IMG/VR virus record: IMGVR_UViG_3300023174_005338
Span: 124,001-188,000 of that record
Reading direction: 5' to 3' (one strand)
Length of the DNA stretch: 64,000 nt
In this document: positions 1-64,000 of the stretch, in pieces
How the letters are laid out: every line of letters starts with the position of its first letter
How positions within the stretch are numbered: position 1 is the first letter of the stretch
The notes under the pieces: generated by a model
What the model was told of the DNA's origin: nothing
Databases searched by the model: none
The model's input: the letters and a program-made list of their open reading frames with translations, nothing else
Translations under genes and position numbers: made by a program

Positions 1-75
1 CTGGATCAAGAAAGTTATCAAAGCGACCAACAGGCACAAAATGCACAACAAACACTCCAACAACCAGCTATTTGA
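1..75 (+). CDS. 3' end of an upstream gene (partial)
   Basis: Frame-1 open stretch LDQESYQSDQQAQNAQQTLQQPAI ending TGA 73-75. Confidence 0.35.
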   Translation: MDQESYQSDQQAQNAQQTLQQPAI

Positions 76-601
76 AAGCCTGAGCTTCAAGGACCTTGAT
101 GGCTTGCTCAAGCCCACCATCCACGTGGATGAATTTAGTAGTAAAATGGGCGATGACGATGACATCATAGTGATCAGTTTTTTTGTGCGTGATCAACAAG
201 CCGCCAAGGACCTCATGATGTGGTTTGAAAAAGGCTATGACTTTGTACTAGATGCCGATCGCAGTCCAGGAGAAATTCGACCCGGACGTTACTTGGTTTA
301 TGTGGAAATACGACGTAGAAGCACAGCTGGTGGCAATGTAGAACAGTTGCTCAACGATCTCAATACTTTGACTGAGTTTGAATCAGCCGATCAATGGCTC
401 ATGCATTACAAGGGCAAAGAAATCCCGTTTAGCCGCGACACATTTGACAGCACAGTGCCCTTGACTCCCAAGGCCTATCGCGACCGCTATGAAAAAGATC
501 TAAATGAAGTACGTGTGGCAGCCGGTATTCCTGTGATCACCAGCTACGACAAACGAGATCGCGCACTGCAAACCATACAAAGCGCTGCTGGAATTATCTA
601 A
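41..601 (+). CDS. Hypothetical phage protein (186 aa)
   Basis: Intact ORF; no recognisable catalytic motif. Confidence 0.7.
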   Translation: MHNKHSNNQLFESLSFKDLDGLLKPTIHVDEFSSKMGDDDDIIVISFFVRDQQAAKDLMMWFEKGYDFVLDADRSPGEIRPGRYLVYVEIRRRSTAGGNVEQLLNDLNTLTEFESADQWLMHYKGKEIPFSRDTFDSTVPLTPKAYRDRYEKDLNEVRVAAGIPVITSYDKRDRALQTIQSAAGII

Positions 602-634
602 AGCTCTATTCTAAAAGTAGGTATATATGTACCT

Positions 635-1315
635 ATGAAATTAAAAAGTTTTGGTTGCAGTTTTACCTACGGAAGCGATCTTGCTGACTGTACCGATCAA
701 CGTCACAGTTGTTTGACCTGGCCGGCCCTGATAGCACAAAAACTTGATCTAGCCTATGAATGTCATGCCTGGCCCGGCATAGGAAATTTACAAATCATGC
801 ACAGGGTACTGGAACAAATCTCAGACTCAGAACCCAATGTATTTGTTATAAATTGGACCTGGTTGGACAGGTTTGACTACATGCATCCGGTCAACGAATC
901 TTTTTTGACCCTACGGCCGGATGGAGATCTTGAGGAACATCAGTTGTATTACAAACACTTTTACAATCAGTATCATACTGTGTTGACCAATGCGGCCTGG
1001 ATTATGGCCGTGATTTTACTCTTAAAAGCAAGAAATGTTAAATTTCTAATGACCTGTATGGATCCGATACTGATGGAGATCATCAATCCCAATTGGCAAG
1101 ATCCTAGATCTGTCACACTGTTACAAAATCAGATTGGTCCGTATCTGAGCTGGTTTGATGATAAGTCATTTCTAGAGTGGAGTCGTAGCAAAGGATACCC
1201 AGAATCCGATGCCTGGCATCCATTGCAACAGGCACACGAAGCAGCAGCAGCTTATATGATCACAGTTTTTGATAAACAAAAAACAAGCGACCCAGCTCTG
1301 CAGGTTCGCGTTTGA
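635..1315 (+). CDS. SGNH/GDSL-hydrolase-like protein
   Basis: N-terminal FGCSFTYG (block I Ser) and C-terminal DAWHP (DxxH). Confidence 0.5.
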   Translation: MKLKSFGCSFTYGSDLADCTDQRHSCLTWPALIAQKLDLAYECHAWPGIGNLQIMHRVLEQISDSEPNVFVINWTWLDRFDYMHPVNESFLTLRPDGDLEEHQLYYKHFYNQYHTVLTNAAWIMAVILLLKARNVKFLMTCMDPILMEIINPNWQDPRSVTLLQNQIGPYLSWFDDKSFLEWSRSKGYPESDAWHPLQQAHEAAAAYMITVFDKQKTSDPALQVRV

Positions 1316-2000
1316 ATTCCAATAGTTTTAAATTGTAACGTTCAGCAAACTCATTTACTATTTCAAAGGTCCAAGGAAATATATCTACATAAGGACCAGC
1401 CTTGTGCGGAATACCTGGATTGGCACGCAGATAGAATCGACCACCTGGTGCCAACAAGTTTATGCAATGGGCAAATCTTTCTTCGATTTCATCCTGGCTG
1501 TTGAAATTGATTGATCCCAGGGCAATGATATGATCATGTGTACCTGCACGCACTCGGTAATCCAGGATGTCAACTTCGTAGTCTGCGCAATCGTTGTAAG
1601 GGTCAATTCCGATCAAGTTTGGAATACGACCTTTAAACGGATGATATCCGCAACCCACGTCTAATACATTTTGGGGATTTTGTTTGGCAATGGTTTCGGC
1701 CAAGGCCCAGCCCGAGTGATCATATTCACCAGTCCTGGGCTTCCATATTTCGGCAAAAAATCTATGGGTGTAACGCTCACTGAGATCATCTACGATATGT
1801 TTTAGGGTGCCACGGTATTCACAAGGCAAGCCCAGTTCAGCTTCCACAGCATCTTTGAACTTGCGATAGCGTGCCGGAGTCCAAGGCAGGTCCTCTACTA
1901 TGGTGTCAGTGCCAACATTGGCACGTACACTTTCGTATTTGGGCAAGGCAAAAGCTGTGTCCAAATTTTTCTTGATTAAGGCAAAAATTTTGGTATTCAT
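1260..2000 (-). CDS. Class I SAM-dependent methyltransferase with N-terminal helical (ACP-like?) domain
   Basis: VLDVGCG motif I; minus-strand TAAATA at 2077-2082 upstream. Confidence 0.75.
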   Translation of the reverse strand: MNTKIFALIKKNLDTAFALPKYESVRANVGTDTIVEDLPWTPARYRKFKDAVEAELGLPCEYRGTLKHIVDDLSERYTHRFFAEIWKPRTGEYDHSGWALAETIAKQNPQNVLDVGCGYHPFKGRIPNLIGIDPYNDCADYEVDILDYRVRAGTHDHIIALGSINFNSQDEIEERFAHCINLLAPGGRFYLRANPGIPHKAGPYVDIFPWTFEIVNEFAERYNLKLLEFKREPAELGRLFFVYQKL

Positions 2001-2048
2001 GTAGATTTTTTCTAGAGTTGGTAAATAATTTTTACAGAAAGTAAAAAA

Positions 2049-2082
2049 TTTACAATCTGTTGAATTTTTCTATAAGTATTTA
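2049..2082. promoter_or_regulatory. Overlapping divergent promoters
   Basis: + strand TTTACA(2049)-16 nt-TATAAG, with TATAAGTA 2071-2078; minus-strand TAAATA 2077-2082. Confidence 0.5.
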
Positions 2083-2121
2083 CACACTTTCAGTGTAGGG
2101 CGATTTTTTTAAAGGATCAAA

Positions 2122-3093
2122 ATGAAACGTATTATAGCCGTATTACTATTGGCTCCAGCTTTGGCCTGGGCACAATGGGCTCCCAACAAGCCTATAAACA
2201 CCACCATTGGATTTGCTCCCGGAAGTGGTAATGAAATCAGTTTCCGCAAGGCCAGCGAAATAGTTGCACGACAAAATCCCGGTGTCACCTTTACTGTTGA
2301 AACACGACCAGGTGCAGATGCCGCAGTGGCCAGCAATGCTTTTATGACAGCGTCCAGCGATGGCCTACATGTCATGGTACCTAGTCACATGAGCCTGTTT
2401 GTTACCAATGACATTTGGCAACGAGACATCAAACGTTTTGAATACAACAGTTTCAAACCAGTGGTGACCTTGGGCAAAAGTTCCTTGGTGTTAGTTGCTG
2501 CCAGCAAGAGTTCAGTAAACACCCCACAAGAGTTTGTGAAATACATCACCAATGGAAAGACTGTGAACATTGCTGTGGGCGGCGGCGCACACAGAATGGC
2601 CTATGAATATATAATGTCCAAGACCAAGGCTGATCCTAAACTGATACAGCACGTGGCTTTCACGGGTCCATTACCAGCTGTGACCAGTGTGGCTAGCTAC
2701 GATGGCAAGACTGGAACTGAATTTGGCATCATGCCCATAGCAGTAGCCCGACCCTTGATTGAAGCAGGTAAAGTCAAGCCCGTCGGTCTCACCGGTGGTC
2801 CTCGACTAAAAGTCTTGCCAAACGTGCCCTTGCTCAGTGACACCATTCCAGGACTCAAGGTCTATGCAGGCTGGATAGTTGTGTTGCCGCCACAGACTCC
2901 TAACACTATTGTGGACTGGTATGTGGACAAGTTCTCTAAAGCAATACTAAGCAAAGAATATCAAGACTGGGCCGAGCAGAACTATATAATTATTGACAAG
3001 GATGAACTCAACCCACGTGGTGTCATGGCCTATGCAGAAGAACTACGCACAGCCTTTGCTCCTATAGCACGAAACATCCGAGTAGAGAAATAA
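2122..3093 (+). CDS. Bug/TctC-family tripartite tricarboxylate transporter substrate-binding protein
   Basis: Signal peptide, W-PNKPI---IGFAPGSG motif, VETRPGADAAVA, C-terminal VPLLSDTIPG...W..VVLPPQTP. Confidence 0.85.
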   Translation: MKRIIAVLLLAPALAWAQWAPNKPINTTIGFAPGSGNEISFRKASEIVARQNPGVTFTVETRPGADAAVASNAFMTASSDGLHVMVPSHMSLFVTNDIWQRDIKRFEYNSFKPVVTLGKSSLVLVAASKSSVNTPQEFVKYITNGKTVNIAVGGGAHRMAYEYIMSKTKADPKLIQHVAFTGPLPAVTSVASYDGKTGTEFGIMPIAVARPLIEAGKVKPVGLTGGPRLKVLPNVPLLSDTIPGLKVYAGWIVVLPPQTPNTIVDWYVDKFSKAILSKEYQDWAEQNYIIIDKDELNPRGVMAYAEELRTAFAPIARNIRVEK

Positions 3094-3708
3094 TTGAAAT
3101 ATATTTTTGTAGCCGGAGCACCGGGTTCCAAATGGAGCTCGGTGGTCAAAAACATTTATTATAGTTCTGACATTGACAGATCTGATGATACTGCCCAAAG
3201 AAGTTATGCTCATTCAGCGGCCTATGCTGGCCAACCCATGCACTTAGGTAGTTATTTTGATCCTGGCATGGAATTTGGCTCGTGGTTTGATCGGCTAGAT
3301 CAACACAGTCGTGAAGAATGTGAACGTGAATTTGACCGACCTTTTGGTGGCACAGGTATTAGAATAATAAAAAGTCATGTGTTCATGCATCACATAGCGT
3401 TTTTAAAACATACCTGGCCAGATTCGCCAATTATTTTAGTTCATCGTGGTGATGATGCTTGTCTGGGTTGGTGGGTTCGTTGTGGAGGATTCGACATTGA
3501 TTATCCCAATTACAGACCCTATTACAAAGACATTGAACACATGTATCAACAAATAATCCGACAAAATCAGGACATGCGTCCTTTTTGGGATTTGTCCAGT
3601 TTTGTTTACACCAACACGGAATTATGTGATCGTTTGGGGATAAGGCAGCCGCCGGAACAATATCAACAAAACTACGCAGAGCACAAGGTCAGAGTCAAAG
3701 TTTACTAA
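3094..3708 (+). CDS. Sulfotransferase-like / P-loop-fold protein
   Basis: IFVAGAPGSKWS (like G-x-PRSG[TS] 5'-PSB loop), IIKSH, IILVHR; TTG start. Confidence 0.5.
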   Translation: MKYIFVAGAPGSKWSSVVKNIYYSSDIDRSDDTAQRSYAHSAAYAGQPMHLGSYFDPGMEFGSWFDRLDQHSREECEREFDRPFGGTGIRIIKSHVFMHHIAFLKHTWPDSPIILVHRGDDACLGWWVRCGGFDIDYPNYRPYYKDIEHMYQQIIRQNQDMRPFWDLSSFVYTNTELCDRLGIRQPPEQYQQNYAEHKVRVKVY

Positions 3709-3712
3709 CAAC

Positions 3713-3745
3713 TAAATATGGGTATATCATCAAGGAATACCCATG
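3713..3745 (+). promoter_or_regulatory. Late promoter plus start-codon-sequestering hairpin
   Basis: TAAATA 3713-3718; ATGGGTAT 3718-3725 pairs with ATACCCAT 3737-3744, enclosing SD AAGGA and covering the ATG. Confidence 0.7.
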
Positions 3746-4369
3746 GAAATCACCAGAGAACAACTAGCTCAAATCATACCCAAAAACCCCTACATTGATC
3801 AGTGGTGTACGGCCTTAAACAAGTTATTACCTGACTACGGCATAGACACGCCACAGCGTGTGGCTGCCTTTCTAGCACAATGCGCCCATGAGAGCGGTGG
3901 ATTTGTGTTCTTGAAAGAAAATCTCAACTATCGTGCCGCAAGTTTACGCAAGATATTCCCCAAGTATTTTCCCAACGACGCCTTGGCTGAACAATATGCC
4001 GCTTTACCCAACAAAGCCGAAGCCATAGCCAACAGGATCTATGCCAACAGGATGGGCAATGGCCCAGAAGAGAGTGGCGACGGATTCCGTTACTGCGGTC
4101 GCGGGCTTATCCAGTTAACTGGCAAAAGCAATTACTCAAACTTTGCTGACAGCATAGAAACACCAGTGGAAGAAACCAGTGCTTACTTGGAAACCTTTGA
4201 AGGTGCAGTACAAAGTGCCTGCTGGTTCTGGGAAACCAACAATCTAAATCAATACGCCGACAACAATGACATCCTGACCATGACCAAAAGAATAAATGGT
4301 GGCACCATCGGACTCGAGGACAGGATGAAACACTATGCTCATGCCCTGCATGTATTTGGCGGTCATTGA
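3743..4369 (+). CDS. Glycoside hydrolase family 19 endolysin
   Basis: AFLAQCAHESGG, YANRMGNGPEESGDG, GRGLIQLTGKSNY, TKRINGG. Confidence 0.9.
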   Translation: MEITREQLAQIIPKNPYIDQWCTALNKLLPDYGIDTPQRVAAFLAQCAHESGGFVFLKENLNYRAASLRKIFPKYFPNDALAEQYAALPNKAEAIANRIYANRMGNGPEESGDGFRYCGRGLIQLTGKSNYSNFADSIETPVEETSAYLETFEGAVQSACWFWETNNLNQYADNNDILTMTKRINGGTIGLEDRMKHYAHALHVFGGH

Positions 4370-4980
4370 TGTGGCAGATACAATGGCTCCTGCAACTGAT
4401 ACCTGATGGTATATTTGTGTGGTTGACTTATCTTTTGTTTGGGGCAGGTGTGTTGTTGTACGTGGCCAGCAAGCTGGTGTCGTGGATACCACTCATGGGT
4501 CAGTACCGTTTGCCCGCAGAGTTAGTGGGCATCGTAGCCTTGGTCATAGCCGCTTATTTTTATGGTGGCATCAGCTACAGAGAACAGATAGCTGAAATGA
4601 AGCAACGAATCCGGGTCGCAGAAGAGAAGTCACAGCAGGTCAACACTGTGATTGAAACCAAGATAATTGAGAAAGTAAAGGTGGTCAAAGAAAATGTATA
4701 TATCACAAGAGAAATCGTCCGTGACACAGCGGGCCGGCAGTTGGATGCTCAGTGCAGTTTGCCTCGTAGCACTGTCAGCCTGCACGACAGTGCCAGTGGC
4801 AATGAAATTCCCAACCGTGCCGCCGCAGTTGATGGAACCCCCAGTGGCATTGAAGCCAGTCGTCTCCTCGACCGAGTCATCGAAAACTACGGAGCCTGCC
4901 ACGAAAACGCAGAAAAACTAAAGGCCTGGCAGGAATGGTATCGTGAACAGAAAAAAATATTCGAAAGCATCAGCAAATAA
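4369..4980 (+). CDS. Rz-like i-spanin
   Basis: Follows endolysin (TGATG overlap); N-terminal hydrophobic segments then coiled coil; carries an embedded lipoprotein ORF. Confidence 0.75.
   Translation: MWQIQWLLQLIPDGIFVWLTYLLFGAGVLLYVASKLVSWIPLMGQYRLPAELVGIVALVIAAYFYGGISYREQIAEMKQRIRVAEEKSQQVNTVIETKIIEKVKVVKENVYITREIVRDTAGRQLDAQCSLPRSTVSLHDSASGNEIPNRAAAVDGTPSGIEASRLLDRVIENYGACHENAEKLKAWQEWYREQKKIFESISK
4745..4921 (+). CDS. Rz1-like o-spanin lipoprotein, embedded in +1 frame
   Basis: MLSAVCLVALSA|C lipobox, Pro-rich mature peptide, wholly inside the Rz-like gene. Confidence 0.75.
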   Translation: MLSAVCLVALSACTTVPVAMKFPTVPPQLMEPPVALKPVVSSTESSKTTEPATKTQKN

Positions 4981-5001
4981 TAACCATTGAAAGGAAGCAA
5001 A

Positions 5002-6282
5002 ATGTCGTTGAACAAAAAAGCACGAGCAACACACATCAGAAAAGAATGGGAAAGCAATCCACGCTGGGACCATATCAAGCGCAACTATACCGCAGAACAG
5101 GTGGTAGACTTGCAAGGAAGTAATCCTGTGGAATACAGCTTGGCCGAACGTGGTGCCAACAAGTTATGGATGAGCTTGTTGGAAGAAGATTATGTCAACA
5201 CCCTAGGCGCACTAACAGGCATGCAGGCCTTGCAACAGGTCAAGGCTGGGCTCAAAGGAATTTACCTAAGTGGCTGGCAAGTGGCCGCTGATGCCAACAC
5301 CAGCGGACAGATGTATCCGGACCAAAGTCTGTATGCAGTAAACTCGGTACCTGAAATGGTGCGCAAGATCAACAACACATTTGCACGAGCAGATCAGATA
5401 CAGTGGATGGAAGGTTCAGGAGATGTGGACTTTTTCCAACCCATAGTGGCCGATGCCGAATCAGGCTTTGGTGGTGTGCTCAATGCCTACGAACTCATGA
5501 AGGCCATGATCGAAGCCGGCGCCGCAGGTGTGCATTTTGAAGATCAGTTGGCGTCGGCCAAGAAGTGCGGTCACATGGGCGGCAAGGTCTTGATTCCCAC
5601 CCGCGAAGCTGTCAACAAACTCAATGCTGCACGCCTGGCTGCCGATGTGCTGGGTGTGCCCACAGTATTATTGGCACGCACAGATGCCGAAGCAGCCGCA
5701 TTGGTCACCAGTGACGTGGACGAAAACGACCGACCTTTCCTGACCGGTGAGCGCACAGTGGAGGGTTTCTATGAAACACGCAACGGCTTTGAGCAGGCAG
5801 TGAGTCGTGGCCTGGCCTATGCACCTTACGCAGATTTGATCTGGTGTGAGACAGGCACGCCAGATCTGGATTTTGCCAAGAAATTTGCCGATGCAATTCA
5901 TGACAAATTCCCTAACAAGATGTTGGCCTACAACTGCTCGCCATCTTTTAACTGGAAGAAAAATTTAGATGATACAACAATCAGCGTTTTCCAACGTGAA
6001 CTTGGAGCTATGGGTTACAAGTTTCAATTCATTACACTCGCTGGCTTTCATGCTCTTAATCACGGCATGTTTGATCTGGCTCATGGCTATGCTAGGAATG
6101 GCATGTCGGCATTTGTGGACCTACAGCAGAAAGAATTTGCCGATGGTGCGCGAGGCTTTGAAGCAGTCAAACACCAAAGAGAAGTAGGAACCAGCTATTT
6201 TGACCGTGTGACCACAACCATAGAAGCCACAGCGTCAACACAGGCACTCAAGGGCAGCACTGAAGAGGAACAGTTTCACTGA
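5002..6282 (+). CDS. aceA: Isocitrate lyase
   Basis: KKCGHM catalytic signature, [27 protein letters not shown]; SD AAGGAAG before ATG 5002. Confidence 0.95.
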
Positions 6283-6392
6283 TGCTTGATTTTATGTTCT
6301 ATGCGTTGGAAGTGTTGGGCTGGACTGTGGTGATGATAGCAGTGTCAGTGGCCGCGGCCGTGATATTCTGGCCTGACAAGGAACGACCATGA
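6282..6392 (+). CDS. Small single-pass membrane protein (36 aa; not in ORF track)
   Basis: [36 protein letters not shown]; TGATG and ATGA overlaps at both ends. Confidence 0.65.
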   Translation: MLDFMFYALEVLGWTVVMIAVSVAAAVIFWPDKERP

Positions 6393-6793
6393 AACGCATT
6401 GTTCTAGCCCTGACCTGTGTGTTGCTGAACAGTTGTGCCTTGTTGGATGCCTACTTGATGGCACCCTATGACGCCAACGAGTACCTGCAGATCACTGAGA
6501 TCCGAGTCATGGCCGGTCAGTATCGTCAGCAGTGTGACAATTTCCAGGCCAGTGCTGTCAACGCCCAAGACATCACACGCAGGACCATGATGTTCGAACG
6601 CTATTCAGAATATATTCCCCGAAACGAAAATGGATTCAAAGCGGCTCGAACACTCAATGAAATAGCACAAGGCTTGGGCACTGCCTACAGCAAGGGCATA
6701 GTCAGTGCCACATTCTGCAGATTGAAATACAACAACATAGAGCATGCAGCCGAACTCATACAGCGTGTCACAGCAGGCAGACCGCGTAAATAA
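6389..6793 (+). CDS. Lipoprotein, unknown function
   Basis: MKR + hydrophobic stretch + LNS|C lipobox. Confidence 0.7.
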   Translation: MKRIVLALTCVLLNSCALLDAYLMAPYDANEYLQITEIRVMAGQYRQQCDNFQASAVNAQDITRRTMMFERYSEYIPRNENGFKAARTLNEIAQGLGTAYSKGIVSATFCRLKYNNIEHAAELIQRVTAGRPRK

Positions 6794-6797
6794 TGTT

Positions 6798-7547
6798 ATG
6801 AGAGCCGAAGAATTCACCTCTACCAGAGTCATGGCCAAGATAGAAAAGACTGGCCAAATAGTGCAGATATTGAAGCATCAGGACGGTGACTTCTTGATCA
6901 ATACCAATCCAGACACAAAAAGCCACATGGGAGTCAAATGGATTCCGGACACCACTAGATTTGCCTGGGTTAGAAAGTTTGACACATTGAAAGAAGTCAA
7001 CTATCCCGATGAACTCTCAGTCAGCGATCAGATACAACAATATTTCTTCCAGCGTGGCTATGAACTGGCCGGTGAAGGACGTGATCAAATGGCGTTCGAA
7101 AGTCCAAGAGGCACCATCGTGAAAGTCTTGGGCATTGGCGAAGACGAACGTGAACAGATAGTAAAAAACTATGTGCAGTTCTTTGAACAAAATCAGCAGA
7201 ATCCTTTCTACCCCAGAATCTACAACTCGGGCAACTTCACAGTGGCGGGTGAAACTTACTTTGTATATGAAATGGAACGTGTGAACTATGTGGCCAACGA
7301 AGAAGCAACCTTGGATTATATAGAAGGTCTCATGCGTGCTGTGGACCGTGAACAAGGCGAAGCATTCTTAGAAAAAAATCCTGTGCCCGCAGAAATGAGC
7401 GAAGCAGAAATATTTGGACTGATCCAGGCCACCGAAGACATGATACAGGTGCTGGGTGGCCAGGCACCACTAGATTTGACAGCAGTGGAAAATCTTGGCC
7501 GCAGAAACAACGGCCACTTGGTCATAGTGGATCCCTACAGCCTATGA
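6798..7547 (+). CDS. Protein-kinase-like fold protein with CTS-like N-terminus
   Basis: MRAEEF start, TAAATA 6787-6792; GEGRDQMAF, IVKVL, YPRIY, YEMERV, DLTAVEN, IVDP. Confidence 0.6.
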   Translation: MRAEEFTSTRVMAKIEKTGQIVQILKHQDGDFLINTNPDTKSHMGVKWIPDTTRFAWVRKFDTLKEVNYPDELSVSDQIQQYFFQRGYELAGEGRDQMAFESPRGTIVKVLGIGEDEREQIVKNYVQFFEQNQQNPFYPRIYNSGNFTVAGETYFVYEMERVNYVANEEATLDYIEGLMRAVDREQGEAFLEKNPVPAEMSEAEIFGLIQATEDMIQVLGGQAPLDLTAVENLGRRNNGHLVIVDPYSL

Positions 7548-8377
7548 GAGCCCAAGAGTTCGTCCAAGATTTTGAAGGCATGACTATGTCTCTCGACGTT
7601 GAAAAAGACGATGCGTATGTGGATGACGACGACGCAGACAATCAAGTCATTGTTGTCCGAGCCACCAGCTATGGCCGAGAGCTAGGGCAGGTATTGTTCA
7701 CCATGAGTTATGATGGCCAGGGACTGATTCTCAATCCGCAGGACCTAGAAGTCAATGAGCGATATCGCGGTCAAGGCATTGCCCGAGCCATGTATGATTT
7801 TACCAAAAGCCGTGGATACAGAATCCGACGCAGTGGACAACAAACCGACGCTGGCGCAGCATTTTGGCAGAAACATAGACCCAATAGCAATGTTTGGGAA
7901 ACACAGCTCTTGGAACGTCAAGACGCCAGAACCGAGATAGAAAACATGGCAACCATCTTGCCCGGCTCGCCCGACGAATACTTTGTGAGATTCACCGACC
8001 AGGACAAGTTGGGATTCAGTGCCCGCCAGCATTTTGGTCGCACACCTGACATCGACGATCCTGGCTATGATCCCTTGGCCCTGCCCAGACCGTCAGGACG
8101 TCCAGCACTGTGGTTCTACCCTTTACGAACTTACCTACGCGGTGGCGATTTGTTTGCCAGCCAACATCCATACACCTGGTTGGTCAGACTGCGGCCAGAT
8201 GCTTGGTTACAACAAGTGGGCCAGGAAGAAAAAACCGATGCGCCCCAGGGCAAAACCCGTGTGGGCATGATCAGACAAGATCAAGGTGTGCCCATGGCCA
8301 TATTTTTCCGGCCAGGATTTGATGTTGTAGATCGCTGGTATGATTATGGCAAAATGCACCCAAGGAGAAAGCAATGA
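7544..8377 (+). CDS. GNAT acetyltransferase plus second unknown module, CTS-like N-terminus
   Basis: MRAQEF; LEVNERYRGQGIARAMY (R/QxxGxG/A), QTDAGAAFW. Confidence 0.7.
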   Translation: MRAQEFVQDFEGMTMSLDVEKDDAYVDDDDADNQVIVVRATSYGRELGQVLFTMSYDGQGLILNPQDLEVNERYRGQGIARAMYDFTKSRGYRIRRSGQQTDAGAAFWQKHRPNSNVWETQLLERQDARTEIENMATILPGSPDEYFVRFTDQDKLGFSARQHFGRTPDIDDPGYDPLALPRPSGRPALWFYPLRTYLRGGDLFASQHPYTWLVRLRPDAWLQQVGQEEKTDAPQGKTRVGMIRQDQGVPMAIFFRPGFDVVDRWYDYGKMHPRRKQ

Positions 8378-8634
8378 GTTGGCAACAATGGGAAACAGAA
8401 GTTCTACATATATTAAACAATCCTGATGATGAAAATACCAGAATGGTGGCGGTAGCCACCAATGCCTATGGTGAAGAACTGCGTGCAGGCAATATTCGAT
8501 CCAGCGAGTATGCAGAGTTATTGTTGGATCTACAACGCCAAATCACCATCACAGAAAACATGAGCCAGTTCGAAACCAAACAAAGGTTAAATACAGCCAT
8601 AACTGCTTTGATCACCATAGCCTCAGCAGTGTAA
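8374..8634 (+). CDS. Hypothetical protein (86 aa)
   Basis: ATGA-coupled ORF. Confidence 0.6.
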   Translation: MSWQQWETEVLHILNNPDDENTRMVAVATNAYGEELRAGNIRSSEYAELLLDLQRQITITENMSQFETKQRLNTAITALITIASAV

Positions 8635-8673
8635 TAGTAGCATATTATAATAATAAAAATAAAAGGAGCAGAC

Positions 8674-9132
8674 ATGCCTGCTGAAGAAGTCAAAAGCGAA
8701 AGTGCAAAGAAAAACGAAGATTGGATGAATTCAAAATGGCGTCCAGCCATGGGTTGGATGTACATGTTGGTGTGCATCGCGGACTTTGTACTATTTCCAG
8801 TTTTATGGAGCCTGGTCCAGGTTATAGCTGGCGGCGAAGTCAAAAGCCAATGGAGTCCAATCACACTACAAGGCGCAGGCCTGTTCCACATGGCCATGGG
8901 TGCCATACTAGGTATCGCGGCTTATGGTCGCACACAAGAAAAAATGGCTGGTGCCAACAACGGTGGAATAGCACCACCCACACCCACTCCAAGTTTCGGC
9001 GCACCTGCCGCACCCACACCAGCCTTTGGTGCAACACCCACACCGACTCCAAGTTTCGGCGCACCTGCGGCAAAAACAACACCAGCACCAGCGTTTGGAG
9101 CACCGGTACAACCGCCACACCCTGAAATTTAA
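8674..9132 (+). CDS. Holin-like membrane protein (3TM gene-transfer holin type) with Pro/FG-repeat tail
   Basis: KWRPAMGWMY motif, two to three hydrophobic segments, SD AAGGAG. Confidence 0.55.
   Translation: MPAEEVKSESAKKNEDWMNSKWRPAMGWMYMLVCIADFVLFPVLWSLVQVIAGGEVKSQWSPITLQGAGLFHMAMGAILGIAAYGRTQEKMAGANNGGIAPPTPTPSFGAPAAPTPAFGATPTPTPSFGAPAAKTTPAPAFGAPVQPPHPEI
8975..9105 (+). repeat. Coding tandem repeat (about 30-nt unit, 60-nt higher-order period)
   Basis: CACCCACACC(C/G)ACTCCAAGTTTCGGCGCACCTGC at about 8975 and 9035; four P[SA]FGA[PT] units. Confidence 0.85.
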
Positions 9133-9143
9133 GGAGACTCAAC

Positions 9144-9263
9144 ATGTTAGACACTATATTATGGATAGCACTAGGAGCATTCGTGGGCTGGAACTTTCCA
9201 CAGCCATTCTGGGCCAAGGCCATACAACAAAAAATAGTTTCAATGATAAAGGATAAAAAATGA
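9144..9263 (+). CDS. Small membrane protein (39 aa; not in ORF track)
   Basis: MLDTILWIALGAFVGWNFPQPFWAKAIQQKIVSMIKDKK; SD AAGGAG; ATGA overlap with next gene. Confidence 0.7.
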   Translation: MLDTILWIALGAFVGWNFPQPFWAKAIQQKIVSMIKDKK

Positions 9264-9451
9264 ACTCAATTATGAAAATCTGTTGGGCCACAGTCATTGC
9301 CGTGAGCTTGATCACCGTTGCCAATGCCGCTGGTGAAATCAAACGTGTTTGCAAAACCGACGATAAGACCAAGAAAGAAGTGTGCAAGGACATCAAAGTA
9401 CACAAGAAACTGGAAGGTACACCAGTACCTGACAAATCAGCCAAGAAGTAA
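9260..9451 (+). CDS. Small exported basic protein (63 aa, two Cys after the signal)
   Basis: Signal peptide ending ANA, Lys-rich mature part. Confidence 0.65.
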   Translation: MNSIMKICWATVIAVSLITVANAAGEIKRVCKTDDKTKKEVCKDIKVHKKLEGTPVPDKSAKK

Positions 9452-9480
9452 TTGACCTTGCACCCAATGGCCAGTATAAT
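9452..9480 (+). promoter_or_regulatory. sigma70-like promoter
   Basis: TTGACC-17 nt-TATAAT upstream of dnaJ-like gene. Confidence 0.7.
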
Positions 9481-9503
9481 TACTATGCTGGCCATTTTCT
9501 TTT

Positions 9504-10277
9504 ATGCAGAATCCTTATCAAACTCTAGGCGTTGATCGCAGCGCATCACCGGATGAAATAAAACGGGCCTATCGCCGCTTGGCCAGCCAGCATCATCCTG
9601 ACAAAGGCGGAGACAAGGCTCGCTTCCAGGAAATACAAGCAGCCTACGAGTCTATAACCAATCCCCGGCCAAACAATTTCCAAAACACACAAAATCCGTT
9701 TGGCCAGACCAACAATAGTTCATTTGATTTTGATCATATATTCAACATATTTGGTGCCAGATTCCAACAACCGCATCAACGCATGCAACAACAGGCACGC
9801 ATGAGTCTCTGGATCACACTCAAAGATGCGGCACAAGGCGGCCCTCGTAGCATCACTGTTGGCACTGCCCAAGGCACCCAGGTAGTAGAGATAGAGATAC
9901 CTCGGGGCATCAACGATGGTGATTCGGTACAGTATCCAGGCATTGGCCCTGGTGGCATGGACCTGATCATCAGCTTTAGAATACATCCTGATGCGCAGTG
10001 GACACGACAAGGTCTAGATCTGGTCACCGAACACACCTTGAACATTTGGGACCTGATTTTGGGCACTGAGTTGCCGGTACGTGATGTACTTGGCAACCAA
10101 CTCAATGTAAACATTGCCGCAGGCACTCAACCCGGTACCATGATGAGATTACGGGGCCGTGGAATCACTGCCAGATCTGGTCAAGCAGGAGATCTTTTGA
10201 TCAAGATCCAGACCCGTATACCCACAAATATACCCGAAGATCTGGTCGTGCAGATCCGAGACCGATGCCGAAAATAA
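9504..10277 (+). CDS. DnaJ/CbpA-like co-chaperone (no zinc finger)
   Basis: J-domain with HPD (HHPDKGGD), G/F-rich linker, C-terminal peptide-binding domain (GTQPG, GDLLI). Confidence 0.9.
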   Translation: MQNPYQTLGVDRSASPDEIKRAYRRLASQHHPDKGGDKARFQEIQAAYESITNPRPNNFQNTQNPFGQTNNSSFDFDHIFNIFGARFQQPHQRMQQQARMSLWITLKDAAQGGPRSITVGTAQGTQVVEIEIPRGINDGDSVQYPGIGPGGMDLIISFRIHPDAQWTRQGLDLVTEHTLNIWDLILGTELPVRDVLGNQLNVNIAAGTQPGTMMRLRGRGITARSGQAGDLLIKIQTRIPTNIPEDLVVQIRDRCRK

Positions 10278-10348
10278 ATACTCTAACAACTTGCAAAAAG
10301 TACCAAAGTGTTGTAAACTAGTCGTAAGTACCAACAACAAAGGCCCGC

Positions 10349-12625
10349 ATGCAAAACAATCCTGAAATTGAACAAATTGTCGATCTGGCTGTAAAATTGG
10401 CTCGAGATCGGCATCATGAATATGTAATGACCGAGCATGTGTTGTTGAGCCTTATTCGTCATGAACCATTCCGTCGTGTGCTAGAAAAGTTTGGCACTGA
10501 TGTGGTGCGACTGGATTCAGAACTTGATGCTTATTTGTCTGGCTTGGTCGCAGTGGTTACCGACAAAGACATCCAACCCAAAAAGACCAATGCCTTGGAA
10601 CGCTGTTTCAATCGCGCACTCACGCAGGTGTTGTTTACCGGTCGCAGGACCATCAGCACCGTGGATCTTTATCTGGCCATGATGAGCGAAACCAATAGCC
10701 ATGCACATTATTTCTTGCTCAAGTACGGAGTCAAAAAAGCTGAATTTGTAGATTTTTATCAGACCAACTACAAACAAAGTGATGTACGACTCACTGATCA
10801 ACAGGCCACAGAAATACTCACAGAACACTGTACCAACCTCACACGTCTGGCCCAGGAAGATAGACTGGAGCCCATGATTGGTCGCACCGCCGAGCTGGCA
10901 GAAATGATCACAGTGTTGGCCCGCAAGTTCAAGGCCAATGTGCTCATGGTTGGAGATCCTGGCGTGGGCAAGACTGCCATAGTGGAGGGCCTGGCCCAGG
11001 AAGTAAGTGCAGGTCGTGTGCCTGAGTTTCTCAAGGGTCACGAAGTCTGGAGTCTGGAAGTTGGTAGCCTGTTGGCCGGATCAAAGTATCGCGGTGAGTT
11101 TGAAGAAAAATTCAAGGCCGTGATCACTGCCCTGGAAACCAAGAAAAACTGCATCTTGTTCATTGACGAAGCACACACCATCAAGGGCGCTGGATCCAGC
11201 AGCCAAAGCACCTTGGACATGGCCAACATGCTTAAACCGGCCATAACCAAGGGCAACCTCAAAGTGGTAGCTTCAACCACCTGGGAAGAATACTACGAAA
11301 GCTTTGAAAAAGATCGTGCGCTCATGCGCAGATTCCATAGGGTCAGCATTGATGAACCCACGAGAGAAACCACGGAACAGATCCTGATTGGCCTGAGCCC
11401 TCGATTGGAAGTGTTCCATAATGTGCTGATCGACACCGAAGCCATTACTGCCGCTGTGGAAATGAGTGGTCGTTACATACACGATCGCAAAAATCCCGAC
11501 AAAAGCATTGACTTGCTGGACGGTGCCTGTGCTCAAGAACGTGTGAAAGATCTAGGAAATGTAACTGTGAACAAACAAATGATCATGGCTCAGCTGAGTC
11601 GTGTCACAGATGTGCCCTTGGATCGCCTGGAAAATGAACGCAGCACCAAGATAGTGGAATTGGAAAGCAATATCAAACAAAAACTGTATGGACAAGATGC
11701 CGCAGTGGATCGAGTGCTGGAACGTGTTTACATCAATTTTTCCGGCATTGGCAATACCAAAAGGCCCATTGCCAGTTTCTTGTTCCTGGGACCCACTGGC
11801 ACCGGCAAGACCGAACTGGCCAAACTGCTGGCAGAAAATCTTGACATGACGTTGCTAAAATATGACATGAGTGAATATCAGGAACGCCACACTGTGTCAG
11901 GACTCATAGGTGCGCCTCCGGGCTATGTGGGCTTTGAAGATGGCAATCTCGGCGGCGGCAAGCTGATCTCGGACGTGAACAAGCACCCGTTCAGCATTTT
12001 GTTGTTTGATGAGATAGAAAAGGCACATCCAGATGTCATAAACATCATGTTGCAGATGCTGGACGAAGCCAGAATTACCAGCAGTGCAGGCAAGACCGTG
12101 GATCTCAAAAACTGCATCATTATCATGACTTCGAATCTGGGTGCCCGAGACAACGAAAACAACAACATTGGTTTTGGACAGAGTCTGGAACGCACCGGCG
12201 AAGAAGACCGTGCCATGAAAGATTTTTTCAAACCAGAACTGCGAAATCGCATAGACTCAGTGTGCAAGTTCAACAAACTGGATACCTTGGCCATAAAGAA
12301 AGTGGTGATCAAGTTTGTGGATGAACTCAAAGACAGCCTGCTCAACAGAAACATCAAACTCAATCTAGCCGAGCCAGTGATCAACCTGTTGGCTGAACGT
12401 GGCTACGACAGTCGCATGGGTGCTAGGCCCTTAGGTCGCAAAATAGACGAACTGATACGTGTGCCGCTGAGCCGCCGCATCTTGTTTGACAGACTTGAAA
12501 ATTGCACAGTGAACACCACAGTGGTTGATGATCAAATTGAGTTTTCTGTTGACACACCACCGGCCACACCCATGGTCGACCAAGATGGATACATAGTCCT
12601 TGACCAACCCAACTCGTCCATTTAA
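10349..12625 (+). CDS. clpA: ClpA-like Hsp100 ATPase
   Basis: Clp N-domain, two Walker A (GDPGVGKT, GPTGTGKT), GAPPGYVG, IGF loop, no ClpB middle domain. Confidence 0.85.
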   Translation: MQNNPEIEQIVDLAVKLARDRHHEYVMTEHVLLSLIRHEPFRRVLEKFGTDVVRLDSELDAYLSGLVAVVTDKDIQPKKTNALERCFNRALTQVLFTGRRTISTVDLYLAMMSETNSHAHYFLLKYGVKKAEFVDFYQTNYKQSDVRLTDQQATEILTEHCTNLTRLAQEDRLEPMIGRTAELAEMITVLARKFKANVLMVGDPGVGKTAIVEGLAQEVSAGRVPEFLKGHEVWSLEVGSLLAGSKYRGEFEEKFKAVITALETKKNCILFIDEAHTIKGAGSSSQSTLDMANMLKPAITKGNLKVVASTTWEEYYESFEKDRALMRRFHRVSIDEPTRETTEQILIGLSPRLEVFHNVLIDTEAITAAVEMSGRYIHDRKNPDKSIDLLDGACAQERVKDLGNVTVNKQMIMAQLSRVTDVPLDRLENERSTKIVELESNIKQKLYGQDAAVDRVLERVYINFSGIGNTKRPIASFLFLGPTGTGKTELAKLLAENLDMTLLKYDMSEYQERHTVSGLIGAPPGYVGFEDGNLGGGKLISDVNKHPFSILLFDEIEKAHPDVINIMLQMLDEARITSSAGKTVDLKNCIIIMTSNLGARDNENNNIGFGQSLERTGEEDRAMKDFFKPELRNRIDSVCKFNKLDTLAIKKVVIKFVDELKDSLLNRNIKLNLAEPVINLLAERGYDSRMGARPLGRKIDELIRVPLSRRILFDRLENCTVNTTVVDDQIEFSVDTPPATPMVDQDGYIVLDQPNSSI

Positions 12626-13307
12626 GACCGTAGCCAAAGATCGCCTGTTTTACGATCAGTTTGAATACTGCATAGGTTTCTACCTGGATGAAGTCAGTGC
12701 TCTACGCGAACTGGATCATGTCCGCATTGATGATCTTATACAGCGTAGGAAAGCCTGGCGTGAAGTAGCCCAACAACGCTGGATCAATGGAAAACAAAAA
12801 CACGGCACCATAATTAGCCGAAGCTGGCGAGATATCACAGATCAGACCCAGGCAGATTTGCACACTCTGGCCGACGTGTTGCTGACCACAGCTACGTCAT
12901 ACAAATTGGTGGTCAGTGTCAATCAAGGCTATGTGTATACCAACCAACTGTCCTTGATTGATCAGCTGGATACTATGCCTGAACTGAGACACAAAACTTA
13001 TAGCCGGGCCCGGATTATCAGGCCCAAAAATACCATACAGTTAAATAATCCCCGGCATGAATACAGGACCTATTTCCGTACGATCAAATTATCTTGGCAG
13101 GAAAAACAAGTGTTGATAGATTTTTTGCACAATCAGCAGGAGCATACAAGAATGAGTCCAGGCTTGAAAAATTGGGTTGACGACCCATTCACACGCACAC
13201 AGGACTATTTCTTTGTGGATCACAACGGCTCCAGCTGGCTGAGCATGCTGAGCCTGGTACGCCCTGGTATAATAAGAAAAACACTTCAAATTATCCCGGC
13301 TAAATAA
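12600..13307 (+). CDS. Hypothetical protein (235 aa)
   Basis: Long ORF, TTG start uncertain. Confidence 0.6.
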   Translation: MTNPTRPFKTVAKDRLFYDQFEYCIGFYLDEVSALRELDHVRIDDLIQRRKAWREVAQQRWINGKQKHGTIISRSWRDITDQTQADLHTLADVLLTTATSYKLVVSVNQGYVYTNQLSLIDQLDTMPELRHKTYSRARIIRPKNTIQLNNPRHEYRTYFRTIKLSWQEKQVLIDFLHNQQEHTRMSPGLKNWVDDPFTRTQDYFFVDHNGSSWLSMLSLVRPGIIRKTLQIIPAK

Positions 13308-13313
13308 TACACT

Positions 13314-13478
13314 ATGGCAAAAATTAATGAACAAACCCTGGTAGTAACTGTGAGCCAATTGGTTCGAGACGATGTGCCCACTGCAGATCTATTAAGTGCT
13401 GAAGTTGTGGCCCAGTTGGAAGTGGTTGTGGCTGAACTGGCTGGTGCTGGCACCTTGGTCGAAATCAAACAGGCATGA
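13314..13478 (+). CDS. Small hypothetical protein (54 aa; not in ORF track)
   Basis: MAKINEQTLVVTVSQLVRDD...IKQA; TAAATA 13301-13306; ATGA overlap. Confidence 0.7.
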   Translation: MAKINEQTLVVTVSQLVRDDVPTADLLSAEVVAQLEVVVAELAGAGTLVEIKQA

Positions 13479-13843
13479 CAGCGTATACCACTCAATATCT
13501 GTTGCAAGATGTGATCTATGGTACAGCATCGGGTAATTATGACGGCTCCAGCCAAGACTTTGTGAGCAATGCTTTGCCTGCGGCCAATTACTATGGCGGC
13601 CAGGGCAGTTTACAAACCATCACATTTCGCCTGACAGGTTTTTCAGGTATCATCACCATTGAAGCTACACTCAACGACACACAAGATTCGGCCCCCTGGT
13701 TTGATGTGTATGAATATGACGCAGCTAGCTCGGCTGTGACCGATTATCATCCTGCTAATGTGATCGGCAACTTTGTTTGGTTGCGAGCCCGAGTACAAAA
13801 CTTTGACAGTGGTGAAATTAATTTTGTCACAGTGGCCTACTGA
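13475..13843 (+). CDS. Hypothetical beta-rich protein (122 aa)
   Basis: Coupled ORF. Confidence 0.65.
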   Translation: MTAYTTQYLLQDVIYGTASGNYDGSSQDFVSNALPAANYYGGQGSLQTITFRLTGFSGIITIEATLNDTQDSAPWFDVYEYDAASSAVTDYHPANVIGNFVWLRARVQNFDSGEINFVTVAY

Positions 13844-13844
13844 C

Positions 13845-14282
13845 ATGACCGATACAGTTACTATTTCCTGTGATTTAGATACCACTGACCCAGTGGCTAA
13901 GTTGGGTTTCGAAGCCTGGATTGATGACAAAAAATTCCATGACACAGATCATGTAGCACATTGTCAACGGATTTTTATAGAAATCCCAGATGACGATGCC
14001 GAACATGAACTGCGCCTGATCATGAAAAACAAAACCACGGAACATACTCAAGTAGATGAAGCAGGAAATATCATAGCTGATGCAAGACTCAAGATCACAG
14101 ATATAGCCTTTGATGAAGTACAGCTAGGGCATATGACCACAGAGCAGGCAATCTACGAACATAATTTCAACGGCACTCATGCCCTGTCTCAACACAAGTT
14201 TTACGGCGAGATGGGTTGCAATGGCACAGTGAGCCTGAAGTTTACCACACCCATTTATCTCTGGTTACTAGAGCACATGTAA
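13845..14282 (+). CDS. Hypothetical protein
   Basis: ATG 13845 right after upstream stop is the likelier start than 13773. Confidence 0.6.
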   Translation: MTDTVTISCDLDTTDPVAKLGFEAWIDDKKFHDTDHVAHCQRIFIEIPDDDAEHELRLIMKNKTTEHTQVDEAGNIIADARLKITDIAFDEVQLGHMTTEQAIYEHNFNGTHALSQHKFYGEMGCNGTVSLKFTTPIYLWLLEHM

Positions 14283-14298
14283 CCATAAATATATTACA

Positions 14299-15144
14299 AT
14301 GAACTATCTTGTAATATATCCCGGCAGATTCCATCCGTTCCACCTAGGTCACAAGGCCAGCTATGATTGGTTGACCAATGAATTTGGTGAAAACTCAGTG
14401 TTTATAGCCAGCAGTGAAAAACAGGATCCTGAAACCAGTCCATTCAAATATGGCGACAAAGTGACCATGATGACCAAATTGGGTGTGCCCGCTGGGCGCA
14501 TCAAGAAAGTTACAAATCCTTATCAGGCCACGGAAATCACCTCCGCCCTGTCCGATGAAGAAAAGGCCAACACAGTGTTGGTATTTGCTGTCAGCGACAA
14601 AGATGCCCAGCGTTTCGATTATCGACCCAGAGCCGACGGTTCTCCGTCCTACCTACAACCCCTGCCCGAGAAAGAAAAAGCTATCAAGCCCATGACCCAG
14701 CATGGATATGTTGTGGTGACTCCCACAGTGAATTTCCGAGTACAAGGAGCAGATGCCAACAGCGCCAGCCAGATACGCAAACTTTATACAGCGGGCAACG
14801 ACAATGATCGAGATCAGATCATTGTGGATTTGTATGGCGCCGCTGACCCAGAACTACGGGACGTATTTGACAAGGCCCTGGGAGTCAACGAACCCCAGGA
14901 AGGCATAATTTACGGGCAAGAAGCGGTATTTGCTGGTGATAATCCTGTCAACGTCATGCGTGAAGAACGCCTGGCATGCCTGCGTGAAAATATGGAATAT
15001 CTACAACAGCGCATACAAAAGTTAAGAGATGGCCTGGACTACATTGATGAAAAATGGAGTCGTAAATACAAACGCAGTATCAACTGTGCCAGGCCACGAG
15101 GATTCAGCCAAAAGGCACACTGCGCCGGTCGCAAGAAAAAATAA
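14299..15144 (+). CDS. HxGH (cytidylyltransferase-like) nucleotidyltransferase with C-terminal basic two-Cys module
   Basis: PGRFHPFHLGH, SASQIR; ends IDE-KWSRKYKRSINC...HCAGRKKK. Confidence 0.75.
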   Translation: MNYLVIYPGRFHPFHLGHKASYDWLTNEFGENSVFIASSEKQDPETSPFKYGDKVTMMTKLGVPAGRIKKVTNPYQATEITSALSDEEKANTVLVFAVSDKDAQRFDYRPRADGSPSYLQPLPEKEKAIKPMTQHGYVVVTPTVNFRVQGADANSASQIRKLYTAGNDNDRDQIIVDLYGAADPELRDVFDKALGVNEPQEGIIYGQEAVFAGDNPVNVMREERLACLRENMEYLQQRIQKLRDGLDYIDEKWSRKYKRSINCARPRGFSQKAHCAGRKKK

Positions 15145-15159
15145 CAGCCTGTATAATCA

Positions 15160-15189
15160 CTAGTAAATATCACACAATTTACTAGAGGA
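15160..15189 (+). promoter_or_regulatory. Late promoter inside a 9-bp hairpin abutting the SD
   Basis: CTAGTAAAT 15160-15168 / ATTTACTAG 15177-15185; TAAATA 15164-15169; SD GAGGA 15185-15189. Confidence 0.65.
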
Positions 15190-15193
15190 ACTC

Positions 15194-16096
15194 ATGGCTG
15201 AAAACAAAGACGCAGTACCTACCACCCAAACTCCACAGGCACCAGCAACACAGCCAGGACAACAACAAATACAAGTCAACATTGATTATTTGAAGACCAC
15301 CCGAGTGCATATCTGCATGCCTTGTTATGGTGGCATGCTCACAGAAAGCACATTCATGAGCTATATCAAATGGTCAAATACCTGCCGACAATTGGGCATT
15401 GATTGGACCATGGAAACCATGACCAATGAAAGTCTTATTTCACGAGCCAGAAACACACTCACAGCCAAGTTCCTGCACAACAAAGATTCTACACATTTAA
15501 TGTTTATCGACGCCGACATTGGTTGGGAACCCTGGCACCTGTTGGTCATGCTGAATCGTGACGTGGATGTGATCGGTGGCCTGTACCCCATGAAGAGCCT
15601 GCCGGTGAAATGGTGTGTCAACGGCTTTGACGGTGCTGAAGAAGGTCCTGATGGCCTACAAGAAGTATCGAAAACAGGCACTGGATTCATGCTGATCAAG
15701 CGCCATGTGTTCGAAAAATTAAATGCACATCCAGCTACCCGCCCATTCATAAATGACATCGGCCTGCCAGCAGAACTCAATCCCTACATGAAGACCTACT
15801 TTGACACAGCAGTGCGTGAAAATCGCTACTATAGTGAAGACTGGACTTTCTGTGAAAACTGGCGTGATATAGGCGGCCGAGTCTGGGTAGACAAACGCAT
15901 CTTGTTGAAACACACTGGAACCTATGTGTTTGATTTCCAGACCCAGGATCAGTTGTACAAGGATCTACATGCCTTGGCTCAAGCCAGCGGCCAGGCTGCA
16001 CCAGTAAATGCTGTGCCGGCTCCAGTGGCAGACAAGCCGGTGGTAGCAAAAACCATTGCAACTAGCAAAAAAGACAAGAAGAAAGCCAAAGCCTAA
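15194..16096 (+). CDS. GT-A fold glycosyltransferase-like protein
   Basis: ICMPCYGG, SLISRARN, LMFIDADIGW (DxD), YSEDWTFC. Confidence 0.7.
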   Translation: MAENKDAVPTTQTPQAPATQPGQQQIQVNIDYLKTTRVHICMPCYGGMLTESTFMSYIKWSNTCRQLGIDWTMETMTNESLISRARNTLTAKFLHNKDSTHLMFIDADIGWEPWHLLVMLNRDVDVIGGLYPMKSLPVKWCVNGFDGAEEGPDGLQEVSKTGTGFMLIKRHVFEKLNAHPATRPFINDIGLPAELNPYMKTYFDTAVRENRYYSEDWTFCENWRDIGGRVWVDKRILLKHTGTYVFDFQTQDQLYKDLHALAQASGQAAPVNAVPAPVADKPVVAKTIATSKKDKKKAKA

Positions 16097-16114
16097 CCAG
16101 CGGTAAATACACTC

Positions 16115-19100
16115 ATGAACATCCATGAGTTAGATTCCTACGATTTAGGCGATGCTGTCAAGTTCAATGATCAGTTAAATCCACGCCTCTGGGGCGCAGA
16201 CGAAAAAATGCGTCCCGAAGTGCGTGAACAACTATTAAAAATCGCTGATGATTTCCGTGAATTCCTGGGCATAGATGTCGAAGTCAAGGACATCACTGTT
16301 TCAGGCAGTAACGCAGCCTATACCTATACTCCACATTCAGACATAGATCTACATCTGGTAGTTGACCTTCCCAAGGCTGATGCAAGTGAAGTTTATCGCG
16401 AGCTGTTTGATGCCAAAAAGTATGCATATAATGACATGCATGACATCCAGATTGGTGGTTATGATGTGGAACTGTATGTGCAAGATGCCAACAAACAGCA
16501 TCACAGTCAAGGCATCTACAGCATAATGAACAATGATTGGGTTGCAGTGCCTCGACGTCGCAGACCCGATGTGGACGACATCAGTGTAAAAAGCAAGTTT
16601 GAAGATCTCGGCCATCGTATTGAAGCGGCGATCAAAACTGGTGACTACGACAAGATTTCAACCATGGCCGAAAAGGTCCGAGAATATCGTCAAGCCGGCC
16701 TGGATGCTCACGGTGAGTTTGGTCCTGAAAATTTAGCATTCAAGATACTAAGAACTCAAGGACTAATCAAACAATTATACGACGCTCGTAACGCGGCCAA
16801 AGACGAACTGCTGAGCCTGGATGAGCGCCGAAAGAAAAAGAAACGCAAATCAGTACGATACGGCTACGGTGCTTACTGGTATCCGGGCACGGCCTATGCA
16901 GGCCAAGATCATCCTGCTGGTACCGAAGGTGGCGATGGCGGTGGTGACGGAGGCGGCGAAAGCATTAGAGAGTCTGTGGAAACCGCTGACGAAGACATAC
17001 TTCGAGATTTTGTGGATTTTTGTATCAAAGAATTAAAGATCAAACACATGCCACAAGTCAAACTACGCCGTGATCCACAATGGCCTGCGGTACACCGAAC
17101 CTTTGGTCGCTACAATGATGAAAACAAAACACTAGAAGTGGCCTGGGGACAACGTCACATCATGGATGTGCTAAGAACCGTGGCGCATGAACTCACACAC
17201 AAGCATCAACACGAGCGTGAAGGTGATCGCATGGGCCCCGACGCTGGCGAAACCGGCAGCCCTTATGAAAATGAAGCCAATGCTCGAGCTGGTGTGCTCA
17301 TGCGTGACTATGGTCGACTACACCCCGAATACTTTACCGTGGGCCAAGCACAGGGTCTGTCTGGGGATTCTATGCAAGAAACAGCACCCATAGGATTTGT
17401 CATGCCCGGCATGACCACAGATCCTGTCAAGGCCTGGAAACGACAAGTGCGTGATTTGATCCTGCAATACCGCGAGGATCCTACCAGACTGGCCGCGTTG
17501 GCCAAAGAAAAAGGTCCTGGCAGTGCCGAAGCGGTGGCCTATGCCTATATCAGAAACCCCACGGCACGTATTCCTTTGCCACCGGGTGTTGAGGTCAAGG
17601 AAAGCGCTAGTGGTTATATTCCAACAAAAAAGCAGGCCAAGGACCCAAGATTTTCAATGGCACTCACAGTGGATATCAAACCCGGACAAGTGGGCAAAGA
17701 AGCCAACAAGTTGAAATTAAAAACAGATCGCCAAGGACATCCACAGATAGCCCGTGCCAATGGCTTGTTTGAGGATTTGATGTTGGAATATCAACAGTTC
17801 AAAGAAAAAAAACTGTTTGCACTGGCCGCCGAAGACTACAGTCCAGACAATCCACCGGGCCCAGAGTTCAAGCCAACCATGCCAGCCGGCACGCTACGAG
17901 TAGATGTAAGCGATGTGTATGACTGGTACAAATTGGGACAACATATCGCCAATATGAAAGGCCTAGGCCAGCACGACTTTGGCAAAGGACCACCCAGCAC
18001 CATAATCAGCTTTGGTGATGAAGATGAAGAACACAAATTTATTGGGGATCTGGAAGCTACAGGCCTGGATGTCACAGACATTGACCCTCGTGATCCTGTA
18101 AAACGTCCAGGCAAAACAATCAAGACCGATCCCACTTACAATGTAAATGAATTTGCTCCCACGCCAGATCGTGATGACAACGATTACGTTCCAGATCAGT
18201 TGTTGATTTTGGCCAATCGCTGGTGGAATGCCACAGACAAGCAACCACAGATTGAGCATGTGCTAAACAGCCTAGGCTGGAGTATAGCACAGGTAGAGTC
18301 CGAAGATGATGCTGTGCAACTACAGCACCGTGATGGCACTACATATTTTATCAGTGCCGATGAATTTGATCCTGACCTATATGAAGTCAGTGATCAACGC
18401 CTGCAACAATACTTGAGCCGCGCTGGCCAACAAGTGGATCGCCGGCAAGAACGCATGGCCCAGGCTCGCGAACGCTTGAACAAGGGTTATGAAATCTATG
18501 ACGCCGAAGATCCCACTCGCATAGTGCATAGATTTGAAGCTGACACTCCTCAAGAAGCTCGACGCTACTACGAACAGTACAATGACAACTATGATAGTGA
18601 CGTGGACTACAATCTAAGACTGCGCCGCGCCACAGGTTTGATGGAAAGTGAAGAAGAGCTAGACGAAGTAAAAATGAGTCCTGGAGCCTTGGAAAAGTTT
18701 GCTACGTCTAATGCCGCAAAAGGTATACGTGCTGGCTTTGAAGCCGAACTCATATTCCGCGACACACAGGGCAGCAGCGATGACTTAGATCCTGAACCCG
18801 ACTACGATGCTGATGAGCGTGCCTACAGCATACAGCAGGTCATAGATTTTTTCAGCAACGATGATTATGGTTATGGACTCAGCGATCGTGAGCAAATGCG
18901 ACTCACTGACAACCTAGACGAAACTTATATGACATGGCGCGACGAGCAGATGATCAGCGACTTCCGCAACGACGCCGAAGACTTGATCCGTGAAAAACTG
19001 CTTGATGAAACTCCCCTGAGCGAACGCATACACTTGTATCTCACTGACAGTGAACAAATGTCAGACAAAGAGGCCGACCGGATCATAGCCGCCGGCGTAG

Positions 19101-21670
19101 ACGCACCTAAATTTGACACCAGCAAAGACCAAGCGGCCTATGCGGCACAAAATCCCTACTATCAAGCATACCTGGACGCTGTTGATGCAGTCGAGCTAGA
19201 ACTGGATGAATCAGTGGAATACAGTGTGAGCCGTGAAGACGAATACTGGGACGAAGCCTTGGATGATTACCGCGACAACTATTCCGGCGATGATGACAGT
19301 TTCTTTAGTGATGTGGGCCTGCGCTGGATGAGCGACATTGCCAACGAGTTTGGCCTGGATTGGCCTGTTTGGAACATGGACAGCGACCGCAACAACGGTT
19401 CACGCAGTTGGGAAGACATTGGTAGCGAACTACAGGCAGTGGTAGACATGCCAGTTGTGGTCAGCGATAACTATCATTCAACCCGTCGTAGACCCGGTCA
19501 GTGGATCATAGAACCCGACGGCAGTTTACATCCCGACGATCAAAGCGAAGAAGCTGGCTTGGAAATAGTCAGCCCACCCATGCCCTTGCTCACAGCCATT
19601 GAAAAATTAAAACAAGTCACGGACTGGGCCAATGATCCCAACGGTGGCAACGCTTATACCAATGGTACCACTGGCTTGCACATGGGCGTGAGCCTGCCTC
19701 GGTTTACCTCCGAAGATGCTGATTCAGATGCTGGCATAGACTATGTGAAACTGATCCTGTTCATGGGCGACAAGTATGTGCAACAACAGTTTGGTCGCGA
19801 AGCCAACAACTTCTGTGCCAGTGCCTTGGGCAAACTGCAACAAAACATCAAGGGCAAGAAATCAGATCCCGCAGGTGTGATCGAACTTCTGCGTCATGGA
19901 CTCACAGAACTAGCCTATAAAGAACTGCAAAAAGGTGTGGGCACCAGCAAGTATACTTCAGCACACATACAGGATGGCTACATTGAATTTCGTAGTCCGG
20001 GTGGTGACTGGTTGGCCAAGAGTGACGAAGAGATAGGCATACTAGAAAACACTATGTTGCGTTTTGCTAGAGCCATGGCCATAGCCGGCGACCCCAGTGC
20101 TGATCGCAAAGAATATGCCAAGAAGCTGTACAAGTTGGTCACCCAAGACAATGAACAGTATGCGGACCAACTACGCTTGTTCTCGGAGTTTTCGGCCGGC
20201 ACCATCAACAAAGAACAGCTCAAAAAACAGTGGGCTGATAGTGTGCTACGCAAAGAAATACCCACCACTGGCCAAGAAGAATACGAAGTCTACGATGCAA
20301 ACAAGAGTCGTAGTCCCGAGGGTGTGATCGACACATTCTATGCTCGGGACTACAATGATGCCTATGAGCAGTACACTAAAAAATACGTCAACGACCCTCG
20401 CTGGACACAGACTGATATACGCCTAAAACAACCATGGTTTGATGTGCAAGATGCTACGGGCAAAAACATACTGACCATGCGTGCTCCTGACATTGACAAA
20501 GCCACGCAACGGGTCCAATACGAATATGGCGAGAAGTCCCAGGACTGGAAAGTATATCGCAGACCCGATGAGTCACCTGAGCCAGAAAAGAAACTGAGTC
20601 CACGTGCTCAAGTGGCCAAGCGTATCACAACCAAACCAAAAACTGCGACCCAATTCAACTATGACATAGTGGATCAACGCACTGTAGAGTTGCGGGTAGT
20701 TGACAGGTTCCGTGCCGAAACACCAGCAGAAGCAGAAAAGATTTACAGTCAATGGTTGCAGAGCAAAGACCTGCCCGATGACACTGCCAACTATGGCTAT
20801 CGTAAAAATGCGCAGGCCGCAGACAATCAAAGAGATTCAGCAGATATACAACGCAGACTGGGTGTGCAGGATGTGGACACGGATGTGGCACAGAATTTTG
20901 GTCAGTCACAAGATGCCACACAAAGATCGGGTTCCTGGAGCATATATGATGTTACCCTGGGGCGCGAAATCACTAGGATGGACAATGTTCCATGGCAACA
21001 GGCCAACGATCGTGCCAACGAACTGGAACAAAGCACTGGACATAACATGTCAGTAAGAGGGCTATCTGAATCCATTGATCCCGTCAGCGGTGCTGGTGCT
21101 GTGAGTCCGAGACAAGATCCAAAAAACACGGGCAAGAAAGCTGTTACTCCAGCAGAAAAGGTCTTTAAGAATCCGGTCAAGGGCCAGCCTTACCGCAATG
21201 CCATTGGACAAGCCATCACCCAAAAAGACTTGGAAAACATGACACAACAGATACAAGTGGCCAGGAAGTTAGGCGACAGTGTGATGGAGATGGAAGATAC
21301 TCCGCCCGAAGTGTTGCGAGCATTGGACCAGGCTGCACAAAAAAATGGCTACAAGAACTGGGCAGATGTCAAGGCCAATCCTCGCAGTAGCAGTGCTGTA
21401 ATGACCGTGGCCAAGCTGGCTAACACTATCATGAAGACCACAGGTCCACATCATGAAAAATTGTTTTACAAGAATAAGACAGATGTAGATGAAAACTTTG
21501 CTGACGGAAAAAACCCTGGACGTAAAGGATTGAGCCGCAGGGTAGGTATTCCTAAAAAAGCCACACTGGGACAACTAGAAAAAATAGCCAAAAGTTCTAC
21601 AGGCGAGCGTCGCAAAATGGCACAGTGGCAGTTGAACATGCGTCGTGGAAAGGCAAAGAAAAACAAATGA
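16115..21670 (+). CDS. Giant polyvalent protein (1851 aa): Pol-beta-type nucleotidyltransferase, HExxH metallopeptidase, amidoligase-like domain, repeats
   Basis: GSNA...SDIDL...DVELY; HELTH...ENEANARA; GFEAE...EPDGSL...LEIVSPP...GLHMG...IEFR; TAAATA 16104-16109. Confidence 0.75.
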   Translation: MNIHELDSYDLGDAVKFNDQLNPRLWGADEKMRPEVREQLLKIADDFREFLGIDVEVKDITVSGSNAAYTYTPHSDIDLHLVVDLPKADASEVYRELFDAKKYAYNDMHDIQIGGYDVELYVQDANKQHHSQGIYSIMNNDWVAVPRRRRPDVDDISVKSKFEDLGHRIEAAIKTGDYDKISTMAEKVREYRQAGLDAHGEFGPENLAFKILRTQGLIKQLYDARNAAKDELLSLDERRKKKKRKSVRYGYGAYWYPGTAYAGQDHPAGTEGGDGGGDGGGESIRESVETADEDILRDFVDFCIKELKIKHMPQVKLRRDPQWPAVHRTFGRYNDENKTLEVAWGQRHIMDVLRTVAHELTHKHQHEREGDRMGPDAGETGSPYENEANARAGVLMRDYGRLHPEYFTVGQAQGLSGDSMQETAPIGFVMPGMTTDPVKAWKRQVRDLILQYREDPTRLAALAKEKGPGSAEAVAYAYIRNPTARIPLPPGVEVKESASGYIPTKKQAKDPRFSMALTVDIKPGQVGKEANKLKLKTDRQGHPQIARANGLFEDLMLEYQQFKEKKLFALAAEDYSPDNPPGPEFKPTMPAGTLRVDVSDVYDWYKLGQHIANMKGLGQHDFGKGPPSTIISFGDEDEEHKFIGDLEATGLDVTDIDPRDPVKRPGKTIKTDPTYNVNEFAPTPDRDDNDYVPDQLLILANRWWNATDKQPQIEHVLNSLGWSIAQVESEDDAVQLQHRDGTTYFISADEFDPDLYEVSDQRLQQYLSRAGQQVDRRQERMAQARERLNKGYEIYDAEDPTRIVHRFEADTPQEARRYYEQYNDNYDSDVDYNLRLRRATGLMESEEELDEVKMSPGALEKFATSNAAKGIRAGFEAELIFRDTQGSSDDLDPEPDYDADERAYSIQQVIDFFSNDDYGYGLSDREQMRLTDNLDETYMTWRDEQMISDFRNDAEDLIREKLLDETPLSERIHLYLTDSEQMSDKEADRIIAAGVDAPKFDTSKDQAAYAAQNPYYQAYLDAVDAVELELDESVEYSVSREDEYWDEALDDYRDNYSGDDDSFFSDVGLRWMSDIANEFGLDWPVWNMDSDRNNGSRSWEDIGSELQAVVDMPVVVSDNYHSTRRRPGQWIIEPDGSLHPDDQSEEAGLEIVSPPMPLLTAIEKLKQVTDWANDPNGGNAYTNGTTGLHMGVSLPRFTSEDADSDAGIDYVKLILFMGDKYVQQQFGREANNFCASALGKLQQNIKGKKSDPAGVIELLRHGLTELAYKELQKGVGTSKYTSAHIQDGYIEFRSPGGDWLAKSDEEIGILENTMLRFARAMAIAGDPSADRKEYAKKLYKLVTQDNEQYADQLRLFSEFSAGTINKEQLKKQWADSVLRKEIPTTGQEEYEVYDANKSRSPEGVIDTFYARDYNDAYEQYTKKYVNDPRWTQTDIRLKQPWFDVQDATGKNILTMRAPDIDKATQRVQYEYGEKSQDWKVYRRPDESPEPEKKLSPRAQVAKRITTKPKTATQFNYDIVDQRTVELRVVDRFRAETPAEAEKIYSQWLQSKDLPDDTANYGYRKNAQAADNQRDSADIQRRLGVQDVDTDVAQNFGQSQDATQRSGSWSIYDVTLGREITRMDNVPWQQANDRANELEQSTGHNMSVRGLSESIDPVSGAGAVSPRQDPKNTGKKAVTPAEKVFKNPVKGQPYRNAIGQAITQKDLENMTQQIQVARKLGDSVMEMEDTPPEVLRALDQAAQKNGYKNWADVKANPRSSSAVMTVAKLANTIMKTTGPHHEKLFYKNKTDVDENFADGKNPGRKGLSRRVGIPKKATLGQLEKIAKSSTGERRKMAQWQLNMRRGKAKKNK

Positions 21671-22206
21671 TAATCAATGAAATAATCACCAAAAGTCCAA
21701 GCCGTTATGGTGGAGGAGCTCCTAGCATGTCGGCCCAGCGTATGACCGCTCCGAACACCACTACACCGCGTGGCTTTTCGGATCCAATTTTTGTCAAACG
21801 TGCCAAGCAAGAAAAATACAATCGAGAAAAACAGTTCAAAGCCCTGGCTACTGCCAAAGAGAAGTTTGATTTTTTATATGGCTTGGAAAAAGGAAAAAGC
21901 ACCAACCAGATCCGTATACAAGGACCTAGCAATTTGACATATCACATTCAGCAGTATAATCCAGTCACAGGAGATATAGTGTTGTTACTCAAAGGACTGC
22001 AGTCTGACGATACAATCAAGGGTAACACCAGCAATTTTGTTTACCAAGGGCGACAGGCATCTGGGGCCACTGGACCAAAAATCTATATTTTTATTCCACA
22101 AGATCTGACCACGATCTCGTCTGAGCCCAAGATCAAAAAAACCAACAGAGGCAGGCCCACCGGCCCTGTCAAGAAACAATACAAGTTTCCTCCTAATCCT
22201 TGGTGA
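21667..22206 (+). CDS. Hypothetical basic protein with CTS-like N-terminus
   Basis: MIINEII at ATGA overlap. Confidence 0.6.
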   Translation: MIINEIITKSPSRYGGGAPSMSAQRMTAPNTTTPRGFSDPIFVKRAKQEKYNREKQFKALATAKEKFDFLYGLEKGKSTNQIRIQGPSNLTYHIQQYNPVTGDIVLLLKGLQSDDTIKGNTSNFVYQGRQASGATGPKIYIFIPQDLTTISSEPKIKKTNRGRPTGPVKKQYKFPPNPW

Positions 22207-22211
22207 TATAA

Positions 22212-23396
22212 ATGAGAGCACAAGAGCTGGGATCCGGCAAGCTGGTCATATTTGACATTGATGACACCTTGGTCAACACCGACACTAGAGTCAATGTGGT
22301 GCAGGATGGCCGAGTCATCAAGCAGTTGAACAGCCACGATTTCACACACTACAAACTGGCACCCGGTGAAACATTTGACTTTGGAGCATTCAAGGATGCC
22401 AGAGAGTTCTTTACCAAGGCCCGACCTATTCCTGGCATGATCAAACAGCTAAAGCATGACATAGCCACAGGTAACAGAGTGATCATGCTCACAGCACGCA
22501 GTGACTTCAATGACCGTGATGTGTTCTTGGACACATTCCGCAGATTTGGCATAGACATGGACCGGGTCCACGTATATCGTGCTGGCAATCTTGCCATCAA
22601 AGCGGCCACCGAAGAAAAGAAAAAAATCATACTCAAGCATTTACTGGGCAAAGAGCACTTTGACAAGCTGATCATGTACGATGATTCAGTGCCCAACCTT
22701 AATGCTTTCTTGAGCTTGAAGCAGGATTATCCCTACAGCAAATTTTATGCCTGGCATGTGGACCCCAATGGACAAGCTAGTGAATATCATAGAACCGATG
22801 AAGGACAAGTCATGGAGATCGCACGTATACCTGTGGGAGATTTTGGGGACAAAGACAATCTCATACCCATGAGTGAACCACGCAGTTCACGACCTTTGCC
22901 CGGAGGATCAGGCCTGAGCTATCATGTCAAAAACATGCATAACAAAAAACAAATCACCATGTTTGACCAAGGGCAGTTGGTGGCCGAAATGGATCTCATA
23001 GACAGCATTTATCCGGCCAACACCTGGGAAGTCGAAGGCATAGTGGTAGATCCTGACTACCGAGGTCGTGCCTTGGGCTTGGCCTTGTACGGCATAGCAC
23101 TCAGTGAGCTCCGACTTACCTTGAAAGCGGGCCGCACACAGACCCGCCACGGCAGGGCCATGTGGCTCAAGCTGAATCAGATACCTGGAGTTGAAATACG
23201 TGGAGTAACTCGAGCACGACGCAACCAGTACAAGCCTAGACCCAGCAATGAAATCCTAGCACAAAATCAACAATATGTGTGGTACACTTTTGCTGTGGAA
23301 CCAGGTGCTCAAAGCATGCGCAGCGGTCAGCGCGGAGTGGCCTTGTACAGCTACGACACACCCAGTACCATGATAGCACAGTGGAGAGGCCAATGA
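22212..23396 (+). CDS. HAD-family phosphatase fused to GNAT-like domain, CTS-like N-terminus
   Basis: MRAQEL; IFDIDDTL, MLTARS, MYDDSVPNL; second domain VDPDYRGRALGLALY, QTRHGRAMW. Confidence 0.75.
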   Translation: MRAQELGSGKLVIFDIDDTLVNTDTRVNVVQDGRVIKQLNSHDFTHYKLAPGETFDFGAFKDAREFFTKARPIPGMIKQLKHDIATGNRVIMLTARSDFNDRDVFLDTFRRFGIDMDRVHVYRAGNLAIKAATEEKKKIILKHLLGKEHFDKLIMYDDSVPNLNAFLSLKQDYPYSKFYAWHVDPNGQASEYHRTDEGQVMEIARIPVGDFGDKDNLIPMSEPRSSRPLPGGSGLSYHVKNMHNKKQITMFDQGQLVAEMDLIDSIYPANTWEVEGIVVDPDYRGRALGLALYGIALSELRLTLKAGRTQTRHGRAMWLKLNQIPGVEIRGVTRARRNQYKPRPSNEILAQNQQYVWYTFAVEPGAQSMRSGQRGVALYSYDTPSTMIAQWRGQ

Positions 23397-23581
23397 AAGC
23401 CCGAGAAATATATCCCAAATACAAGTTGTGGACTGCCCCTGTGCGCATACAGCAACCCAACTACGTAGGCTACATTGATGTTACGGTCACAGCCGACAAT
23501 CAGCAGGATGCCCGCAGGCTCATGCGAGCCCAGTATGGGGTGGCCGACTGGCACATAGGTAGCGTAAAGGAAGTGCGATGA
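23393..23581 (+). CDS. Small protein (62 aa), CTS-like N-terminus
   Basis: MKAREI; ATGA overlaps. Confidence 0.65.
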   Translation: MKAREIYPKYKLWTAPVRIQQPNYVGYIDVTVTADNQQDARRLMRAQYGVADWHIGSVKEVR

Positions 23582-24315
23582 GCATCACAGTCACAGGCGG
23601 CACAGCCGTCATAAACGGTGACTACACTGTTCGCACCTTTGAATCATCGGGTACACTCACAGTCTCAGGAGGCACACTGGCCAATGTTCAATACTTGCTT
23701 GTAGCTGGTGGCGGTCAAGCTGCTTTCCCTACCAGCACCTATGTGGCCGGTGGTGGTGCAGGCGGAGCCATGACCGGTAATATCAATTTAAATTCAGGCA
23801 GTTATCCTGTGGTCATTGGTGCCATTGGAAACAACAGCACGTTCTTGAACATGACAGCCATTGGCGGCGGTCAGGGCGGATTTTACGGCAACGGCAGCAG
23901 TGGTGGATCTGGCGGTGGAGGTGGAACCCTGGGTACCACACATATAAATTTTGCAAGTTTTGTTGGCGGAAACGGCACACCCGGACAGGGTTACAACGGT
24001 GGAGCACCCTATGGCGGTGGATATCCACCATTTGGACCAGGTGGGGGCGGTGGCGCAGGCGGTCAAGGCGGCAAAGGCTCACCCGATGGAGTAGGTGGTG
24101 TAGGTGGGCTTGGTCTAGCCAGCAACATAACTGGCAATGTTGTCTATTATGCTGCAGGCGGCAGTGGAATAGGCCCCCAAGGAATTGGCAACAACAATCC
24201 TGGCTACAAGAACTATGGTGCTGGAGGTGGCTATGATATAGCCGATGGTCCCACCTACTATGATCGATTGCCCGCACAGCCCGGTGTGCTCATAATCAGA
24301 TACCCTACACCCTAG
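23578..24315 (+). CDS. Glycine-rich phage protein
   Basis: LLVAGGG...GGGAGG, GGSGGGGG, GVLIIRY pattern. Confidence 0.75.
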   Translation: MSITVTGGTAVINGDYTVRTFESSGTLTVSGGTLANVQYLLVAGGGQAAFPTSTYVAGGGAGGAMTGNINLNSGSYPVVIGAIGNNSTFLNMTAIGGGQGGFYGNGSSGGSGGGGGTLGTTHINFASFVGGNGTPGQGYNGGAPYGGGYPPFGPGGGGGAGGQGGKGSPDGVGGVGGLGLASNITGNVVYYAAGGSGIGPQGIGNNNPGYKNYGAGGGYDIADGPTYYDRLPAQPGVLIIRYPTP

Positions 24316-24339
24316 CAATCGGCACCAGCTAAATACCTT

Positions 24340-24627
24340 ATGAACCGGTATTTTGTACAAGTGCTAGCCGATGTAAACTGCGAATGGGAAGGACTGGATC
24401 CTGTGTATCGCGTGTATGTCAACGAAGAACTATTTGCTGAACGTAGCTGGCGCTGGACTGATGCATATCTGGAAGAAATGTTGCAGATCGAAGCAGAACC
24501 TGGAGAATACCGACTGCGCTGGGAACTGGTACAGCCTTGCCTGGCACGACTCACTGTCAGTAATGTGCGTGTGGATCAGGGTCCAGCAAGCGTAAAAAAC
24601 AATGAACTGCTAAGGATAACTGGATGA
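24340..24627 (+). CDS. Hypothetical protein (95 aa)
   Basis: TAAATA 24330-24335 upstream. Confidence 0.65.
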   Translation: MNRYFVQVLADVNCEWEGLDPVYRVYVNEELFAERSWRWTDAYLEEMLQIEAEPGEYRLRWELVQPCLARLTVSNVRVDQGPASVKNNELLRITG

Positions 24628-24812
24628 GAGCTAGTGAATTTATAGTAGAAACAACTGTAAGCGGCAGTATTGCTTCAGTGGCCATGCCCCTGGGCGGCAT
24701 GATCACAAGAAATGCTGGATCTTTCTTTTCTGGTAAATACTCTAATAGTGCGGATCCGTATCCTAATACACCTGCCTACATGAAAAAAGGAAAAAAGCCT
24801 CGTGCTCGCTGA
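24624..24812 (+). CDS. Small basic protein with CTS-like N-terminus (62 aa)
   Basis: MRASEFIVE then GSIASVAMPLG and a K/R-rich end. Confidence 0.65.
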   Translation: MRASEFIVETTVSGSIASVAMPLGGMITRNAGSFFSGKYSNSADPYPNTPAYMKKGKKPRAR

Positions 24813-25242
24813 TTTGTTAAAAGTTTATCTAGCTTCAACATTTGCTTATTATTTGAAAGCACACTATTTCCACTGGAACGTGGAAGGCCCAGATTTTGGC
24901 CAACTGCACAAGTTTTTCCAAAAAATCTACGAAGATGCGTTTGGAGCTGTAGATCCCATTGCCGAATACATAAGAACCACAGAAGAATATGCACCCGGAA
25001 GTTTTGAACGCTTCCAAGAACTCACACAGATACAGGGACAGACCAAGGTTCCCCGTGCCCGATTAATGTTAGAAGAATTGCTCGCAGACACACAGACCAT
25101 GAAGGACATGAGCAAGCAGTTGTTTGATGCTGCCACAGCCGAAGGTCGTGAAGATGTAGCCAATTTTGCTGCCGAGCGCCAAAGCGCACACGGCAAGTAC
25201 ATGTGGCAGATCCGGAGTTATCTGAAAGACGCAAGGGCATGA
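24802..25242 (+). CDS. dps: Dps/ferritin-like DNA-protection protein
   Basis: HYFHWNVEGPDF..LHKFF..IYE...D.IAEYIR; HGKYMW. Confidence 0.85.
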   Translation: MLADLLKVYLASTFAYYLKAHYFHWNVEGPDFGQLHKFFQKIYEDAFGAVDPIAEYIRTTEEYAPGSFERFQELTQIQGQTKVPRARLMLEELLADTQTMKDMSKQLFDAATAEGREDVANFAAERQSAHGKYMWQIRSYLKDARA

Positions 25243-25245
25243 ACC

Positions 25246-26037
25246 GTGGCACAAGACCATAACGACATCTATACCATTGTGGAAAAACTGGCCATCCTGG
25301 AAGGCCGTATCACTCCCACTGGTGTAAAAAAAGGTCTCAACCCACAACAGCGATCAGTGCCACAGATGCCGGCCCTGTTCAAGCCAAAGACACAAAAAAT
25401 ACTAGGCGGCAATCCCAATGCCAAGAATCCCATGTCAGGCTACATGGTAGGCAGTGATGAAAGTGTGGAACGTGAAGAGGCAGTGCTGGAAGCCGAAATG
25501 GCCGAAGATGTCCTTGAAAAAGTAAAAAAATCATTCAAAGATTTTATCCGACAAGCCGAAGAACAAATCAAAGACAGCGACATCAAAGAAAAGAAACAAG
25601 AAGACACAGATCTCAAAAGCCGAGATGCCAAGGATCGGGATCTCATAGTCAAGGTAGCCCCAGTCGCTGAAGATCCCACTGACAGTGAAGAAGACCAAGA
25701 AGAATGGTACGATGCCAATGGCCGTCCCGACGAATATGGTTGTTATGATGCCGGCGGCCACTATCATGCCGAACGTGAGTCAGACATGGATGCTGGATAC
25801 GATGCTTACAAAGAGCGCAATTGGACTGACGAATCAGCTCCAGTTAAAACTTTAACCAACGAGTGTGGCCTTTGGGAAATGCATGGCAACGAGCGTGATG
25901 GCTTTGAAATTCGTCGGGCTGGTCGTTGCTTACCTACCCGCTTTAAGAATTTAGACGAAGCCGAGATGGCTGTAGAAATGTTCGCACATCGCCGCAGAAT
26001 GGCCGACGAGTCACAAGATTACCTGGATGAAGAATAA
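25246..26037 (+). CDS. Acidic modular hypothetical protein
   Basis: GTG start; several hydrophobic-x-E junctions. Confidence 0.65.
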   Translation: MAQDHNDIYTIVEKLAILEGRITPTGVKKGLNPQQRSVPQMPALFKPKTQKILGGNPNAKNPMSGYMVGSDESVEREEAVLEAEMAEDVLEKVKKSFKDFIRQAEEQIKDSDIKEKKQEDTDLKSRDAKDRDLIVKVAPVAEDPTDSEEDQEEWYDANGRPDEYGCYDAGGHYHAERESDMDAGYDAYKERNWTDESAPVKTLTNECGLWEMHGNERDGFEIRRAGRCLPTRFKNLDEAEMAVEMFAHRRRMADESQDYLDEE

Positions 26038-29000
26038 TGTTAAGCCTAGATTTATTTAATTCACGATATGAGAAAAAATTGCACGAAGGTGCAGTAGATG
26101 ATGCAGAATATGCTCGCCTTAAAAAACTTGGCGAAAAGATTGATTACCTAAAACAAGCACGGGCCAAGACCACGGATGCCGAAATGCAACGTGCCATAGA
26201 TGGGCGTATCAAAGAATACAACGACGAACGCATGGAGATTCTCAGTGTGCGTGGCATGAAAGAAGCCGAACAACCCACACAACGTCCCAGCAAACAAGAT
26301 CCATTCGCTTATGTCAAGCCTGATCCCCAAGGAATTGGTGACACGCAAGATCCTAAACAAAAGATGGCGCAGTTGACACAACGGGCCAAGAAAGGTCACC
26401 TGGCCAATGTAGGTGCAGGCATCAAGGCTTTTATCAAAGGCGAACCCGAGCCCATGGACGAAGAACAACAAACAGTAAATCCTCGTGCTCTAGGTGTGGC
26501 CAATTTCCAACGCCTGGTCAAGGCCAACATGGGCAACATCCCCACTGTGAATTTGGAATTCATCCGACCCGAAGAAAACTTCAAATTAGATCAAAAAGGT
26601 CTAGATCTGATCAGTGATTATTACGATGGCCTGGAAAGTGACCAAGCCAAAAATTATTTCATCTATCGTGTGTTGCCCAGTGGTGACGAAACTAAAAAAA
26701 TCCTCAAACAACTAGGTTGGACCACACAACAAGTACAACCATCCTTGCCCGGCATACCCACACAGGGCGAACTGCCGTTGCAAGAAAAAAAAAAGTCTAA
26801 CAACGACGATCTAGAAGCCGGTGATGTCAAGGTAGCACGCGAATTACAAAAATTACGTGCGAGATATCCTGCTGTGCGTAGCGACATTGAAGCTGTGGCC
26901 AGTGCAGAAATAGACAGCACAGAACGCAGTCAACAACAACTGGCAGCCATACGTGGTGCCAATGACAAACAAGATGCCCTACTCAAACAGTTGGTTGATC
27001 TGGACAAACAACAAGGTCGCGAAATTGACGGCTTAGACAAAGAAAACAACAGTTTGGAACAACGCCTAGCACAGGTACAGGCCACCAATGATCGACTGCA
27101 ACAGACCATTGGTCAAATGACCGGCACCAAAAAAGCTGCCACTAAAACCAAAACAACTGCGCCACAAGGCTCTGCTGACGTGGCCCAGGGCGGCATAATT
27201 GATGTGGGTGCTCCAATGGCATCAATGCCCAATGCAACTACAGTGGCACCGGCGTCCAACACAACATCGACGACCAGCAATAAAGCTATGAAATACACGT
27301 CTCAACAAATACAAGGACTTGGTCAAGTAGCACCTGATATTAGAGGTAAAGCCGCTAATGATGGTGATCAACAAACAAAAAAAGTTTCAGGATCTGACAT
27401 CGAGGAACACGGTGGTGGCATAGGTCCCCGGCAACACTGGCAAGACCTCATGCAGGAAGGTCAACCACAAGAACTCATACATCGCTATCTGGCCATCAAC
27501 GCAGAAACCGATGTAGATGCTGTCAGAAAGGCCATACAGGCCATCAGTAGGGATCCTGCCTTGGGTGCAAACAGCAAAGCTCGACTACTGGGACAGATTG
27601 GCATGATAATCAAGCGGCATCGCTTGCCCATTGGTAGATCATACTATCAGTTCATGCAACAGTACATGGAAGAACAAAGTGTCACTGAAACAGTAGAAAA
27701 TGTTCGAGCAGGCATGGCTCGAATATATCGCCGCCTGGCACCTAAAATCGAACGCCATCGTGACAGCTTCCTTGCCGGCCAACTGTATGACGAGTTGGAA
27801 AACTATGCTGAACTGCATGGTGCCGAAGGCGAGTTCAAACGCATGATGGCCACGGCTAGGAATAGTGCGCACATGGAATATGACACCAATCCTGGTGGTT
27901 TCCAAAACTGGTTCTGGTTCCTGCCGTTTGAAGACAACGATGTGGATGAGGCTATCAGCAAAAAAGACTTGCTTGCTAAACTACAAAAGAATTTGCCAAA
28001 AGTCAATGATCCAAAAAACAAACACGCCAAACCAGTTAACTGGACCGGTGCTGGTAAAGATGATTATGGATACACAGGTTATCAAGGCCACGGTATGCCC
28101 ACTGATAAACAAGAACGAGCTCGTATCCGTGCTGATAAGAAAAAAGGTGTAGCGGAAGGTACCGATGATATCAAAAAGAAAATGTCCAAGTTGGAAGCAC
28201 TGGCTCTGGCGGCCAATCGTGCCGGTGATGATGCAAAATGCAAAATGTATCAGCAAAAGATCCAATCACTCAAACAAAAACTGTCGCAAAGCATGGCAGA
28301 AGGCTGGAGTGATCAGGGCAACCCCACCCCTTATTCAGTCTACATCGACGGACGTGAATGGCGTGCCTACAAGAGTGATGATCATGCCCGTGCTGTGGCA
28401 GAAAAAGTTCGGGCCAATTTAAAACGCCAAGGTCGCGATCAAACAGTTACCATAGCACCCAGCAAAACTAAAAAGGTACAGGAAGATTTTGGCATGCCTG
28501 GCACAACAATTCCACGCAAGAGTCTCATACAAGGCTACACAGTGTTTTGGAATCCTACTACACAAGTGGTCAGTGTCACACGTGGTGGCGACAGCGAAGA
28601 AGCGGCCATTGAACAAGCAAGAGTTGGCACACCTAGCATGAAGAATTTCCGCCAAGCGGCTGACAGATTGATTGACAGGATAGAAAGCGATTTAACAGAA
28701 AACTTAACCCGCGAACCGCGCACAGCTCGTGAACGTGATGAAATGATCGACAAGATACGCAGAATGATGACGCAGGATCGAAATCCGGCCAATCTACAGA
28801 TCATGAAGAAGGATATAGAAATCCTGCAGACCAGGTATCGTGATCTCAAGGAAGACAGCGACAGTGGTAAAGCAGTGGAAATGGCCATCATGCGCAGAAT
28901 GTTGGTGGCACACACTGATCTCATAGTAGAATTTGGTCTGGACAAGGTAGTCGATGCCATAGAAGAAGTGGCCTACAACGTGGGTGACACTGACGAGATT

Positions 29001-29162
29001 GGCAGCAGTGATGTGAGTGGTTGGGTCAATCAAGTCAAACAGATCCTGGGCGTGCCTGAAGATCTAGATGAGAAGTGGAGTGCCAAATACAAAAAGAGCA
29101 TTAATTGTAGTAACCCAAAAGGATTCTCACAAAAAGCTCATTGTGCGGGAAGGAAAAAATGA
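26037..29162 (+). CDS. Large modular protein (1041 aa) with coiled coil and C-terminal basic two-Cys module
   Basis: About 14 hydrophobic-x-E junctions; ends LDE-KWSAKYKKSINC...HCAGRKK. Confidence 0.7.
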   Translation: MLSLDLFNSRYEKKLHEGAVDDAEYARLKKLGEKIDYLKQARAKTTDAEMQRAIDGRIKEYNDERMEILSVRGMKEAEQPTQRPSKQDPFAYVKPDPQGIGDTQDPKQKMAQLTQRAKKGHLANVGAGIKAFIKGEPEPMDEEQQTVNPRALGVANFQRLVKANMGNIPTVNLEFIRPEENFKLDQKGLDLISDYYDGLESDQAKNYFIYRVLPSGDETKKILKQLGWTTQQVQPSLPGIPTQGELPLQEKKKSNNDDLEAGDVKVARELQKLRARYPAVRSDIEAVASAEIDSTERSQQQLAAIRGANDKQDALLKQLVDLDKQQGREIDGLDKENNSLEQRLAQVQATNDRLQQTIGQMTGTKKAATKTKTTAPQGSADVAQGGIIDVGAPMASMPNATTVAPASNTTSTTSNKAMKYTSQQIQGLGQVAPDIRGKAANDGDQQTKKVSGSDIEEHGGGIGPRQHWQDLMQEGQPQELIHRYLAINAETDVDAVRKAIQAISRDPALGANSKARLLGQIGMIIKRHRLPIGRSYYQFMQQYMEEQSVTETVENVRAGMARIYRRLAPKIERHRDSFLAGQLYDELENYAELHGAEGEFKRMMATARNSAHMEYDTNPGGFQNWFWFLPFEDNDVDEAISKKDLLAKLQKNLPKVNDPKNKHAKPVNWTGAGKDDYGYTGYQGHGMPTDKQERARIRADKKKGVAEGTDDIKKKMSKLEALALAANRAGDDAKCKMYQQKIQSLKQKLSQSMAEGWSDQGNPTPYSVYIDGREWRAYKSDDHARAVAEKVRANLKRQGRDQTVTIAPSKTKKVQEDFGMPGTTIPRKSLIQGYTVFWNPTTQVVSVTRGGDSEEAAIEQARVGTPSMKNFRQAADRLIDRIESDLTENLTREPRTARERDEMIDKIRRMMTQDRNPANLQIMKKDIEILQTRYRDLKEDSDSGKAVEMAIMRRMLVAHTDLIVEFGLDKVVDAIEEVAYNVGDTDEIGSSDVSGWVNQVKQILGVPEDLDEKWSAKYKKSINCSNPKGFSQKAHCAGRKK

Positions 29163-30229
29163 GATATCAAGAAATTCTTGAAGCCTGCTGGACAGGATAT
29201 CGGCAAGCCGGCATGAAGAAAAAGGGCGACCGTCAAGTGCCCAACTGTGTGCCCGTGGAAGAGGTCAAGATAGGTCCAGAGATCACTGGCAAGGACCTGT
29301 TGTTCAAGGCAGCTGCCATGGCCATGCGTGATGCGTCACACGAAGGCATCAGCTTGGACTATGAACAGGCCATCAAGCAAGCCAGCAAAATTTATGGCAT
29401 ACCTTACCAACCCAGTGAACTGCCCAAGTTACTGGCCCAGCGCCAAGAAATAGATCGTCAGTTGGCCCTGTTGAAACAAGGCAAACAAGTGGCCAAGGCT
29501 CGCAGACAAGAAAAACGAGCACCCACACCAGCCGGTGCCGACGAATACTGGAAGACACATGCTCTTCCTACCGATCGTATCAAGCCTGCAACCAAATCTC
29601 TTGAAGAAACAGAAGCAGAACTGGCCGAAGATTTGAAAAAGTGGTTCAAAGAAAAGTGGGTGCGTTTTGGCCCCGATGGTAAAATCCGTGGTGACTGTGC
29701 CCGAGGCAGCAGCAAAGAAGGCAAACCAAAATGCCTGCCACAAAGCAAGGCACATGCTCTAGGCAAGAAAGGCCGTGCGTCGGCCGCGGCCAAGAAGCGC
29801 AGAGAAGATCCCAATCCCGAACGCAGAGGCCCAGCAAAAAATGTGGCCACCAAAGTCAAAGAAAATCGCGGCGGCAACTATGAAGAACTTGGTCTTAGAA
29901 AATCATCGGCAGATAGGTTCGCTGTGTTAGACAGAACGCTGGATGCCGTTATAATGACCACTAACGATTTAAAAGCAGCCAAACAAGAAGCTATTGAGTG
30001 GGCTGACTATGACGATATCAGGACAGAAATCATTGATCAAGTCACAGGTAAAAAAATATTTGCTGTGGATGGCAATGCAGGTGCAATGAACTATCTTGAT
30101 GAAAAACAAGACGCCTGCTACCGCAAGGTAAAAAGTCGTTACAAGGTCTGGCCGTCAGCTTATGCAAGTGGAGCTTTGGTCCAGTGTCGTAAGAAAGGTG
30201 CCGCCAATTGGGGCAACAAGAAAAAATGA
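29159..30229 (+). CDS. Modular protein of basic two-Cys micro-domains, CTS-like N-terminus
   Basis: MRYQEILE-ACW..., LAE-DLKKWFKEKW..., LDE-KQDACY... Confidence 0.7.
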   Translation: MRYQEILEACWTGYRQAGMKKKGDRQVPNCVPVEEVKIGPEITGKDLLFKAAAMAMRDASHEGISLDYEQAIKQASKIYGIPYQPSELPKLLAQRQEIDRQLALLKQGKQVAKARRQEKRAPTPAGADEYWKTHALPTDRIKPATKSLEETEAELAEDLKKWFKEKWVRFGPDGKIRGDCARGSSKEGKPKCLPQSKAHALGKKGRASAAAKKRREDPNPERRGPAKNVATKVKENRGGNYEELGLRKSSADRFAVLDRTLDAVIMTTNDLKAAKQEAIEWADYDDIRTEIIDQVTGKKIFAVDGNAGAMNYLDEKQDACYRKVKSRYKVWPSAYASGALVQCRKKGAANWGNKKK

Positions 30230-30654
30230 GAGAGCTTATCACACTGGTAGAAGCAGCCGAGAAGAATTGTCCTAGAGCAACACACGACATAGCATTAAAT
30301 CTCAAGAACCGTCAGAAGGCCATTGAGCAATATCACTATGGACCTCCCAATCCTGGTGAAGCTGGCACCTACTGGAAAGATGCGGCTCGTCGTTGGCGGG
30401 TCACAGAAAAAACCATGAAGACCATGCGCTGTGGCAACTGCGCGGCCTTTGATGCCAGTGACAGTATGCGCAAGTGTATAGCCTCTGGCATAGAGTCCGG
30501 TGAGAAAAACATAGATGCAGCCGCCAGTATCAATTTGTCAGATCTCGGCTACTGCAACTTCCTGCATTTCAAATGTGCAGGAACTCGTTCTTGTTCGGCC
30601 TGGATCACAGGCGGTCCTATCACTGAAAAGGACAAAGGTCACAAGGCCAACTAA
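30226..30654 (+). CDS. Cys-rich protein, CTS-like N-terminus
   Basis: MRELITLVE; CGNC, GYC...FKC...RSC. Confidence 0.65.
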   Translation: MRELITLVEAAEKNCPRATHDIALNLKNRQKAIEQYHYGPPNPGEAGTYWKDAARRWRVTEKTMKTMRCGNCAAFDASDSMRKCIASGIESGEKNIDAAASINLSDLGYCNFLHFKCAGTRSCSAWITGGPITEKDKGHKAN

Positions 30655-31293
30655 ATGCGTATCAGTGATTTCCGTATAGAAAACCATGACAAGCTGGATC
30701 GCATATTAGTAGATCTGTGTGAAATGGTCATTGCGGGTCAACAACAAGATCCAGATCTCTATGGCATGGTAGCGGCAGCTGTGTTGGATCCTGACAACCG
30801 TCTAGTCATGGCACTAAATCATGCCCAAGGCCGCAAGGATGTGCATGGCGAGCGTGCAGCCATAGACAAGTATAGAAAGCAGTATGGTGAAATTCCTGAA
30901 GGCAGTATCATCGTCACTACCTGTAGTCCCTGCACTGAACCCATGCCCGAACGTATGGGCGCAAGTTGTAGAGATCTAATCAGTTCAACTCCGGTCCACA
31001 AGGTCTATGCTGGTTATAGAGATCCCAGCCAGGACACAGGCCCAGGCGATAAAACCTATCACTTACAAATAACACGCAACAAACGGATACAAGAATTGTG
31101 TCGACAATTTGCCAACACCTGGCTCAAAGATGAATTAAATGAACTCAGCTTCCTAGGCAGTCCATGCACCCGAGACTGCTCAGGACATAGAGCTGGTTAC
31201 TACTGGAGCCAGGCAAGAGGCGGAGCCAAGGTGCCCAACTCATGGAGCCAGAGTTTCAACAATGGTGCGGCATTGCACAAGGCAGGCAAATGA
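30655..31293 (+). CDS. Zinc-dependent (cytidine/dCMP-type) deaminase plus C-terminal Cys/His module
   Basis: HGE...TTCSPC (HxE / PCxxC variant); LNE-LSFLGSPCTRDCSGH. Confidence 0.7.
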   Translation: MRISDFRIENHDKLDRILVDLCEMVIAGQQQDPDLYGMVAAAVLDPDNRLVMALNHAQGRKDVHGERAAIDKYRKQYGEIPEGSIIVTTCSPCTEPMPERMGASCRDLISSTPVHKVYAGYRDPSQDTGPGDKTYHLQITRNKRIQELCRQFANTWLKDELNELSFLGSPCTRDCSGHRAGYYWSQARGGAKVPNSWSQSFNNGAALHKAGK

Positions 31294-31361
31294 ACCCTTA
31301 TCCAGTATATCCCGAGGACAACGGCAGTGATACTCCAAGACTTCGCTACGCACCAGTCTAA
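31290..31361 (+). CDS. Possible 23-aa peptide
   Basis: MNPYPVYPEDNGSDTPRLRYAPV, ATGA-coupled, overlaps next gene. Confidence 0.35.
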   Translation: MNPYPVYPEDNGSDTPRLRYAPV

Positions 31362-31917
31362 CTTGGACGAGAGCAGTGGTTACAGCCTAGCAGGCAGTTT
31401 CACACGTGACCTCACTGCCAGCAAGGTGTGGTTGTTGACGGAACTAGAACGCATACAAACAAATTATTCTACAATTTACATTTTGGGTTCCTGGTATGGC
31501 AACTTGGCCCTGTACATGACTTTGGAAGGTAGAATACAGGCTGACAAGATTGTGCTGGTAGAAAAAGACAAAAAGTTTTTGAGTACCAGCAAAAAGTTAT
31601 TGGACTTGGCCGGTGCCCGCAATGTAGAATACATGTTAGAGGATTCAAACAAATTGGACTACCGTCAACTAGGCGAATCAGGAGTTGTGATCAACACCAG
31701 CCTGACCGACATGCAGGGACGTAGTTGGTTTTTAAACATACCCAACGGCACACTTGTGGTCATGCAGGCACGTGATCATGATCCCAATCGCAGTTTTTCG
31801 AGCACACAAGATATTGTAGATCGTTTTCCTTTATCGCAAGTCTTGTATCATGGACGCATGCAACTGCGTGACCCTGAAACTGAATATACTAGATACATGG
31901 TTGTTGGTACTAAATAA
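31327..31917 (+). CDS. Class I SAM-dependent methyltransferase-like, CTS-like N-terminus
   Basis: ILGSWYG, VLVEKD, VINTS; GTG start with SD GAGG. Confidence 0.65.
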   Translation: MILQDFATHQSNLDESSGYSLAGSFTRDLTASKVWLLTELERIQTNYSTIYILGSWYGNLALYMTLEGRIQADKIVLVEKDKKFLSTSKKLLDLAGARNVEYMLEDSNKLDYRQLGESGVVINTSLTDMQGRSWFLNIPNGTLVVMQARDHDPNRSFSSTQDIVDRFPLSQVLYHGRMQLRDPETEYTRYMVVGTK

Positions 31918-31920
31918 CCC

Positions 31921-32823
31921 ATGCCAAAGATTCAGCAAACTAACTTGCCAATTTACATTGGGGCAAGATGCAACTACTCTTGTCAACATTGTGCATCTGG
32001 ATCTGATCTCAGAAAAAACTTAGACCCTGATCCTTCTTTAGAGGAAATCATCTCTGCTATTCCTATTTTGGCTGAAAAATTTGAAGTCAATGGATCGATA
32101 AGTTTGCTTGGCGGCGAACCTCTGTTGTATTGGGACGAAAAAATTGTTCCGTTGACTGCAAAATTACGTGAACATTTTCCTAACTCACGGATCAACATTT
32201 ATACCAATGGACACCTGATTGGAAAAAATATCTCACGGATCTTGGATATCATGATCAAACACAATATATCTTTGACCATAAGTCGACATCTCATGGGCGA
32301 TATAACGTCAGTGGTTGGTCGGCAATGGCAAAAAAGTATAGATCAATTGATTTCTCATCCGTCTATTGTTAAAATTCACAACGATCACTTTCATATCAAA
32401 GATAATATTCGAGCCAATGTATATTTTTATACAAATAAATTTTGGTCATCACACTATTATACGCTTCCAAATGGTCAAATTAAACCACACGCTACCAATG
32501 ATCCAGAAAATTCTATACTACATGGATGCATAGGCTCTACCTGTAGTTACCTTTACGGAACCAAGTTATACAAATGCGGCAGATTGGCCAACTTGCAATA
32601 TCTGTTGCAATCTGTTGATCAGGTGGGAGATCTAGACTGGAAAAAATATTTAGATTATCAACCTCTTGATTTGTTAAATTTAAAACAAACAGACTTTGAT
32701 CACTTTTTAAGCACATATGGAAAACCCATATCAGAATGCGACATGTGTCAGGCAACACCACCGGATCTGTTATGGAAAGATCGAACCTGGGATTTGGTCT
32801 TTCATCAAAAACACACACCTTAG
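31921..32823 (+). CDS. Radical SAM protein
   Basis: CNYSCQHC, LLGGEPLL, YTNG, C-terminal Cys cluster; TAAATA 31911-31916. Confidence 0.85.
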   Translation: MPKIQQTNLPIYIGARCNYSCQHCASGSDLRKNLDPDPSLEEIISAIPILAEKFEVNGSISLLGGEPLLYWDEKIVPLTAKLREHFPNSRINIYTNGHLIGKNISRILDIMIKHNISLTISRHLMGDITSVVGRQWQKSIDQLISHPSIVKIHNDHFHIKDNIRANVYFYTNKFWSSHYYTLPNGQIKPHATNDPENSILHGCIGSTCSYLYGTKLYKCGRLANLQYLLQSVDQVGDLDWKKYLDYQPLDLLNLKQTDFDHFLSTYGKPISECDMCQATPPDLLWKDRTWDLVFHQKHTP

Positions 32824-32905
32824 GACCCTTGAGGTTATGTGTAGGCGGCTGCTGCCTCACTATAAATAGATTCGCTACCTATTTCAGTGGAAGTGAGCTA
32901 GGTAA
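32821..32905 (+). ncRNA. Candidate structured RNA / cis element
   Basis: Stems AGGC/GCCT (32843-57) and CACT..AAATAG/CTATTT..AGTG (32858-89); contains TATAAATA 32861-32868. Confidence 0.35.
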
Positions 32906-32922
32906 TTACAATTTTCATCAAC

Positions 32923-34023
32923 ATGTCAAACTCGCCTGCTCCTAGTATACCGTTGACCGTCAAAGGTCCTGCCAAAGATCTAGTTTTGAATCAAGAAATT
33001 TTGTATTGGTATCCATGGCTAAAAGGCATAGCCGGCACGGATACCTATGTGCATCTTCATGCGCAATGGCAAGTCGACAAAAATTCTGATCAACCTTGGC
33101 CAGAATCACCGCCTACAGGTTACACAAACTATATCATCAGTGGCGACAGCCTGATGGTAGGCTGGGCAGAACTGTTGAGTCAACAACTCGATGCAAACAT
33201 AATACAACTATTTCAGAGCTACATACCTGACGATTTTACTAAAGAGAATACTTTACACTTTACCTATAACACCGCTCATCTCCGAGGTCGCCGTTTGGCC
33301 AATAGACTTGGTCCCATGTCAAATAAAAACATCCGTTACAAGGCCAGTGCGCTGACCCGACGAATTTCACAGAGTAAAATTATAATTTTTTCTGCCATGA
33401 AAGAAATATTAGGTGATCACGATGCTGTGTATAGTCTCCATAAAGTGTTAAGAGATGAAAAAAATATACACAGTTGGCAGACCACCGGCAATGCCACTTG
33501 CGATCATTACATGCATTTGTTTAGAACAAAATGGGCCAACTCAGAAATAAAACTTCCCTGGGATGATCATGTCATGTGGACCTACGATAATCCAGCTTAT
33601 GTAGAATCTGCCATCAATTTTACACAGGAAAGTTATCATTACAGTTACACTCACAATGCACAAGGTTGTTTTATTCAGCCAGGACCGTTTTTAACAGAAA
33701 AAACCTGGAAATGTATCCTGAGTGAAACAGCATTTATACCTGTTGGACAATATTTTTCGTATCACTGGTTGCAGAAACTGGGCTTTCAATTTGATTACGG
33801 AGCACTTGATTTGAGTTTTGATAACGATCCAGGCAATCTAACACGACTTGAAAAAATTGTTGATTTGATCAGGACCTTGGCTGATCATTCTGCACAAGAC
33901 CTATTTGACATGACACGAGACAGCACAGTTTACAACAAAAAACATTTGCTCAGTGACAATTTCATTGATGCTTGCCAACAGGATAACCAACCTTTTTATG
34001 ATTTTCTTAGCACACTAAAATAA
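32923..34023 (+). CDS. Hypothetical protein, possibly glycosyltransferase-like
   Basis: C-terminal PFLTEKTWK..F.P.GQ...L..LGF pattern. Confidence 0.55.
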   Translation: MSNSPAPSIPLTVKGPAKDLVLNQEILYWYPWLKGIAGTDTYVHLHAQWQVDKNSDQPWPESPPTGYTNYIISGDSLMVGWAELLSQQLDANIIQLFQSYIPDDFTKENTLHFTYNTAHLRGRRLANRLGPMSNKNIRYKASALTRRISQSKIIIFSAMKEILGDHDAVYSLHKVLRDEKNIHSWQTTGNATCDHYMHLFRTKWANSEIKLPWDDHVMWTYDNPAYVESAINFTQESYHYSYTHNAQGCFIQPGPFLTEKTWKCILSETAFIPVGQYFSYHWLQKLGFQFDYGALDLSFDNDPGNLTRLEKIVDLIRTLADHSAQDLFDMTRDSTVYNKKHLLSDNFIDACQQDNQPFYDFLSTLK

Positions 34024-34026
34024 ATC

Positions 34027-34620
34027 ATGATCATAGGCAACCAAAAACCCATACGAATCATTGGCTACAGTGAATCATCTATGACTCAAGAGTTTGTAAA
34101 TGAGATATCAAAAACACATGTTTGCACAGTGATATCACCAGAAGACTTTGTCACAGACATTGATACAGACTATCAATACATAGTATCAGTCACGGTCGAC
34201 TTGCAAGAACGTAAAAAAATATTGGAGCAGGTTGACCAGCTTGACTTGGATTTAGTCACTTATATCCACAACACTGCCATAGTAAATGGCAATGTTAATC
34301 CTGGATCTTTTGTGTTTCCTTTTTGTAACATTGGTTTACATGCTAGACTAGGTAGACATTGTATTATAAGTGCTTACAGTATGATTGGACATTTCAGTGT
34401 ACTAGGGTCAAACTGTATTCTAAGACCAGGAGTTATGGTCACTGACAAATCTAGAATTGGCAACCACTGTGTTTTAAACATACGGTCTACAGTAACTAAC
34501 AAGGCACACATGGTAGATTATGTGGAACTTAAAGCCTTCAGTAGTGTGACAAAAAATATTACCAAGCCAGGCATTTACATTGGCTCCCCGGCAAGATCAA
34601 TGATTATATCATCAACTTAA
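34027..34620 (+). CDS. Hexapeptide-repeat (NeuD/PglD-like) acyltransferase
   Basis: [IVL]G-x-x-[CS]-[IV] hexads, YIGSPAR end. Confidence 0.8.
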   Translation: MIIGNQKPIRIIGYSESSMTQEFVNEISKTHVCTVISPEDFVTDIDTDYQYIVSVTVDLQERKKILEQVDQLDLDLVTYIHNTAIVNGNVNPGSFVFPFCNIGLHARLGRHCIISAYSMIGHFSVLGSNCILRPGVMVTDKSRIGNHCVLNIRSTVTNKAHMVDYVELKAFSSVTKNITKPGIYIGSPARSMIISST

Positions 34621-35535
34621 TTGTTTGATTAGATTATCTATTATCTGTTGGCAAGTTAATAATTCCGTGACATGATCTATACCATGTCCAAGATAAACGT
34701 GTCCATCTTTCTTGCCATGTATTCCACGTACTAATCCCATGGTGCCATTGGCATCATCGGGGCCATGATATGGCTGAAACTGCAAGGCACTTTGTTTGCG
34801 CTCTACGCCGCCCACTTGATGCACAAATTTTGTCAAATCGGCACTTTGTTTTTGTATGGCTGACAATTTGATTTCTGTGTTCAATGGACTTTCTACACTC
34901 AGGGCTAACACCGTGCCCACAGCAACCATTTCTGCACCCAGGTCGATGTAATCTTTGACCTGCTCGGCTGTGCCCACACCTCCATAAGGTATTAACATGG
35001 CTCCAGGAGTCAATTCACGTTGTGTTAAAAATAATTCTCGTATCGCATGAGATCCGGTAAATCCAGCACTTTCGGTACCTTTAATACAAAACCCGTCAAG
35101 TAAATGTAGATTCACGGTGGCTTGATCCACTGGGTCATATATGCGTTTAAAAACCTTGGTTCCTAAAGCCTTGATTGGGTCCAACAATGCAATCAGATCG
35201 GCGGTCAATTCTTGTTCGGTGGCTGTGAAATTAAAAGTATTTTTAGCACCGTAAATAATTTCCATAGTAGGAATACGATGAGATCTTACAATTTCCTGTA
35301 CGGCCACCGATTCGTATTCATACAATTCAAAACTTAGGTGTATGCAATTACTGCCAGTGCTTTGAACAAATTTATCTAGATCTTGTTGCATGCGGGTAGG
35401 ATTACCGTTGTACGTCCACGAACATAGACTAGGATACCCTCCAGCCTTGTGAACAGCCATGGCTAGTTCCACAGTTGAACCTTTGTTCATACAGGCTTCT
35501 AAAATGGGATATCGAGATTGAAATACAGCGGACAT
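34612..35535 (-). CDS. Nitronate monooxygenase / FabK-like flavoenzyme
   Basis: YPILEACM, ELAMAVHKAGG, KGTESAG, YGGVGT, VAVGTVL; minus-strand TAAATA 35540-35545. Confidence 0.7.
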   Translation of the reverse strand: MSAVFQSRYPILEACMNKGSTVELAMAVHKAGGYPSLCSWTYNGNPTRMQQDLDKFVQSTGSNCIHLSFELYEYESVAVQEIVRSHRIPTMEIIYGAKNTFNFTATEQELTADLIALLDPIKALGTKVFKRIYDPVDQATVNLHLLDGFCIKGTESAGFTGSHAIRELFLTQRELTPGAMLIPYGGVGTAEQVKDYIDLGAEMVAVGTVLALSVESPLNTEIKLSAIQKQSADLTKFVHQVGGVERKQSALQFQPYHGPDDANGTMGLVRGIHGKKDGHVYLGHGIDHVTELLTCQQIIDNLIKQLS

Positions 35536-35538
35536 AAA

Positions 35539-36630
35539 CTATTTACAATCAAAATGTTTGATCAACGATTTTCTTGACAGTTTTCCGGAATCTGATCGAG
35601 GTATGCTTTCTAATTGATTAATCCAAGAAGGATAACAAACAGAGTGTATAAGTTGCAAGCCCCGCACGACTCGTGACACGTCCACTGCACCAACATAGAC
35701 ACAATTCACTGTTGTTGTGCCAAAAATCACGATTTCTTGTAGTTCTGGAATGTCTTGCCGCATTTGTTGCTCTATACTGACCGGATCAATTTTGTAACCA
35801 CGAATATTGATACGATCAACACTGCGACCCAGTATTCGATAATAACCATGATCATCCTGCTCGGCCAAGTCACCGGTATCAAACCAATCCTGGGTATATG
35901 CTTGTTGGCTTCTGATCCACAAATTACCATCTCTTATGTCAGCCTCTACACCAGTGGTGGGCAGGCCCACGGTGCCAGGTCGTTGAGACCCAGACAAAGG
36001 ATTGCACAAAACATGACTCATGGCTTCAGTCATGCCAAAATATTCTATTACCGGCACCTGAAATTTGTGTTGTAGTGCCTGATACAGTTCCGGGCTCAGT
36101 GGAGCACTACCACTGCGGATCAATCTCAATGCAGTCAATGGCAGTTCGTTTATCACAGACAATATGTCAGGTATGGCCGACACAAATGTGGGTTGGTAAT
36201 CGACCATCTGTCGCACCTGGCGCACCGACAAAAAATGTGTTTCACATCCTGCGTCTCGTGTGGCCCAGTAAAGAGATTGCCCATGTGCATGCCAAAGGCT
36301 CATTACTCCCACATACCTATCGTTGGCAGTGATTTCCAAATCTTGCTGTATTGATCTTACAAGGTTATCAAGTTGTTGTTGTGTAAAGCTATAGAATTTG
36401 CTGTCGCCCACAGTGCCTGAAGTATACCACAGCAGTCGTTCGTTGCTGTAGTCGCCACCTGATCTTTGTTGTTGGTGATTGGGTTCAATCAGAAGGCTCC
36501 AATCAGATTGATCCAAAAGATATTTTTTCCTCGCAGGAGTATAATCTGGATTCACGATCATGATGCTGTAATCATCCAATTGATCTATGTAGTCTTGAGG
36601 ATTAGGGACACACAACACTGCTCTTTTCAT
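35539..36630 (-). CDS. AMP-binding acyl-CoA synthetase (adenylate-forming enzyme)
   Basis: YTSGTVG, YFGMTEA, FDTGDL, GRSVDRINIRGYKI; minus-strand TATAAATA 36664-36671. Confidence 0.85.
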   Translation of the reverse strand: MKRAVLCVPNPQDYIDQLDDYSIMIVNPDYTPARKKYLLDQSDWSLLIEPNHQQQRSGGDYSNERLLWYTSGTVGDSKFYSFTQQQLDNLVRSIQQDLEITANDRYVGVMSLWHAHGQSLYWATRDAGCETHFLSVRQVRQMVDYQPTFVSAIPDILSVINELPLTALRLIRSGSAPLSPELYQALQHKFQVPVIEYFGMTEAMSHVLCNPLSGSQRPGTVGLPTTGVEADIRDGNLWIRSQQAYTQDWFDTGDLAEQDDHGYYRILGRSVDRINIRGYKIDPVSIEQQMRQDIPELQEIVIFGTTTVNCVYVGAVDVSRVVRGLQLIHSVCYPSWINQLESIPRSDSGKLSRKSLIKHFDCK

Positions 36631-36671
36631 TGACCTACCTGGGAAATTTAATATATAATGAGTTATTTATA
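36630..36671. promoter_or_regulatory. Overlapping divergent promoters
   Basis: + TTGACC(36630)-18 nt-TATAAT(36654); minus-strand TATAAATA 36664-36671. Confidence 0.55.
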
Positions 36672-36688
36672 AAAGGAAAAAACTCCAA

Positions 36689-37606
36689 ATGAAAATGCTG
36701 TTGTTAACGCTGGGCATGATCTGGATTTCGGCGGTTCAAGCTCAGGAAGTCATACGCATACAAACTCCTTACGCGGCCAGCCACAGTGGTACTCCGGCCA
36801 TGTTGCGTATCATCGAAACATCCAATAACATTCAAAAAGACTATGTCTTTGTGCTGGAATTCCGTCCTGGCGGTAATCAAGTCATAGCGGTCAAACAAAT
36901 GGATCAAGATCCACAGCGCAATTTGGCCATTATAGCAGCATCGTTTGTAGAAAATACCGAACAGAAAATTTTATCGGCCGCAGACTATATTCCTGTTTGG
37001 AGTTTGGGTGATGCCTGCTGGATGGTCATATCTACTGTAGCTCGTAGTTCATCAATTTTTGGACTCAGAGATTCCCAAGAGCTCACAGTGGGCACTGTGG
37101 GATTTGGCAATGCCACCCATCTCACTGCCTTGCAGATTGGAAAGAAATACAATTTAAAAATACGTTTGGTACCATTCAAGTCCAACTATGATGCAGTAAT
37201 AAACATGGCCGGCGACAACGGAGTGACTTTTGGCATCGATACTCCAATTACATTTGAAAATCTACGTTCAAAAAACCCACGCCTGAAGAATTTGGCCGTG
37301 AGTTGTACAAAACGTTTGCCGGAGTATCCAGATGTGCCTACACTGCGTGAGCAAGGTATAGTGGCGCCGTCGGTGATCAACATTGTGGTGGCCAACCAGG
37401 TTATGTCCGCAGATCGTCGACAACAGTTGGGTAAAATTCTTGAACAAGCTACCAATCAAATTGGTGAAACTGAAATAGTTAGAACAAGCGGATTCGTGCC
37501 GCCACAGTTTGATCGAATCAGCGCACAGGAACATTTTACCAAAAATATAGAGTTGATCAGGCGACTGAGAGGTCAATTTGAAAGAGAAATCAAGCAATCA
37601 CAGTAA
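36689..37606 (+). CDS. Second Bug/TctC-family substrate-binding protein (divergent)
   Basis: Signal peptide; EFRPGGNQVIA, VGTVGFGNATHL, LVPFKS, YPDVPTLREQG. Confidence 0.8.
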   Translation: MKMLLLTLGMIWISAVQAQEVIRIQTPYAASHSGTPAMLRIIETSNNIQKDYVFVLEFRPGGNQVIAVKQMDQDPQRNLAIIAASFVENTEQKILSAADYIPVWSLGDACWMVISTVARSSSIFGLRDSQELTVGTVGFGNATHLTALQIGKKYNLKIRLVPFKSNYDAVINMAGDNGVTFGIDTPITFENLRSKNPRLKNLAVSCTKRLPEYPDVPTLREQGIVAPSVINIVVANQVMSADRRQQLGKILEQATNQIGETEIVRTSGFVPPQFDRISAQEHFTKNIELIRRLRGQFEREIKQSQ

Positions 37607-37609
37607 CCA

Positions 37610-37638
37610 TTGACAAGCTGTAAAATATACTGTATAGT
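37610..37638 (+). promoter_or_regulatory. sigma70-like promoter
   Basis: TTGACA-17 nt-TATAGT; SD AAGGAG downstream. Confidence 0.7.
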
Positions 37639-37659
37639 AAACAAATTAAGGAGAAACTT

Positions 37660-37920
37660 ATGTCAACCAAAAACTTCACAGCAGAACAAACCAAAAAACT
37701 AAATCAAGTCATCAATGAAGGCATGCAGGTCATGCACGAGATCGAGACCTTGACAGGCGGACTCAATGACACTGTTAAAGCCATCGCCGAAGAACTAGAA
37801 ATCAAACCCAATGTGCTAAAAAAAGCCATACGCCTGGCACATAAAAGCGAGTTTGGTCGTGAGCAACAGGACCATGAACTCCTGGAACAGATCTTGACCA
37901 CTGTAGGCAAGACGCTATAA
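37660..37920 (+). CDS. T4 DsbA-like dsDNA-binding protein
   Basis: 86-aa helical protein, VKAIAEELEIKPNVLKKAIRLAHK, directly upstream of polymerase. Confidence 0.65.
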   Translation: MSTKNFTAEQTKKLNQVINEGMQVMHEIETLTGGLNDTVKAIAEELEIKPNVLKKAIRLAHKSEFGREQQDHELLEQILTTVGKTL

Positions 37921-37993
37921 ATATCTCGCAGGAGACGAGTCGTTGCCGTAAGCAACATGAATCATGGCAGACCAGCCATAACTGGAGAAATCA
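37916..37993 (+). promoter_or_regulatory. Structured leader of DNA polymerase gene
   Basis: TATAAATA 37916-23; hairpins 37924-35, 37942-56, 37964-79; SD GGAG 37984-87; TTG start. Confidence 0.5.
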
Positions 37994-40651
37994 TTGAGTT
38001 ACATTGACGCACTATTTGATCGTGAACACGATCGCATACATGTGGTTGAACGGCGTGATGGCAAACGATGCTATCAGGAATACGCACCCAACTACATATT
38101 CTACTATGATGATCCCCGTGGCAAGTTCACCAGTATCTATGGCACGCCGGTCAGCCGCTTCAGCACTAGAAACAACAAAGAGTTTCGCAAAGAAATCCGC
38201 ATACAGAGTGGCAAGCAACTGTATGAAAGTGATATCAATCCCATATTCCGTTGCCTGGAAGAAAACTACAAAGGACAAGATGCACCACGCCTGAACGTAG
38301 CGTTTTTCGACATTGAGGTAGACTTTGATCCCGAACGTGGCTTCTCGCCAACAACAGATCCATTCAATGCTATCACTGCTATCTCAGTTTATCTGCAATG
38401 GTTAGAGCAAATGGTCACCTTGGTTGTTCCTCCTCGGCACATGAGCCGTGCGACCGCGGATGAAATCGCCGGCGAGTTTGAAAACTGCATTGTGTTTGAT
38501 CGCGAAGAAGAAATGTTAAAAACGTTCTTGGATCTAATCGAAGACGCAGATGCACTTTCAGGTTGGAACAGTGAGGGTTATGATATACCCTACACGATAA
38601 ATCGTGTGACTCGGGTCCTAAGCAAAGACGACACACGTAGATTTTGTTTATGGAATCAATACCCCAAGAAGCGTATGTTTGAACGCTTTGGTGCCGAGAA
38701 CGAAACCTATGACTTGATTGGTCGTGTACACATGGACTATATGCAACTGTATCGCAAGTATACATATGAAGAACGTCACAGTTATAGCCTGGATGCCATT
38801 GCTGAATATGAACTGCAAGAAACCAAGACAGTATTTGAAGGCACACTAGATCAACTGTACAATCAAAACTTCAAAAAGTTCATTGAATACAACCGTCAAG
38901 ACACAATGATTCTAGGCAAGTTGGACAAGAAATTAAAGTTCTTGGATCTGGCCAATACCTTGGCACATGAAAATACTGTTTTGTTACAGACCACAATGGG
39001 TGCTGTGGCTGTGACAGAACAGGCCATTATCAATGAAGCACACGAGCGTGGCATGGTTGTTCCCAATCGCAAGGAACGCTACAGTGATGAAGACACACAG
39101 GCCGCTGGTGCCTATGTTGCATTTCCAAAAAAAGGCATACACGAATATGTAGGTAGCATAGACATCAACAGTTTGTATCCCAGTGCCATTCGTGCGCTTA
39201 ACATGGGCCCAGAAACCATCGTTGGGCAGTTGCGTCCTGTAATGACCGAACGATATATCAGCGAAAAGATGCGCAGTGGGTCCAGCTTTGCTGCGGCATG
39301 GGAAGGCCTGTTTGGTAGTTTGGAATACACGGCTGTGATGAATACCGAAGTCGGCACAGAAATTACCATTGATTGGAAAGATGGTGAAGCGTCAGTTCAC
39401 AGTGCCGCTGACGTATGGAAGATAATCTTTGATAGCAACCGCCCTTGGATGATCACGGCCAATGGCACTATCTTTACCTACGAGAAGGAAGCAGTCATTC
39501 CTGGCTTGTTAAAACGCTGGTATGCCGAACGCAAAGAAATGCAGGCCCGACTAAAGGAATGTAAAAATGCAGAAGATGAAGAATATTGGGACAAAAGACA
39601 ACTTGTTAAAAAGATTAACCTCAACAGTCTGTATGGTGCTATTCTTAATCCAGGTTGTAGATTCTTTGACAAGCGTATTGGCCAATCCACAACTCTTACT
39701 GGTCGTGCCATTGCCCGGCACATGGATGCTTATGTAAATGAATGTATCACTGGCGAATATGATCATGTGGGTGACGCAATCATCTATGGTGACACAGATT
39801 CATGTTATTTCTCAGCGTATCCAGTGTTACAAAAAGAAATAGAAGCCGGCAACATGACCTGGAACAGAGAAATCGCTGTTCAACTGTACAACAGCATTGC
39901 TGATCAAGTCAACGATAGCTTTCCTGGTTTTATGGAACAAGCATTCCATGTGCCGCGTGAGATGGGCGATGTGATCCGAGGTGGTCGCGAAATTGTTGCC
40001 AGCAAAGGTTTGTTTATTACCAAAAAGCGTTATGCTGTCATGTATTACGACAAAGAAAACAAGCGTGTGGACACACACGGTAGTCCTGGCCGAGTAAAAG
40101 CCATGGGTCTTGATCTCAAGCGCAGTGACACGCCCAAGGTCATCCAGGAGTTTTTAAGCGAAATTCTCGATGAGGTGCTGATTGGTACAAGTCGTGAGCA
40201 GATCATTGAAAAGATTCGCGAATTCAAATACAAGTTCAAAGAGCGTCCAGGTTGGGAGAAGGGCAGTCCCAAGCGTGTGAACAACTTGACCCGGTATGCC
40301 AAGGAAGAAGAACGCCTGGGCAAGGCCAACATGCCAGGTCATGTGCGTGCTGCTATCAATTGGAATAACTTACGTAGAATGAATTCGGACAAATACAGCA
40401 TGCAGATTGTTGATGGCATGAAGACCATTGTGTGCAAGTTGAAATCTAATCCCTTGGGCTGGACCAGCATAGGGTATCCCACAGACGAGATCCATTTGCC
40501 ATCTTGGTTTAAAGAACTACCCTTCGACGATGCAGAAATGGAAGCCACAGTAGTGGATCAAAAATTAGATAATCTGTTAGGTGTGTTAGACTGGGATTTG
40601 GCCAGTGCCACCAACACAGAAAACACTTTCCAAACTTTATTTGAGTGGTGA
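37994..40651 (+). CDS. Family B DNA polymerase with 3'-5' exonuclease
   Basis: FFDIEVD, GWNSEGYD, YNRQD, DINSLYPS, KKINLNSLYG, YGDTDS, KKRYA. Confidence 0.95.
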   Translation: MSYIDALFDREHDRIHVVERRDGKRCYQEYAPNYIFYYDDPRGKFTSIYGTPVSRFSTRNNKEFRKEIRIQSGKQLYESDINPIFRCLEENYKGQDAPRLNVAFFDIEVDFDPERGFSPTTDPFNAITAISVYLQWLEQMVTLVVPPRHMSRATADEIAGEFENCIVFDREEEMLKTFLDLIEDADALSGWNSEGYDIPYTINRVTRVLSKDDTRRFCLWNQYPKKRMFERFGAENETYDLIGRVHMDYMQLYRKYTYEERHSYSLDAIAEYELQETKTVFEGTLDQLYNQNFKKFIEYNRQDTMILGKLDKKLKFLDLANTLAHENTVLLQTTMGAVAVTEQAIINEAHERGMVVPNRKERYSDEDTQAAGAYVAFPKKGIHEYVGSIDINSLYPSAIRALNMGPETIVGQLRPVMTERYISEKMRSGSSFAAAWEGLFGSLEYTAVMNTEVGTEITIDWKDGEASVHSAADVWKIIFDSNRPWMITANGTIFTYEKEAVIPGLLKRWYAERKEMQARLKECKNAEDEEYWDKRQLVKKINLNSLYGAILNPGCRFFDKRIGQSTTLTGRAIARHMDAYVNECITGEYDHVGDAIIYGDTDSCYFSAYPVLQKEIEAGNMTWNREIAVQLYNSIADQVNDSFPGFMEQAFHVPREMGDVIRGGREIVASKGLFITKKRYAVMYYDKENKRVDTHGSPGRVKAMGLDLKRSDTPKVIQEFLSEILDEVLIGTSREQIIEKIREFKYKFKERPGWEKGSPKRVNNLTRYAKEEERLGKANMPGHVRAAINWNNLRRMNSDKYSMQIVDGMKTIVCKLKSNPLGWTSIGYPTDEIHLPSWFKELPFDDAEMEATVVDQKLDNLLGVLDWDLASATNTENTFQTLFEW

Positions 40652-40652
40652 T

Positions 40653-41609
40653 ATGAAACTCAGTGATCTAGTCAACTACAAAAACATCCTTGATGAAATG
40701 TCGGTGATGACCTTGGAAAAAAATACACAGATTGAAATTTCAAAAATCACTAACATTGTTCAGACACAATCCATACAGATAGAAGACTCTGCACAACTGC
40801 TTAAAAAACGACAACAACAAGTATCAGAATCTTTCTTGTCATTCGAACAGGAACTACAGGCATTGAAACATCAACTCAAACAACAGATAGAAATTGCGGA
40901 AAAACCCTGGTTTGCGGAAAGTTATAGACTGTATGATCAAGAAATGAATCATGAAACATTGGCCGATATAAAATTCCGTAGACCCAATATTGCACAAAAA
41001 ACAGAATTTTTTTATCGTGCAAGGATCATGCGATATACCGGTTGGCAAAACACAGCCATGATAGTGCGACCTGGATTTGAAAACTATGTCAATGACATGG
41101 TCAGTTGTGATCCACTTTACCTAGTGGATGTCAATTATGAATTTTTTCAACCCTGTTTAGCCACATTTAATGAATCTTATCAAAATCGGATTAGAACCTA
41201 CATGGTCAGCGAACGTGAAAATGAAAAAATTCTCAAGCGCCTGCCCGACACACAGTTTGGTCTAATCTTGGCCTATAACTTTTTTAATTTCCGACCGATG
41301 GAAGTGATCAAACAATGGTTGTTGGAATTTTACGAAAAACTCAGACCCGGAGGCATGTTGTTGATGACCGTGAATGATTGCGATCGGGCCAAAGGAGTCA
41401 TGCTGGTTGAACAGCATTTTTGTTGCTACACACCCGGTGGTATGATCCGTGATTTGGCTCAAAGCATTGGGTTCGAAACTGAGTTTGTTTGGCACGATCG
41501 GGGACCCAGTACCTGGATGGAATTTAGAAAACCAGGAACTTGGTCATCCACCCGCGGCGGTCAGGCCCTGGCAAAAATACTACCCAAATCTGTTGCAGAA
41601 TCTAAATAA
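40653..41609 (+). CDS. Coiled coil plus methyltransferase-fold protein
   Basis: YLVD, LILAYNFF, LRPGG post-motifs; motif I degenerate. Confidence 0.55.
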   Translation: MKLSDLVNYKNILDEMSVMTLEKNTQIEISKITNIVQTQSIQIEDSAQLLKKRQQQVSESFLSFEQELQALKHQLKQQIEIAEKPWFAESYRLYDQEMNHETLADIKFRRPNIAQKTEFFYRARIMRYTGWQNTAMIVRPGFENYVNDMVSCDPLYLVDVNYEFFQPCLATFNESYQNRIRTYMVSERENEKILKRLPDTQFGLILAYNFFNFRPMEVIKQWLLEFYEKLRPGGMLLMTVNDCDRAKGVMLVEQHFCCYTPGGMIRDLAQSIGFETEFVWHDRGPSTWMEFRKPGTWSSTRGGQALAKILPKSVAESK

Positions 41610-41621
41610 ACCCCGTATAAT
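41593..41621 (+). promoter_or_regulatory. Dual promoter (sigma70-like with TAAATA in spacer)
   Basis: TTGCAG-17 nt-TATAAT; TAAATA 41603-41608. Confidence 0.6.
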
Positions 41622-41642
41622 CAAACACAAGGAGAAATATCA

Positions 41643-42365
41643 ATGAGAGACCATTTATTAGACTTAGTAGAACACACACATGACCTGGGCGTTATCGACC
41701 TGGTCAAAATCACCGGTGATGACAAAAGCACCGTGATCAACGGCCTAGCAGAAGATCGCAGCGTGGTAGTGGAAGGCACATTTGCAGGTCCACATGCAGA
41801 TTTCATTGGCAACTTTGGCATGCCAAACTTGAGCAAGTTAAAGATTCTTTTGAACTTGCAAGAGTATCGAGAAAATGCTCAATTAAGTTTAACAAGGAAA
41901 GATACTGGCGCACCCGACGGCATCAACTTTGTGAATGCCACCGGAGACTTTAAAAACAACTACAGATTCATGGCCAGTGAAATTGTGAATGAAAAGCTAA
42001 AAACTGTCAAGTTCAAAGGAGTGAACTGGCACATTGAGTTTACTCCTACTGTGGCCAGCATCCAGCGACTAAAAATGCAGGCACAGGCCAATGCTGAAGA
42101 AGTCAACTTCCAGGCCAAGACTGAAAACGGCGATCTAAAGTTTTTCTTTGGTGATCATAGTACCCATGCAGGAAACTTTGTGTTTCATCCCGGTGTGACC
42201 GGCACACTCAAGCGTACCTGGTCCTGGCCAATCAAAACAGTGATTGGTATTCTTGATCTAACCGGTGACAAGACATTTAAGATCAGCGATGATGGTGCGG
42301 CCATGATCACTGTGGATTCGGGCTTGGCTGTTTACAACTACATTCTTCCAGCACAGAGCAAGTGA
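41643..42365 (+). CDS. Probable sliding clamp (gp45-like)
   Basis: 240 aa, alternating beta/alpha pattern, near polymerase; size and context only. Confidence 0.5.
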   Translation: MRDHLLDLVEHTHDLGVIDLVKITGDDKSTVINGLAEDRSVVVEGTFAGPHADFIGNFGMPNLSKLKILLNLQEYRENAQLSLTRKDTGAPDGINFVNATGDFKNNYRFMASEIVNEKLKTVKFKGVNWHIEFTPTVASIQRLKMQAQANAEEVNFQAKTENGDLKFFFGDHSTHAGNFVFHPGVTGTLKRTWSWPIKTVIGILDLTGDKTFKISDDGAAMITVDSGLAVYNYILPAQSK

Positions 42366-43936
42366 GCCAAGACAATCTAACTGCCAAGCAGAATGATTAT
42401 GCTGTGTTCTTGCCGGCCATCTCGGGTTTCTATGCCACATTTGTAGGCAAGCAACGTGATCCGGTCAACGGCCCCTATGTAGATCCTGCCCGTATGCCCG
42501 CAGGCATTCAAGACATGGAGATGATGAACTGGCTCAATGATCAGAAGGGGCTGTTTCCTTACAAGTGGTCCTTGTACTCGGGCGGTCATGCCAACTTGGA
42601 TCTCAACAAGCAAGACTGGTCAGAAGACATGGTTCGTAATCGTGACCCTAATACCTTGATGCTGGGCGATTCAGGTGGATTCCAGATTGCCAAAGGATTG
42701 TGGGAAGGTGACTGGAAGGCCAACTCAGGTTGCGCCAAGGCACAAAAGAAACGTGAGTCAGTGTTAAAGTGGCTGGACAGTATTGCTGACTATGGCATGA
42801 TCCTAGATATACCAACCTGGGTCATACATGACAAGAAAGCGTCAGCGGCCTGCCAGATTACCACCTTGGAAGAAGCAGTAGATGCCACCAAGTTCAACAA
42901 CGACTACTTCATGAAACACCGTCGAGGTGTCAAGAATGGCGGTGCCCGGTTCTTGAATGTGTTGCAGGGTGCCAATCATGCCGACGCAGATCGTTGGTAT
43001 GACATCATGAAGCACTATTGTGATCCCAAGGTATATCCCGACACTCACTTTGATGGTTGGAGTATGGGTGGGCAGAACATGTGTGATGTACATCTAGTGT
43101 TAAAGCGCCTGGTGGCCTTGCGTCATGACAATCTCCTACAAGAAGGCATACATGATTGGATGCACTTCTTGGGCACAAGTAAGCTAGAGTGGGCAGTGTT
43201 GTTGACTGATATCCAACGTGCTGTTCGCAAGTATGTGAATCCAAGTTTTACCATCAGTTTTGACTGTGCAAGTCCGTTCCTGGCCACAGCCAATGGACAA
43301 GTATATCATCACATTGATTTGCCACACAACGACAAGTGGTGCTATAGAATGAGCCCTATCGTGGATGACAAAAAGTATGCCACAGATACACGTCAGTTTG
43401 GTCCGGCTGTGATTGCTGACGGGTTGATCAATCACTTTGATGAAAGTCCTATCAGCCAACAGTTGCAAATGAAGGACATTTGTATCTACAAGCCCGGTGA
43501 TCTCAACAAGATTGGCAAGGAAGGCAAAACGTCTTGGGACAGTTTCAGCTATGCATTGTTGATGGGCCATAATGTGTGGATGCATATCGAAGCCGTGCAA
43601 CGTGCCAATCGCGAGTATGACGCAGGTTCATGGCCAGCCATGATGTGGAATCAAAATGGTGACCATGCCCGATTCAAAGACATTGTGGATGCCATATTTG
43701 CCACTCCAGATCGAGCCGAAGCTGAGTCCATAATCGAACACTATGACCGTTATTGGATGGACATCGTAGGCACACGTGGATTCAAAGGCAAAAAAGCCAA
43801 AAACGCACACAGTCAGTTCAATGCATTGTTCGAAACTGTTGACGAAGACGAATCAGATAGTGTACAATTAGAAGAAGAATTTAGCCCGGACCAACAGGCC
43901 CGATTAGATCAACTCGAACATGATCAAGCACAATGA
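42362..43936 (+). CDS. TGT-fold transglycosylase (DpdA-like 7-deazaguanine DNA insertase)
   Basis: GDSGGFQI, NVLQG, HFLG, SFDCASP, GHN; FolE/QueD/DpdL-like genes nearby. Confidence 0.7.
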   Translation: MSQDNLTAKQNDYAVFLPAISGFYATFVGKQRDPVNGPYVDPARMPAGIQDMEMMNWLNDQKGLFPYKWSLYSGGHANLDLNKQDWSEDMVRNRDPNTLMLGDSGGFQIAKGLWEGDWKANSGCAKAQKKRESVLKWLDSIADYGMILDIPTWVIHDKKASAACQITTLEEAVDATKFNNDYFMKHRRGVKNGGARFLNVLQGANHADADRWYDIMKHYCDPKVYPDTHFDGWSMGGQNMCDVHLVLKRLVALRHDNLLQEGIHDWMHFLGTSKLEWAVLLTDIQRAVRKYVNPSFTISFDCASPFLATANGQVYHHIDLPHNDKWCYRMSPIVDDKKYATDTRQFGPAVIADGLINHFDESPISQQLQMKDICIYKPGDLNKIGKEGKTSWDSFSYALLMGHNVWMHIEAVQRANREYDAGSWPAMMWNQNGDHARFKDIVDAIFATPDRAEAESIIEHYDRYWMDIVGTRGFKGKKAKNAHSQFNALFETVDEDESDSVQLEEEFSPDQQARLDQLEHDQAQ

Positions 43937-44451
43937 ACCGAGACGGACACGAAGCAGTTAGCTTCTTTGTAGGAACCGAAGTAGAGCACACTCCAGCATT
44001 TGGACAACGTACCTTGTTTGTAGTGGGCATACAAGATCCACAGATCGTTCTACAACAGTTCAACAACAATGATTGTGAACACATTTATTTTGGTGCCAAT
44101 CAAAGTTTTCCAGCGTTAGATAAAAACGATGCCGAGGGCTGGCGCGATTGGGAATGGATGATCCGTACTTGTCTGGAACAGATTCCCAACTACTGTACCT
44201 TGGACCTGGATGTGGCACAGGCCGAGGGCTTGCTGGAAAGCAGTCTGGTAGAATTTGATAATTTCGTTCCCATGATTTCGGTCAAACTACCTTACATACG
44301 TCAATTTGGCTACAATGCCACACTCAAACTGGATGATCGAGACTTTCGTGCTACCAACCCCGGAGTGTGGTGTCACAGCCTACATAGTTTACAAAAAAGA
44401 TCAGTGTTTACTGACTGGTCTAAATATACTCAAGATGAGGTGCTAAAATGA
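43933..44451 (+). CDS. Hypothetical protein coupled to DpdA-like gene
   Basis: ATGA overlap; HIYFGANQS, GVWCH. Confidence 0.7.
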   Translation: MNRDGHEAVSFFVGTEVEHTPAFGQRTLFVVGIQDPQIVLQQFNNNDCEHIYFGANQSFPALDKNDAEGWRDWEWMIRTCLEQIPNYCTLDLDVAQAEGLLESSLVEFDNFVPMISVKLPYIRQFGYNATLKLDDRDFRATNPGVWCHSLHSLQKRSVFTDWSKYTQDEVLK

Positions 44452-44675
44452 ATGATGTAAAACAACAAGCAGAAGAACTGATTTATCGCGCCATGAACTT
44501 GCAAGAGTTCACAGTGTTGCGTGATGAGAATGACATGATCCTGGATGGTGTCATACGCTATGATATCCGCCACCGACCCGGCACGCCATACCGTATCACT
44601 GTGCCGGCCATGAGCCAGAAGGAAGCAGAGACACGTGTAGACGAGTGGATTCGTGAAATGAGGAACGCAGGATGA
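44448..44675 (+). CDS. Hypothetical protein (75 aa)
   Basis: Coupled ORF. Confidence 0.6.
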   Translation: MNDVKQQAEELIYRAMNLQEFTVLRDENDMILDGVIRYDIRHRPGTPYRITVPAMSQKEAETRVDEWIREMRNAG

Positions 44676-45115
44676 TACAAAGCGAAAGAAAAACTATAGA
44701 ACGCATCAAGGAACATGCAGAACGCAAGATCTGGGTCACGTTCAGGCGCGAAGGCATACATCGCTACCCAGCTGCTGCCACAGATTCCAAACTATGTACT
44801 GCTGGTGAGTATGATGTCAGTTTCTTGGCCAATGCGCATAGACACATATTCTGGTTCAGAGTTTGGATAGATGTGTGGCATAACGATCGTGATATTGAGT
44901 TTATACAGATGAAACGCTGGTTAGAAAGTCTTTACAGCAAAGATGTATTGGAACTGGATTTCAAATCGTGCGAGATGATCGCAGACGACCTATATACACA
45001 GATAGCCGCACGTTATCCAGAACGTGCTGTATGGATTGAGGTAGCCGAGGATGGTGAGAACGGTTGCCTTATCAAGTATGAACTTTCTCGCCCTAACTTA
45101 TTAATCAAATATTAA
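44672..45115 (+). CDS. QueD-paralog T-fold protein (DpdL-like)
   Basis: LANAHRHIF = LxxxHRHxF; DIEFI, SCEMIA, EVAEDGENG. Confidence 0.65.
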   Translation: MIQSERKTIERIKEHAERKIWVTFRREGIHRYPAAATDSKLCTAGEYDVSFLANAHRHIFWFRVWIDVWHNDRDIEFIQMKRWLESLYSKDVLELDFKSCEMIADDLYTQIAARYPERAVWIEVAEDGENGCLIKYELSRPNLLIKY

Positions 45116-45126
45116 AAGGAAATACA

Positions 45127-45348
45127 ATGGGCAAGCGTGAATATCGTCCCAATCCACGTGCATTACAAACACTAGAAGAGTTGAGCAACTTCCTGGAGTT
45201 CTGTCGAGACTATGGCTACAGATTCCGCGAGGAGGATCTTTACAACTTTAAAGCCTATGCCTGGCAACAGTACAACAAGTTCAGCCAAGGCAAAAACGCC
45301 AAGAACATGTGGGTGGAAGATGCCCGCAGACTGGGACGCAACATATGA
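45127..45348 (+). CDS. Hypothetical protein (73 aa)
   Basis: SD AAGGA, coupled to next gene. Confidence 0.65.
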   Translation: MGKREYRPNPRALQTLEELSNFLEFCRDYGYRFREEDLYNFKAYAWQQYNKFSQGKNAKNMWVEDARRLGRNI

Positions 45349-46550
45349 GACGACTGTTCTACATGGGCCTAGAGAGCTATGAAGCTCGTTACACCCTACA
45401 ACTCACAGAATGGAATCGTCGTGTGTTCGACCGCCGTGGACTCGATGTTGTATATGTTCCTGGGTCGACCATTGACAACACACAGAGCATCAGCGTGGGT
45501 CAGGTTCTAGATGCACACGGCCGCAGTTATTTTTCAATGAGCCAGATGATGAATCTGGTTCAAATGATGCGCAATGGAGAAGTCACCAATGAAGATGTGG
45601 TCTACTTTGAAGACATGTTTCAGCCCGGTATCGAGAGCTTACCTTATATTCTCGATCAAGTGGATCCTAGCCAGCGTCCTCGTATTTTTGTTCGCTGTCT
45701 TGCTCAAGCCATTGATCCTGATGATTTCGTTCATGTGTGGGGCATGGCGGAGTGGATGTCAACGTATGAAAAAATGGTTAACCAATTCGTAACAGGTGTC
45801 CTGGCCACCAATGAAGAAATGGTTGCTCATATGCGTATCGCAGGATGGACTGCTCCTATCTACAATATTTCAGGATTGGCCTTTGGCAAACAGGAAGTTC
45901 TAGAGCGCATAGGCGGTGTACAGAATATAAAACCCTTTGACCAAAGAAAAATGCGTGTGGGCTTTGCTGCAAGATTTGATCAAGAGAAACAGCCAGACTT
46001 CTACATGGACTTGATTGAAATGTATCTAGCACAAGGACGTCACAAGGACATTGAGTTTGCCGTGTTTCAGGGTGGCCCACTGCGTAGCAACAATGCGAGA
46101 TATATTCTGCGAGCCAGAGAGTTGGAAAATCAAGGTCGACTCAAAATCTATGAAAACTTGAAGAAAAATGATTATTACGCTCTTGTCAACGATTCTCGTG
46201 TGTTGTTTAATTGTGCTTTGCAAGACTGGGTATCTAACACAGTATCAGAAGCCGATACTCTTGGTTGCAACGTGTTGTATCCTGCTTATCGCAGTTTCCC
46301 AGAAACCTTTGCTGACGATCCTAATCGCCTGTATGTGCCTTGGAGCATTGATGATGCCTTCCACAAGTTAGAAAACTTGTTGGATCAAGCACATCACAAC
46401 CAGGGCTTGATTTCAGATTGGACCGACGGCACTGTGGATCGTATCGTGGACATACTCGAAGGCACTGGTGAACAGTGGAACCGTGCAGGCAACCGTTATC
46501 GTGACCATGTCAGCCAAGCCAAATATCCGGTAAGGAAAATTGAAAAATGA
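45345..46550 (+). CDS. GT-B fold glycosyltransferase
   Basis: VGFAARFDQEKQ, EADTLGCNVL..AYRSFPE (group-1 ExxxxG pattern). Confidence 0.75.
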   Translation: MRRLFYMGLESYEARYTLQLTEWNRRVFDRRGLDVVYVPGSTIDNTQSISVGQVLDAHGRSYFSMSQMMNLVQMMRNGEVTNEDVVYFEDMFQPGIESLPYILDQVDPSQRPRIFVRCLAQAIDPDDFVHVWGMAEWMSTYEKMVNQFVTGVLATNEEMVAHMRIAGWTAPIYNISGLAFGKQEVLERIGGVQNIKPFDQRKMRVGFAARFDQEKQPDFYMDLIEMYLAQGRHKDIEFAVFQGGPLRSNNARYILRARELENQGRLKIYENLKKNDYYALVNDSRVLFNCALQDWVSNTVSEADTLGCNVLYPAYRSFPETFADDPNRLYVPWSIDDAFHKLENLLDQAHHNQGLISDWTDGTVDRIVDILEGTGEQWNRAGNRYRDHVSQAKYPVRKIEK

Positions 46551-47494
46551 GAGTAGTAGTCACCGGCGGAGCCGGATACATCGGTGGGCAAACCGTACTC
46601 AAACTGTTGGATGCTGGTCACAGTGTGTTTGCCATTGATCGTGTATGGGCTCCAGATCATCTTGAACATTCGGGTGCCAAGTGGTTGATTGGCGATTTTG
46701 CTGGCGAGGTGGCATTGCAAGCCATTGAAACCTTCCAACCCGATGCAATCATACACTGTGCTGGTACCAGCCTGGTAGGACCCAGCATGACCAATCCTGC
46801 GGAATACTATGACAACAACTTTGTTCGTACAAAAATTCTTTGCGATTGGTTGGTCCAAAAAAAAATAAAAACTAGACTGATCTTCTCCAGCAGTGCCGCA
46901 ACCTATGGCAATCCCATAATGACACCAGTGCAAGAAGTAGATCCCACCGAGCCTATCAGTCCATATGGTCAAAGCAAGCTCATGGTAGATTGGTTGTTGG
47001 CCAGCTACAAACATGCATACGACCTTGATTACGTGAGTTTTAGATATTTCAACGCCTGCGGCGCAGACAGTCAAGCTCGCCACGGACAAGCAGTTGGGGC
47101 CACTCATATCATTGCTCGTGTGCTAGAAGCGGTAAAAAACAAACAAGACTTTACCTTGTACGGCACTGACTATGCCACCGATGATGGCACATGTGTAAGA
47201 GATTACATCCACGTGGAGGATTTGGCCACTGCGCATGTCATGGCCATTGATCCTTCTATACCCAGCGACATTTATAATCTTGGAACCAACCGGGGCACAA
47301 GCAATCTTGAAGTAATTCAGGCCGCGGCAAAAATCACCCAACAAGATGTGGGCGTGTTGCACGGTCCCAAGCGTGCAGGCGATCCTGCTGTATTGACCGC
47401 AGACTGCGGCAAATTCATTGCAGTCAGTGCCTGGCAACCAAAATTTGATCTCAACGACATGATAGCTCATGCCTGGGCCTGGTACACCAGATGA
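46547..47494 (+). CDS. galE: UDP-glucose 4-epimerase
   Basis: GGAGYIG, FSSSAATYG, YGQSK, RYFNACG, DGTCVRDYIHV. Confidence 0.9.
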   Translation: MRVVVTGGAGYIGGQTVLKLLDAGHSVFAIDRVWAPDHLEHSGAKWLIGDFAGEVALQAIETFQPDAIIHCAGTSLVGPSMTNPAEYYDNNFVRTKILCDWLVQKKIKTRLIFSSSAATYGNPIMTPVQEVDPTEPISPYGQSKLMVDWLLASYKHAYDLDYVSFRYFNACGADSQARHGQAVGATHIIARVLEAVKNKQDFTLYGTDYATDDGTCVRDYIHVEDLATAHVMAIDPSIPSDIYNLGTNRGTSNLEVIQAAAKITQQDVGVLHGPKRAGDPAVLTADCGKFIAVSAWQPKFDLNDMIAHAWAWYTR

Positions 47495-48126
47495 AAACCC
47501 TTAATGACTATACTGATGCATTTTTAGCAATCAAAGATTTTGAATCTGCGTTGGCTGATTTTACTGGAGCTCCATTTGCCATCACCACTGATTGTTGCAC
47601 GCATGCCATTGAAATTGCTTTTAGATTAGCACATGATAGTTCTGCAGTATCCTTTCCTGCCCGAACCTATCTCAGTGTGCCCATGACCATGCATAAACTA
47701 GGTATTAATTATGTTTTTGAAGATATCAAATGGAGAGAATGTTATCAATTCAAAGGATCACAAATATGGGATTGTGCAAGACTGTTCAAAGAAAACATGT
47801 ATCAAGCCGGAACCATACAGTGTTTGAGTTTTGGAAGAACCAAACCGTTACAAATTAGTCGTGGAGGTTGCATATTGACCAATGATCCAGAACTTTATCA
47901 ACGAGCAAGCCGTATGCGTTATGATGGGCGTGATATTTTTCAATTCAGCCTCGGAACCGAGCATAGTTGGGACGTGCAAAAAGATTTTGAAGTCGGATAT
48001 CATTATTATTTGAGGCCCGAAGATTGTGTAACAGGGTTAAATCTTTTAGAACAAAGAAATTTTGTTGAACAGGTTGAAAAACACTACAACTATCCAGATT
48101 GTAGAACTATAAACATTCGAAATTAA
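47491..48126 (+). CDS. Short DegT/DnrJ-family PLP aminotransferase
   Basis: DCCTHAI, WDCA, LSFGRTKPL...RGGCIL; lacks usual C-terminal domain. Confidence 0.65.
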   Translation: MKTLNDYTDAFLAIKDFESALADFTGAPFAITTDCCTHAIEIAFRLAHDSSAVSFPARTYLSVPMTMHKLGINYVFEDIKWRECYQFKGSQIWDCARLFKENMYQAGTIQCLSFGRTKPLQISRGGCILTNDPELYQRASRMRYDGRDIFQFSLGTEHSWDVQKDFEVGYHYYLRPEDCVTGLNLLEQRNFVEQVEKHYNYPDCRTINIRN

Positions 48127-48138
48127 ATCCATTTGATC

Positions 48139-48166
48139 TTGCAAAAATCTAAATATCGTGTATAAT
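48139..48166 (+). promoter_or_regulatory. Dual promoter (sigma70-like with TAAATA in spacer)
   Basis: TTGCAA-16 nt-TATAAT; TAAATA 48150-48155. Confidence 0.6.
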
Positions 48167-48177
48167 AAAAGGAAACC

Positions 48178-49017
48178 ATGACAACATTTACCAGTGAAGA
48201 CAGAGAGAACGCAGTGAAAAATAATGCCAGCCAAAAAACATTTGATGCCTTGCAACAAAGCCGTATTGTTGCCGAAGCACCATATCATCCAGGCTATGAA
48301 GATGCTGTAGTAGATCCCGACGAAGGCCGCCCACTGAGCGTGGTTATACGTGACAGCATGCGAGCTTCAGGTAAAAGATTCTGGGCTGGCGACAACATTA
48401 GTGAGTTTATCGAATCAGAGCGAGAACGCGAACAGCTGATTGACGAAGCCACACAAGCATTTGAAACTGTCTTGGACACCTTGTTGATTGATCGTGCGAC
48501 AGATCCCAACAGCCAAGGCACAGCAAGACGCTTGGCAAAAATGTATTTCAATGAAATCATGGCCGGCCGGTATGAACCCAGACCCGATGCCACAGCATTT
48601 CCCAACGATAGCGAGGACAGATATGAAGGAATGTTGGTTGTTAGAAGTGAATTGCGTAGTATGTGTAGTCATCACCATCAGCCTGTATCTGGGGTGGCTT
48701 ACATTGGTATCATTGCTGCCAACAAACTTATTGGCCTTAGCAAGTATACTCGTATTGCTCAGTGGTGCGCTAGGCGTGGTACTCTCCAGGAAGAGCTAGC
48801 CAACGACATTGCCAGAGAGATTGCCCGAGCCACTGACAGCGAAAACATTGGCGTTTATATCCAAGCCACACACGGTTGCTGTGAAAATCGTGGCATCATG
48901 GCACACAGTTCGTTGACTCAGACCACGGTGCTCAAAGGTGCGTTCAAAACTGATCCTGGCACCAAGAAAGAGTTCATGGATAATATCAAACTGCAACAAG
49001 AGTTTGCACCAAGATGA
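48178..49017 (+). CDS. folE: GTP cyclohydrolase I (N-terminally extended)
   Basis: SMCSHHHQP, GLSKYTRI, RRGTLQE, HGCCENRG. Confidence 0.92.
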   Translation: MTTFTSEDRENAVKNNASQKTFDALQQSRIVAEAPYHPGYEDAVVDPDEGRPLSVVIRDSMRASGKRFWAGDNISEFIESEREREQLIDEATQAFETVLDTLLIDRATDPNSQGTARRLAKMYFNEIMAGRYEPRPDATAFPNDSEDRYEGMLVVRSELRSMCSHHHQPVSGVAYIGIIAANKLIGLSKYTRIAQWCARRGTLQEELANDIAREIARATDSENIGVYIQATHGCCENRGIMAHSSLTQTTVLKGAFKTDPGTKKEFMDNIKLQQEFAPR

Positions 49018-49442
49018 TCCAGCCCTTGAGAGATGATCTCATGGTGCAACAACAGTTGCCCAACGGTTTAGAAGGTCGGGTGGCCGCTTGGCAACACATG
49101 GTGGCTGTAATCATGTTGAACCAGACTGGTCGTAAGCCTGTAAAAACTGTATTTCCCATCTTCATGCATTATTGGCCTAGTCCCAGCAAGTTTGTACGAG
49201 CAACAGAACAACAAGTTCGAGATGTGATATGGAGTCTAGGCATGGTCAATGTGCGGTATAAAAGATTGGTTGAAATGACCTACGACTTCATGCGCTGGGA
49301 TCTAGGTGATGCCACCAAGTTATATGGTATTGGCAAATACGGTTCGGACAGTTACGAAATGTTTTTCAAGAACAATTACCGAGTAGAACCCACAGACAAA
49401 GAGCTGATTCGCTATTTAGAACAAGAAGTTAGTGTATACTAA
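49014..49442 (+). CDS. MBD4-like HhH DNA glycosylase
   Basis: IMLNQT, LGMVNVR, LYGIGKYGSDSY (HhH plus catalytic Asp). Confidence 0.8.
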   Translation: MIQPLRDDLMVQQQLPNGLEGRVAAWQHMVAVIMLNQTGRKPVKTVFPIFMHYWPSPSKFVRATEQQVRDVIWSLGMVNVRYKRLVEMTYDFMRWDLGDATKLYGIGKYGSDSYEMFFKNNYRVEPTDKELIRYLEQEVSVY

Positions 49443-49448
49443 CCTGAG

Positions 49449-49477
49449 TTGACACAAAATACCCGTTTTGCTATAAT
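49449..49477 (+). promoter_or_regulatory. Consensus sigma70 promoter
   Basis: TTGACA-17 nt-TATAAT. Confidence 0.85.
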
Positions 49478-49507
49478 AGCAATATTATAAACTCTAATGG
49501 GTGTCAT

Positions 49508-51949
49508 ATGCGTCGCAAACTGCTGTGGACTTGTCTTTTTGGTACAGTTATTGTCGTCACTGGGTGTGGTGGAGGAGGTGGTGGAGGTGGTGGCTCTCCA
49601 TACAACAGTCCTAACCCTATACTTAGACAAGTTCCGTATTCCACTCCTGTACGAGTTGGATCAGTCACTCCCATAAACAGCACCGCACGAGAATATGACT
49701 CCAGTGCCATGTTTGCTGAAAATCTCAGTGGTACCGGTGAAGAATTAATCACAGCCGGCAGATCTAGTACCAGTAATCAAGGTTCCTATCCCACATCTAA
49801 TCTCAATGTGTTTGGTTGGAGCAACGGCACTTTGGTCAATCGAACCAGTCAGTGGTTCGCCGGCACAGACAACGTGATCTTAGGCACAGAACCCAGTGTT
49901 AAATTTGCTGACTTTGACGGTGATGGTCGCAAAGACATGTATGTGGCACCCAATACTGATGCCAGCTCAACCGGATCCGGGTGGGTATTTTTCAACAACG
50001 GTACCAGGTTTACCCGAGTAGATTTAAATCTCGGCATACATGGCCACGACAGTGCAGTTTATGATATCAACGGAGATGGTCGCAGTGATATTTTTACCAC
50101 TGGTAGTCGTGTGAGCTTTGGCAATGCTGATCGAACTTTCACCACACACGCAGTTTCAGGCGCAAATTATGGCGGCACCGCAGGATCAGTGGCCATAGCA
50201 GACTTCATGGGCACTGGTGGCAGCAGCATCATACTTACTGATCAAAATGCCTGGCAGACAGGAAATAATCGCTTGTATAGTTGGAGCATGGTCGACGGTG
50301 GTAGATCTACACTGGATTTTCGACTGACCATGATCAGTGCCCTGCCGGATTCGAGATTTCTCCTGCCCAAGTGGAGTGGGCATGGATTTGCTGGCAGCCA
50401 CGACTATAGAGCCCTGGCATTTGACTTTGACAATTCAGGTCTGCCCAGTGCTGTGATATTCAGTCGACCCCTTAAAGCCAACGGCACCGGCGGATACACC
50501 TGGCCCGACTACAGTGAAATACAGTTCTTGAAAAACCGCGGTGGTGGCACTTTTGTAGATGTCACTGACTCGACCTTGGTTGGGTATAACACAAACACAT
50601 CTTCACAACACTACAATCCCAAACTCATGGACGTGAACAACGATGGTCTTATTGACATTGTGTTGGGCGGAACCAGTTGGACCAGTGCCACTGGAGCCCA
50701 GGTCTTGATACACACCAAAGAACACAAATACGTGGCCAGTTATAGCACAGTGCTCGACGCTTTTCTTGGTCAGTCGTTGAACTTGGAAAAAGCCATAAAT
50801 GCCAGTGCAGAAACAGGCGCCAATGGCGTTGTTTTTGTGCGTGGGCCAGATGGCAACATGTATCTGGCCACCGCGGTCAGTTATGTCAGTGGCGGTGTGC
50901 AACAAAAAGCCATTTATCTCAGCAAGCTGGGCTCCACGGTTACCAATGCCCAGGCCACTGCCGCGGCAATCAAACAGGCTTGGCCCTGGATGAGTGACGG
51001 CCAGATCAACACAGTGCTGGCACAGAGCTCGACCACATGGTTTGGCATGAATGTGTTGGACCCAGAAAAAGCATTTCAACCAATCGGCAACTTGGGCATA
51101 CCGCTTGCCACCGGTGGCATAGCACCCATACGTGGTTACATCACAGGCCTGAACATTGGTGACGGGTCAGCTGTGGTCACTGACAGCTTGGGTCGTGCAT
51201 TCTCTACCAACATTAAACCCATGAATATCACTGCCATGAATGCGTTTGGATACAATACCGAACACAATGATCAGTATGAACTGACCAGCCATGCCGAATA
51301 TCTAGTCAATGGTACCTTGACCACTGTGGGCAATCTACGCTTTGGCAGTGATTTTGCCGGTAGAGACAACACCGGCCAGGGTCTTAACCGACCTCGACAA
51401 TACACCGTGGGTGTGCCAAGATGGTACAGCAAGGGAAACTGGAGTGCAGGCACACAATATACCTATCTAAATTCCAACCCGTGGATGGCTTTTGGTGGTG
51501 CCTGGGGTGAGATCACCGGAAGTGGCGTCATGGACAATGTGATCACATATCGCCGCGATGGATTCTCAGCACAGGCCAGTGCCATGCATGTGACAACCAA
51601 CATAACTCCGGGTCTGATCACTCGAGTCAACAACATGTGGGGTGCCTGGGCAGAATCCGGATATAGATTTGGTGATGCCAAAAGGTCCGGTGACATGGGC
51701 ATATATGCTGGCATCAAACCTGTGGTATTATCAGGATCAGTTGAAGCCCGAATACCCACAGCCGTTGACATGTCAGGTAATGTAGTATATACTAACAAGA
51801 AGTTAATGGTGCAAAATCAAACCACTGGTTATTTACGAACACTATATACTAATCAATTGGACCGTCGAACTCAGTTGAGACTGAGTGCTGTGAGCACTAC
51901 CGCAGGACAGTATCGGGCCATGACCGAACTTAAATTTTGGATAGACTAA
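49508..51949 (+). CDS. Lipoprotein with FG-GAP/VCBS repeats and probable C-terminal beta-barrel
   Basis: VTG|C lipobox, Gly9 linker, ADFDGDGRKD, DINGDGRSD, DVNNDGLID; amphipathic strands, ends ELKFWID. Confidence 0.7.
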   Translation: MRRKLLWTCLFGTVIVVTGCGGGGGGGGGSPYNSPNPILRQVPYSTPVRVGSVTPINSTAREYDSSAMFAENLSGTGEELITAGRSSTSNQGSYPTSNLNVFGWSNGTLVNRTSQWFAGTDNVILGTEPSVKFADFDGDGRKDMYVAPNTDASSTGSGWVFFNNGTRFTRVDLNLGIHGHDSAVYDINGDGRSDIFTTGSRVSFGNADRTFTTHAVSGANYGGTAGSVAIADFMGTGGSSIILTDQNAWQTGNNRLYSWSMVDGGRSTLDFRLTMISALPDSRFLLPKWSGHGFAGSHDYRALAFDFDNSGLPSAVIFSRPLKANGTGGYTWPDYSEIQFLKNRGGGTFVDVTDSTLVGYNTNTSSQHYNPKLMDVNNDGLIDIVLGGTSWTSATGAQVLIHTKEHKYVASYSTVLDAFLGQSLNLEKAINASAETGANGVVFVRGPDGNMYLATAVSYVSGGVQQKAIYLSKLGSTVTNAQATAAAIKQAWPWMSDGQINTVLAQSSTTWFGMNVLDPEKAFQPIGNLGIPLATGGIAPIRGYITGLNIGDGSAVVTDSLGRAFSTNIKPMNITAMNAFGYNTEHNDQYELTSHAEYLVNGTLTTVGNLRFGSDFAGRDNTGQGLNRPRQYTVGVPRWYSKGNWSAGTQYTYLNSNPWMAFGGAWGEITGSGVMDNVITYRRDGFSAQASAMHVTTNITPGLITRVNNMWGAWAESGYRFGDAKRSGDMGIYAGIKPVVLSGSVEARIPTAVDMSGNVVYTNKKLMVQNQTTGYLRTLYTNQLDRRTQLRLSAVSTTAGQYRAMTELKFWID

Positions 51950-51950
51950 C

Positions 51951-52319
51951 ATGACACTTGTAGAAGCTCAACAAGCTGGAATAGCACCATGGGACAATGA
52001 AATAGACAACCGTAATCGAGTGGTTGTTTACCTAGACCGGTATCCCTGCACGCCCGGACATAGATTGTATGTGCCCAAAGACAATGACAATCCCAACTGG
52101 GTAGTAAGAGCCTTTGAGGAGGCCCTGGCCGATGGTACCCACATGGTAGCATCTGGTGAGTGCGATGGGTTTAACATTGGTTACAACAGCGGCGAGGCAG
52201 CCGGACAAACTGTCATGTATCCACACATACATCTTATTCCACGTCGAGTCGGAGATGTAGCAGATCCAGTGGGCGGTGTGCGTAACACCATACCCGGCAA
52301 AGGAAATTATCGCAAATGA
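51951..52319 (+). CDS. HIT-family nucleotide hydrolase
   Basis: YPCTPGHRLYVP, NSGEAAGQTVMYPHIHLIPR. Confidence 0.85.
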   Translation: MTLVEAQQAGIAPWDNEIDNRNRVVVYLDRYPCTPGHRLYVPKDNDNPNWVVRAFEEALADGTHMVASGECDGFNIGYNSGEAAGQTVMYPHIHLIPRRVGDVADPVGGVRNTIPGKGNYRK

Positions 52320-52332
52320 AAGAAAACAGTCA

Positions 52333-53259
52333 ATGACTCTCCCACTACAACCAAATTTGCTGGGGTTACCTCTGGCTCCTGCTCAGTGTGTGATAGATCC
52401 GGCTCTCAAACAACAAGTGTATTCAATCATTGACAGCTCCAGTGATTATCTGGACAGTGATAGTGTGCTGTCTGATTTTCTGAGCACGTATATTCACTGG
52501 ATCAAACAAAGTCAGTTGAATTGTATCACCGGCATTGATAGTTTTGATCAAGTTGATTATTCTCAAGGTACAACAGAATCATTTGATCACTTTTATATTA
52601 AAAATTCTCAAAGAAGATTTCGTTGTTTTCGCGGAGAATATCTGTATCATCAATTGGTTTGGAAGAGCAGTTTTCCAAACTGGAAATTCATAGAAGACGA
52701 GCCGTTGATGTCAAACGATGCTGTAGTTTTAAGTGTGCCGTTTGCTGATACTGGAAACGTGCATGCTGGCATAGACAAAACCTTTCTGGACCAGTGTGCC
52801 TACTTGAAAATTCCAGTGCTGGTAGACATGGCTTTTTTTGGTATCTGTGGAAACATCGATTTTGATTTGGCACACCCGGCAATTTCAGATGTTTGTTTTA
52901 GTTTGAGCAAAACATTTCCTGTTAGCCTTTTACGAATTGGAATGAGACTGTCCCGAGGTAATCAGCAGGACGGGCTTGCTGTTTACAATCAAACACAATA
53001 TGTGAATCGTGCGGGAGCAGGCATAGGATTAAAATTGTTAAAAATACTTTCTGCTGATTGCACTTACTTGCGTTACAGAGACAAGCAAGAGTCATGGTGT
53101 CAACAACATGAACTAGCAACCAGTGACACAGTGATTTTTGGATTGGATTTTGCTCACAAATATGACCGGTACAACCGAGGCAGTGCAGACAGCAATAGAA
53201 TTTGTTTTGCCAGTATGTATCAATATGATTCTTGGCCACAGGCAGTCAAGATTGATTAA
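52333..53259 (+). CDS. Fold-type I PLP-dependent enzyme
   Basis: VLVDMAF, FSLSKTF..LRIG. Confidence 0.65.
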   Translation: MTLPLQPNLLGLPLAPAQCVIDPALKQQVYSIIDSSSDYLDSDSVLSDFLSTYIHWIKQSQLNCITGIDSFDQVDYSQGTTESFDHFYIKNSQRRFRCFRGEYLYHQLVWKSSFPNWKFIEDEPLMSNDAVVLSVPFADTGNVHAGIDKTFLDQCAYLKIPVLVDMAFFGICGNIDFDLAHPAISDVCFSLSKTFPVSLLRIGMRLSRGNQQDGLAVYNQTQYVNRAGAGIGLKLLKILSADCTYLRYRDKQESWCQQHELATSDTVIFGLDFAHKYDRYNRGSADSNRICFASMYQYDSWPQAVKID

Positions 53260-54076
53260 GGCCGGACACGACGACTGGCTTGGTCTCACATTGGATCCTG
53301 GTCAATTTTGTGTGGAAATACTCAAACCTGCTACCGTGGTCAAGTCAAATTTTCATCATGAAGCTGATCGCGCGATTAGATATCTGGCAGATAGATACTG
53401 TGATCGTCCTTTGTATTTGGCACTCAGTGGTGGCATCGACAGTGAGTTTGTTGCCAATCTCTTGCTGAAAAATTCCATACCTTTTAGACCAATCATCTTA
53501 AAAATTGATTCATTCAACAGCCCGGAATCATGGTATGCCGAGTATTGGTGCAAGCAACATGATATTGATCCCATAAGACTGAGTCTCACAACTGATCAAT
53601 ACATCCAGGAAATGAAAAAATACTATCCGTACTTGCTAAAATTACAGAATGCACTTCAAACACCAATGATGTATTTGTATGATTATGTAAATCAGCTCAA
53701 TGGTTATTGTATCTATTCTGCCGGAGACATCAATCTAGATTTAGAAGAAAAAAAATTTTATTGTTACAGTTTGGATTTTATCAGCGATTTACTGAACAAT
53801 GGACACCCCACCAGCTTTTTTATGTACACTCCGGAATTGGCATTGAGCTACGTCTCTGAATTTGATGTTAACATTACGGAACAAGAAAACAAATTAAATT
53901 TTTATAATGTATCGCCTAGACCAAAAATTGATTACATATCTTCTTTACATAGTTGTTCCACGGTGGCAGAGGTTATTGATAAGTTTTGTTACATCTCAAA
54001 ACAACAAATAGCGCCTTACCCGTATTGGTATGGAAAAAAAGAAGAATTGATAAAAAAACTTGTTGGGTCAAACTAA
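53225..54076 (+). CDS. PP-loop (adenine nucleotide alpha hydrolase-like) protein
   Basis: LALSGGIDSE; start uncertain. Confidence 0.6.
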   Translation: MILGHRQSRLIKAGHDDWLGLTLDPGQFCVEILKPATVVKSNFHHEADRAIRYLADRYCDRPLYLALSGGIDSEFVANLLLKNSIPFRPIILKIDSFNSPESWYAEYWCKQHDIDPIRLSLTTDQYIQEMKKYYPYLLKLQNALQTPMMYLYDYVNQLNGYCIYSAGDINLDLEEKKFYCYSLDFISDLLNNGHPTSFFMYTPELALSYVSEFDVNITEQENKLNFYNVSPRPKIDYISSLHSCSTVAEVIDKFCYISKQQIAPYPYWYGKKEELIKKLVGSN

Positions 54077-54082
54077 TGTCAA

Positions 54083-54167
54083 TAAGTATTATCCACAGCG
54101 GTCTTGGCGTCACTCCCGCTTTACAAACTCTGCCGCCTATGCTATAATCTAACATAGGAGAACTACA
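54083..54167 (+). ncRNA. Candidate riboswitch-like pseudoknot / SD-sequestering leader of queD
   Basis: P1 AGCGG/CCGCT, loop GGCG vs CGCC, A-rich linker, CCTATG/CATAGG over the SD. Confidence 0.4.
54120..54148 (+). promoter_or_regulatory. sigma70-like promoter
   Basis: TTTACA-17 nt-TATAAT. Confidence 0.6.
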
Positions 54168-54617
54168 ATGGCAAAGTATCTTTCAACCAAGCACTACGGA
54201 CACAACATTGGGTTGAGTGCTGTATTCCGTCAACCCAATGCTGACCACAGTCACTGTCACTTGCTACATGGTTACAGCCTGGCATTCACATTCACTTTTG
54301 GTTGCGATCAGTTAGATGATAAAAACTGGGCAGTGGACTTTGGTGGACTCAAAGAACTAAAAGCCTGGCTAGAAGATCATTTTGATCACAAGCTGGCCCT
54401 GGATCGTGCAGATCCGCACTTGGACAAGTTTCAAGAACTAGAAACATTGGGTTTAGCTGAGATCAGAATGTTTGATGGGGTAGGCGCTGAAAAGTTTGCC
54501 GAACATGCATTCAATTTTGCAGATCTCTTAATCCGCGAAAAGACCAATGGTCGTTGCTTTTGCGTCAGGGTAGAATGTGCTGAACACGGTGCCAACAGTG
54601 CCATCTACGAAGGATAA
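54168..54617 (+). CDS. queD: 6-carboxy-5,6,7,8-tetrahydropterin synthase
   Basis: HCHLLHGY (CxxxHG), VDFGGLK, FDHKL, EKFA, VECAE. Confidence 0.85.
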   Translation: MAKYLSTKHYGHNIGLSAVFRQPNADHSHCHLLHGYSLAFTFTFGCDQLDDKNWAVDFGGLKELKAWLEDHFDHKLALDRADPHLDKFQELETLGLAEIRMFDGVGAEKFAEHAFNFADLLIREKTNGRCFCVRVECAEHGANSAIYEG

Positions 54618-54659
54618 GATTTGTTGGCACCGTAAACGGCGTATATAAATATTCGCACT

Positions 54660-55481
54660 ATGGCAAACGACTATAAAATAGCAATATTACTTCCCACACG
54701 AGGCCGCACCGACGCCTTGACACGCAGTCTAATTGGCCTGTTAGAAAAAGCCACAGATCTAGATTCCATACAAGTGTTGTTGGGCTTGGACACAGATGAC
54801 ACTGTAGGCATCCAGCACTTCCAAGAAGAACTACAACCTAAATTAGACGACATGGGTGTGGATTATACTGCCATGTCTTTTGAGCCCATAGGCTACAGCC
54901 AATTGCATGATTATGTAAACACCCTGGCGCGAGCCAGTTCGGCAGATTGGATGTTTTTCTGGAACGACGATGCTGTCATGGACAGTGAAGCCTGGGATAC
55001 GGAAATTTGCAAGTACACTGGTGAATTTAAATTACTAGCAGTTCATACTCACAATGACCATCCCTACAGTATATTTCCCATAGTGCCCAGAGCCTGGCTG
55101 GATGTGATTGGACATCTCAGTTTGCACAGCATGAACGATGCCTGGCTGAGTCAAAATGCTTACTGTGTGGACATATTTGAGCGAATCAATGTGCATGTCA
55201 CGCATGATCGAGCTGACCTTACTGGCAATAATTTAGATGCCACTTACAAACAACGCGAACTCTTGGAAGGTAATCCCAGCAACCCCAAAGACTTTCATCA
55301 TCCAGAACAGACCTCAAAACGCATGCGTGAGTGTGACAAATTGAATGATTATTTGAAAACCATAGGGCAGAATCCTACCTGGTGGGATGCCGTCAAAACT
55401 CAACAGCAAGATCCCTGGCAACGGCTGAGAGAAAACGACGTCAATAATCAAATGCGTCAATTCCAAATAAAAATGAAATGA
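54660..55481 (+). CDS. GT2-like glycosyltransferase
   Basis: ILLPTRGR, LDTDD, FFWNDD; TATAAATA 54644-54651. Confidence 0.75.
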   Translation: MANDYKIAILLPTRGRTDALTRSLIGLLEKATDLDSIQVLLGLDTDDTVGIQHFQEELQPKLDDMGVDYTAMSFEPIGYSQLHDYVNTLARASSADWMFFWNDDAVMDSEAWDTEICKYTGEFKLLAVHTHNDHPYSIFPIVPRAWLDVIGHLSLHSMNDAWLSQNAYCVDIFERINVHVTHDRADLTGNNLDATYKQRELLEGNPSNPKDFHHPEQTSKRMRECDKLNDYLKTIGQNPTWWDAVKTQQQDPWQRLRENDVNNQMRQFQIKMK

Positions 55482-56428
55482 AAAAAATTGTATATGTCAC
55501 AGGTTGTTTGGGATTCATAGGAGTACACGTCACACGACAATGTCTGGCACGTGGATGGCATGTGATTGGTGTGGACAAAGGTACCTATGCCAGCAATTTT
55601 GATTTCTTAGATGAATTTCAAAAATACGATACATTTAAATTCATACACCGAGATATCAATGACCTTGACCGGTTGTATGATTGCGATTATATCATAAACA
55701 CGGCTGCTGAAACTCATGTAGACAACTCAATCATGAGTTCCGAGATATTCCTGCACAGCAACATCAACGGTGTACACCGTCTGTTAGAACTGATCCGCCA
55801 ACAACCTGTTCAAAAGCAACCAATATTGTTGCATTTTTCAACCGACGAGGTCTATGGAGATATTGATTCGGGCGCACATACCGAAACCGATCTGTTAAAA
55901 CCCAGCAATCCTTATTCAGCATCAAAGGCAGCTGCCGACATGTTGATCCTGGCCTGGGCAAGAACATATGGCATCCGATATGTGATCGTGCGTCCTACCA
56001 ACAATTATGGCATTGGTCAATATGTTGAAAAATTAATTCCCAAGTCGATCAAATATCTCAAAATAGGCAGGAAAATTGACCTGCATGATCGTGGTGAGCC
56101 GCGGAGGACTTGGTTGCATGTCGAAGACACTGCTCGTGCGGCCATGACCGTGATTGATCACGGCAAAGTCAACGAAATCTACAACATTTCAGGCAATGCG
56201 GAAATGCCCAACAAGGAAGTTATCAAGAAGATTTTGCAACACTATCCCGGCAGCGGTGCTGAAGATCGTTGGGAAGATTATATAATTGGCAGTCATCGAC
56301 AAGGCCAAGATGTGCGTTATGCAATCGATGACTCCAAACTCAAAGCCCTGGGATGGCGACCCGTGGCCAACTTTGATCAAGAATTACAAAGAGTTATAGA
56401 GTACTATATGTTAAATTTTATTTGGTGA
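55478..56428 (+). CDS. rmlB: NDP-glucose 4,6-dehydratase (RmlB/RfbB-like)
   Basis: AAETHVDNSI, STDEVYG, NPYSASKA, NNYG, LIPK, RxGQDVRYAID. Confidence 0.85.
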   Translation: MKKIVYVTGCLGFIGVHVTRQCLARGWHVIGVDKGTYASNFDFLDEFQKYDTFKFIHRDINDLDRLYDCDYIINTAAETHVDNSIMSSEIFLHSNINGVHRLLELIRQQPVQKQPILLHFSTDEVYGDIDSGAHTETDLLKPSNPYSASKAAADMLILAWARTYGIRYVIVRPTNNYGIGQYVEKLIPKSIKYLKIGRKIDLHDRGEPRRTWLHVEDTARAAMTVIDHGKVNEIYNISGNAEMPNKEVIKKILQHYPGSGAEDRWEDYIIGSHRQGQDVRYAIDDSKLKALGWRPVANFDQELQRVIEYYMLNFIW

Positions 56429-56431
56429 TCC

Positions 56432-57130
56432 ATGGGAACATATTATAAAGCAGTAGCACAATTTATGGATGCAGTTGATCCCTCTGGTGCCTGGGTTGAG
56501 ATCGGAGTTGACCGTGGCGAAGGCAGCACCAAATTCTTTGCTGACATAGCAAAAACAAAAGGCATTAAGTTTTATGGTGTTGATGCCGATGAAAATCAAA
56601 TTGCTCGAGCTAGAACAGTGTTATCAGCACAAGGACAAGCAATATTAGGAGCCGACGGTCAATTTCGATTGGCCGAAGGACCTTTGCCGGATCACATAGA
56701 ATTAGTGCATGCCTTTGGTGAAAATTTTCTAGAGCAATTCACACGCGACAATCCAGGAAAGAAATTTTCGTTGGTGTACCTTGACAACTTTGACTGGGAC
56801 TACTGGGTTGGCGGTCAAGAAGAATCTTTTGTCCCAGCACAAAAGCAACACTATAGAGATTACATGGGCACCGAAATGACCAACATCAACAGCCAAAAAA
56901 CTCATCTGTTGCAGGCCATGCGACTAATGCCATTGATGACTGAAAACAGTATCATAGTATGTGATGACACCTGGTATCATCCCAACGAAGGAGTGTTCAT
57001 TGGCAAGTGTTCCGCAGTAATTCCTTACTTGTTGTTACAAGGATATGAAGTATTAAACAGCCAAGGCTACAGACAAAACAGTGGTGCTATTTTGGGCAGA
57101 TTTACTAAACGCACAGATTCAGAGAGTTGA
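56432..57130 (+). CDS. SAM-dependent methyltransferase (paralog 1)
   Basis: VEIGVDRGEGS, YLDNFDWD, CDDTW. Confidence 0.7.
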   Translation: MGTYYKAVAQFMDAVDPSGAWVEIGVDRGEGSTKFFADIAKTKGIKFYGVDADENQIARARTVLSAQGQAILGADGQFRLAEGPLPDHIELVHAFGENFLEQFTRDNPGKKFSLVYLDNFDWDYWVGGQEESFVPAQKQHYRDYMGTEMTNINSQKTHLLQAMRLMPLMTENSIIVCDDTWYHPNEGVFIGKCSAVIPYLLLQGYEVLNSQGYRQNSGAILGRFTKRTDSES

Positions 57131-57133
57131 TCA

Positions 57134-57754
57134 ATGGGCACATACTATCGAAATGTAGAAAAATTTATACCTCAAATTGATCCAGGTGTGTGGATTGAAA
57201 TTGGTGTTGATCGCGGCGAGGGCAGTACCAAGTTCTTTGCTGATCTAGCAAAAATACATGCCACAAGATTTTATGCTGTAGACTATGATCAAGATCAAAT
57301 CACCGGGCTCAAAGAAAGATTTGTAGAATTACCCGAGCATGTTCGAGCCATACAAGCCAAGGGCGAAGACTTCTTGGACAACTTTAGAAACCTGGAACCC
57401 ACTGCTCAAGTGAGTTTGGTGTACTTAGACAACTTTGACTGGGACTACTGGGTCAACCGAAAAGCCAAACCTTTTGTGCCAGCTCAAAAAGAACGCTACC
57501 TACAAAAAATGGGAACCGAAATGACCAATCTAAATAGTCAACAAGCTCATTTGAAACAGGCTATCCGGTTAATGCCATTGATGTGCAATAATAGCATTAT
57601 TGTGTGTGACGATACTTGGTACGAACCCGATGAAGGAGTGTTCATTGGCAAGTGTTCCGCGGCTATTCCTTATTTGTTATCCGAAGGTTATCGGCTGTTA
57701 CATAGTGAAGGGCATCGTCACAACAGCGGTGCTATATTAGGCAGATCGAAATGA
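57134..57754 (+). CDS. SAM-dependent methyltransferase (paralog 2)
   Basis: Same motifs as upstream gene. Confidence 0.7.
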   Translation: MGTYYRNVEKFIPQIDPGVWIEIGVDRGEGSTKFFADLAKIHATRFYAVDYDQDQITGLKERFVELPEHVRAIQAKGEDFLDNFRNLEPTAQVSLVYLDNFDWDYWVNRKAKPFVPAQKERYLQKMGTEMTNLNSQQAHLKQAIRLMPLMCNNSIIVCDDTWYEPDEGVFIGKCSAAIPYLLSEGYRLLHSEGHRHNSGAILGRSK

Positions 57755-58485
57755 CAGTTAAAAATTATCTAGTATCAGCTGTGCGGCCAATTCGCAACGG
57801 CTGGCACCTGGAAAACAATCAAGACCTGTACAAGGCCTACGGAGAAATGTACCAAATGAGATTGGCATCATTCCGTAAATTTTGTCAAGAACCATTTGAA
57901 GCTGTGTTATGGACTGAACCTACCAACGACAGTGATACCTATACCGTAGACAACTGGAAAGAAATCAAAACGTTGTGGCACAAAGAACCCTGCAACGTTT
58001 TCTGGGCCGGAGCTGACACATTCATGATTCGACCTACCAGTTTGTTCGGCGATCGCTACCAAGAATACAGATTGTTCAACTACACTGAGCCCAGAAACCA
58101 TAGAGAATTTCGACATCATTTCAATGATGATGTACAATACTATCCGCATACCATGTCACGAGAAATATGGGAGTTAGGCGAGAAATACTGGGCGCAAAGA
58201 GAAACACATCCAGATCGCTTGTGGGGATTTGATCAACTAAGACACAACGCAATGTTTTGGACTCAAGATATTCCTGAGGATGATCGATTACATCCAGAAA
58301 TGAATTACATGTGTCATAACTTAAGAAGCGACAGCCCAGCTGAACTAGAATCTACTAGACTCTGGAATTCTGGAGTGCCATTCGCTGACGCAAACATTTT
58401 GCATTTTTGTGCCAGCCGAGGCAGCCGTCAAGTGGTCAATATGATGAAAGTATTATGTCAAGAACTTGGAGTCACCTATGAATGA
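57751..58485 (+). CDS. Probable nucleotide-diphospho-sugar transferase
   Basis: FWAGADTF (DxD variant), ILHF; sugar-gene context. Confidence 0.45.
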   Translation: MTVKNYLVSAVRPIRNGWHLENNQDLYKAYGEMYQMRLASFRKFCQEPFEAVLWTEPTNDSDTYTVDNWKEIKTLWHKEPCNVFWAGADTFMIRPTSLFGDRYQEYRLFNYTEPRNHREFRHHFNDDVQYYPHTMSREIWELGEKYWAQRETHPDRLWGFDQLRHNAMFWTQDIPEDDRLHPEMNYMCHNLRSDSPAELESTRLWNSGVPFADANILHFCASRGSRQVVNMMKVLCQELGVTYE

Positions 58486-59797
58486 AATTTTAACATTGAT
58501 CAAACAGTATATTGAACAAAAACAATCTGCCAAGACCTGGGTAGCCGGCAAGGACTTTGTCAACTATGCAGGTCCGCATTTCAACTCCGACGAGTACGTG
58601 GCAGCCGCAGAAGCCTTGCTGAATGGCTGGCTGGTCATGGGCAACAAGAGCCTGCGCTTTGAACAAAAGTTTCCCAAGGAATTTGGCAAGACACGCGGAG
58701 TGTTGACCAACAGTGGTAGTTCAGCCAACTTGCTGATGATGACAGCAATGAAGAGCAAGCGCGGACACAACTTTCCACCTGGCACCAAAGTATTGATGCC
58801 CATTGCTGGATTCCCAACCACACTTAATCCAACCTTGCAAAATCAATTTACACCAGTGTTCTGCGACATTGAAATTGATACCTTGAACATTGATCTAGAT
58901 CACGCAGAACAGATACTTGCCGGTGATCCAGACATTAAAATTATAACCTTTGCACATGTGTTGGGTAACCCGCCCAACATGGACCGTGTGATGGAATTAG
59001 TTAATAAACACAATCTAATCCTGTTAGAAGATTGTTGCGATGGATTGGGAACAACTTACGATGGCAAGCCTTTGGGAAGTTTTGGTGAGATGGCATCATG
59101 CAGTTTTTATCCAGCACACCACATGACCATGGGCGAAGGCGGCTTTGTGGCCATGAATGATCCACAGCAAGAAATCATCGTGCGTAGCCTACGTGAATGG
59201 GGACGTGGATGTTATTGTGTAGGGCCCGAGGCCAACAAATTAAAATGTGGCACCTGTGGCAAGCGATTCAATGAGTGGATTCCTGAAATGCCAGATCAGA
59301 TTTTTGATCACAAGTATGTGTATGATGAAATTGGGTATAACTTAAAACCTATTGAACTACAAGCAGCCATGGGCCTTGAACAACTTAAAAAATTGCCAGA
59401 AATCCATGAGCTACGTCAACGCAACTACAATCTGTTGTTTGCTATCTATGAAAAATATGAACAATTCTTCCACTTGCCACGTGCTAGAGACAAAGCCGAT
59501 GTCAGTTGGTTTGCGTTCCCATTGACTATTCGTGCAGATGCTCCGTTCTCACGCATGGATATCGTTGACTATCTTGAAGAAAACTTGATACAGACCCGTC
59601 CATACTTTGCTGGCAACATCATGTTGCAACCTGCGTATAGTCACTTGATGGATCCTGTGGCAGCACGTGACAATTATCCTGTGGCCACATTTACCATGAA
59701 GAATACTTACTTCCATGGATGTAGTCCGGTTATTACACCCGAGCAGATTGCTTACATTGGAGAGAAGGTCGATGGATTTATGAGTTTATACCTATGA
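58478..59797 (+). CDS. rfbH: CDP-4-keto-6-deoxyglucose 3-dehydrase (RfbH/DdhC, E1)
   Basis: SFYPAHHMTMGEGG (His replaces Schiff-base Lys), GRGCYC...CGTC Fe-S Cys, DHKYVYDEIGYNLKP. Confidence 0.9.
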   Translation: MNEILTLIKQYIEQKQSAKTWVAGKDFVNYAGPHFNSDEYVAAAEALLNGWLVMGNKSLRFEQKFPKEFGKTRGVLTNSGSSANLLMMTAMKSKRGHNFPPGTKVLMPIAGFPTTLNPTLQNQFTPVFCDIEIDTLNIDLDHAEQILAGDPDIKIITFAHVLGNPPNMDRVMELVNKHNLILLEDCCDGLGTTYDGKPLGSFGEMASCSFYPAHHMTMGEGGFVAMNDPQQEIIVRSLREWGRGCYCVGPEANKLKCGTCGKRFNEWIPEMPDQIFDHKYVYDEIGYNLKPIELQAAMGLEQLKKLPEIHELRQRNYNLLFAIYEKYEQFFHLPRARDKADVSWFAFPLTIRADAPFSRMDIVDYLEENLIQTRPYFAGNIMLQPAYSHLMDPVAARDNYPVATFTMKNTYFHGCSPVITPEQIAYIGEKVDGFMSLYL

Positions 59798-60960
59798 AAA
59801 GTTTAAGCCAAGTAACCTCCAAAATTGATGGTCAGCCAATGTTCAAGTACCTGGACATGGCCAAGTCTTTGGAGGCCCGAGGCCAACATCTTATTCACAT
59901 GGAGATAGGTGAGCCAGACTTTGACACACCCAAAAATGTCACTTGGGCCGCTGTGCAATCTTTGTCCAACGGAGAAACACACTACGGTAGTAGTTTTGGC
60001 CTACAAGAATTTAGAGAAGCTGTGCAGTTTGCCACAGAACGCAGCCGAGGATTTCGTCCAGATCTAGATCAAGTGTTGATCACTCCGGGTGCCAACATTG
60101 CCATCTACTATGCTGTGTTCTGTTTGGTTGATCCCGGTTTTGAAGTCATTGTTCCAGACCCTGGATTCAGCACATATTACAGCAACATCAAAATGTGTGG
60201 TGCTGTTCCTGTTCGAGTGCCACTCAAAGAAGAAAACGAATTCCGTATGAGCCCGGATGATATCGAAGCGGCCATCACAGACAAGACACGTTTGATCATT
60301 ATCAACAGTCCGCAAAATCCCACAGGCAGTGTGCTTACCACTGACGAAGTCAAACGCATTTATGAAATTGCCAAGAAGCATGACATATACATTTACAGTG
60401 ATGAGATTTATGCACGCATGAACTATGAGCCAATCGGCTTTGCAAGTCCCAGCATTTACGATCATTGCAAAGAACATGTTATCCTCAGCAATGGTTTCAG
60501 TAAAGCATTTGCCATGACAGGCTGGAGATTGGGCACACTGATCGGACCGGCCAATGTCATTGAACGCATGGCGGCATTGTTACAAACCACGTCAAGTTGT
60601 GTCAGTGCGTTTGTTCAGCGTGCCGGCATTGAAGCAATTCGCGGCAGCCAAGAAACAGTCACAAACATGATGGCAGAATATCAGGCACGCAGAGACCTGC
60701 TGGTCGACGGACTCAATCGTGTCAAGGGTTTTAAATGTCTCCGGCCAGGCGGTGCATTTTATGTGTTTCCTAATATCACAGAAACAGGGTTATCAAGTGA
60801 CCAAGTTGTTGAAAAGTTAATGTCTGCTGGAGTAGTAACATTGCCTGGACATTGTTTTGGAAAACATGGTGAGGGCTATATTAGATTGTGTTATGCAACC
60901 AGTCGTGAAAACATTCAAGAAGGTCTGAATAGAATTTACAAAGCATTGGGAACAAAATGA
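59794..60960 (+). CDS. Class I/II PLP aminotransferase (AspAT-like)
   Basis: IGEPDF, NSPQNPTG, SDEIY, GFSKAFAMTGWRLG. Confidence 0.9.
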   Translation: MKSLSQVTSKIDGQPMFKYLDMAKSLEARGQHLIHMEIGEPDFDTPKNVTWAAVQSLSNGETHYGSSFGLQEFREAVQFATERSRGFRPDLDQVLITPGANIAIYYAVFCLVDPGFEVIVPDPGFSTYYSNIKMCGAVPVRVPLKEENEFRMSPDDIEAAITDKTRLIIINSPQNPTGSVLTTDEVKRIYEIAKKHDIYIYSDEIYARMNYEPIGFASPSIYDHCKEHVILSNGFSKAFAMTGWRLGTLIGPANVIERMAALLQTTSSCVSAFVQRAGIEAIRGSQETVTNMMAEYQARRDLLVDGLNRVKGFKCLRPGGAFYVFPNITETGLSSDQVVEKLMSAGVVTLPGHCFGKHGEGYIRLCYATSRENIQEGLNRIYKALGTK

Positions 60961-61964
60961 GAGTATGTGATTGGATCGCCGATTATCTAAAATCAATCGG
61001 AGTTGAACGTGTACACGGCCTAATGGGCGGTGGTGCCAGTGGACTCAATGACGGATTTATCAAACAAGGCATGCCCTACATCTGCTATCATCACGAACAA
61101 GGTGCAGGACATTCTGCCATTGGCGAAAGCAAGTTCACTGGCAAACTGGCCGTAGTAAATCCCACAACAGGCTGTGCAGGTACCAACTGTGCAACATCAG
61201 TTTTAAATGCATGGCAAGACAGTGTACCTGTTTTGTTCTTGTCGGGTAACGTTAGATTGGCAACCTGTAGCGGACACATCAACAAAAAAAACAACATTAA
61301 CATCCGTAAGTATGGTATCCAAGAACATCATGTGGTTGACACCTACAAGACCATGACCAAGTTGAGTTGCTTTGTTGACAATGTACAAGACGTAGCCTAC
61401 ACAATCCAATATGCGGTACACTTGGCAACCGCTGGTCGTCCAGGGCCTGTGTGGATTGACATTCCTGGAGATATTCAAACAGCACAGATGCCCGAGAACT
61501 ATAGAGAGTATGTTGCTACCGCCTTGGTCGACACAGTGTCAGATTATGGTCGTGTAAAACAAGCCATTGCCCGAGCCAAACGTCCCATCGTGTTGGCCGG
61601 CTACGGTATCCGTCAAAGCAACACCGTTGACGACTTTGTCAAATTCATTGAGCATTATCAGATTCCTTATGTCAGTACCTACGGAGCAAGAGATTACACA
61701 GCCAATGATCACAAGTTAAGCATTGGCGCTGTTGGCATCAAAGGAAGCCGTGCAGGCAATTTTGCCATGCAGAATGCAGATCTGTTGCTTGTGCTAGGTA
61801 GCAGTCTTGGATCAAGTGTGATTGGATACGATCCTGCACAGTTTAGTACTGCAAGTTATAAAATTATTGTAGACTTAGACATCAACGAACTAAAAAAAGA
61901 TATTGTCAACATTGATGAAAAATACAATGTCAACTTGGAACAATTTTTCAGGAGCATGCTATGA
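60957..61964 (+). CDS. TPP-dependent enzyme, N-terminal and middle domains (ALS/YerE-like)
   Basis: HHEQGAGH, PTTGCAGTN, GRPGPVWIDIPGDIQ, RAGNFAMQNADL. Confidence 0.85.
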   Translation: MRVCDWIADYLKSIGVERVHGLMGGGASGLNDGFIKQGMPYICYHHEQGAGHSAIGESKFTGKLAVVNPTTGCAGTNCATSVLNAWQDSVPVLFLSGNVRLATCSGHINKKNNINIRKYGIQEHHVVDTYKTMTKLSCFVDNVQDVAYTIQYAVHLATAGRPGPVWIDIPGDIQTAQMPENYREYVATALVDTVSDYGRVKQAIARAKRPIVLAGYGIRQSNTVDDFVKFIEHYQIPYVSTYGARDYTANDHKLSIGAVGIKGSRAGNFAMQNADLLLVLGSSLGSSVIGYDPAQFSTASYKIIVDLDINELKKDIVNIDEKYNVNLEQFFRSML

Positions 61965-62701
61965 ACCGCCAAGCCTGGATAGACAAATGCAATCACTGGA
62001 AAGATATCTGGCCTGTAATGCAGGATCAGTACCGGGCCAACGACAATGATCACTCATTGAATATCTATGCTGTGCTAGATGCTATCAACAAGCACAGTCG
62101 TCCTGAAGAGATTCTCATGGGTGATGCTGGCAGTATCAGCTACGCAGGTCCTGTTGCGCTGAATGCCAAGCCGGGTCAACGTTTTATTTTCAGTCCAGCA
62201 CAGGCAGACATGGGCTGGGCACTGCCTGCCGCAATTGGTGCCAGCATGGCCAGCAGTCAACCTATCATCAGCATCATAGGTGATGGCAGTTTTATGAGCA
62301 ATATCCAAGAACTTGCCACAGTCAAGCAACACGAACTCAATATCAAATTTGTCATACTCAACAACGCAGGTTATTTGAGTATCAAAAATACACAAACAAA
62401 ATATTTCAACGGTCGTGTGCATGGTACCAGCTCAGAAACTGGTCTGTGGTTTCCTGATTTTATGAACGTTGCTTCTGCATTTGGTATGAGCTATGTTGAC
62501 ATGAGGTCGGCATCCGACCTGGACCGGTTTCCAGAAATCCTTGCCATGACAGGGCCTTGCATCATTGATTGCCGTTGCCACACGGATCAAGAAATTCTGC
62601 CAGCCCAGGCATTAAAGGATGGCAAGCAAGCAGGCCTGCACGACATGACTCCATTCATTAGTGACCAAGAACTGGCTCGAGAAATGATTGTTAAAATTTA
62701 A
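61961..62701 (+). CDS. TPP-dependent enzyme, C-terminal TPP-binding domain
   Basis: MGWALPAAIG, GDGSF...NNAGY. Confidence 0.85.
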   Translation: MNRQAWIDKCNHWKDIWPVMQDQYRANDNDHSLNIYAVLDAINKHSRPEEILMGDAGSISYAGPVALNAKPGQRFIFSPAQADMGWALPAAIGASMASSQPIISIIGDGSFMSNIQELATVKQHELNIKFVILNNAGYLSIKNTQTKYFNGRVHGTSSETGLWFPDFMNVASAFGMSYVDMRSASDLDRFPEILAMTGPCIIDCRCHTDQEILPAQALKDGKQAGLHDMTPFISDQELAREMIVKI

Positions 62702-62707
62702 AACACC

Positions 62708-63382
62708 ATGTCATACCAAAAGATTCCTGGATTAGAAAACTTGGTTGAATTAAGAGACAGTTCACGGTACCCAGAATTAAAAAATCTGTGGTGGCCTCAA
62801 TATGATCAGAGCATGTGGAGTTATATGCACAAGCACCGTATCGCGCCAGAATTTTTTGATCAGCTGATGACGCATGTCACTGGCACTGGTGTCGTGGTAC
62901 AAGCTGGTGGCAACTGTGGACAGTATGTACGACAGTTTAGTCAACGATTTGACACTGTGTATACATTTGAACCAGATCCAACAAATTTTTTGTGTTTGAC
63001 TTTGAACTGCGGCGACAATGTGATAAAAACACAGGCCTGTGTAGGCAATGAAAGAAAATTTGTAAACACGAGCAAAGGCCATGATTCGGGCGCAATTCAC
63101 GTAAGCGGCCCAGGTAACTTATACACAGTGATCATTGATGACATGGATCTGCCGGCCTGTGATCTCATACAGTTGGACATTGAAGGTTACGAATATTTTG
63201 CCTTGTTGGGAGCTCGACGTACCATTGAACGATATCATCCTTTGCTCATGTTAGAATGGTGTGCGCCTTGGGCCAAGAGATATGGCGTGAGTTTTGAACA
63301 ATTTGAGAAATTGTTGGGCGATCTCGGCTACCGCCAAATTTTGACCAACATGACTGATTGCATTTACAAATACCAACCATGA
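62708..63382 (+). CDS. FkbM-family methyltransferase
   Basis: QAGGNCG, YTFEP, LDIEGYE..AL.GA. Confidence 0.8.
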   Translation: MSYQKIPGLENLVELRDSSRYPELKNLWWPQYDQSMWSYMHKHRIAPEFFDQLMTHVTGTGVVVQAGGNCGQYVRQFSQRFDTVYTFEPDPTNFLCLTLNCGDNVIKTQACVGNERKFVNTSKGHDSGAIHVSGPGNLYTVIIDDMDLPACDLIQLDIEGYEYFALLGARRTIERYHPLLMLEWCAPWAKRYGVSFEQFEKLLGDLGYRQILTNMTDCIYKYQP

Positions 63383-64000
63383 AAACAGCATTGATTACCG
63401 GAGCCAATGGATTCATTGGTCACTACTTAGTAGAAGAATTCGCCAAAGATCACAGTGTGATCTGCGTGGTACGACCAGGCTCCACCAATATGGAACGGAT
63501 CAATCACTTGCAGGATCGTGTCACTGTGATTGAGCACGACATCAAAAATCCTTGTAGACACTTGCCAGCGGCGGATATTATATTGCATGCTGGTGCCAAC
63601 CCCAGTTCGGCCGACAGCCTAAGTGATCCCACAGCATCTGTCATGGACAATGTGCTGGGTACGTTGAACCTGTTGGAACATGCACGTCATACCGGAGTTG
63701 AAAGATTTGTTTATTATAGCAGTGCCGAAGTGTTTGGTCCCATATCCATTGGACACGACAGTCAACCAACTGATGCCTACAACAGCAACAGTCCTTATGC
63801 GGCTGGCAAAGCCGCCGGAGAAGAACTGTGCCTGGCCTATGCCAATTCGTTCAATGTCCCTGCCAGCATCATACACATCAACAATACCTTTGGGCCACGT
63901 TGCCAAAGCAATCGCTTGCCGGTGATCATTGTACGCAAATTACTCAACAATGAAACCTTGGACATACACGTGGGTCCCAGCCAATTGATTGGTGGCCGCC
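63379..64000 (+). CDS. NAD-dependent epimerase/dehydratase (runs off window end; not in ORF track)
   Basis: MKTALITGANGFIG, NVLGT, YSSAEVFG, YAAGK, NTFGP. Confidence 0.85.
   Translation, partial: MKTALITGANGFIGHYLVEEFAKDHSVICVVRPGSTNMERINHLQDRVTVIEHDIKNPCRHLPAADIILHAGANPSSADSLSDPTASVMDNVLGTLNLLEHARHTGVERFVYYSSAEVFGPISIGHDSQPTDAYNSNSPYAAGKAAGEELCLAYANSFNVPASIIHINNTFGPRCQSNRLPVIIVRKLLNNETLDIHVGPSQLIGGR

What the first reader, a model, noticed from the sequence alone, without database searches (positions are those of the whole stretch)
54083..54167. preQ1-I-like pseudoknot with an SD-sequestering stem upstream of queD
AGCGG-UCUUGGCGUCACUC-CCGCU-UUACAAACUCUGC-CGCC: a 5-bp P1 (54097-101/54116-120), a loop starting with U and ending with C, an A-rich L3, and P2 GGCG (54106-09) with CGCC (54134-37). 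This parallels the class I preQ1 aptamer as I recall it (AGAGG-UUCUAGCUACAC-CCUCU-AUAAAAAA-CUAA) but with longer loops. P2 overlaps a competing stem CCUAUG (54136-41)/CAUAGG (54153-58) that hides the SD AGGAG, giving two exclusive states. A TAAGTA late-type motif (54083) would transcribe the whole element, while the internal sigma70 promoter (54120-48) would bypass it. The gene context fits a deazapurine or guanine-nucleotide sensor; pseudoknot formation would turn translation ON. It is a candidate variant riboswitch in a phage.
Basis: partly seen in the sequence, partly recalled or inferred. Interest (0 to 1): 0.75.

Follow-up and report, generated by a model that had tools for sequence, protein, structure and literature searches.

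The report
Conserved pseudoknot switch before phage queD
The 90 bases in front of a 7-deazaguanine-pathway gene (queD-like) of a 337-kb T4-like freshwater phage fold into a pseudoknot that is kept by compensating mutations in hundreds of related phages. It competes with a helix that hides the ribosome-binding site, so it looks like a new, phage-only riboswitch candidate that turns translation on.

Summary
On this one sequence they are not beyond chance (fold z = 0.13; 12.6% of shuffles give a similar pseudoknot). Comparison settles it. Every QueD-like locus with upstream DNA, in two protein subfamilies, carries the element, giving 111 distinct aptamers. P1 is paired in 99.7% of cells and P2 in 80-86%. 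Slid controls give 29-47% overall. Ten or eleven of 13 pairs change on both sides.

After a U.C mismatch it continues with C54111-G54132 and A54112-U54131. The latter switches A-U to G-C with no exception.

The whole 3' strand of P2 (54131-54137) also pairs with the SD and start codon. Other leader subtypes keep an equivalent anti-RBS helix. The pseudoknot should therefore free the RBS, which makes this an ON switch.

Predicted promoters end 7-9 nt before P1. No Rfam family matches, preQ1-I/II/III included. The element occurs once in the genome, always heads a queD-like operon, and was found in no cultured phage checked.

The genome has FolE, QueD-like, QueE-like and a phosphoribosyltransferase, but no TGT/DpdA.

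The ligand is unknown and binding is untested.

The parts
54083..54088 (+). TAAGTA, a T4-late-promoter-like motif ending 8 nt before P1
   Evidence: TAA[AG]TA ends 3-12 nt before P1 in 63 of 125 distinct leaders, with a peak at 7-9 nt. It is present in 52 of 67 leaders of this subtype. ATAAATA is the most enriched 7-mer upstream of ORFs in this genome, 17-fold. The genome is T4-like by gp23 and gp20.
54097..54101 (+). P1, 5' strand (AGCGG)
   Evidence: Paired in 99.7% of cells. Six fully complementary variants occur across 111 aptamers.
54102..54105 (+). L1 (UCUU). The family consensus is N-C-U-N plus 0-5 nt.
   Evidence: C at position 2 and U at position 3 in all 111 distinct aptamers.
54106..54112 (+). 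P2, 5' strand (GGCG, then U, then CA)
   Evidence: Six variable pairs all change on both sides. C54111-G54132 is invariant. A54112-U54131 is A-U in 112 rows and G-C in 8 rows, never unpaired.
54113..54115 (+). L2 (CUC). C54115, directly 5' of the P1 3' strand, is invariant.
   Evidence: The last base is C in 111 of 111 aptamers. It is preceded by U in 90, A in 11 and C in 10.
54116..54120 (+). P1, 3' strand (CCGCU)
54121..54130 (+). L3 (UUACAAACUC). The family consensus is WUAYAAAYUC.
   Evidence: L3 plus the UGC that follows it (the 13-nt segment) is 13 nt in 108 of 111 aptamers. Position 4 of L3 tracks the central P1 pair: C or U with C-G, A with A-U or U-A.
54131..54137 (+). P2, 3' strand (UG, C, CGCC). 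The same bases are the anti-RBS strand of the alternative fold.
   Evidence: for P2. The MFE fold pairs 54131-54135 with 54169-54173, and 54136-54141 with 54153-54158.
54136..54158 (+). SD-sequestering hairpin (CCUAUG / CAUAGG) with an 11-nt loop that carries TATAAT
   Evidence: The stem is kept in 67 leaders of this subtype, and the loop keeps TAnnnT in 61 of 67.
54120..54148 (+). Sigma-70-like promoter embedded in the element (-35 at 54120-54125, TG at 54140-54141, -10 at 54143-54148)
   Evidence: Function not tested.
54156..54160 (+). Shine-Dalgarno AGGAG
54168..54173 (+). Start codon plus GCA. Bases 54169-54173 pair with 54131-54135 in the alternative fold.
   Evidence: AUGGCAAA is kept even across the two QueD-like subfamilies when they share a leader subtype.
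54168..54617 (+). QueD-like (PTPS fold) gene, 149 aa
   Evidence: Pfam PF01242 E = 8e-14. phrog_2389 E = 4e-40. Below the NCBIfam QueD cut-off. Homologues up to 54% identical lie in 7-deazaguanine clusters of cultured phages.

Best explanation
The leader of the queD-like mRNA is a cis-acting, two-state translational switch built on an H-type pseudoknot.

**State 1, the pseudoknot.** P1 (5 bp) and P2 (4 bp, a U.C mismatch, then 2 bp) form. A 2-3 nt junction ends in an invariant C, and an A-rich 10-nt L3 lies along P1.

**State 2, RBS hidden.** The 3' strand of P2 instead pairs with the start codon region and opens a hairpin over the SD.

**Direction of the switch.** On secondary-structure energies alone state 2 is the more stable. 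Something must therefore stabilise the pseudoknot to free the RBS. The most likely agent is a small molecule bound at the P1/P2 junction, as in preQ1-I. A guanine-faced heterocycle of the pterin or 7-deazapurine pathway is the best guess. That makes it a translational ON riboswitch. It would act on transcripts that start at a phage promoter ending 7-9 nt before P1.

**What is shown and what is inferred.**
- Shown: conservation and covariation of P1, P2 and, more weakly, the anti-RBS helix; exclusive linkage to queD-like operons.
- Inferred: the two states exclude each other in vivo; the direction is ON; a ligand exists and what it is.

**My separate confidences.**
- Conserved functional RNA pseudoknot: 0.95.
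- Two-state control of translation: 0.75.
- Small-molecule riboswitch: 0.55.
For: 1. The element is found at every locus that could be checked. All 77 loci of the 149-aa subfamily with enough upstream DNA have it. So do 82 of 84 sources searched for the 165-aa subfamily; the other two have no upstream DNA.
2. Covariation, 13-pair structure:
   - A2 set: 91.5% of cells paired against 31-47% in slid controls; score 0.438 against at most 0.115; 11 of 13 pairs change on both sides.
   - A3 set, which is independent: 87.7% against 29-47%; score 0.318 against at most 0.087.
   - No shuffle out of 500 reached the observed score in either set.
3. G.U pairs occur in P2, so the structure is RNA of the + strand.
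4. A54112-U54131 changes to G-C in 8 distinct rows with no exception.
5. L3 position 4 tracks the central P1 pair, as expected if L3 docks on P1.
6. About 20 unpaired positions are nearly invariant.
7. A helix between the P2 3' strand and the SD or AUG is predicted at -8 kcal/mol or better in 111 of 125 distinct leaders.
8. In the start-codon-hairpin subtype this helix is 89% paired against 20-54% in slid controls. Non-coding positions change in a compensating way: AUUG/CAAU, AUCUU/AAGAU, AUUAUUA/UAAUAAU.
9. Duplex energies are -5.7 +/- 1.5 kcal/mol for P2 and -9.6 +/- 1.8 for the anti-RBS helix.
10. Late-type or sigma-70-type promoter motifs end 7-9 nt before P1.
11. There is a single copy in the 337-kb genome.
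12. In a gene-independent pattern scan, 76 of 80 matches are followed directly by a QueD-like ORF. The other 4 have one extra coupled ORF and then QueD-like.
13. Contigs from RNA libraries cover 54096-54162.
Against: - No ligand binding and no transcript 5' end has been measured. The RNA-library contigs could be carried-over DNA, and they extend upstream of P1.
- This single sequence has no thermodynamic signal.
- The anti-RBS helix is partly fixed by the coding sequence, so its covariation is thin: 2 pairs and 4 cells.
- An ON switch is unusual in front of a biosynthetic gene.
- In this leader subtype a good sigma-70-like promoter lies inside the element. Its transcripts would lack the aptamer.
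- The sequences are related to one another, so the shuffle controls overstate significance. The slid controls are the fairer comparison.
Confidence: 0.6

Rival explanations
1. It is an ordinary, divergent member of the preQ1-I riboswitch class. It would bind preQ1 or preQ0 and repress queD when the end product is abundant.
For: - It has a 5-bp P1 with an invariant G-C pair on top.
- An invariant C, preceded by U or A, sits directly before the P1 3' strand.
- L3 is A-rich and it lies upstream of a queD-like gene.
- These features are the ones listed for preQ1-I in PMC11625349.
Against: - No match to RF00522, RF01054 or RF02680, either at gathering or at E <= 10 on three leader subtypes.
- L1 is N-C-U-N, not UU.
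- P2 has 6-9 pairs plus a mismatch, against 3-4 in preQ1-I.
- The 3' strand of P2 is complementary to the RBS rather than containing it, so the logic is inverted.
Confidence: 0.12
2. It is a protein-binding translational operator. A phage protein, possibly the QueD-like enzyme itself or a RegA-like repressor, recognises the pseudoknot, as gp32 does with the pseudoknot in the T4 gene 32 leader.
For: - The phage is T4-like.
- Conserved loops can be protein contacts as well as ligand contacts.
- The first codons travel together with the leader.
Against: - The element occurs once per genome, so it is not the site of a global regulator.
- It sits in front of two QueD-like subfamilies that looked only roughly 45% identical by eye, and sometimes in front of an unrelated first ORF.
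- The compact junction with an invariant C is aptamer-like.
- The one attempt to model a protein-RNA complex was not folded by the tool and gives no evidence either way.
Confidence: 0.15
3. It is a ligand-independent structure. The pseudoknot and the RBS helix would set a fixed or temperature-dependent translation rate, or a kinetic folding delay, without sensing a metabolite.
For: Both helices are supported, but nothing shows a ligand. Some leaders have weak P2 helices carrying A.C or U.U mismatches.
Against: About 20 invariant unpaired bases in a 45-nt RNA are more than a simple tuning hairpin needs. P2 is weaker than its competitor, so on its own it would rarely form.
Confidence: 0.12
4. 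The conservation is at the DNA level. The stretch would be a promoter or operator (TTTACA-17-TATAAT), and the RNA pairings would be incidental.
For: The promoter match is strong, with a TG extension. TAnnnT is kept in 61 of 67 leaders of this subtype.
Against: - Leader subtypes with no internal promoter keep the same P1 and P2.
- Compensating changes, G.U pairs and a pseudoknot are not properties of a promoter.
- The promoter can coexist with the RNA element, but it cannot replace it.
Confidence: 0.02

Closest known systems
preQ1-I riboswitch (Rfam RF00522; types I-III)
   Same: - H-type pseudoknot with a 5-bp P1 capped by a G-C pair.
- A cytosine preceded by U or A directly 5' of the P1 3' strand.
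- An A-rich L3 that appears to dock on P1.
- Located before genes of the 7-deazaguanine pathway.
- A switch that works through RBS accessibility.
   Different: - No covariance-model match.
- L1 is N-C-U-N plus 0-5 nt.
- P2 is two to three times longer, with a conserved U.C mismatch and a conserved CA/UG extension.
- L3 is 10 nt.
- The 3' strand of P2 is an anti-RBS, so the predicted response is ON instead of OFF.
- Found only in uncultured T4-like freshwater phages.
Translational ON riboswitches such as the add adenine riboswitch
   Same: Aptamer formation withdraws a strand that otherwise pairs with the SD or start codon.
   Different: A different fold (three-way junction), a different ligand and cellular hosts.
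Pseudoknot in the T4 gene 32 leader
   Same: An H-type pseudoknot in the 5' leader of a T4-like phage mRNA that takes part in translational control.
   Different: The gene 32 pseudoknot is a nucleation site for its own protein. It has no competing anti-RBS helix of this kind and no aptamer-like invariant junction.
freshwater-2 RNA motif (Rfam RF02980)
   Same: It comes from metagenomes, and its Rfam consensus ends in an SD and an AUG. It was the only cis-regulatory family to appear at all, on one relative.
   Different: The score is 13.8 bits against a cut-off of 49.9, with E = 4.3. The model's helices were laid on a promoter-region hairpin and on P2, not on the real architecture. There was no hit on the window.

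Membership tests
preQ1-I riboswitch (RF00522) | Scores with the family covariance model | tested here: not met
   No hit at gathering in the window or in 20 related loci. No hit at E <= 10 on the leaders of the window, L004 or L012.
preQ1-I riboswitch (RF00522) | H-type pseudoknot: the hairpin loop pairs with the 3' tail; P1 is about 5 bp | tested here: met
preQ1-I riboswitch (RF00522) | Specificity cytosine directly 5' of the P1 3' strand, preceded by U (type I) or A (types II and III), as described in PMC11625349 | tested here: met
   C in 111 of 111 aptamers; preceded by U in 90, A in 11 and C in 10. Its role in ligand pairing is untested.
preQ1-I riboswitch (RF00522) | UU directly on top of the P1 5' strand (types I and III) | tested here: not met
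   Here it is N-C-U-N, with C and U invariant at positions 2 and 3.
preQ1-I riboswitch (RF00522) | A-rich L3 in the minor groove of P1 | tested here: inconclusive
   L3 is WUAYAAAYUC, and its position 4 tracks the central P1 pair. The three-dimensional contact cannot be tested here.
preQ1-I riboswitch (RF00522) | The 3' strand of P2 contains SD bases, so ligand binding represses | tested here: not met
   The 3' strand of P2 is complementary to the SD or start region.
preQ1-I riboswitch (RF00522) | Binds preQ1 or preQ0 | not testable with these tools
   Needs in-line probing or ITC.
preQ1-II (RF01054) and preQ1-III (RF02680) | Scores with the family covariance model | tested here: not met
Riboswitch (general) | A conserved aptamer with covarying helices and invariant junction bases, in a 5' leader, linked to one gene family | tested here: met
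Riboswitch (general) | An expression platform that excludes the aptamer fold | tested here: met
   The P2 3' strand is shared with the anti-RBS helix in all subtypes. The duplex is -8 kcal/mol or better in 111 of 125 leaders. Covariation is modest.
Riboswitch (general) | Direct, selective binding of a small molecule that changes expression | not testable with these tools
freshwater-2 RNA (RF02980) | Scores with the family covariance model | tested here: not met
   13.8 bits against 49.9 on L012 only. No match on the window.
T4-type late promoter (TATAAATA) | Consensus octamer about 6-8 nt upstream of the transcript start | tested here: inconclusive
   The window has AATAAGTA, which departs from the consensus. 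Relatives have ATAAATA at the same distance, and the motif is enriched 17-fold upstream of ORFs. No TSS data.

The most novel reading that the evidence does not exclude
This is a new riboswitch class confined to T4-like freshwater phages. It would sense an intermediate or precursor of the phage's own pterin or 7-deazapurine pathway, for example dihydroneopterin triphosphate, CDG, or a 7-deazaguanine base or nucleotide. It would switch queD translation ON in late transcripts. An embedded host-type promoter would give an unregulated early transcript. That would make it a virus-specific metabolite sensor with no cellular counterpart. It may be an evolutionary offshoot of preQ1-I with inverted logic.
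Probability: 0.45. Interest if true: 0.85.

Novelty: new variant of a known kind. Interest (0 to 1): 0.78.

Why it matters
- Riboswitches encoded by phages are few, and none is known, as far as I am aware, that controls phage 7-deazaguanine synthesis.
- This element is small (about 45 nt) and abundant: at least 600 loci in each of two QueD-like subfamilies in IMG/VR. Its covariation is clean, and both alternative folds can be read from the sequences.
- It is therefore directly testable in vitro.
- It could show what signal a jumbo phage monitors while it makes modified-base precursors.
- It would give a compact ON-type aptamer for a guanine-like ligand.
- It offers a case of how a preQ1-I-like fold may be rebuilt with opposite logic.

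Tried and rejected
1. **Rfam.** I ran the whole window and 20 related loci at gathering, and three leader subtypes at E <= 10. Nothing relevant appeared. The only near-miss was freshwater-2 at 13.8 bits.
2. **Single-sequence thermodynamics and chance.** Neither gives a signal.
3. **Terminator reading of P1.** No U-run follows P1, and the terminator scan finds nothing there.
4. **Nucleotide search of cultured phages.** No match. A protein search finds QueD-like genes that are at most 54% identical. In the three I inspected they are packed in operons without a leader, and the model finds nothing there.
5. **Scan of 185,579 species genomes.** Twelve of 16 hits are chance matches inside GC-rich genes. 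The 4 real ones lie on contigs of Bacteroidota MAGs (Haliscomenobacter, Chitinophagales), in front of QueD-like ORFs with the same phage-type neighbouring genes in the two contigs examined. They are probably binned phage DNA.
6. **Second copy in the genome.** None.
7. **Transcript ends from public runs.** Only assembled contigs were available. They show presence in RNA libraries but no 5' end.
8. **Protein-RNA complex prediction** for the autoregulation rival. The tool did not fold it, so it gives no evidence.
9. **QueC reading of the weak PF06508 hit** outside the window. It is NadE.
10. **Literature.** No description of this motif was found in the held library. Absence there is not proof of novelty.

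Full report
**Setting.** The window is bases 124001-188000 of a 337,119-bp IMG/VR virus record with direct terminal repeats. The virus is T4-like: it has a gp23 capsid protein (E = 1e-97) and a gp20 portal (E = 5e-106).

The finding lies in the 91-nt gap between two genes. The upstream gene is an Asn-synthase-like PP-loop ORF (53138-54076). The downstream gene is a 149-aa PTPS-fold ORF (54168-54617). That ORF matches Pfam PF01242 (E = 8e-14) and phrog_2389 'QueD-like' (E = 4e-40). It scores below the NCBIfam QueD cut-off.

**Observation.** On this sequence alone, none of it stands out:
- The MFE z-score is 0.13.
- 12.6% of dinucleotide shuffles of the intergenic region contain a 5-bp plus 4-bp H-type arrangement.

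- All 77 of the 80 kept loci that have enough upstream DNA carry the same element.
- A second QueD-like subfamily of 165 aa was found through a genome scan. It gave another 595 or more loci. The covariance model R1, built from the first set, hit 82 of the 84 sources searched. The two misses have no upstream DNA.
- Together these give 111 distinct aptamers.

**Structure.** P1 is paired in 99.7% of cells. It occurs as AGCGG/CCGCU (69), AGAGG/CCUCU (13), ACCGG/CCGGU (11), UGCGG/CCGCA (7), AGUGG/CCACU (5) and AGUCG/CGACU (1).

P2, the pseudoknot helix, has 49 different 5' strands and 20 different 3' strands. G.U pairs occur in it, which places the structure in RNA of the + strand.

| Set | Cells paired | Slid controls | Covariation score | Slid score | Pairs changed on both sides | Shuffles reaching the score |
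|---|---|---|---|---|---|---|
| A2 | 91.5% | 31-47% | 0.438 | at most 0.115 | 11 of 13 | 0 of 500 |
| A3 (independent) | 87.7% | 29-47% | 0.318 | at most 0.087 | 10 of 13 | 0 of 500 |

These figures are for the full 13-pair structure. Searches give the 11-pair version.

Two details were new.
- The conserved UCA after the P2 5' strand and the conserved UCUGC before its 3' strand are not loop sequence. After a U.C mismatch, C pairs with G and A pairs with U. The A-U pair is replaced by G-C in eight distinct rows and is never broken.
- L3 position 4 is C or U when the central P1 pair is C-G, and A when that pair is A-U or U-A. This is what docking of L3 on P1 would give. Shared ancestry could contribute.

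The resulting anatomy in the window is:
- P1: 54097-54101 with 54116-54120
- L1: 54102-54105
- P2: 54106-54112 with 54131-54137
- L2: 54113-54115
- L3: 54121-54130

**The other fold.** Plain MFE folding of every leader gives P1 plus a second helix. In that helix the 3' strand of P2 pairs with the ribosome-binding region. In the window, 54131-54135 pair with 54169-54173, which includes the U and G of the start codon. Bases 54136-54141 pair with 54153-54158, which includes the first three bases of the SD.

Other subtypes reach the same end differently:
- One uses a direct hairpin over the start codon. Its non-coding part changes in a compensating way: AUUG/CAAU, AUUGUU/AACAAU, AUCUU/AAGAU, AUUAUUA/UAAUAAU.
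- Another uses a long imperfect hairpin. Its base is GUCAUC/GAUGGC and an inner CCUU/AAGG covers the SD.

A duplex of -8 kcal/mol or better is predicted in 111 of 125 distinct leaders. In the hairpin subtype the helix is 89% paired against 20-54% in slid controls, with two pairs changed on both sides. Much of this helix is fixed by the coding sequence, so that test is weaker than the ones for P1 and P2.

The two QueD-like subfamilies share AUGGCAAA at the start when they share a leader subtype. The first codons therefore behave as part of the element.

P2 alone is weaker than its competitor: -5.7 +/- 1.5 against -9.6 +/- 1.8 kcal/mol. The pseudoknot therefore needs extra stabilisation to win, and when it wins the RBS is free. 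This predicts an ON switch. That is an inference.

**Transcription.** In 125 distinct leaders, TAA[AG]TA ends 3-12 nt before P1 in 63, with a peak at 7-9 nt. A sigma-70-like -10 ends 7-8 nt before P1 in 17. The late-type motif goes with the window's subtype (52 of 67), and the sigma-70 type with the hairpin subtype. ATAAATA is the most enriched 7-mer upstream of ORFs in this genome, at 17-fold. Both promoter types would start the RNA at the foot of P1.

In the window's subtype the loop of the SD hairpin keeps TAnnnT in 61 of 67 leaders, with a -35-like hexamer 17 nt upstream. An embedded promoter that bypasses the switch is therefore plausible.

Public runs gave only contigs. RNA-library contigs of relatives match 54096-54162 exactly, but they extend upstream and could be DNA. 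In one lake DNA sample, depth rises from 330 to 899 over the leader. This shows that co-occurring phages share the leader while their flanking sequences differ.

**Distribution and linkage.**
- There is one copy in the genome.
- In a gene-independent pattern scan of IMG/VR, 76 of 80 matches are followed directly by a QueD-like ORF. In the other four, one extra ORF with overlapping stop and start lies in between (unknown, cupin, CmoB-like methyltransferase, unknown).
- Among 185,579 species genomes there are four real instances. All lie on contigs of Bacteroidota MAGs, and the two contigs examined have the phage gene order. This hints at the host.
- No cultured phage has a close QueD-like relative; the best is 54% identical. 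The three I inspected have no leader.

**Pathway context.**
- The genome encodes FolE (window 48178-49017).
- It encodes the QueD-like protein.
- It encodes a QueE-like radical-SAM protein just beyond the window (G000 189074-189940; 61% identical to the QueE-like ORF that follows QueD-like in L252).
- It encodes a phosphoribosyltransferase next to that QueE-like gene.
- No TGT/DpdA was found.
- A cultured T4-like cyanophage carries the same set of four genes (QueE, a purine phosphoribosyltransferase, QueD, FolE) in one cluster.
- Homologues of this QueD-like protein in cultured phages lie in annotated 7-deazaguanine clusters.

The gene under control is therefore part of a deazapurine route.

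**Comparison with known families.** The nearest known kind is preQ1-I. The shared and differing features are taken from the review PMC11625349.

Shared:
- A 5-bp P1 with a G-C pair on top.
- A cytosine preceded by U or A directly before the P1 3' strand.
- An A-rich L3.
- The queuosine-pathway context.

Different:
- No match to the family's covariance model, or to those of preQ1-II and preQ1-III.
- L1 is N-C-U-N rather than UU.
- P2 is much longer.
- P2 carries an anti-RBS rather than the SD.

I therefore do not file it as a member. It works like an H-type pseudoknot riboswitch, with opposite polarity.

**Verdict.**
- A real, strongly conserved cis-regulatory RNA: confidence 0.95.
- A two-state translational switch: 0.75.
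- A small-molecule ON riboswitch with a still unknown guanine-faced ligand: 0.55.
- It is absent from Rfam 15 and from the literature I could search.

Noticed in passing
window 48178-49017, 54168-54617; G000 188353-189940 (L303:780-2373): The phage has FolE, QueD-like, QueE-like and a phosphoribosyltransferase, but no TGT/DpdA by PF01702. This suggests a route to a 7-deazaguanine nucleotide through the free base rather than by base exchange in DNA. A cultured T4-like cyanophage (ON615601) carries the same four genes in one cluster.
   Followed up: partly
window 51951-54076 and 54660-55481; L100:1-4656; L089: A conserved module travels with the element: a HIT-family protein, an Asn-synthase-like PP-loop protein (possibly a QueC analogue), then the element, QueD-like, and a glycosyltransferase-like protein. 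Relatives add a 641-aa B12-binding radical-SAM protein after QueD-like, which the window lacks.
   Followed up: partly
window 45309-63382: There is a large island of sugar-nucleotide and glycan genes. It holds two NDP-sugar dehydratases or epimerases, DegT and class I/II aminotransferases, glycosyltransferases, and two tandem paralogous methyltransferases (56432-57130 and 57134-57754). It also holds an FkbM methyltransferase.
   Followed up: no
window 60957-62701: A TPP-dependent enzyme is split over two ORFs that overlap by 4 nt. The N-terminal and middle domains are in 60957-61964 and the C-terminal domain in 61961-62701. This could be a frameshift, a real two-subunit form or a sequencing error.
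   Followed up: no
window 47491-48126: A 211-aa ORF matches DegT/DnrJ in two stretches, the best covering only positions 26-95 of the 360-position aminotransferase model. It is possibly a truncated gene.
   Followed up: no
window 49014-49442: A small (142 aa) HhH-GPD-like ORF, related to base-excision glycosylases, lies directly after FolE. The match is just under the Pfam cut-off. It might act on nucleic-acid bases in the same pathway.
   Followed up: no
window 49508-51949: An 813-aa FG-GAP repeat protein has a lipoprotein-like N-terminus followed by a run of nine glycines. It has a sub-threshold match to the TcdB middle/N-terminal region (E = 4.5e-4, 20 bits against a 24.8-bit cut-off), which is probably a repeat resemblance. 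The ORF is intact.
   Followed up: no
whole genome G000: (A/G)TAAATA(T/C) is the only strongly enriched 7-mer family in the 15-80 nt upstream of SD-preceded ORFs (13-18-fold). It is probably this phage's late promoter.
   Followed up: partly
L117, L141, L144, L101 versus L004, L038: The 165-aa QueD-like subfamily starts with AUGGCAAAU when it carries the long-hairpin leader, and with AUGACA when it carries the window-type leader. The leader and the first codons seem to be exchanged as one module between the two protein subfamilies.
   Followed up: partly
L089, L095, L100, L101 (genome contigs): The only instances in 185,579 species genomes are on contigs binned into Haliscomenobacter, Chitinophagales and Bacteroidetes MAGs. 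One of those contigs is 183 kb long. They are probably phage contigs, and they may point to Bacteroidota hosts.
   Followed up: partly
window 52276-53259 and 53138-54076: The two ORFs upstream of the element overlap by about 120 nt as listed. The true start of the PP-loop gene is probably further downstream.
   Followed up: no

What the first reader, a model, noticed from the sequence alone, without database searches (positions are those of the whole stretch)
54660..64000. Phage pathway for a branched 3,6-dideoxy sugar
A 4,6-dehydratase, RfbH/E1 (His-for-Lys, Fe-S Cys) and a TPP enzyme match the established yersiniose route, where YerE adds a two-carbon branch from pyruvate to the CDP-3,6-dideoxy-4-keto sugar. 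An epimerase/reductase, aminotransferase, three methyltransferases and two transferases accompany them. The target is unknown: virion glycans, host LPS conversion or DNA. The E3 reductase and NDP-glucose synthase are not in the window.
Basis: partly seen in the sequence, partly recalled or inferred. Interest (0 to 1): 0.6.

Follow-up and report, generated by a model that had tools for sequence, protein, structure and literature searches.

The report
Phage branched-sugar pathway, split YerE enzyme
A 337-kb uncultured jumbo phage carries a tightly packed operon for a branched 3,6-dideoxy sugar; its key carbon-carbon-bond enzyme is a YerE-type thiamine enzyme split into two conserved subunits, and the same cassette occurs in at least 80 other viral contigs.

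Summary
The genes are there, as one overlapping + strand operon (54660 to past the window end). An RmlB-type 4,6-dehydratase, a true E1/RfbH 3-dehydratase (His for Lys, Fe-S cysteines) and a thiamine enzyme are linked in 79 of 80 related viral loci. The thiamine enzyme is not an acetolactate synthase. It sits in a clade apart from E. coli IlvB/IlvI/Gcl (support 100), and its best solved relatives are the YerE-like enzymes JanthE and PpYerE.

Four points need correcting or adding:
- The enzyme is split into two genes (335 + 246 aa) with an ATGA overlap and an internal ribosome-binding site. The split is kept in 75 of 80 loci under strong purifying selection.
- The dehydratase is the dTDP type, not the CDP type.
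- The aminotransferase is a class I amino-acid enzyme. It occupies the slot where bacterial relatives carry aldolases or PanB-like enzymes that make 2-oxoacids, so it probably supplies the branch donor. The branch need not be the two-carbon yersiniose branch.
- No NDP-glucose synthase, E3 reductase, lipid-carrier glycosyltransferase or flippase was detected anywhere in the complete phage genome.

The acceptor of the sugar remains unknown. I found no paper on a phage YerE-like enzyme, and no cultured-phage record holds one.

The parts
54660..55481 (+). GT2-like soluble glycosyltransferase (273 aa)
   Evidence: phrog_14945 glycosyltransferase, E 7e-8. Atlas nearest named cluster is Glycos_transf_2, score 0.99, 232 shared features. 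No Pfam hit. No transmembrane segment. Present in 8 of 80 related loci.
55478..56428 (+). RmlB-type NDP-glucose 4,6-dehydratase (316 aa)
   Evidence: TIGR01181 307 bits (cut-off 365), against CDP-type TIGR02622 at 72 bits. The ten best PDB matches are all dTDP-glucose 4,6-dehydratases; the best is 2hun at 243 bits. STDEVYG and YSASK catalytic motifs are present. A homologue is present in 69 of 80 loci.
56432..57130 (+). Putative SAM methyltransferase, tandem paralogue a (232 aa)
   Evidence: Methyltransf_24 at 25.0 bits, just under the 26.3 cut-off. 63% identical to the next gene. Found in only 2 of 80 loci. This is a weak call.
57134..57754 (+). Putative SAM methyltransferase, tandem paralogue b (206 aa)
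   Evidence: Methyltransf_24 at 27.4 bits, cut-off 26.3. No sequence match in the PDB.
57751..58485 (+). GT-A fold, GT8-like glycosyltransferase (244 aa)
   Evidence: No Pfam, NCBIfam or PHROG hit. AlphaFold2 model pLDDT 82.7, pTM 0.85. Foldseek matches glycogenin, LgtC and the PBCV-1 capsid glycosyltransferase at E about 1e-5, TM 0.5-0.65. Present in 35 of 80 loci, next to the dehydratase or E1.
58478..59797 (+). E1/RfbH-type PMP- and Fe-S-dependent NDP-4-keto-6-deoxyhexose 3-dehydratase
   Evidence: NF011936 436 bits, above the 423 cut-off. PDB 3bcx E1, 1e-98. YPAHH aligns with wild-type H220 (K in the H220K mutant 3bb8). His is conserved in 60 of 60 unique viral copies, and Cys191/249/251/264 in 53 of 60. 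Present in 79 of 80 loci. The ORF opens at TTG 58466; ATG 58478 is the likelier start.
59794..60960 (+). Class I (AspAT/aromatic type) amino-acid aminotransferase, proposed supplier of the 2-oxoacid donor
   Evidence: PF00155 243 bits. Best PDB matches are the P. horikoshii AspAT/aromatic aminotransferases 1gd9 and 1dju at 288 bits. The SKAFAMTGWR lysine motif and NPTG are present. It lies between E1 and the thiamine enzyme in 42 of 80 viral loci and in the Scalindua locus L092, whose copy is 56-58% identical.
60957..61964 (+). YerE-like thiamine enzyme, subunit 1: PYR (N) plus middle domain, 335 aa
   Evidence: TPP_enzyme_N and TPP_enzyme_M. The catalytic Glu in HHEQGAGH is present. PDB JanthE 8rph 7e-44, PpYerE 5ahk 6e-37. 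dN/dS 0.04-0.06.
61961..62701 (+). YerE-like thiamine enzyme, subunit 2: PP (C) domain, 246 aa
   Evidence: TPP_enzyme_C 110 bits. GDGSF...NN thiamine-diphosphate/Mg motif. JanthE 7e-33, next best 2e-18. AGGAG lies 6 bases before the ATG, and ATGA overlaps the stop of subunit 1. The split is kept in 75 of 80 loci. Predicted complex score 0.91 against 0.00 for the controls.
62708..63382 (+). FkbM-family methyltransferase (224 aa)
   Evidence: PF05050 46 bits, TIGR01444 48 bits, phrog_8156. Found in 31 of 80 loci; in other loci a 263-aa short SDR takes this position instead.
63379..64000 (+). Extended SDR, candidate YerF-like ketoreductase or epimerase. The gene continues to 64317, outside the window.
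   Evidence: Epimerase 132 bits (L001:1358-2317). It has SSAEVFG and YAAGK, so the dehydratase Asp is missing. An SDR follows the thiamine enzyme in most loci.

Best explanation
This is a phage-encoded, translationally coupled operon that turns a host NDP-glucose into a C-4 acyl-branched 3,6-dideoxyhexose and transfers it to an acceptor that is still unknown.

**Proposed steps**
1. The RmlB-type enzyme makes NDP-4-keto-6-deoxyglucose. The precursor is probably host dTDP-glucose, because the phage has no NDP-sugar synthase.
2. The E1-type PMP/[2Fe-2S] dehydratase removes the 3-OH. The electrons must come from a host reductase, because the phage has no E3.
3. A two-subunit YerE-like thiamine enzyme (335-aa PYR+middle subunit, 246-aa PP subunit) decarboxylates a 2-oxoacid and adds the acyl group to the C-4 ketone.
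4. The adjacent class I aminotransferase makes that 2-oxoacid from an amino acid. The branch may therefore be longer or more functionalised than the acetyl branch of yersiniose.
5. The downstream SDR reduces a ketone. The FkbM enzyme, and possibly the two Methyltransf_24 enzymes, methylate.
6. The soluble GT2-like and GT8-like transferases attach the sugar.

**Shown here:** gene identities, catalytic motifs, conservation of the cassette and of the split, and separation from acetolactate synthases.

**Inferred:** the nucleotide carrier, the donor, the order of the late steps and the acceptor.
For: **Gene calls and motifs:**

**Cassette conservation:** E1 and both thiamine-enzyme halves are adjacent in 79 of 80 IMG/VR loci, at 58-96% identity.

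**The split is real**
- It is kept in 75 of 80 loci, with an ATGA overlap in most of them (the overlap or spacing differs by a few bases in some) and a GGAG-like site.
- dN/dS is 0.04-0.09 for both halves.
- Complex model score is 0.91, best of 3 controls 0.00. That mark was reached by 51 of 78 solved complexes and 2 of 108 mismatched pairs. The runs agree in at least 98% of contacts, and the partner's pLDDT is at least 86.

**YerE-like, not ALS**
- A profile of the fused relatives scores JanthE at 428 bits, PpYerE 313, E. coli ALS I 285 and plant AHAS 254.
- In the IQ-TREE tree, the phage enzymes plus the fused relatives form a clade with SH-aLRT 100, on a 0.73 branch away from E. coli IlvB/IlvI/Gcl.
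- NCBIfam ALS models score 172 and 100 bits against a 538 cut-off.
- There is no KARI in the genome.

**The same cassette occurs in bacteria:** the Candidatus Scalindua locus L092 reads NTP-transferase, dehydratase, E1, class I aminotransferase, fused thiamine enzyme, SDR.

**The donor-supply slot:** relatives carry, next to the thiamine enzyme, a KDPG-type aldolase (L094), an HMGL-like aldolase (L095), HpcH plus DmpF/DmpG-like enzymes (L097), HpcH (the P0135 place) or a PanB-like enzyme (L098, L091). This matches the published ErwE/ErwI/ErwJ logic (PMC9306805).

**Dependence on the host:** no NTP_transferase and no Fer2 domain in the complete genome, and no NTP-transferase in any of the 80 viral loci.
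Against: - No biochemistry exists for any member of the phage clade.
- I could not put the named YerE, ErwE, JanthE or PpYerE sequences into the tree. Their sequences were available only as printed alignments. Placement therefore rests on PDB scores and on gene context.
- PpYerE scores only slightly above E. coli ALS I.
- The dehydratase is below the TIGR01181 cut-off, and E1's closest solved relative uses a CDP sugar. The carrier nucleotide is open.
- The aminotransferase is missing from about half of the viral loci, so it is accessory.
- The complex model may score high simply because fused enzymes of this fold have been solved.
- Of the 9 relatives' contexts that could be read (10 looked up), 3 had no E1 within reach (L091, L095, the P0143 place), as did the Parcubacteria locus L082. 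One further place (L096) was too short to tell.
Confidence: 0.7

Rival explanations
1. It is the literal yersiniose A route. CDP-glucose is the precursor and pyruvate is the donor. A two-carbon acetyl branch is reduced to 1-hydroxyethyl. The aminotransferase is only a metabolic helper or is unrelated.
For: E1 is 40% identical to the Yersinia CDP-specific E1. YerE-like enzymes such as YpYerE prefer pyruvate (PMC12247030). About half of the viral loci lack the aminotransferase yet keep E1, both thiamine-enzyme halves and the SDR. An SDR follows the thiamine enzyme, as YerF follows YerE.
Against: The dehydratase is RmlB type (307 bits against 72 for the CDP type), whereas the bacterial relatives carry 350-361-aa dehydratases beside 257-260-aa NTP-transferases. 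The aminotransferase sits exactly where relatives have enzymes that make donors, and it is 56-58% identical between Scalindua and the phages. That argues for a role in the pathway.
Confidence: 0.2
2. The aminotransferase acts on the sugar itself. It converts the ketone of the newly added acyl branch, or the C-4 ketone, into an amine, giving an amino-branched sugar.
For: The literature notes that acetyl branches can be further modified by transaminases (PMC9306805). The gene lies between E1 and the thiamine enzyme.
Against: It is an AspAT/aromatic-type class I enzyme with the motifs of amino-acid aminotransferases. To my knowledge, the known NDP-sugar aminotransferases belong to the DegT family. 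Relatives have aldolases or PanB-like enzymes in the same slot, and these cannot aminate.
Confidence: 0.1
3. The thiamine enzyme is a true acetolactate synthase and, with the aminotransferase, forms an auxiliary module for branched-chain amino-acid synthesis.
For: Source annotations call it acetolactate synthase large subunit. NCBIfam ALS models are the top hits by name.
Against: All ALS models score far below their cut-offs. The clade is separated from IlvB/IlvI with support 100. The best solved relatives are YerE-like. It is always next to E1. No KARI is present. The aminotransferase is class I, not the IlvE type.
Confidence: 0.02
4. The two thiamine-enzyme ORFs are a frameshifted pseudogene or an assembly error, not a real two-subunit enzyme.
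For: The two ORFs overlap by 4 bases and together equal one normal enzyme. Five related loci carry a fused gene.
Against: The same junction is found in 75 of 80 independent contigs, down to 58% identity, with a ribosome-binding site and a start codon. Both halves are under strong purifying selection. Hundreds of metagenomic proteins of 335-342 aa end at the same place.
Confidence: 0.02

Closest known systems
Yersiniose A pathway of Yersinia pseudotuberculosis (DdhA-D, YerE, YerF)
   Same: The chemistry follows the same logic: 4,6-dehydration, E1-type 3-deoxygenation, thiamine-dependent acyl addition at the C-4 ketone, then an SDR.
   Different: There is no DdhA or DdhD/E3 in the phage. The dehydratase is RmlB type rather than DdhB type. 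The thiamine enzyme is split into two subunits. A class I aminotransferase, methyltransferases and viral GT-A transferases are added. The carrier nucleotide and the branch length are unknown.
Erwiniose-type clusters (ErwE with ErwI/ErwJ; PMC9306805) and their uncultured relatives (L094, L095, L097)
   Same: A YerE-like enzyme lies beside an enzyme that makes its special 2-oxoacid donor.
   Different: In the phage the neighbouring enzyme is an aminotransferase, not an aldolase. The donor would therefore come from an amino acid.
JanthE (PDB 8rph) and PpYerE (5ahk), solved YerE-like ketone-accepting carboligases
   Same: These are the best and second-best solved matches over all three domains. 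The catalytic Glu and the cofactor motif are conserved.
   Different: Both are single chains of about 590-620 aa. JanthE has a CDG motif where the phage enzyme has the canonical GDG (PMC12188165). The physiological roles of JanthE and PpYerE are not defined.
Candidatus Scalindua cluster (MBT6231165.1, locus L092)
   Same: It has the same ordered core: E1, class I aminotransferase, thiamine enzyme, SDR. The aminotransferase is 56% identical to the window's copy.
   Different: It is bacterial. The thiamine enzyme is fused. It has its own NTP-transferase and a 361-aa dehydratase, and it lies beside rml genes and an ABC transporter.
Split thiamine enzymes of other superfamilies (for example ComD/ComE sulfopyruvate decarboxylase, from my own knowledge; split-gene transketolases, PMC12247030)
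   Same: The PYR and PP domains are on separate polypeptides.
   Different: Here the cut lies between the middle and PP domains of an ALS/YerE-type three-domain enzyme. It arose inside a viral clade whose nearest relatives are fused.

Membership tests
YerE-like thiamine-dependent lyases (decarboxylase superfamily) | PYR, middle and PP domains with the catalytic Glu and the GDG...NN cofactor motif | tested here: met
   All three Pfam domains are present, spread over two ORFs. HHEQGAGH and GDGSF...NN are present.
YerE-like thiamine-dependent lyases (decarboxylase superfamily) | Closer to characterised YerE-like enzymes than to acetohydroxyacid synthases | tested here: met
   JanthE 428 and PpYerE 313 bits, against ALS I 285 and plant AHAS 254. 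The clade is apart from E. coli IlvB/IlvI/Gcl with support 100. The named YerE sequences could not be put into the tree.
YerE-like thiamine-dependent lyases (decarboxylase superfamily) | Encoded with genes that make an NDP-4-keto-3,6-dideoxyhexose | tested here: met
   E1 is adjacent in 79 of 80 viral loci and in 6 of the 9 relatives' contexts that could be read.
YerE-like thiamine-dependent lyases (decarboxylase superfamily) | Carboligation of a 2-oxoacid-derived acyl group to a ketone acceptor | not testable with these tools
   This needs an enzyme assay.
E1 / RfbH (CDP-6-deoxy-L-threo-D-glycero-4-hexulose 3-dehydrase) | Family model above the curated cut-off | tested here: met
   NF011936 436 bits, cut-off 423.
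E1 / RfbH (CDP-6-deoxy-L-threo-D-glycero-4-hexulose 3-dehydrase) | His in place of the PLP lysine, and the Fe-S cysteine set | tested here: met
   The alignment to 3bcx and 3bb8 shows YPAHH against the mutant's YPAKH, and CC...CYC...C. These are conserved in the viral family.
E1 / RfbH (CDP-6-deoxy-L-threo-D-glycero-4-hexulose 3-dehydrase) | A dedicated E3 (AscD/DdhD) reductase partner encoded alongside | tested here: not met
   There is no Fer2 domain anywhere in the complete genome. A host reductase must serve instead, as reported for SpnQ (my own knowledge).
dTDP-glucose 4,6-dehydratase (RmlB) | Equivalog model above the cut-off | tested here: inconclusive
   TIGR01181 scores 307 bits, below the 365 cut-off, but far above the CDP-type model at 72 bits.
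dTDP-glucose 4,6-dehydratase (RmlB) | Catalytic Thr-Asp-Glu and Tyr-x-x-x-Lys | tested here: met
   STDEVYG and YSASK are present. All the best PDB hits are dTDP-glucose dehydratases.
Acetolactate / acetohydroxyacid synthase | Equivalog score, a regulatory subunit and a pathway partner (KARI) | tested here: not met
   TIGR00118 scores 172 and 100 bits against a cut-off of 538. No KARI is in the genome. No small-subunit gene is among the cassette's neighbours.
Yersiniose gene set (ddhA, ddhB, ddhC, ddhD, yerE, yerF) | All six functions encoded together | tested here: not met
   Equivalents of ddhA and ddhD are absent from the genome. ddhB is replaced by an RmlB type. ddhC-like and yerE-like genes are present. 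A yerF-like role is only a candidate for the SDR.

The most novel reading that the evidence does not exclude
Abundant uncultured phages (this jumbo phage and many T4-like phages) make a sugar not yet described: a 3,6-dideoxyhexose with a C-4 side chain derived from an amino acid. The side chain would be built by an aminotransferase feeding a phage-specific two-subunit YerE-like enzyme. Soluble GT-A transferases would then use the sugar to decorate the phage's own virion proteins rather than host LPS.
Probability: 0.25. Interest if true: 0.8.

Novelty: new variant of a known kind. Interest (0 to 1): 0.62.

Why it matters
YerE-like enzymes are known only from bacterial cell-surface glycans. A 2025 review names viruses as unexplored territory for them (PMC12247030). 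Four things would follow from this finding:

- It moves acyl-branched deoxysugar synthesis into phages, in at least 80 viral contigs and hundreds of metagenomic proteins.
- It gives a natural two-subunit form of an enzyme class that is used as a biocatalyst for chiral tertiary alcohols.
- It suggests a new way of supplying donors, through an aminotransferase.
- It points to an unusual phage glycan that could affect adsorption, immunity or recognition.

It also corrects a widespread database label, 'acetolactate synthase large subunit', for this family.

Tried and rejected
- **Genome-contig scan** with the N-half alignment gave one hit only, a Parcubacteria MAG with a fused gene at 38% identity and no E1 nearby. 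It was no route to the named YerE genomes.
Proteobacterial YerE, ErwE and JanthE sequences could not be fetched, and I did not type them from memory. No tree with named YerE enzymes was made.
- **The listing of cluster members** gave only generic names.
- **The search for homologous proteins** with the 335-aa half returned only split, close relatives among the 120 listed hits. The fused relatives came from the full HMMER search.
- **Phage collection:** no DNA match. No thiamine-enzyme match above 32% identity. E1 reaches 39-42% identity in cyanophages and others.
- **PDB sequence searches** for the Methyltransf_24 and FkbM genes gave nothing useful.
There are therefore no habitat, expression or read-level data, and read laying was not used.
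- **Promoter and terminator scans** found no more than shuffled sequence gives.
- **DNA as target:** no TGT/DpdA was found, and nothing links the glycosyltransferases to DNA. I consider it unlikely, but it is not excluded.
- **LPS as target:** no priming transferase or Wzx was found. This does not exclude use of host machinery.

Full report
**Setting.** The window is bases 124001-188000 of a single 337,119-bp IMG/VR virus record. The record has direct terminal repeats and a CheckV completeness of 100%. Its family-B DNA polymerase is closest to those of jumbo myoviruses: Sinorhizobium phage Phosso 50%, Agrobacterium phage Atu_ph07 46%, and the 121Q/Rak2-like phages 42%. G+C in the region (0.43-0.46) matches the rest of the window. 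I read 20 kb beyond the window end as L001.

**Observation.** From 54660 to 64317 eleven + strand ORFs follow one another, most overlapping by 4 bases or separated by 3-7 bases. They are:
- a GT2-like transferase;
- an RmlB-type 4,6-dehydratase with STDEVYG and YSASK;
- two tandem Methyltransf_24 paralogues, which are weak calls at the Pfam threshold;
- a 244-aa protein with no family hit, whose model (pLDDT 82.7) has a GT-A/GT8-like fold like glycogenin, LgtC and the PBCV-1 capsid glycosyltransferase;
- an E1/RfbH 3-dehydratase;
- a class I aminotransferase;
- the thiamine enzyme, in two ORFs;
- an FkbM methyltransferase;
- an extended SDR that lacks the dehydratase Asp (SSAEVFG).

**E1.** The protein passes the curated RfbH model (436 bits against a 423 cut-off) and matches the Yersinia E1 structure at 1e-98. 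Its YPAHH aligns with wild-type E1; the H220K mutant structure has K at the first H. The CC, CYC and C cysteines align as well. Among 60 unique viral copies the His is invariant, and the four cysteines are present in 53. The other seven are second, ColD-like copies in loci that hold two E1 genes. The complete genome has no Fer2 domain (so no E3) and no NTP_transferase. None of the 80 related viral loci has an NDP-glucose synthase either. The phage must therefore draw NDP-glucose and electrons from its host. From my own knowledge, the E1 homologue SpnQ works with general cellular reductases, so this is feasible.

**The thiamine enzyme is a conserved two-subunit enzyme.**
- ORF 60957-61964 holds the PYR and middle domains, with the catalytic Glu.
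- ORF 61961-62701 holds the PP domain, with GDGSF...NN.
- The junction reads AGGAG, six bases, then ATG. The ATGA overlaps the upstream stop.
- A scan of IMG/VR gave 101 relatives, of which 80 were kept, at 58-96% identity. In 75 of these the gene is split at the same point, with the same ATGA overlap in most of them (the overlap or spacing differs by a few bases in some) and a GGAG-like site. In 5 it is one ORF.
- dN/dS is 0.04-0.09 for both halves, like the neighbouring genes.
- The word search found hundreds of 335-342-aa proteins that end at the same place.
- A complex model of the two halves scored 0.91, with the best of 3 controls at 0.00. That mark was reached by 51 of 78 solved complexes and 2 of 108 mismatched pairs. 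The runs agree in at least 98% of contacts, and the partner's pLDDT is at least 86. Fused enzymes of this fold have been solved, so the pass shows likeness to a normal thiamine enzyme rather than proving binding.
- In the tree, the nearest relatives outside the phage clade are all fused (P0125, P0171/P0181, P0169, P0129). The fused viral genes L064 and L065 are nested among the split ones (SH-aLRT 88-90). This suggests one split followed by at least one re-fusion.

**It is YerE-like, not an acetolactate synthase.**
- All NCBIfam ALS models score far below their cut-offs.
- Each half has JanthE (8rph) as its best solved match (7e-44 and 7e-33); PpYerE (5ahk) comes second for the N-terminal half. 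JanthE is described as a YerE-like ketone-accepting enzyme (PMC12188165).
- A profile of the fused relatives scores JanthE at 428 bits, PpYerE 313, E. coli ALS I 285 and plant AHAS 254.
- The full HMMER search returned 150 fused proteins of about 600 aa. With the phage enzymes they form a clade apart from E. coli IlvB, IlvI and Gcl, with support 100 in both FastTree and IQ-TREE.
- The genome has no KARI.
- Gene context agrees. E1 is adjacent in 79 of 80 viral loci, and E1 lies in the cluster in six of the nine relatives' contexts that could be read, out of ten looked up.
- One relative, L097, has the published erwiniose architecture: a thiamine enzyme with DmpF/DmpG-like dehydrogenase and aldolase (PMC9306805).
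- One limit remains. I could not place the named YerE, ErwE or JanthE sequences in the tree.

**The aminotransferase.** It is an AspAT/aromatic-type class I enzyme: best PDB matches 1gd9 and 1dju at 288 bits, with the SKAFAMTGWR lysine motif and NPTG. At the position of Lys109 of Thermus AspAT (the role of that residue is my own knowledge) it has Asn, as the Pyrococcus enzyme does. This is only a lead against strict specificity for Asp or Glu.

It lies between E1 and the thiamine enzyme in 42 of 80 viral loci. It holds the same place in a Candidatus Scalindua locus, whose copy is 56-58% identical. In other relatives the gene next to the thiamine enzyme is a KDPG-type aldolase, an HMGL-like aldolase, an HpcH aldolase or a PanB-like enzyme. 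All of these make 2-oxoacids. The literature shows that ErwE uses a donor made by its neighbours ErwI and ErwJ, and that it rejects pyruvate. I therefore infer that the aminotransferase makes the donor 2-oxoacid from an amino acid. Because half of the viral loci lack it, it is accessory. Pyruvate or a host-made oxoacid may serve in those loci.

**Carrier nucleotide.** The bacterial relatives carry a 257-260-aa NTP-transferase and a 350-361-aa dehydratase, the usual sizes for the CDP route. The phage and the virus-like locus L093 carry an RmlB-type enzyme of 316-326 aa. A switch to the widespread host dTDP-glucose pool is a reasonable inference, but it is untested.

**Target.** None of the cluster proteins, the three transferases included, has a clear transmembrane segment; the single hydrophobic stretch flagged in the aminotransferase lies inside a soluble fold. 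The genome has no Bac_transf, no WecA-type transferase and no Wzx. The GT8-like protein resembles enzymes that glycosylate proteins, including a viral capsid glycosyltransferase. This leans towards a cytoplasmic acceptor such as virion proteins, but LPS modification through host machinery is not excluded. DNA is unlikely: no TGT/DpdA was found, although preQ0-type genes flank the operon.

**Distribution and novelty.** Other loci that carry the cassette have T4-type clamp, clamp-loader and RegA genes. The cassette therefore occurs in T4-like phages as well as in this jumbo phage. No record in the cultured-phage collection has a close thiamine-enzyme homologue. I found no paper on phage YerE-like enzymes. 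A 2025 review lists viruses as unexplored for this enzyme class.

**Verdict.** This is a new variant of a known kind of pathway. It has a conserved split enzyme, a probable new way of supplying the donor, and an unknown product and acceptor.

Noticed in passing
window 48178-49017, 53138-54076, 54168-54617; L001:3071-3946 (window-equivalent 65071-65946): GTP cyclohydrolase I, an Asn-synthase/QueC-like ATPase, a QueD/PTPS-like protein and a weak radical-SAM-like ORF flank the sugar operon. This looks like a preQ0 / 7-deazaguanine set. No TGT/DpdA was found in the genome by Pfam.
   Followed up: partly
window 45309-48126: A second small sugar module lies upstream: a GT1-like protein (413 aa), an SDR epimerase/dehydratase (315 aa) and a half-length DegT-type ORF (211 aa) that may be truncated or split. 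In loci L007, L008 and L058 the GT1-like gene and an SDR lie directly upstream of the cassette.
   Followed up: no
window 49508-51949: An 813-aa FG-GAP repeat protein has an N-terminal hydrophobic segment that looks like a signal peptide. It also has a sub-threshold match to TcdB_toxin_midN (20 bits, cut-off 24.8), which probably reflects repeat similarity only.
   Followed up: no
L001:11282-12403 (genome 197282-198403): The phage encodes a Gram-negative porin (Porin_4, 127 bits). It may give a clue to the host.
   Followed up: no
L001:2353-6224 (window-equivalent 64353-68224): Directly downstream lie a phosphoribosyltransferase, an NAD-synthase-family ATPase and a UDP-glucose/GDP-mannose-dehydrogenase-like gene. 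The NadE-like gene accompanies the cassette in 27 of 80 viral loci, often together with a small MCD-like ORF.
   Followed up: no
L064, L065, L068, L069, L070: Five viral loci carry the thiamine enzyme as one fused ORF with a linker of about 17 aa. In the tree the two of them that were included (L064, L065) are nested among the split forms, which suggests re-fusion.
   Followed up: partly
L051, L056, L065, L066, L069, L071: Some viral loci hold a second E1-like gene that keeps the His but lacks the Fe-S cysteines, so it is ColD-like. It lies next to two SDRs and a GT10 fucosyltransferase-like gene, which suggests a second deoxysugar route.
   Followed up: no
L091, L098: A PanB-like (ketopantoate hydroxymethyltransferase family) gene directly follows the fused YerE-like gene in one virus-like contig and one bacterial contig. 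This hints at a hydroxymethylated oxoacid donor.
   Followed up: no
genome 220846-222397 (outside the window): A further pair, one SDR-like and one DegT-like, gives weak tblastn matches elsewhere in the phage genome.
   Followed up: no
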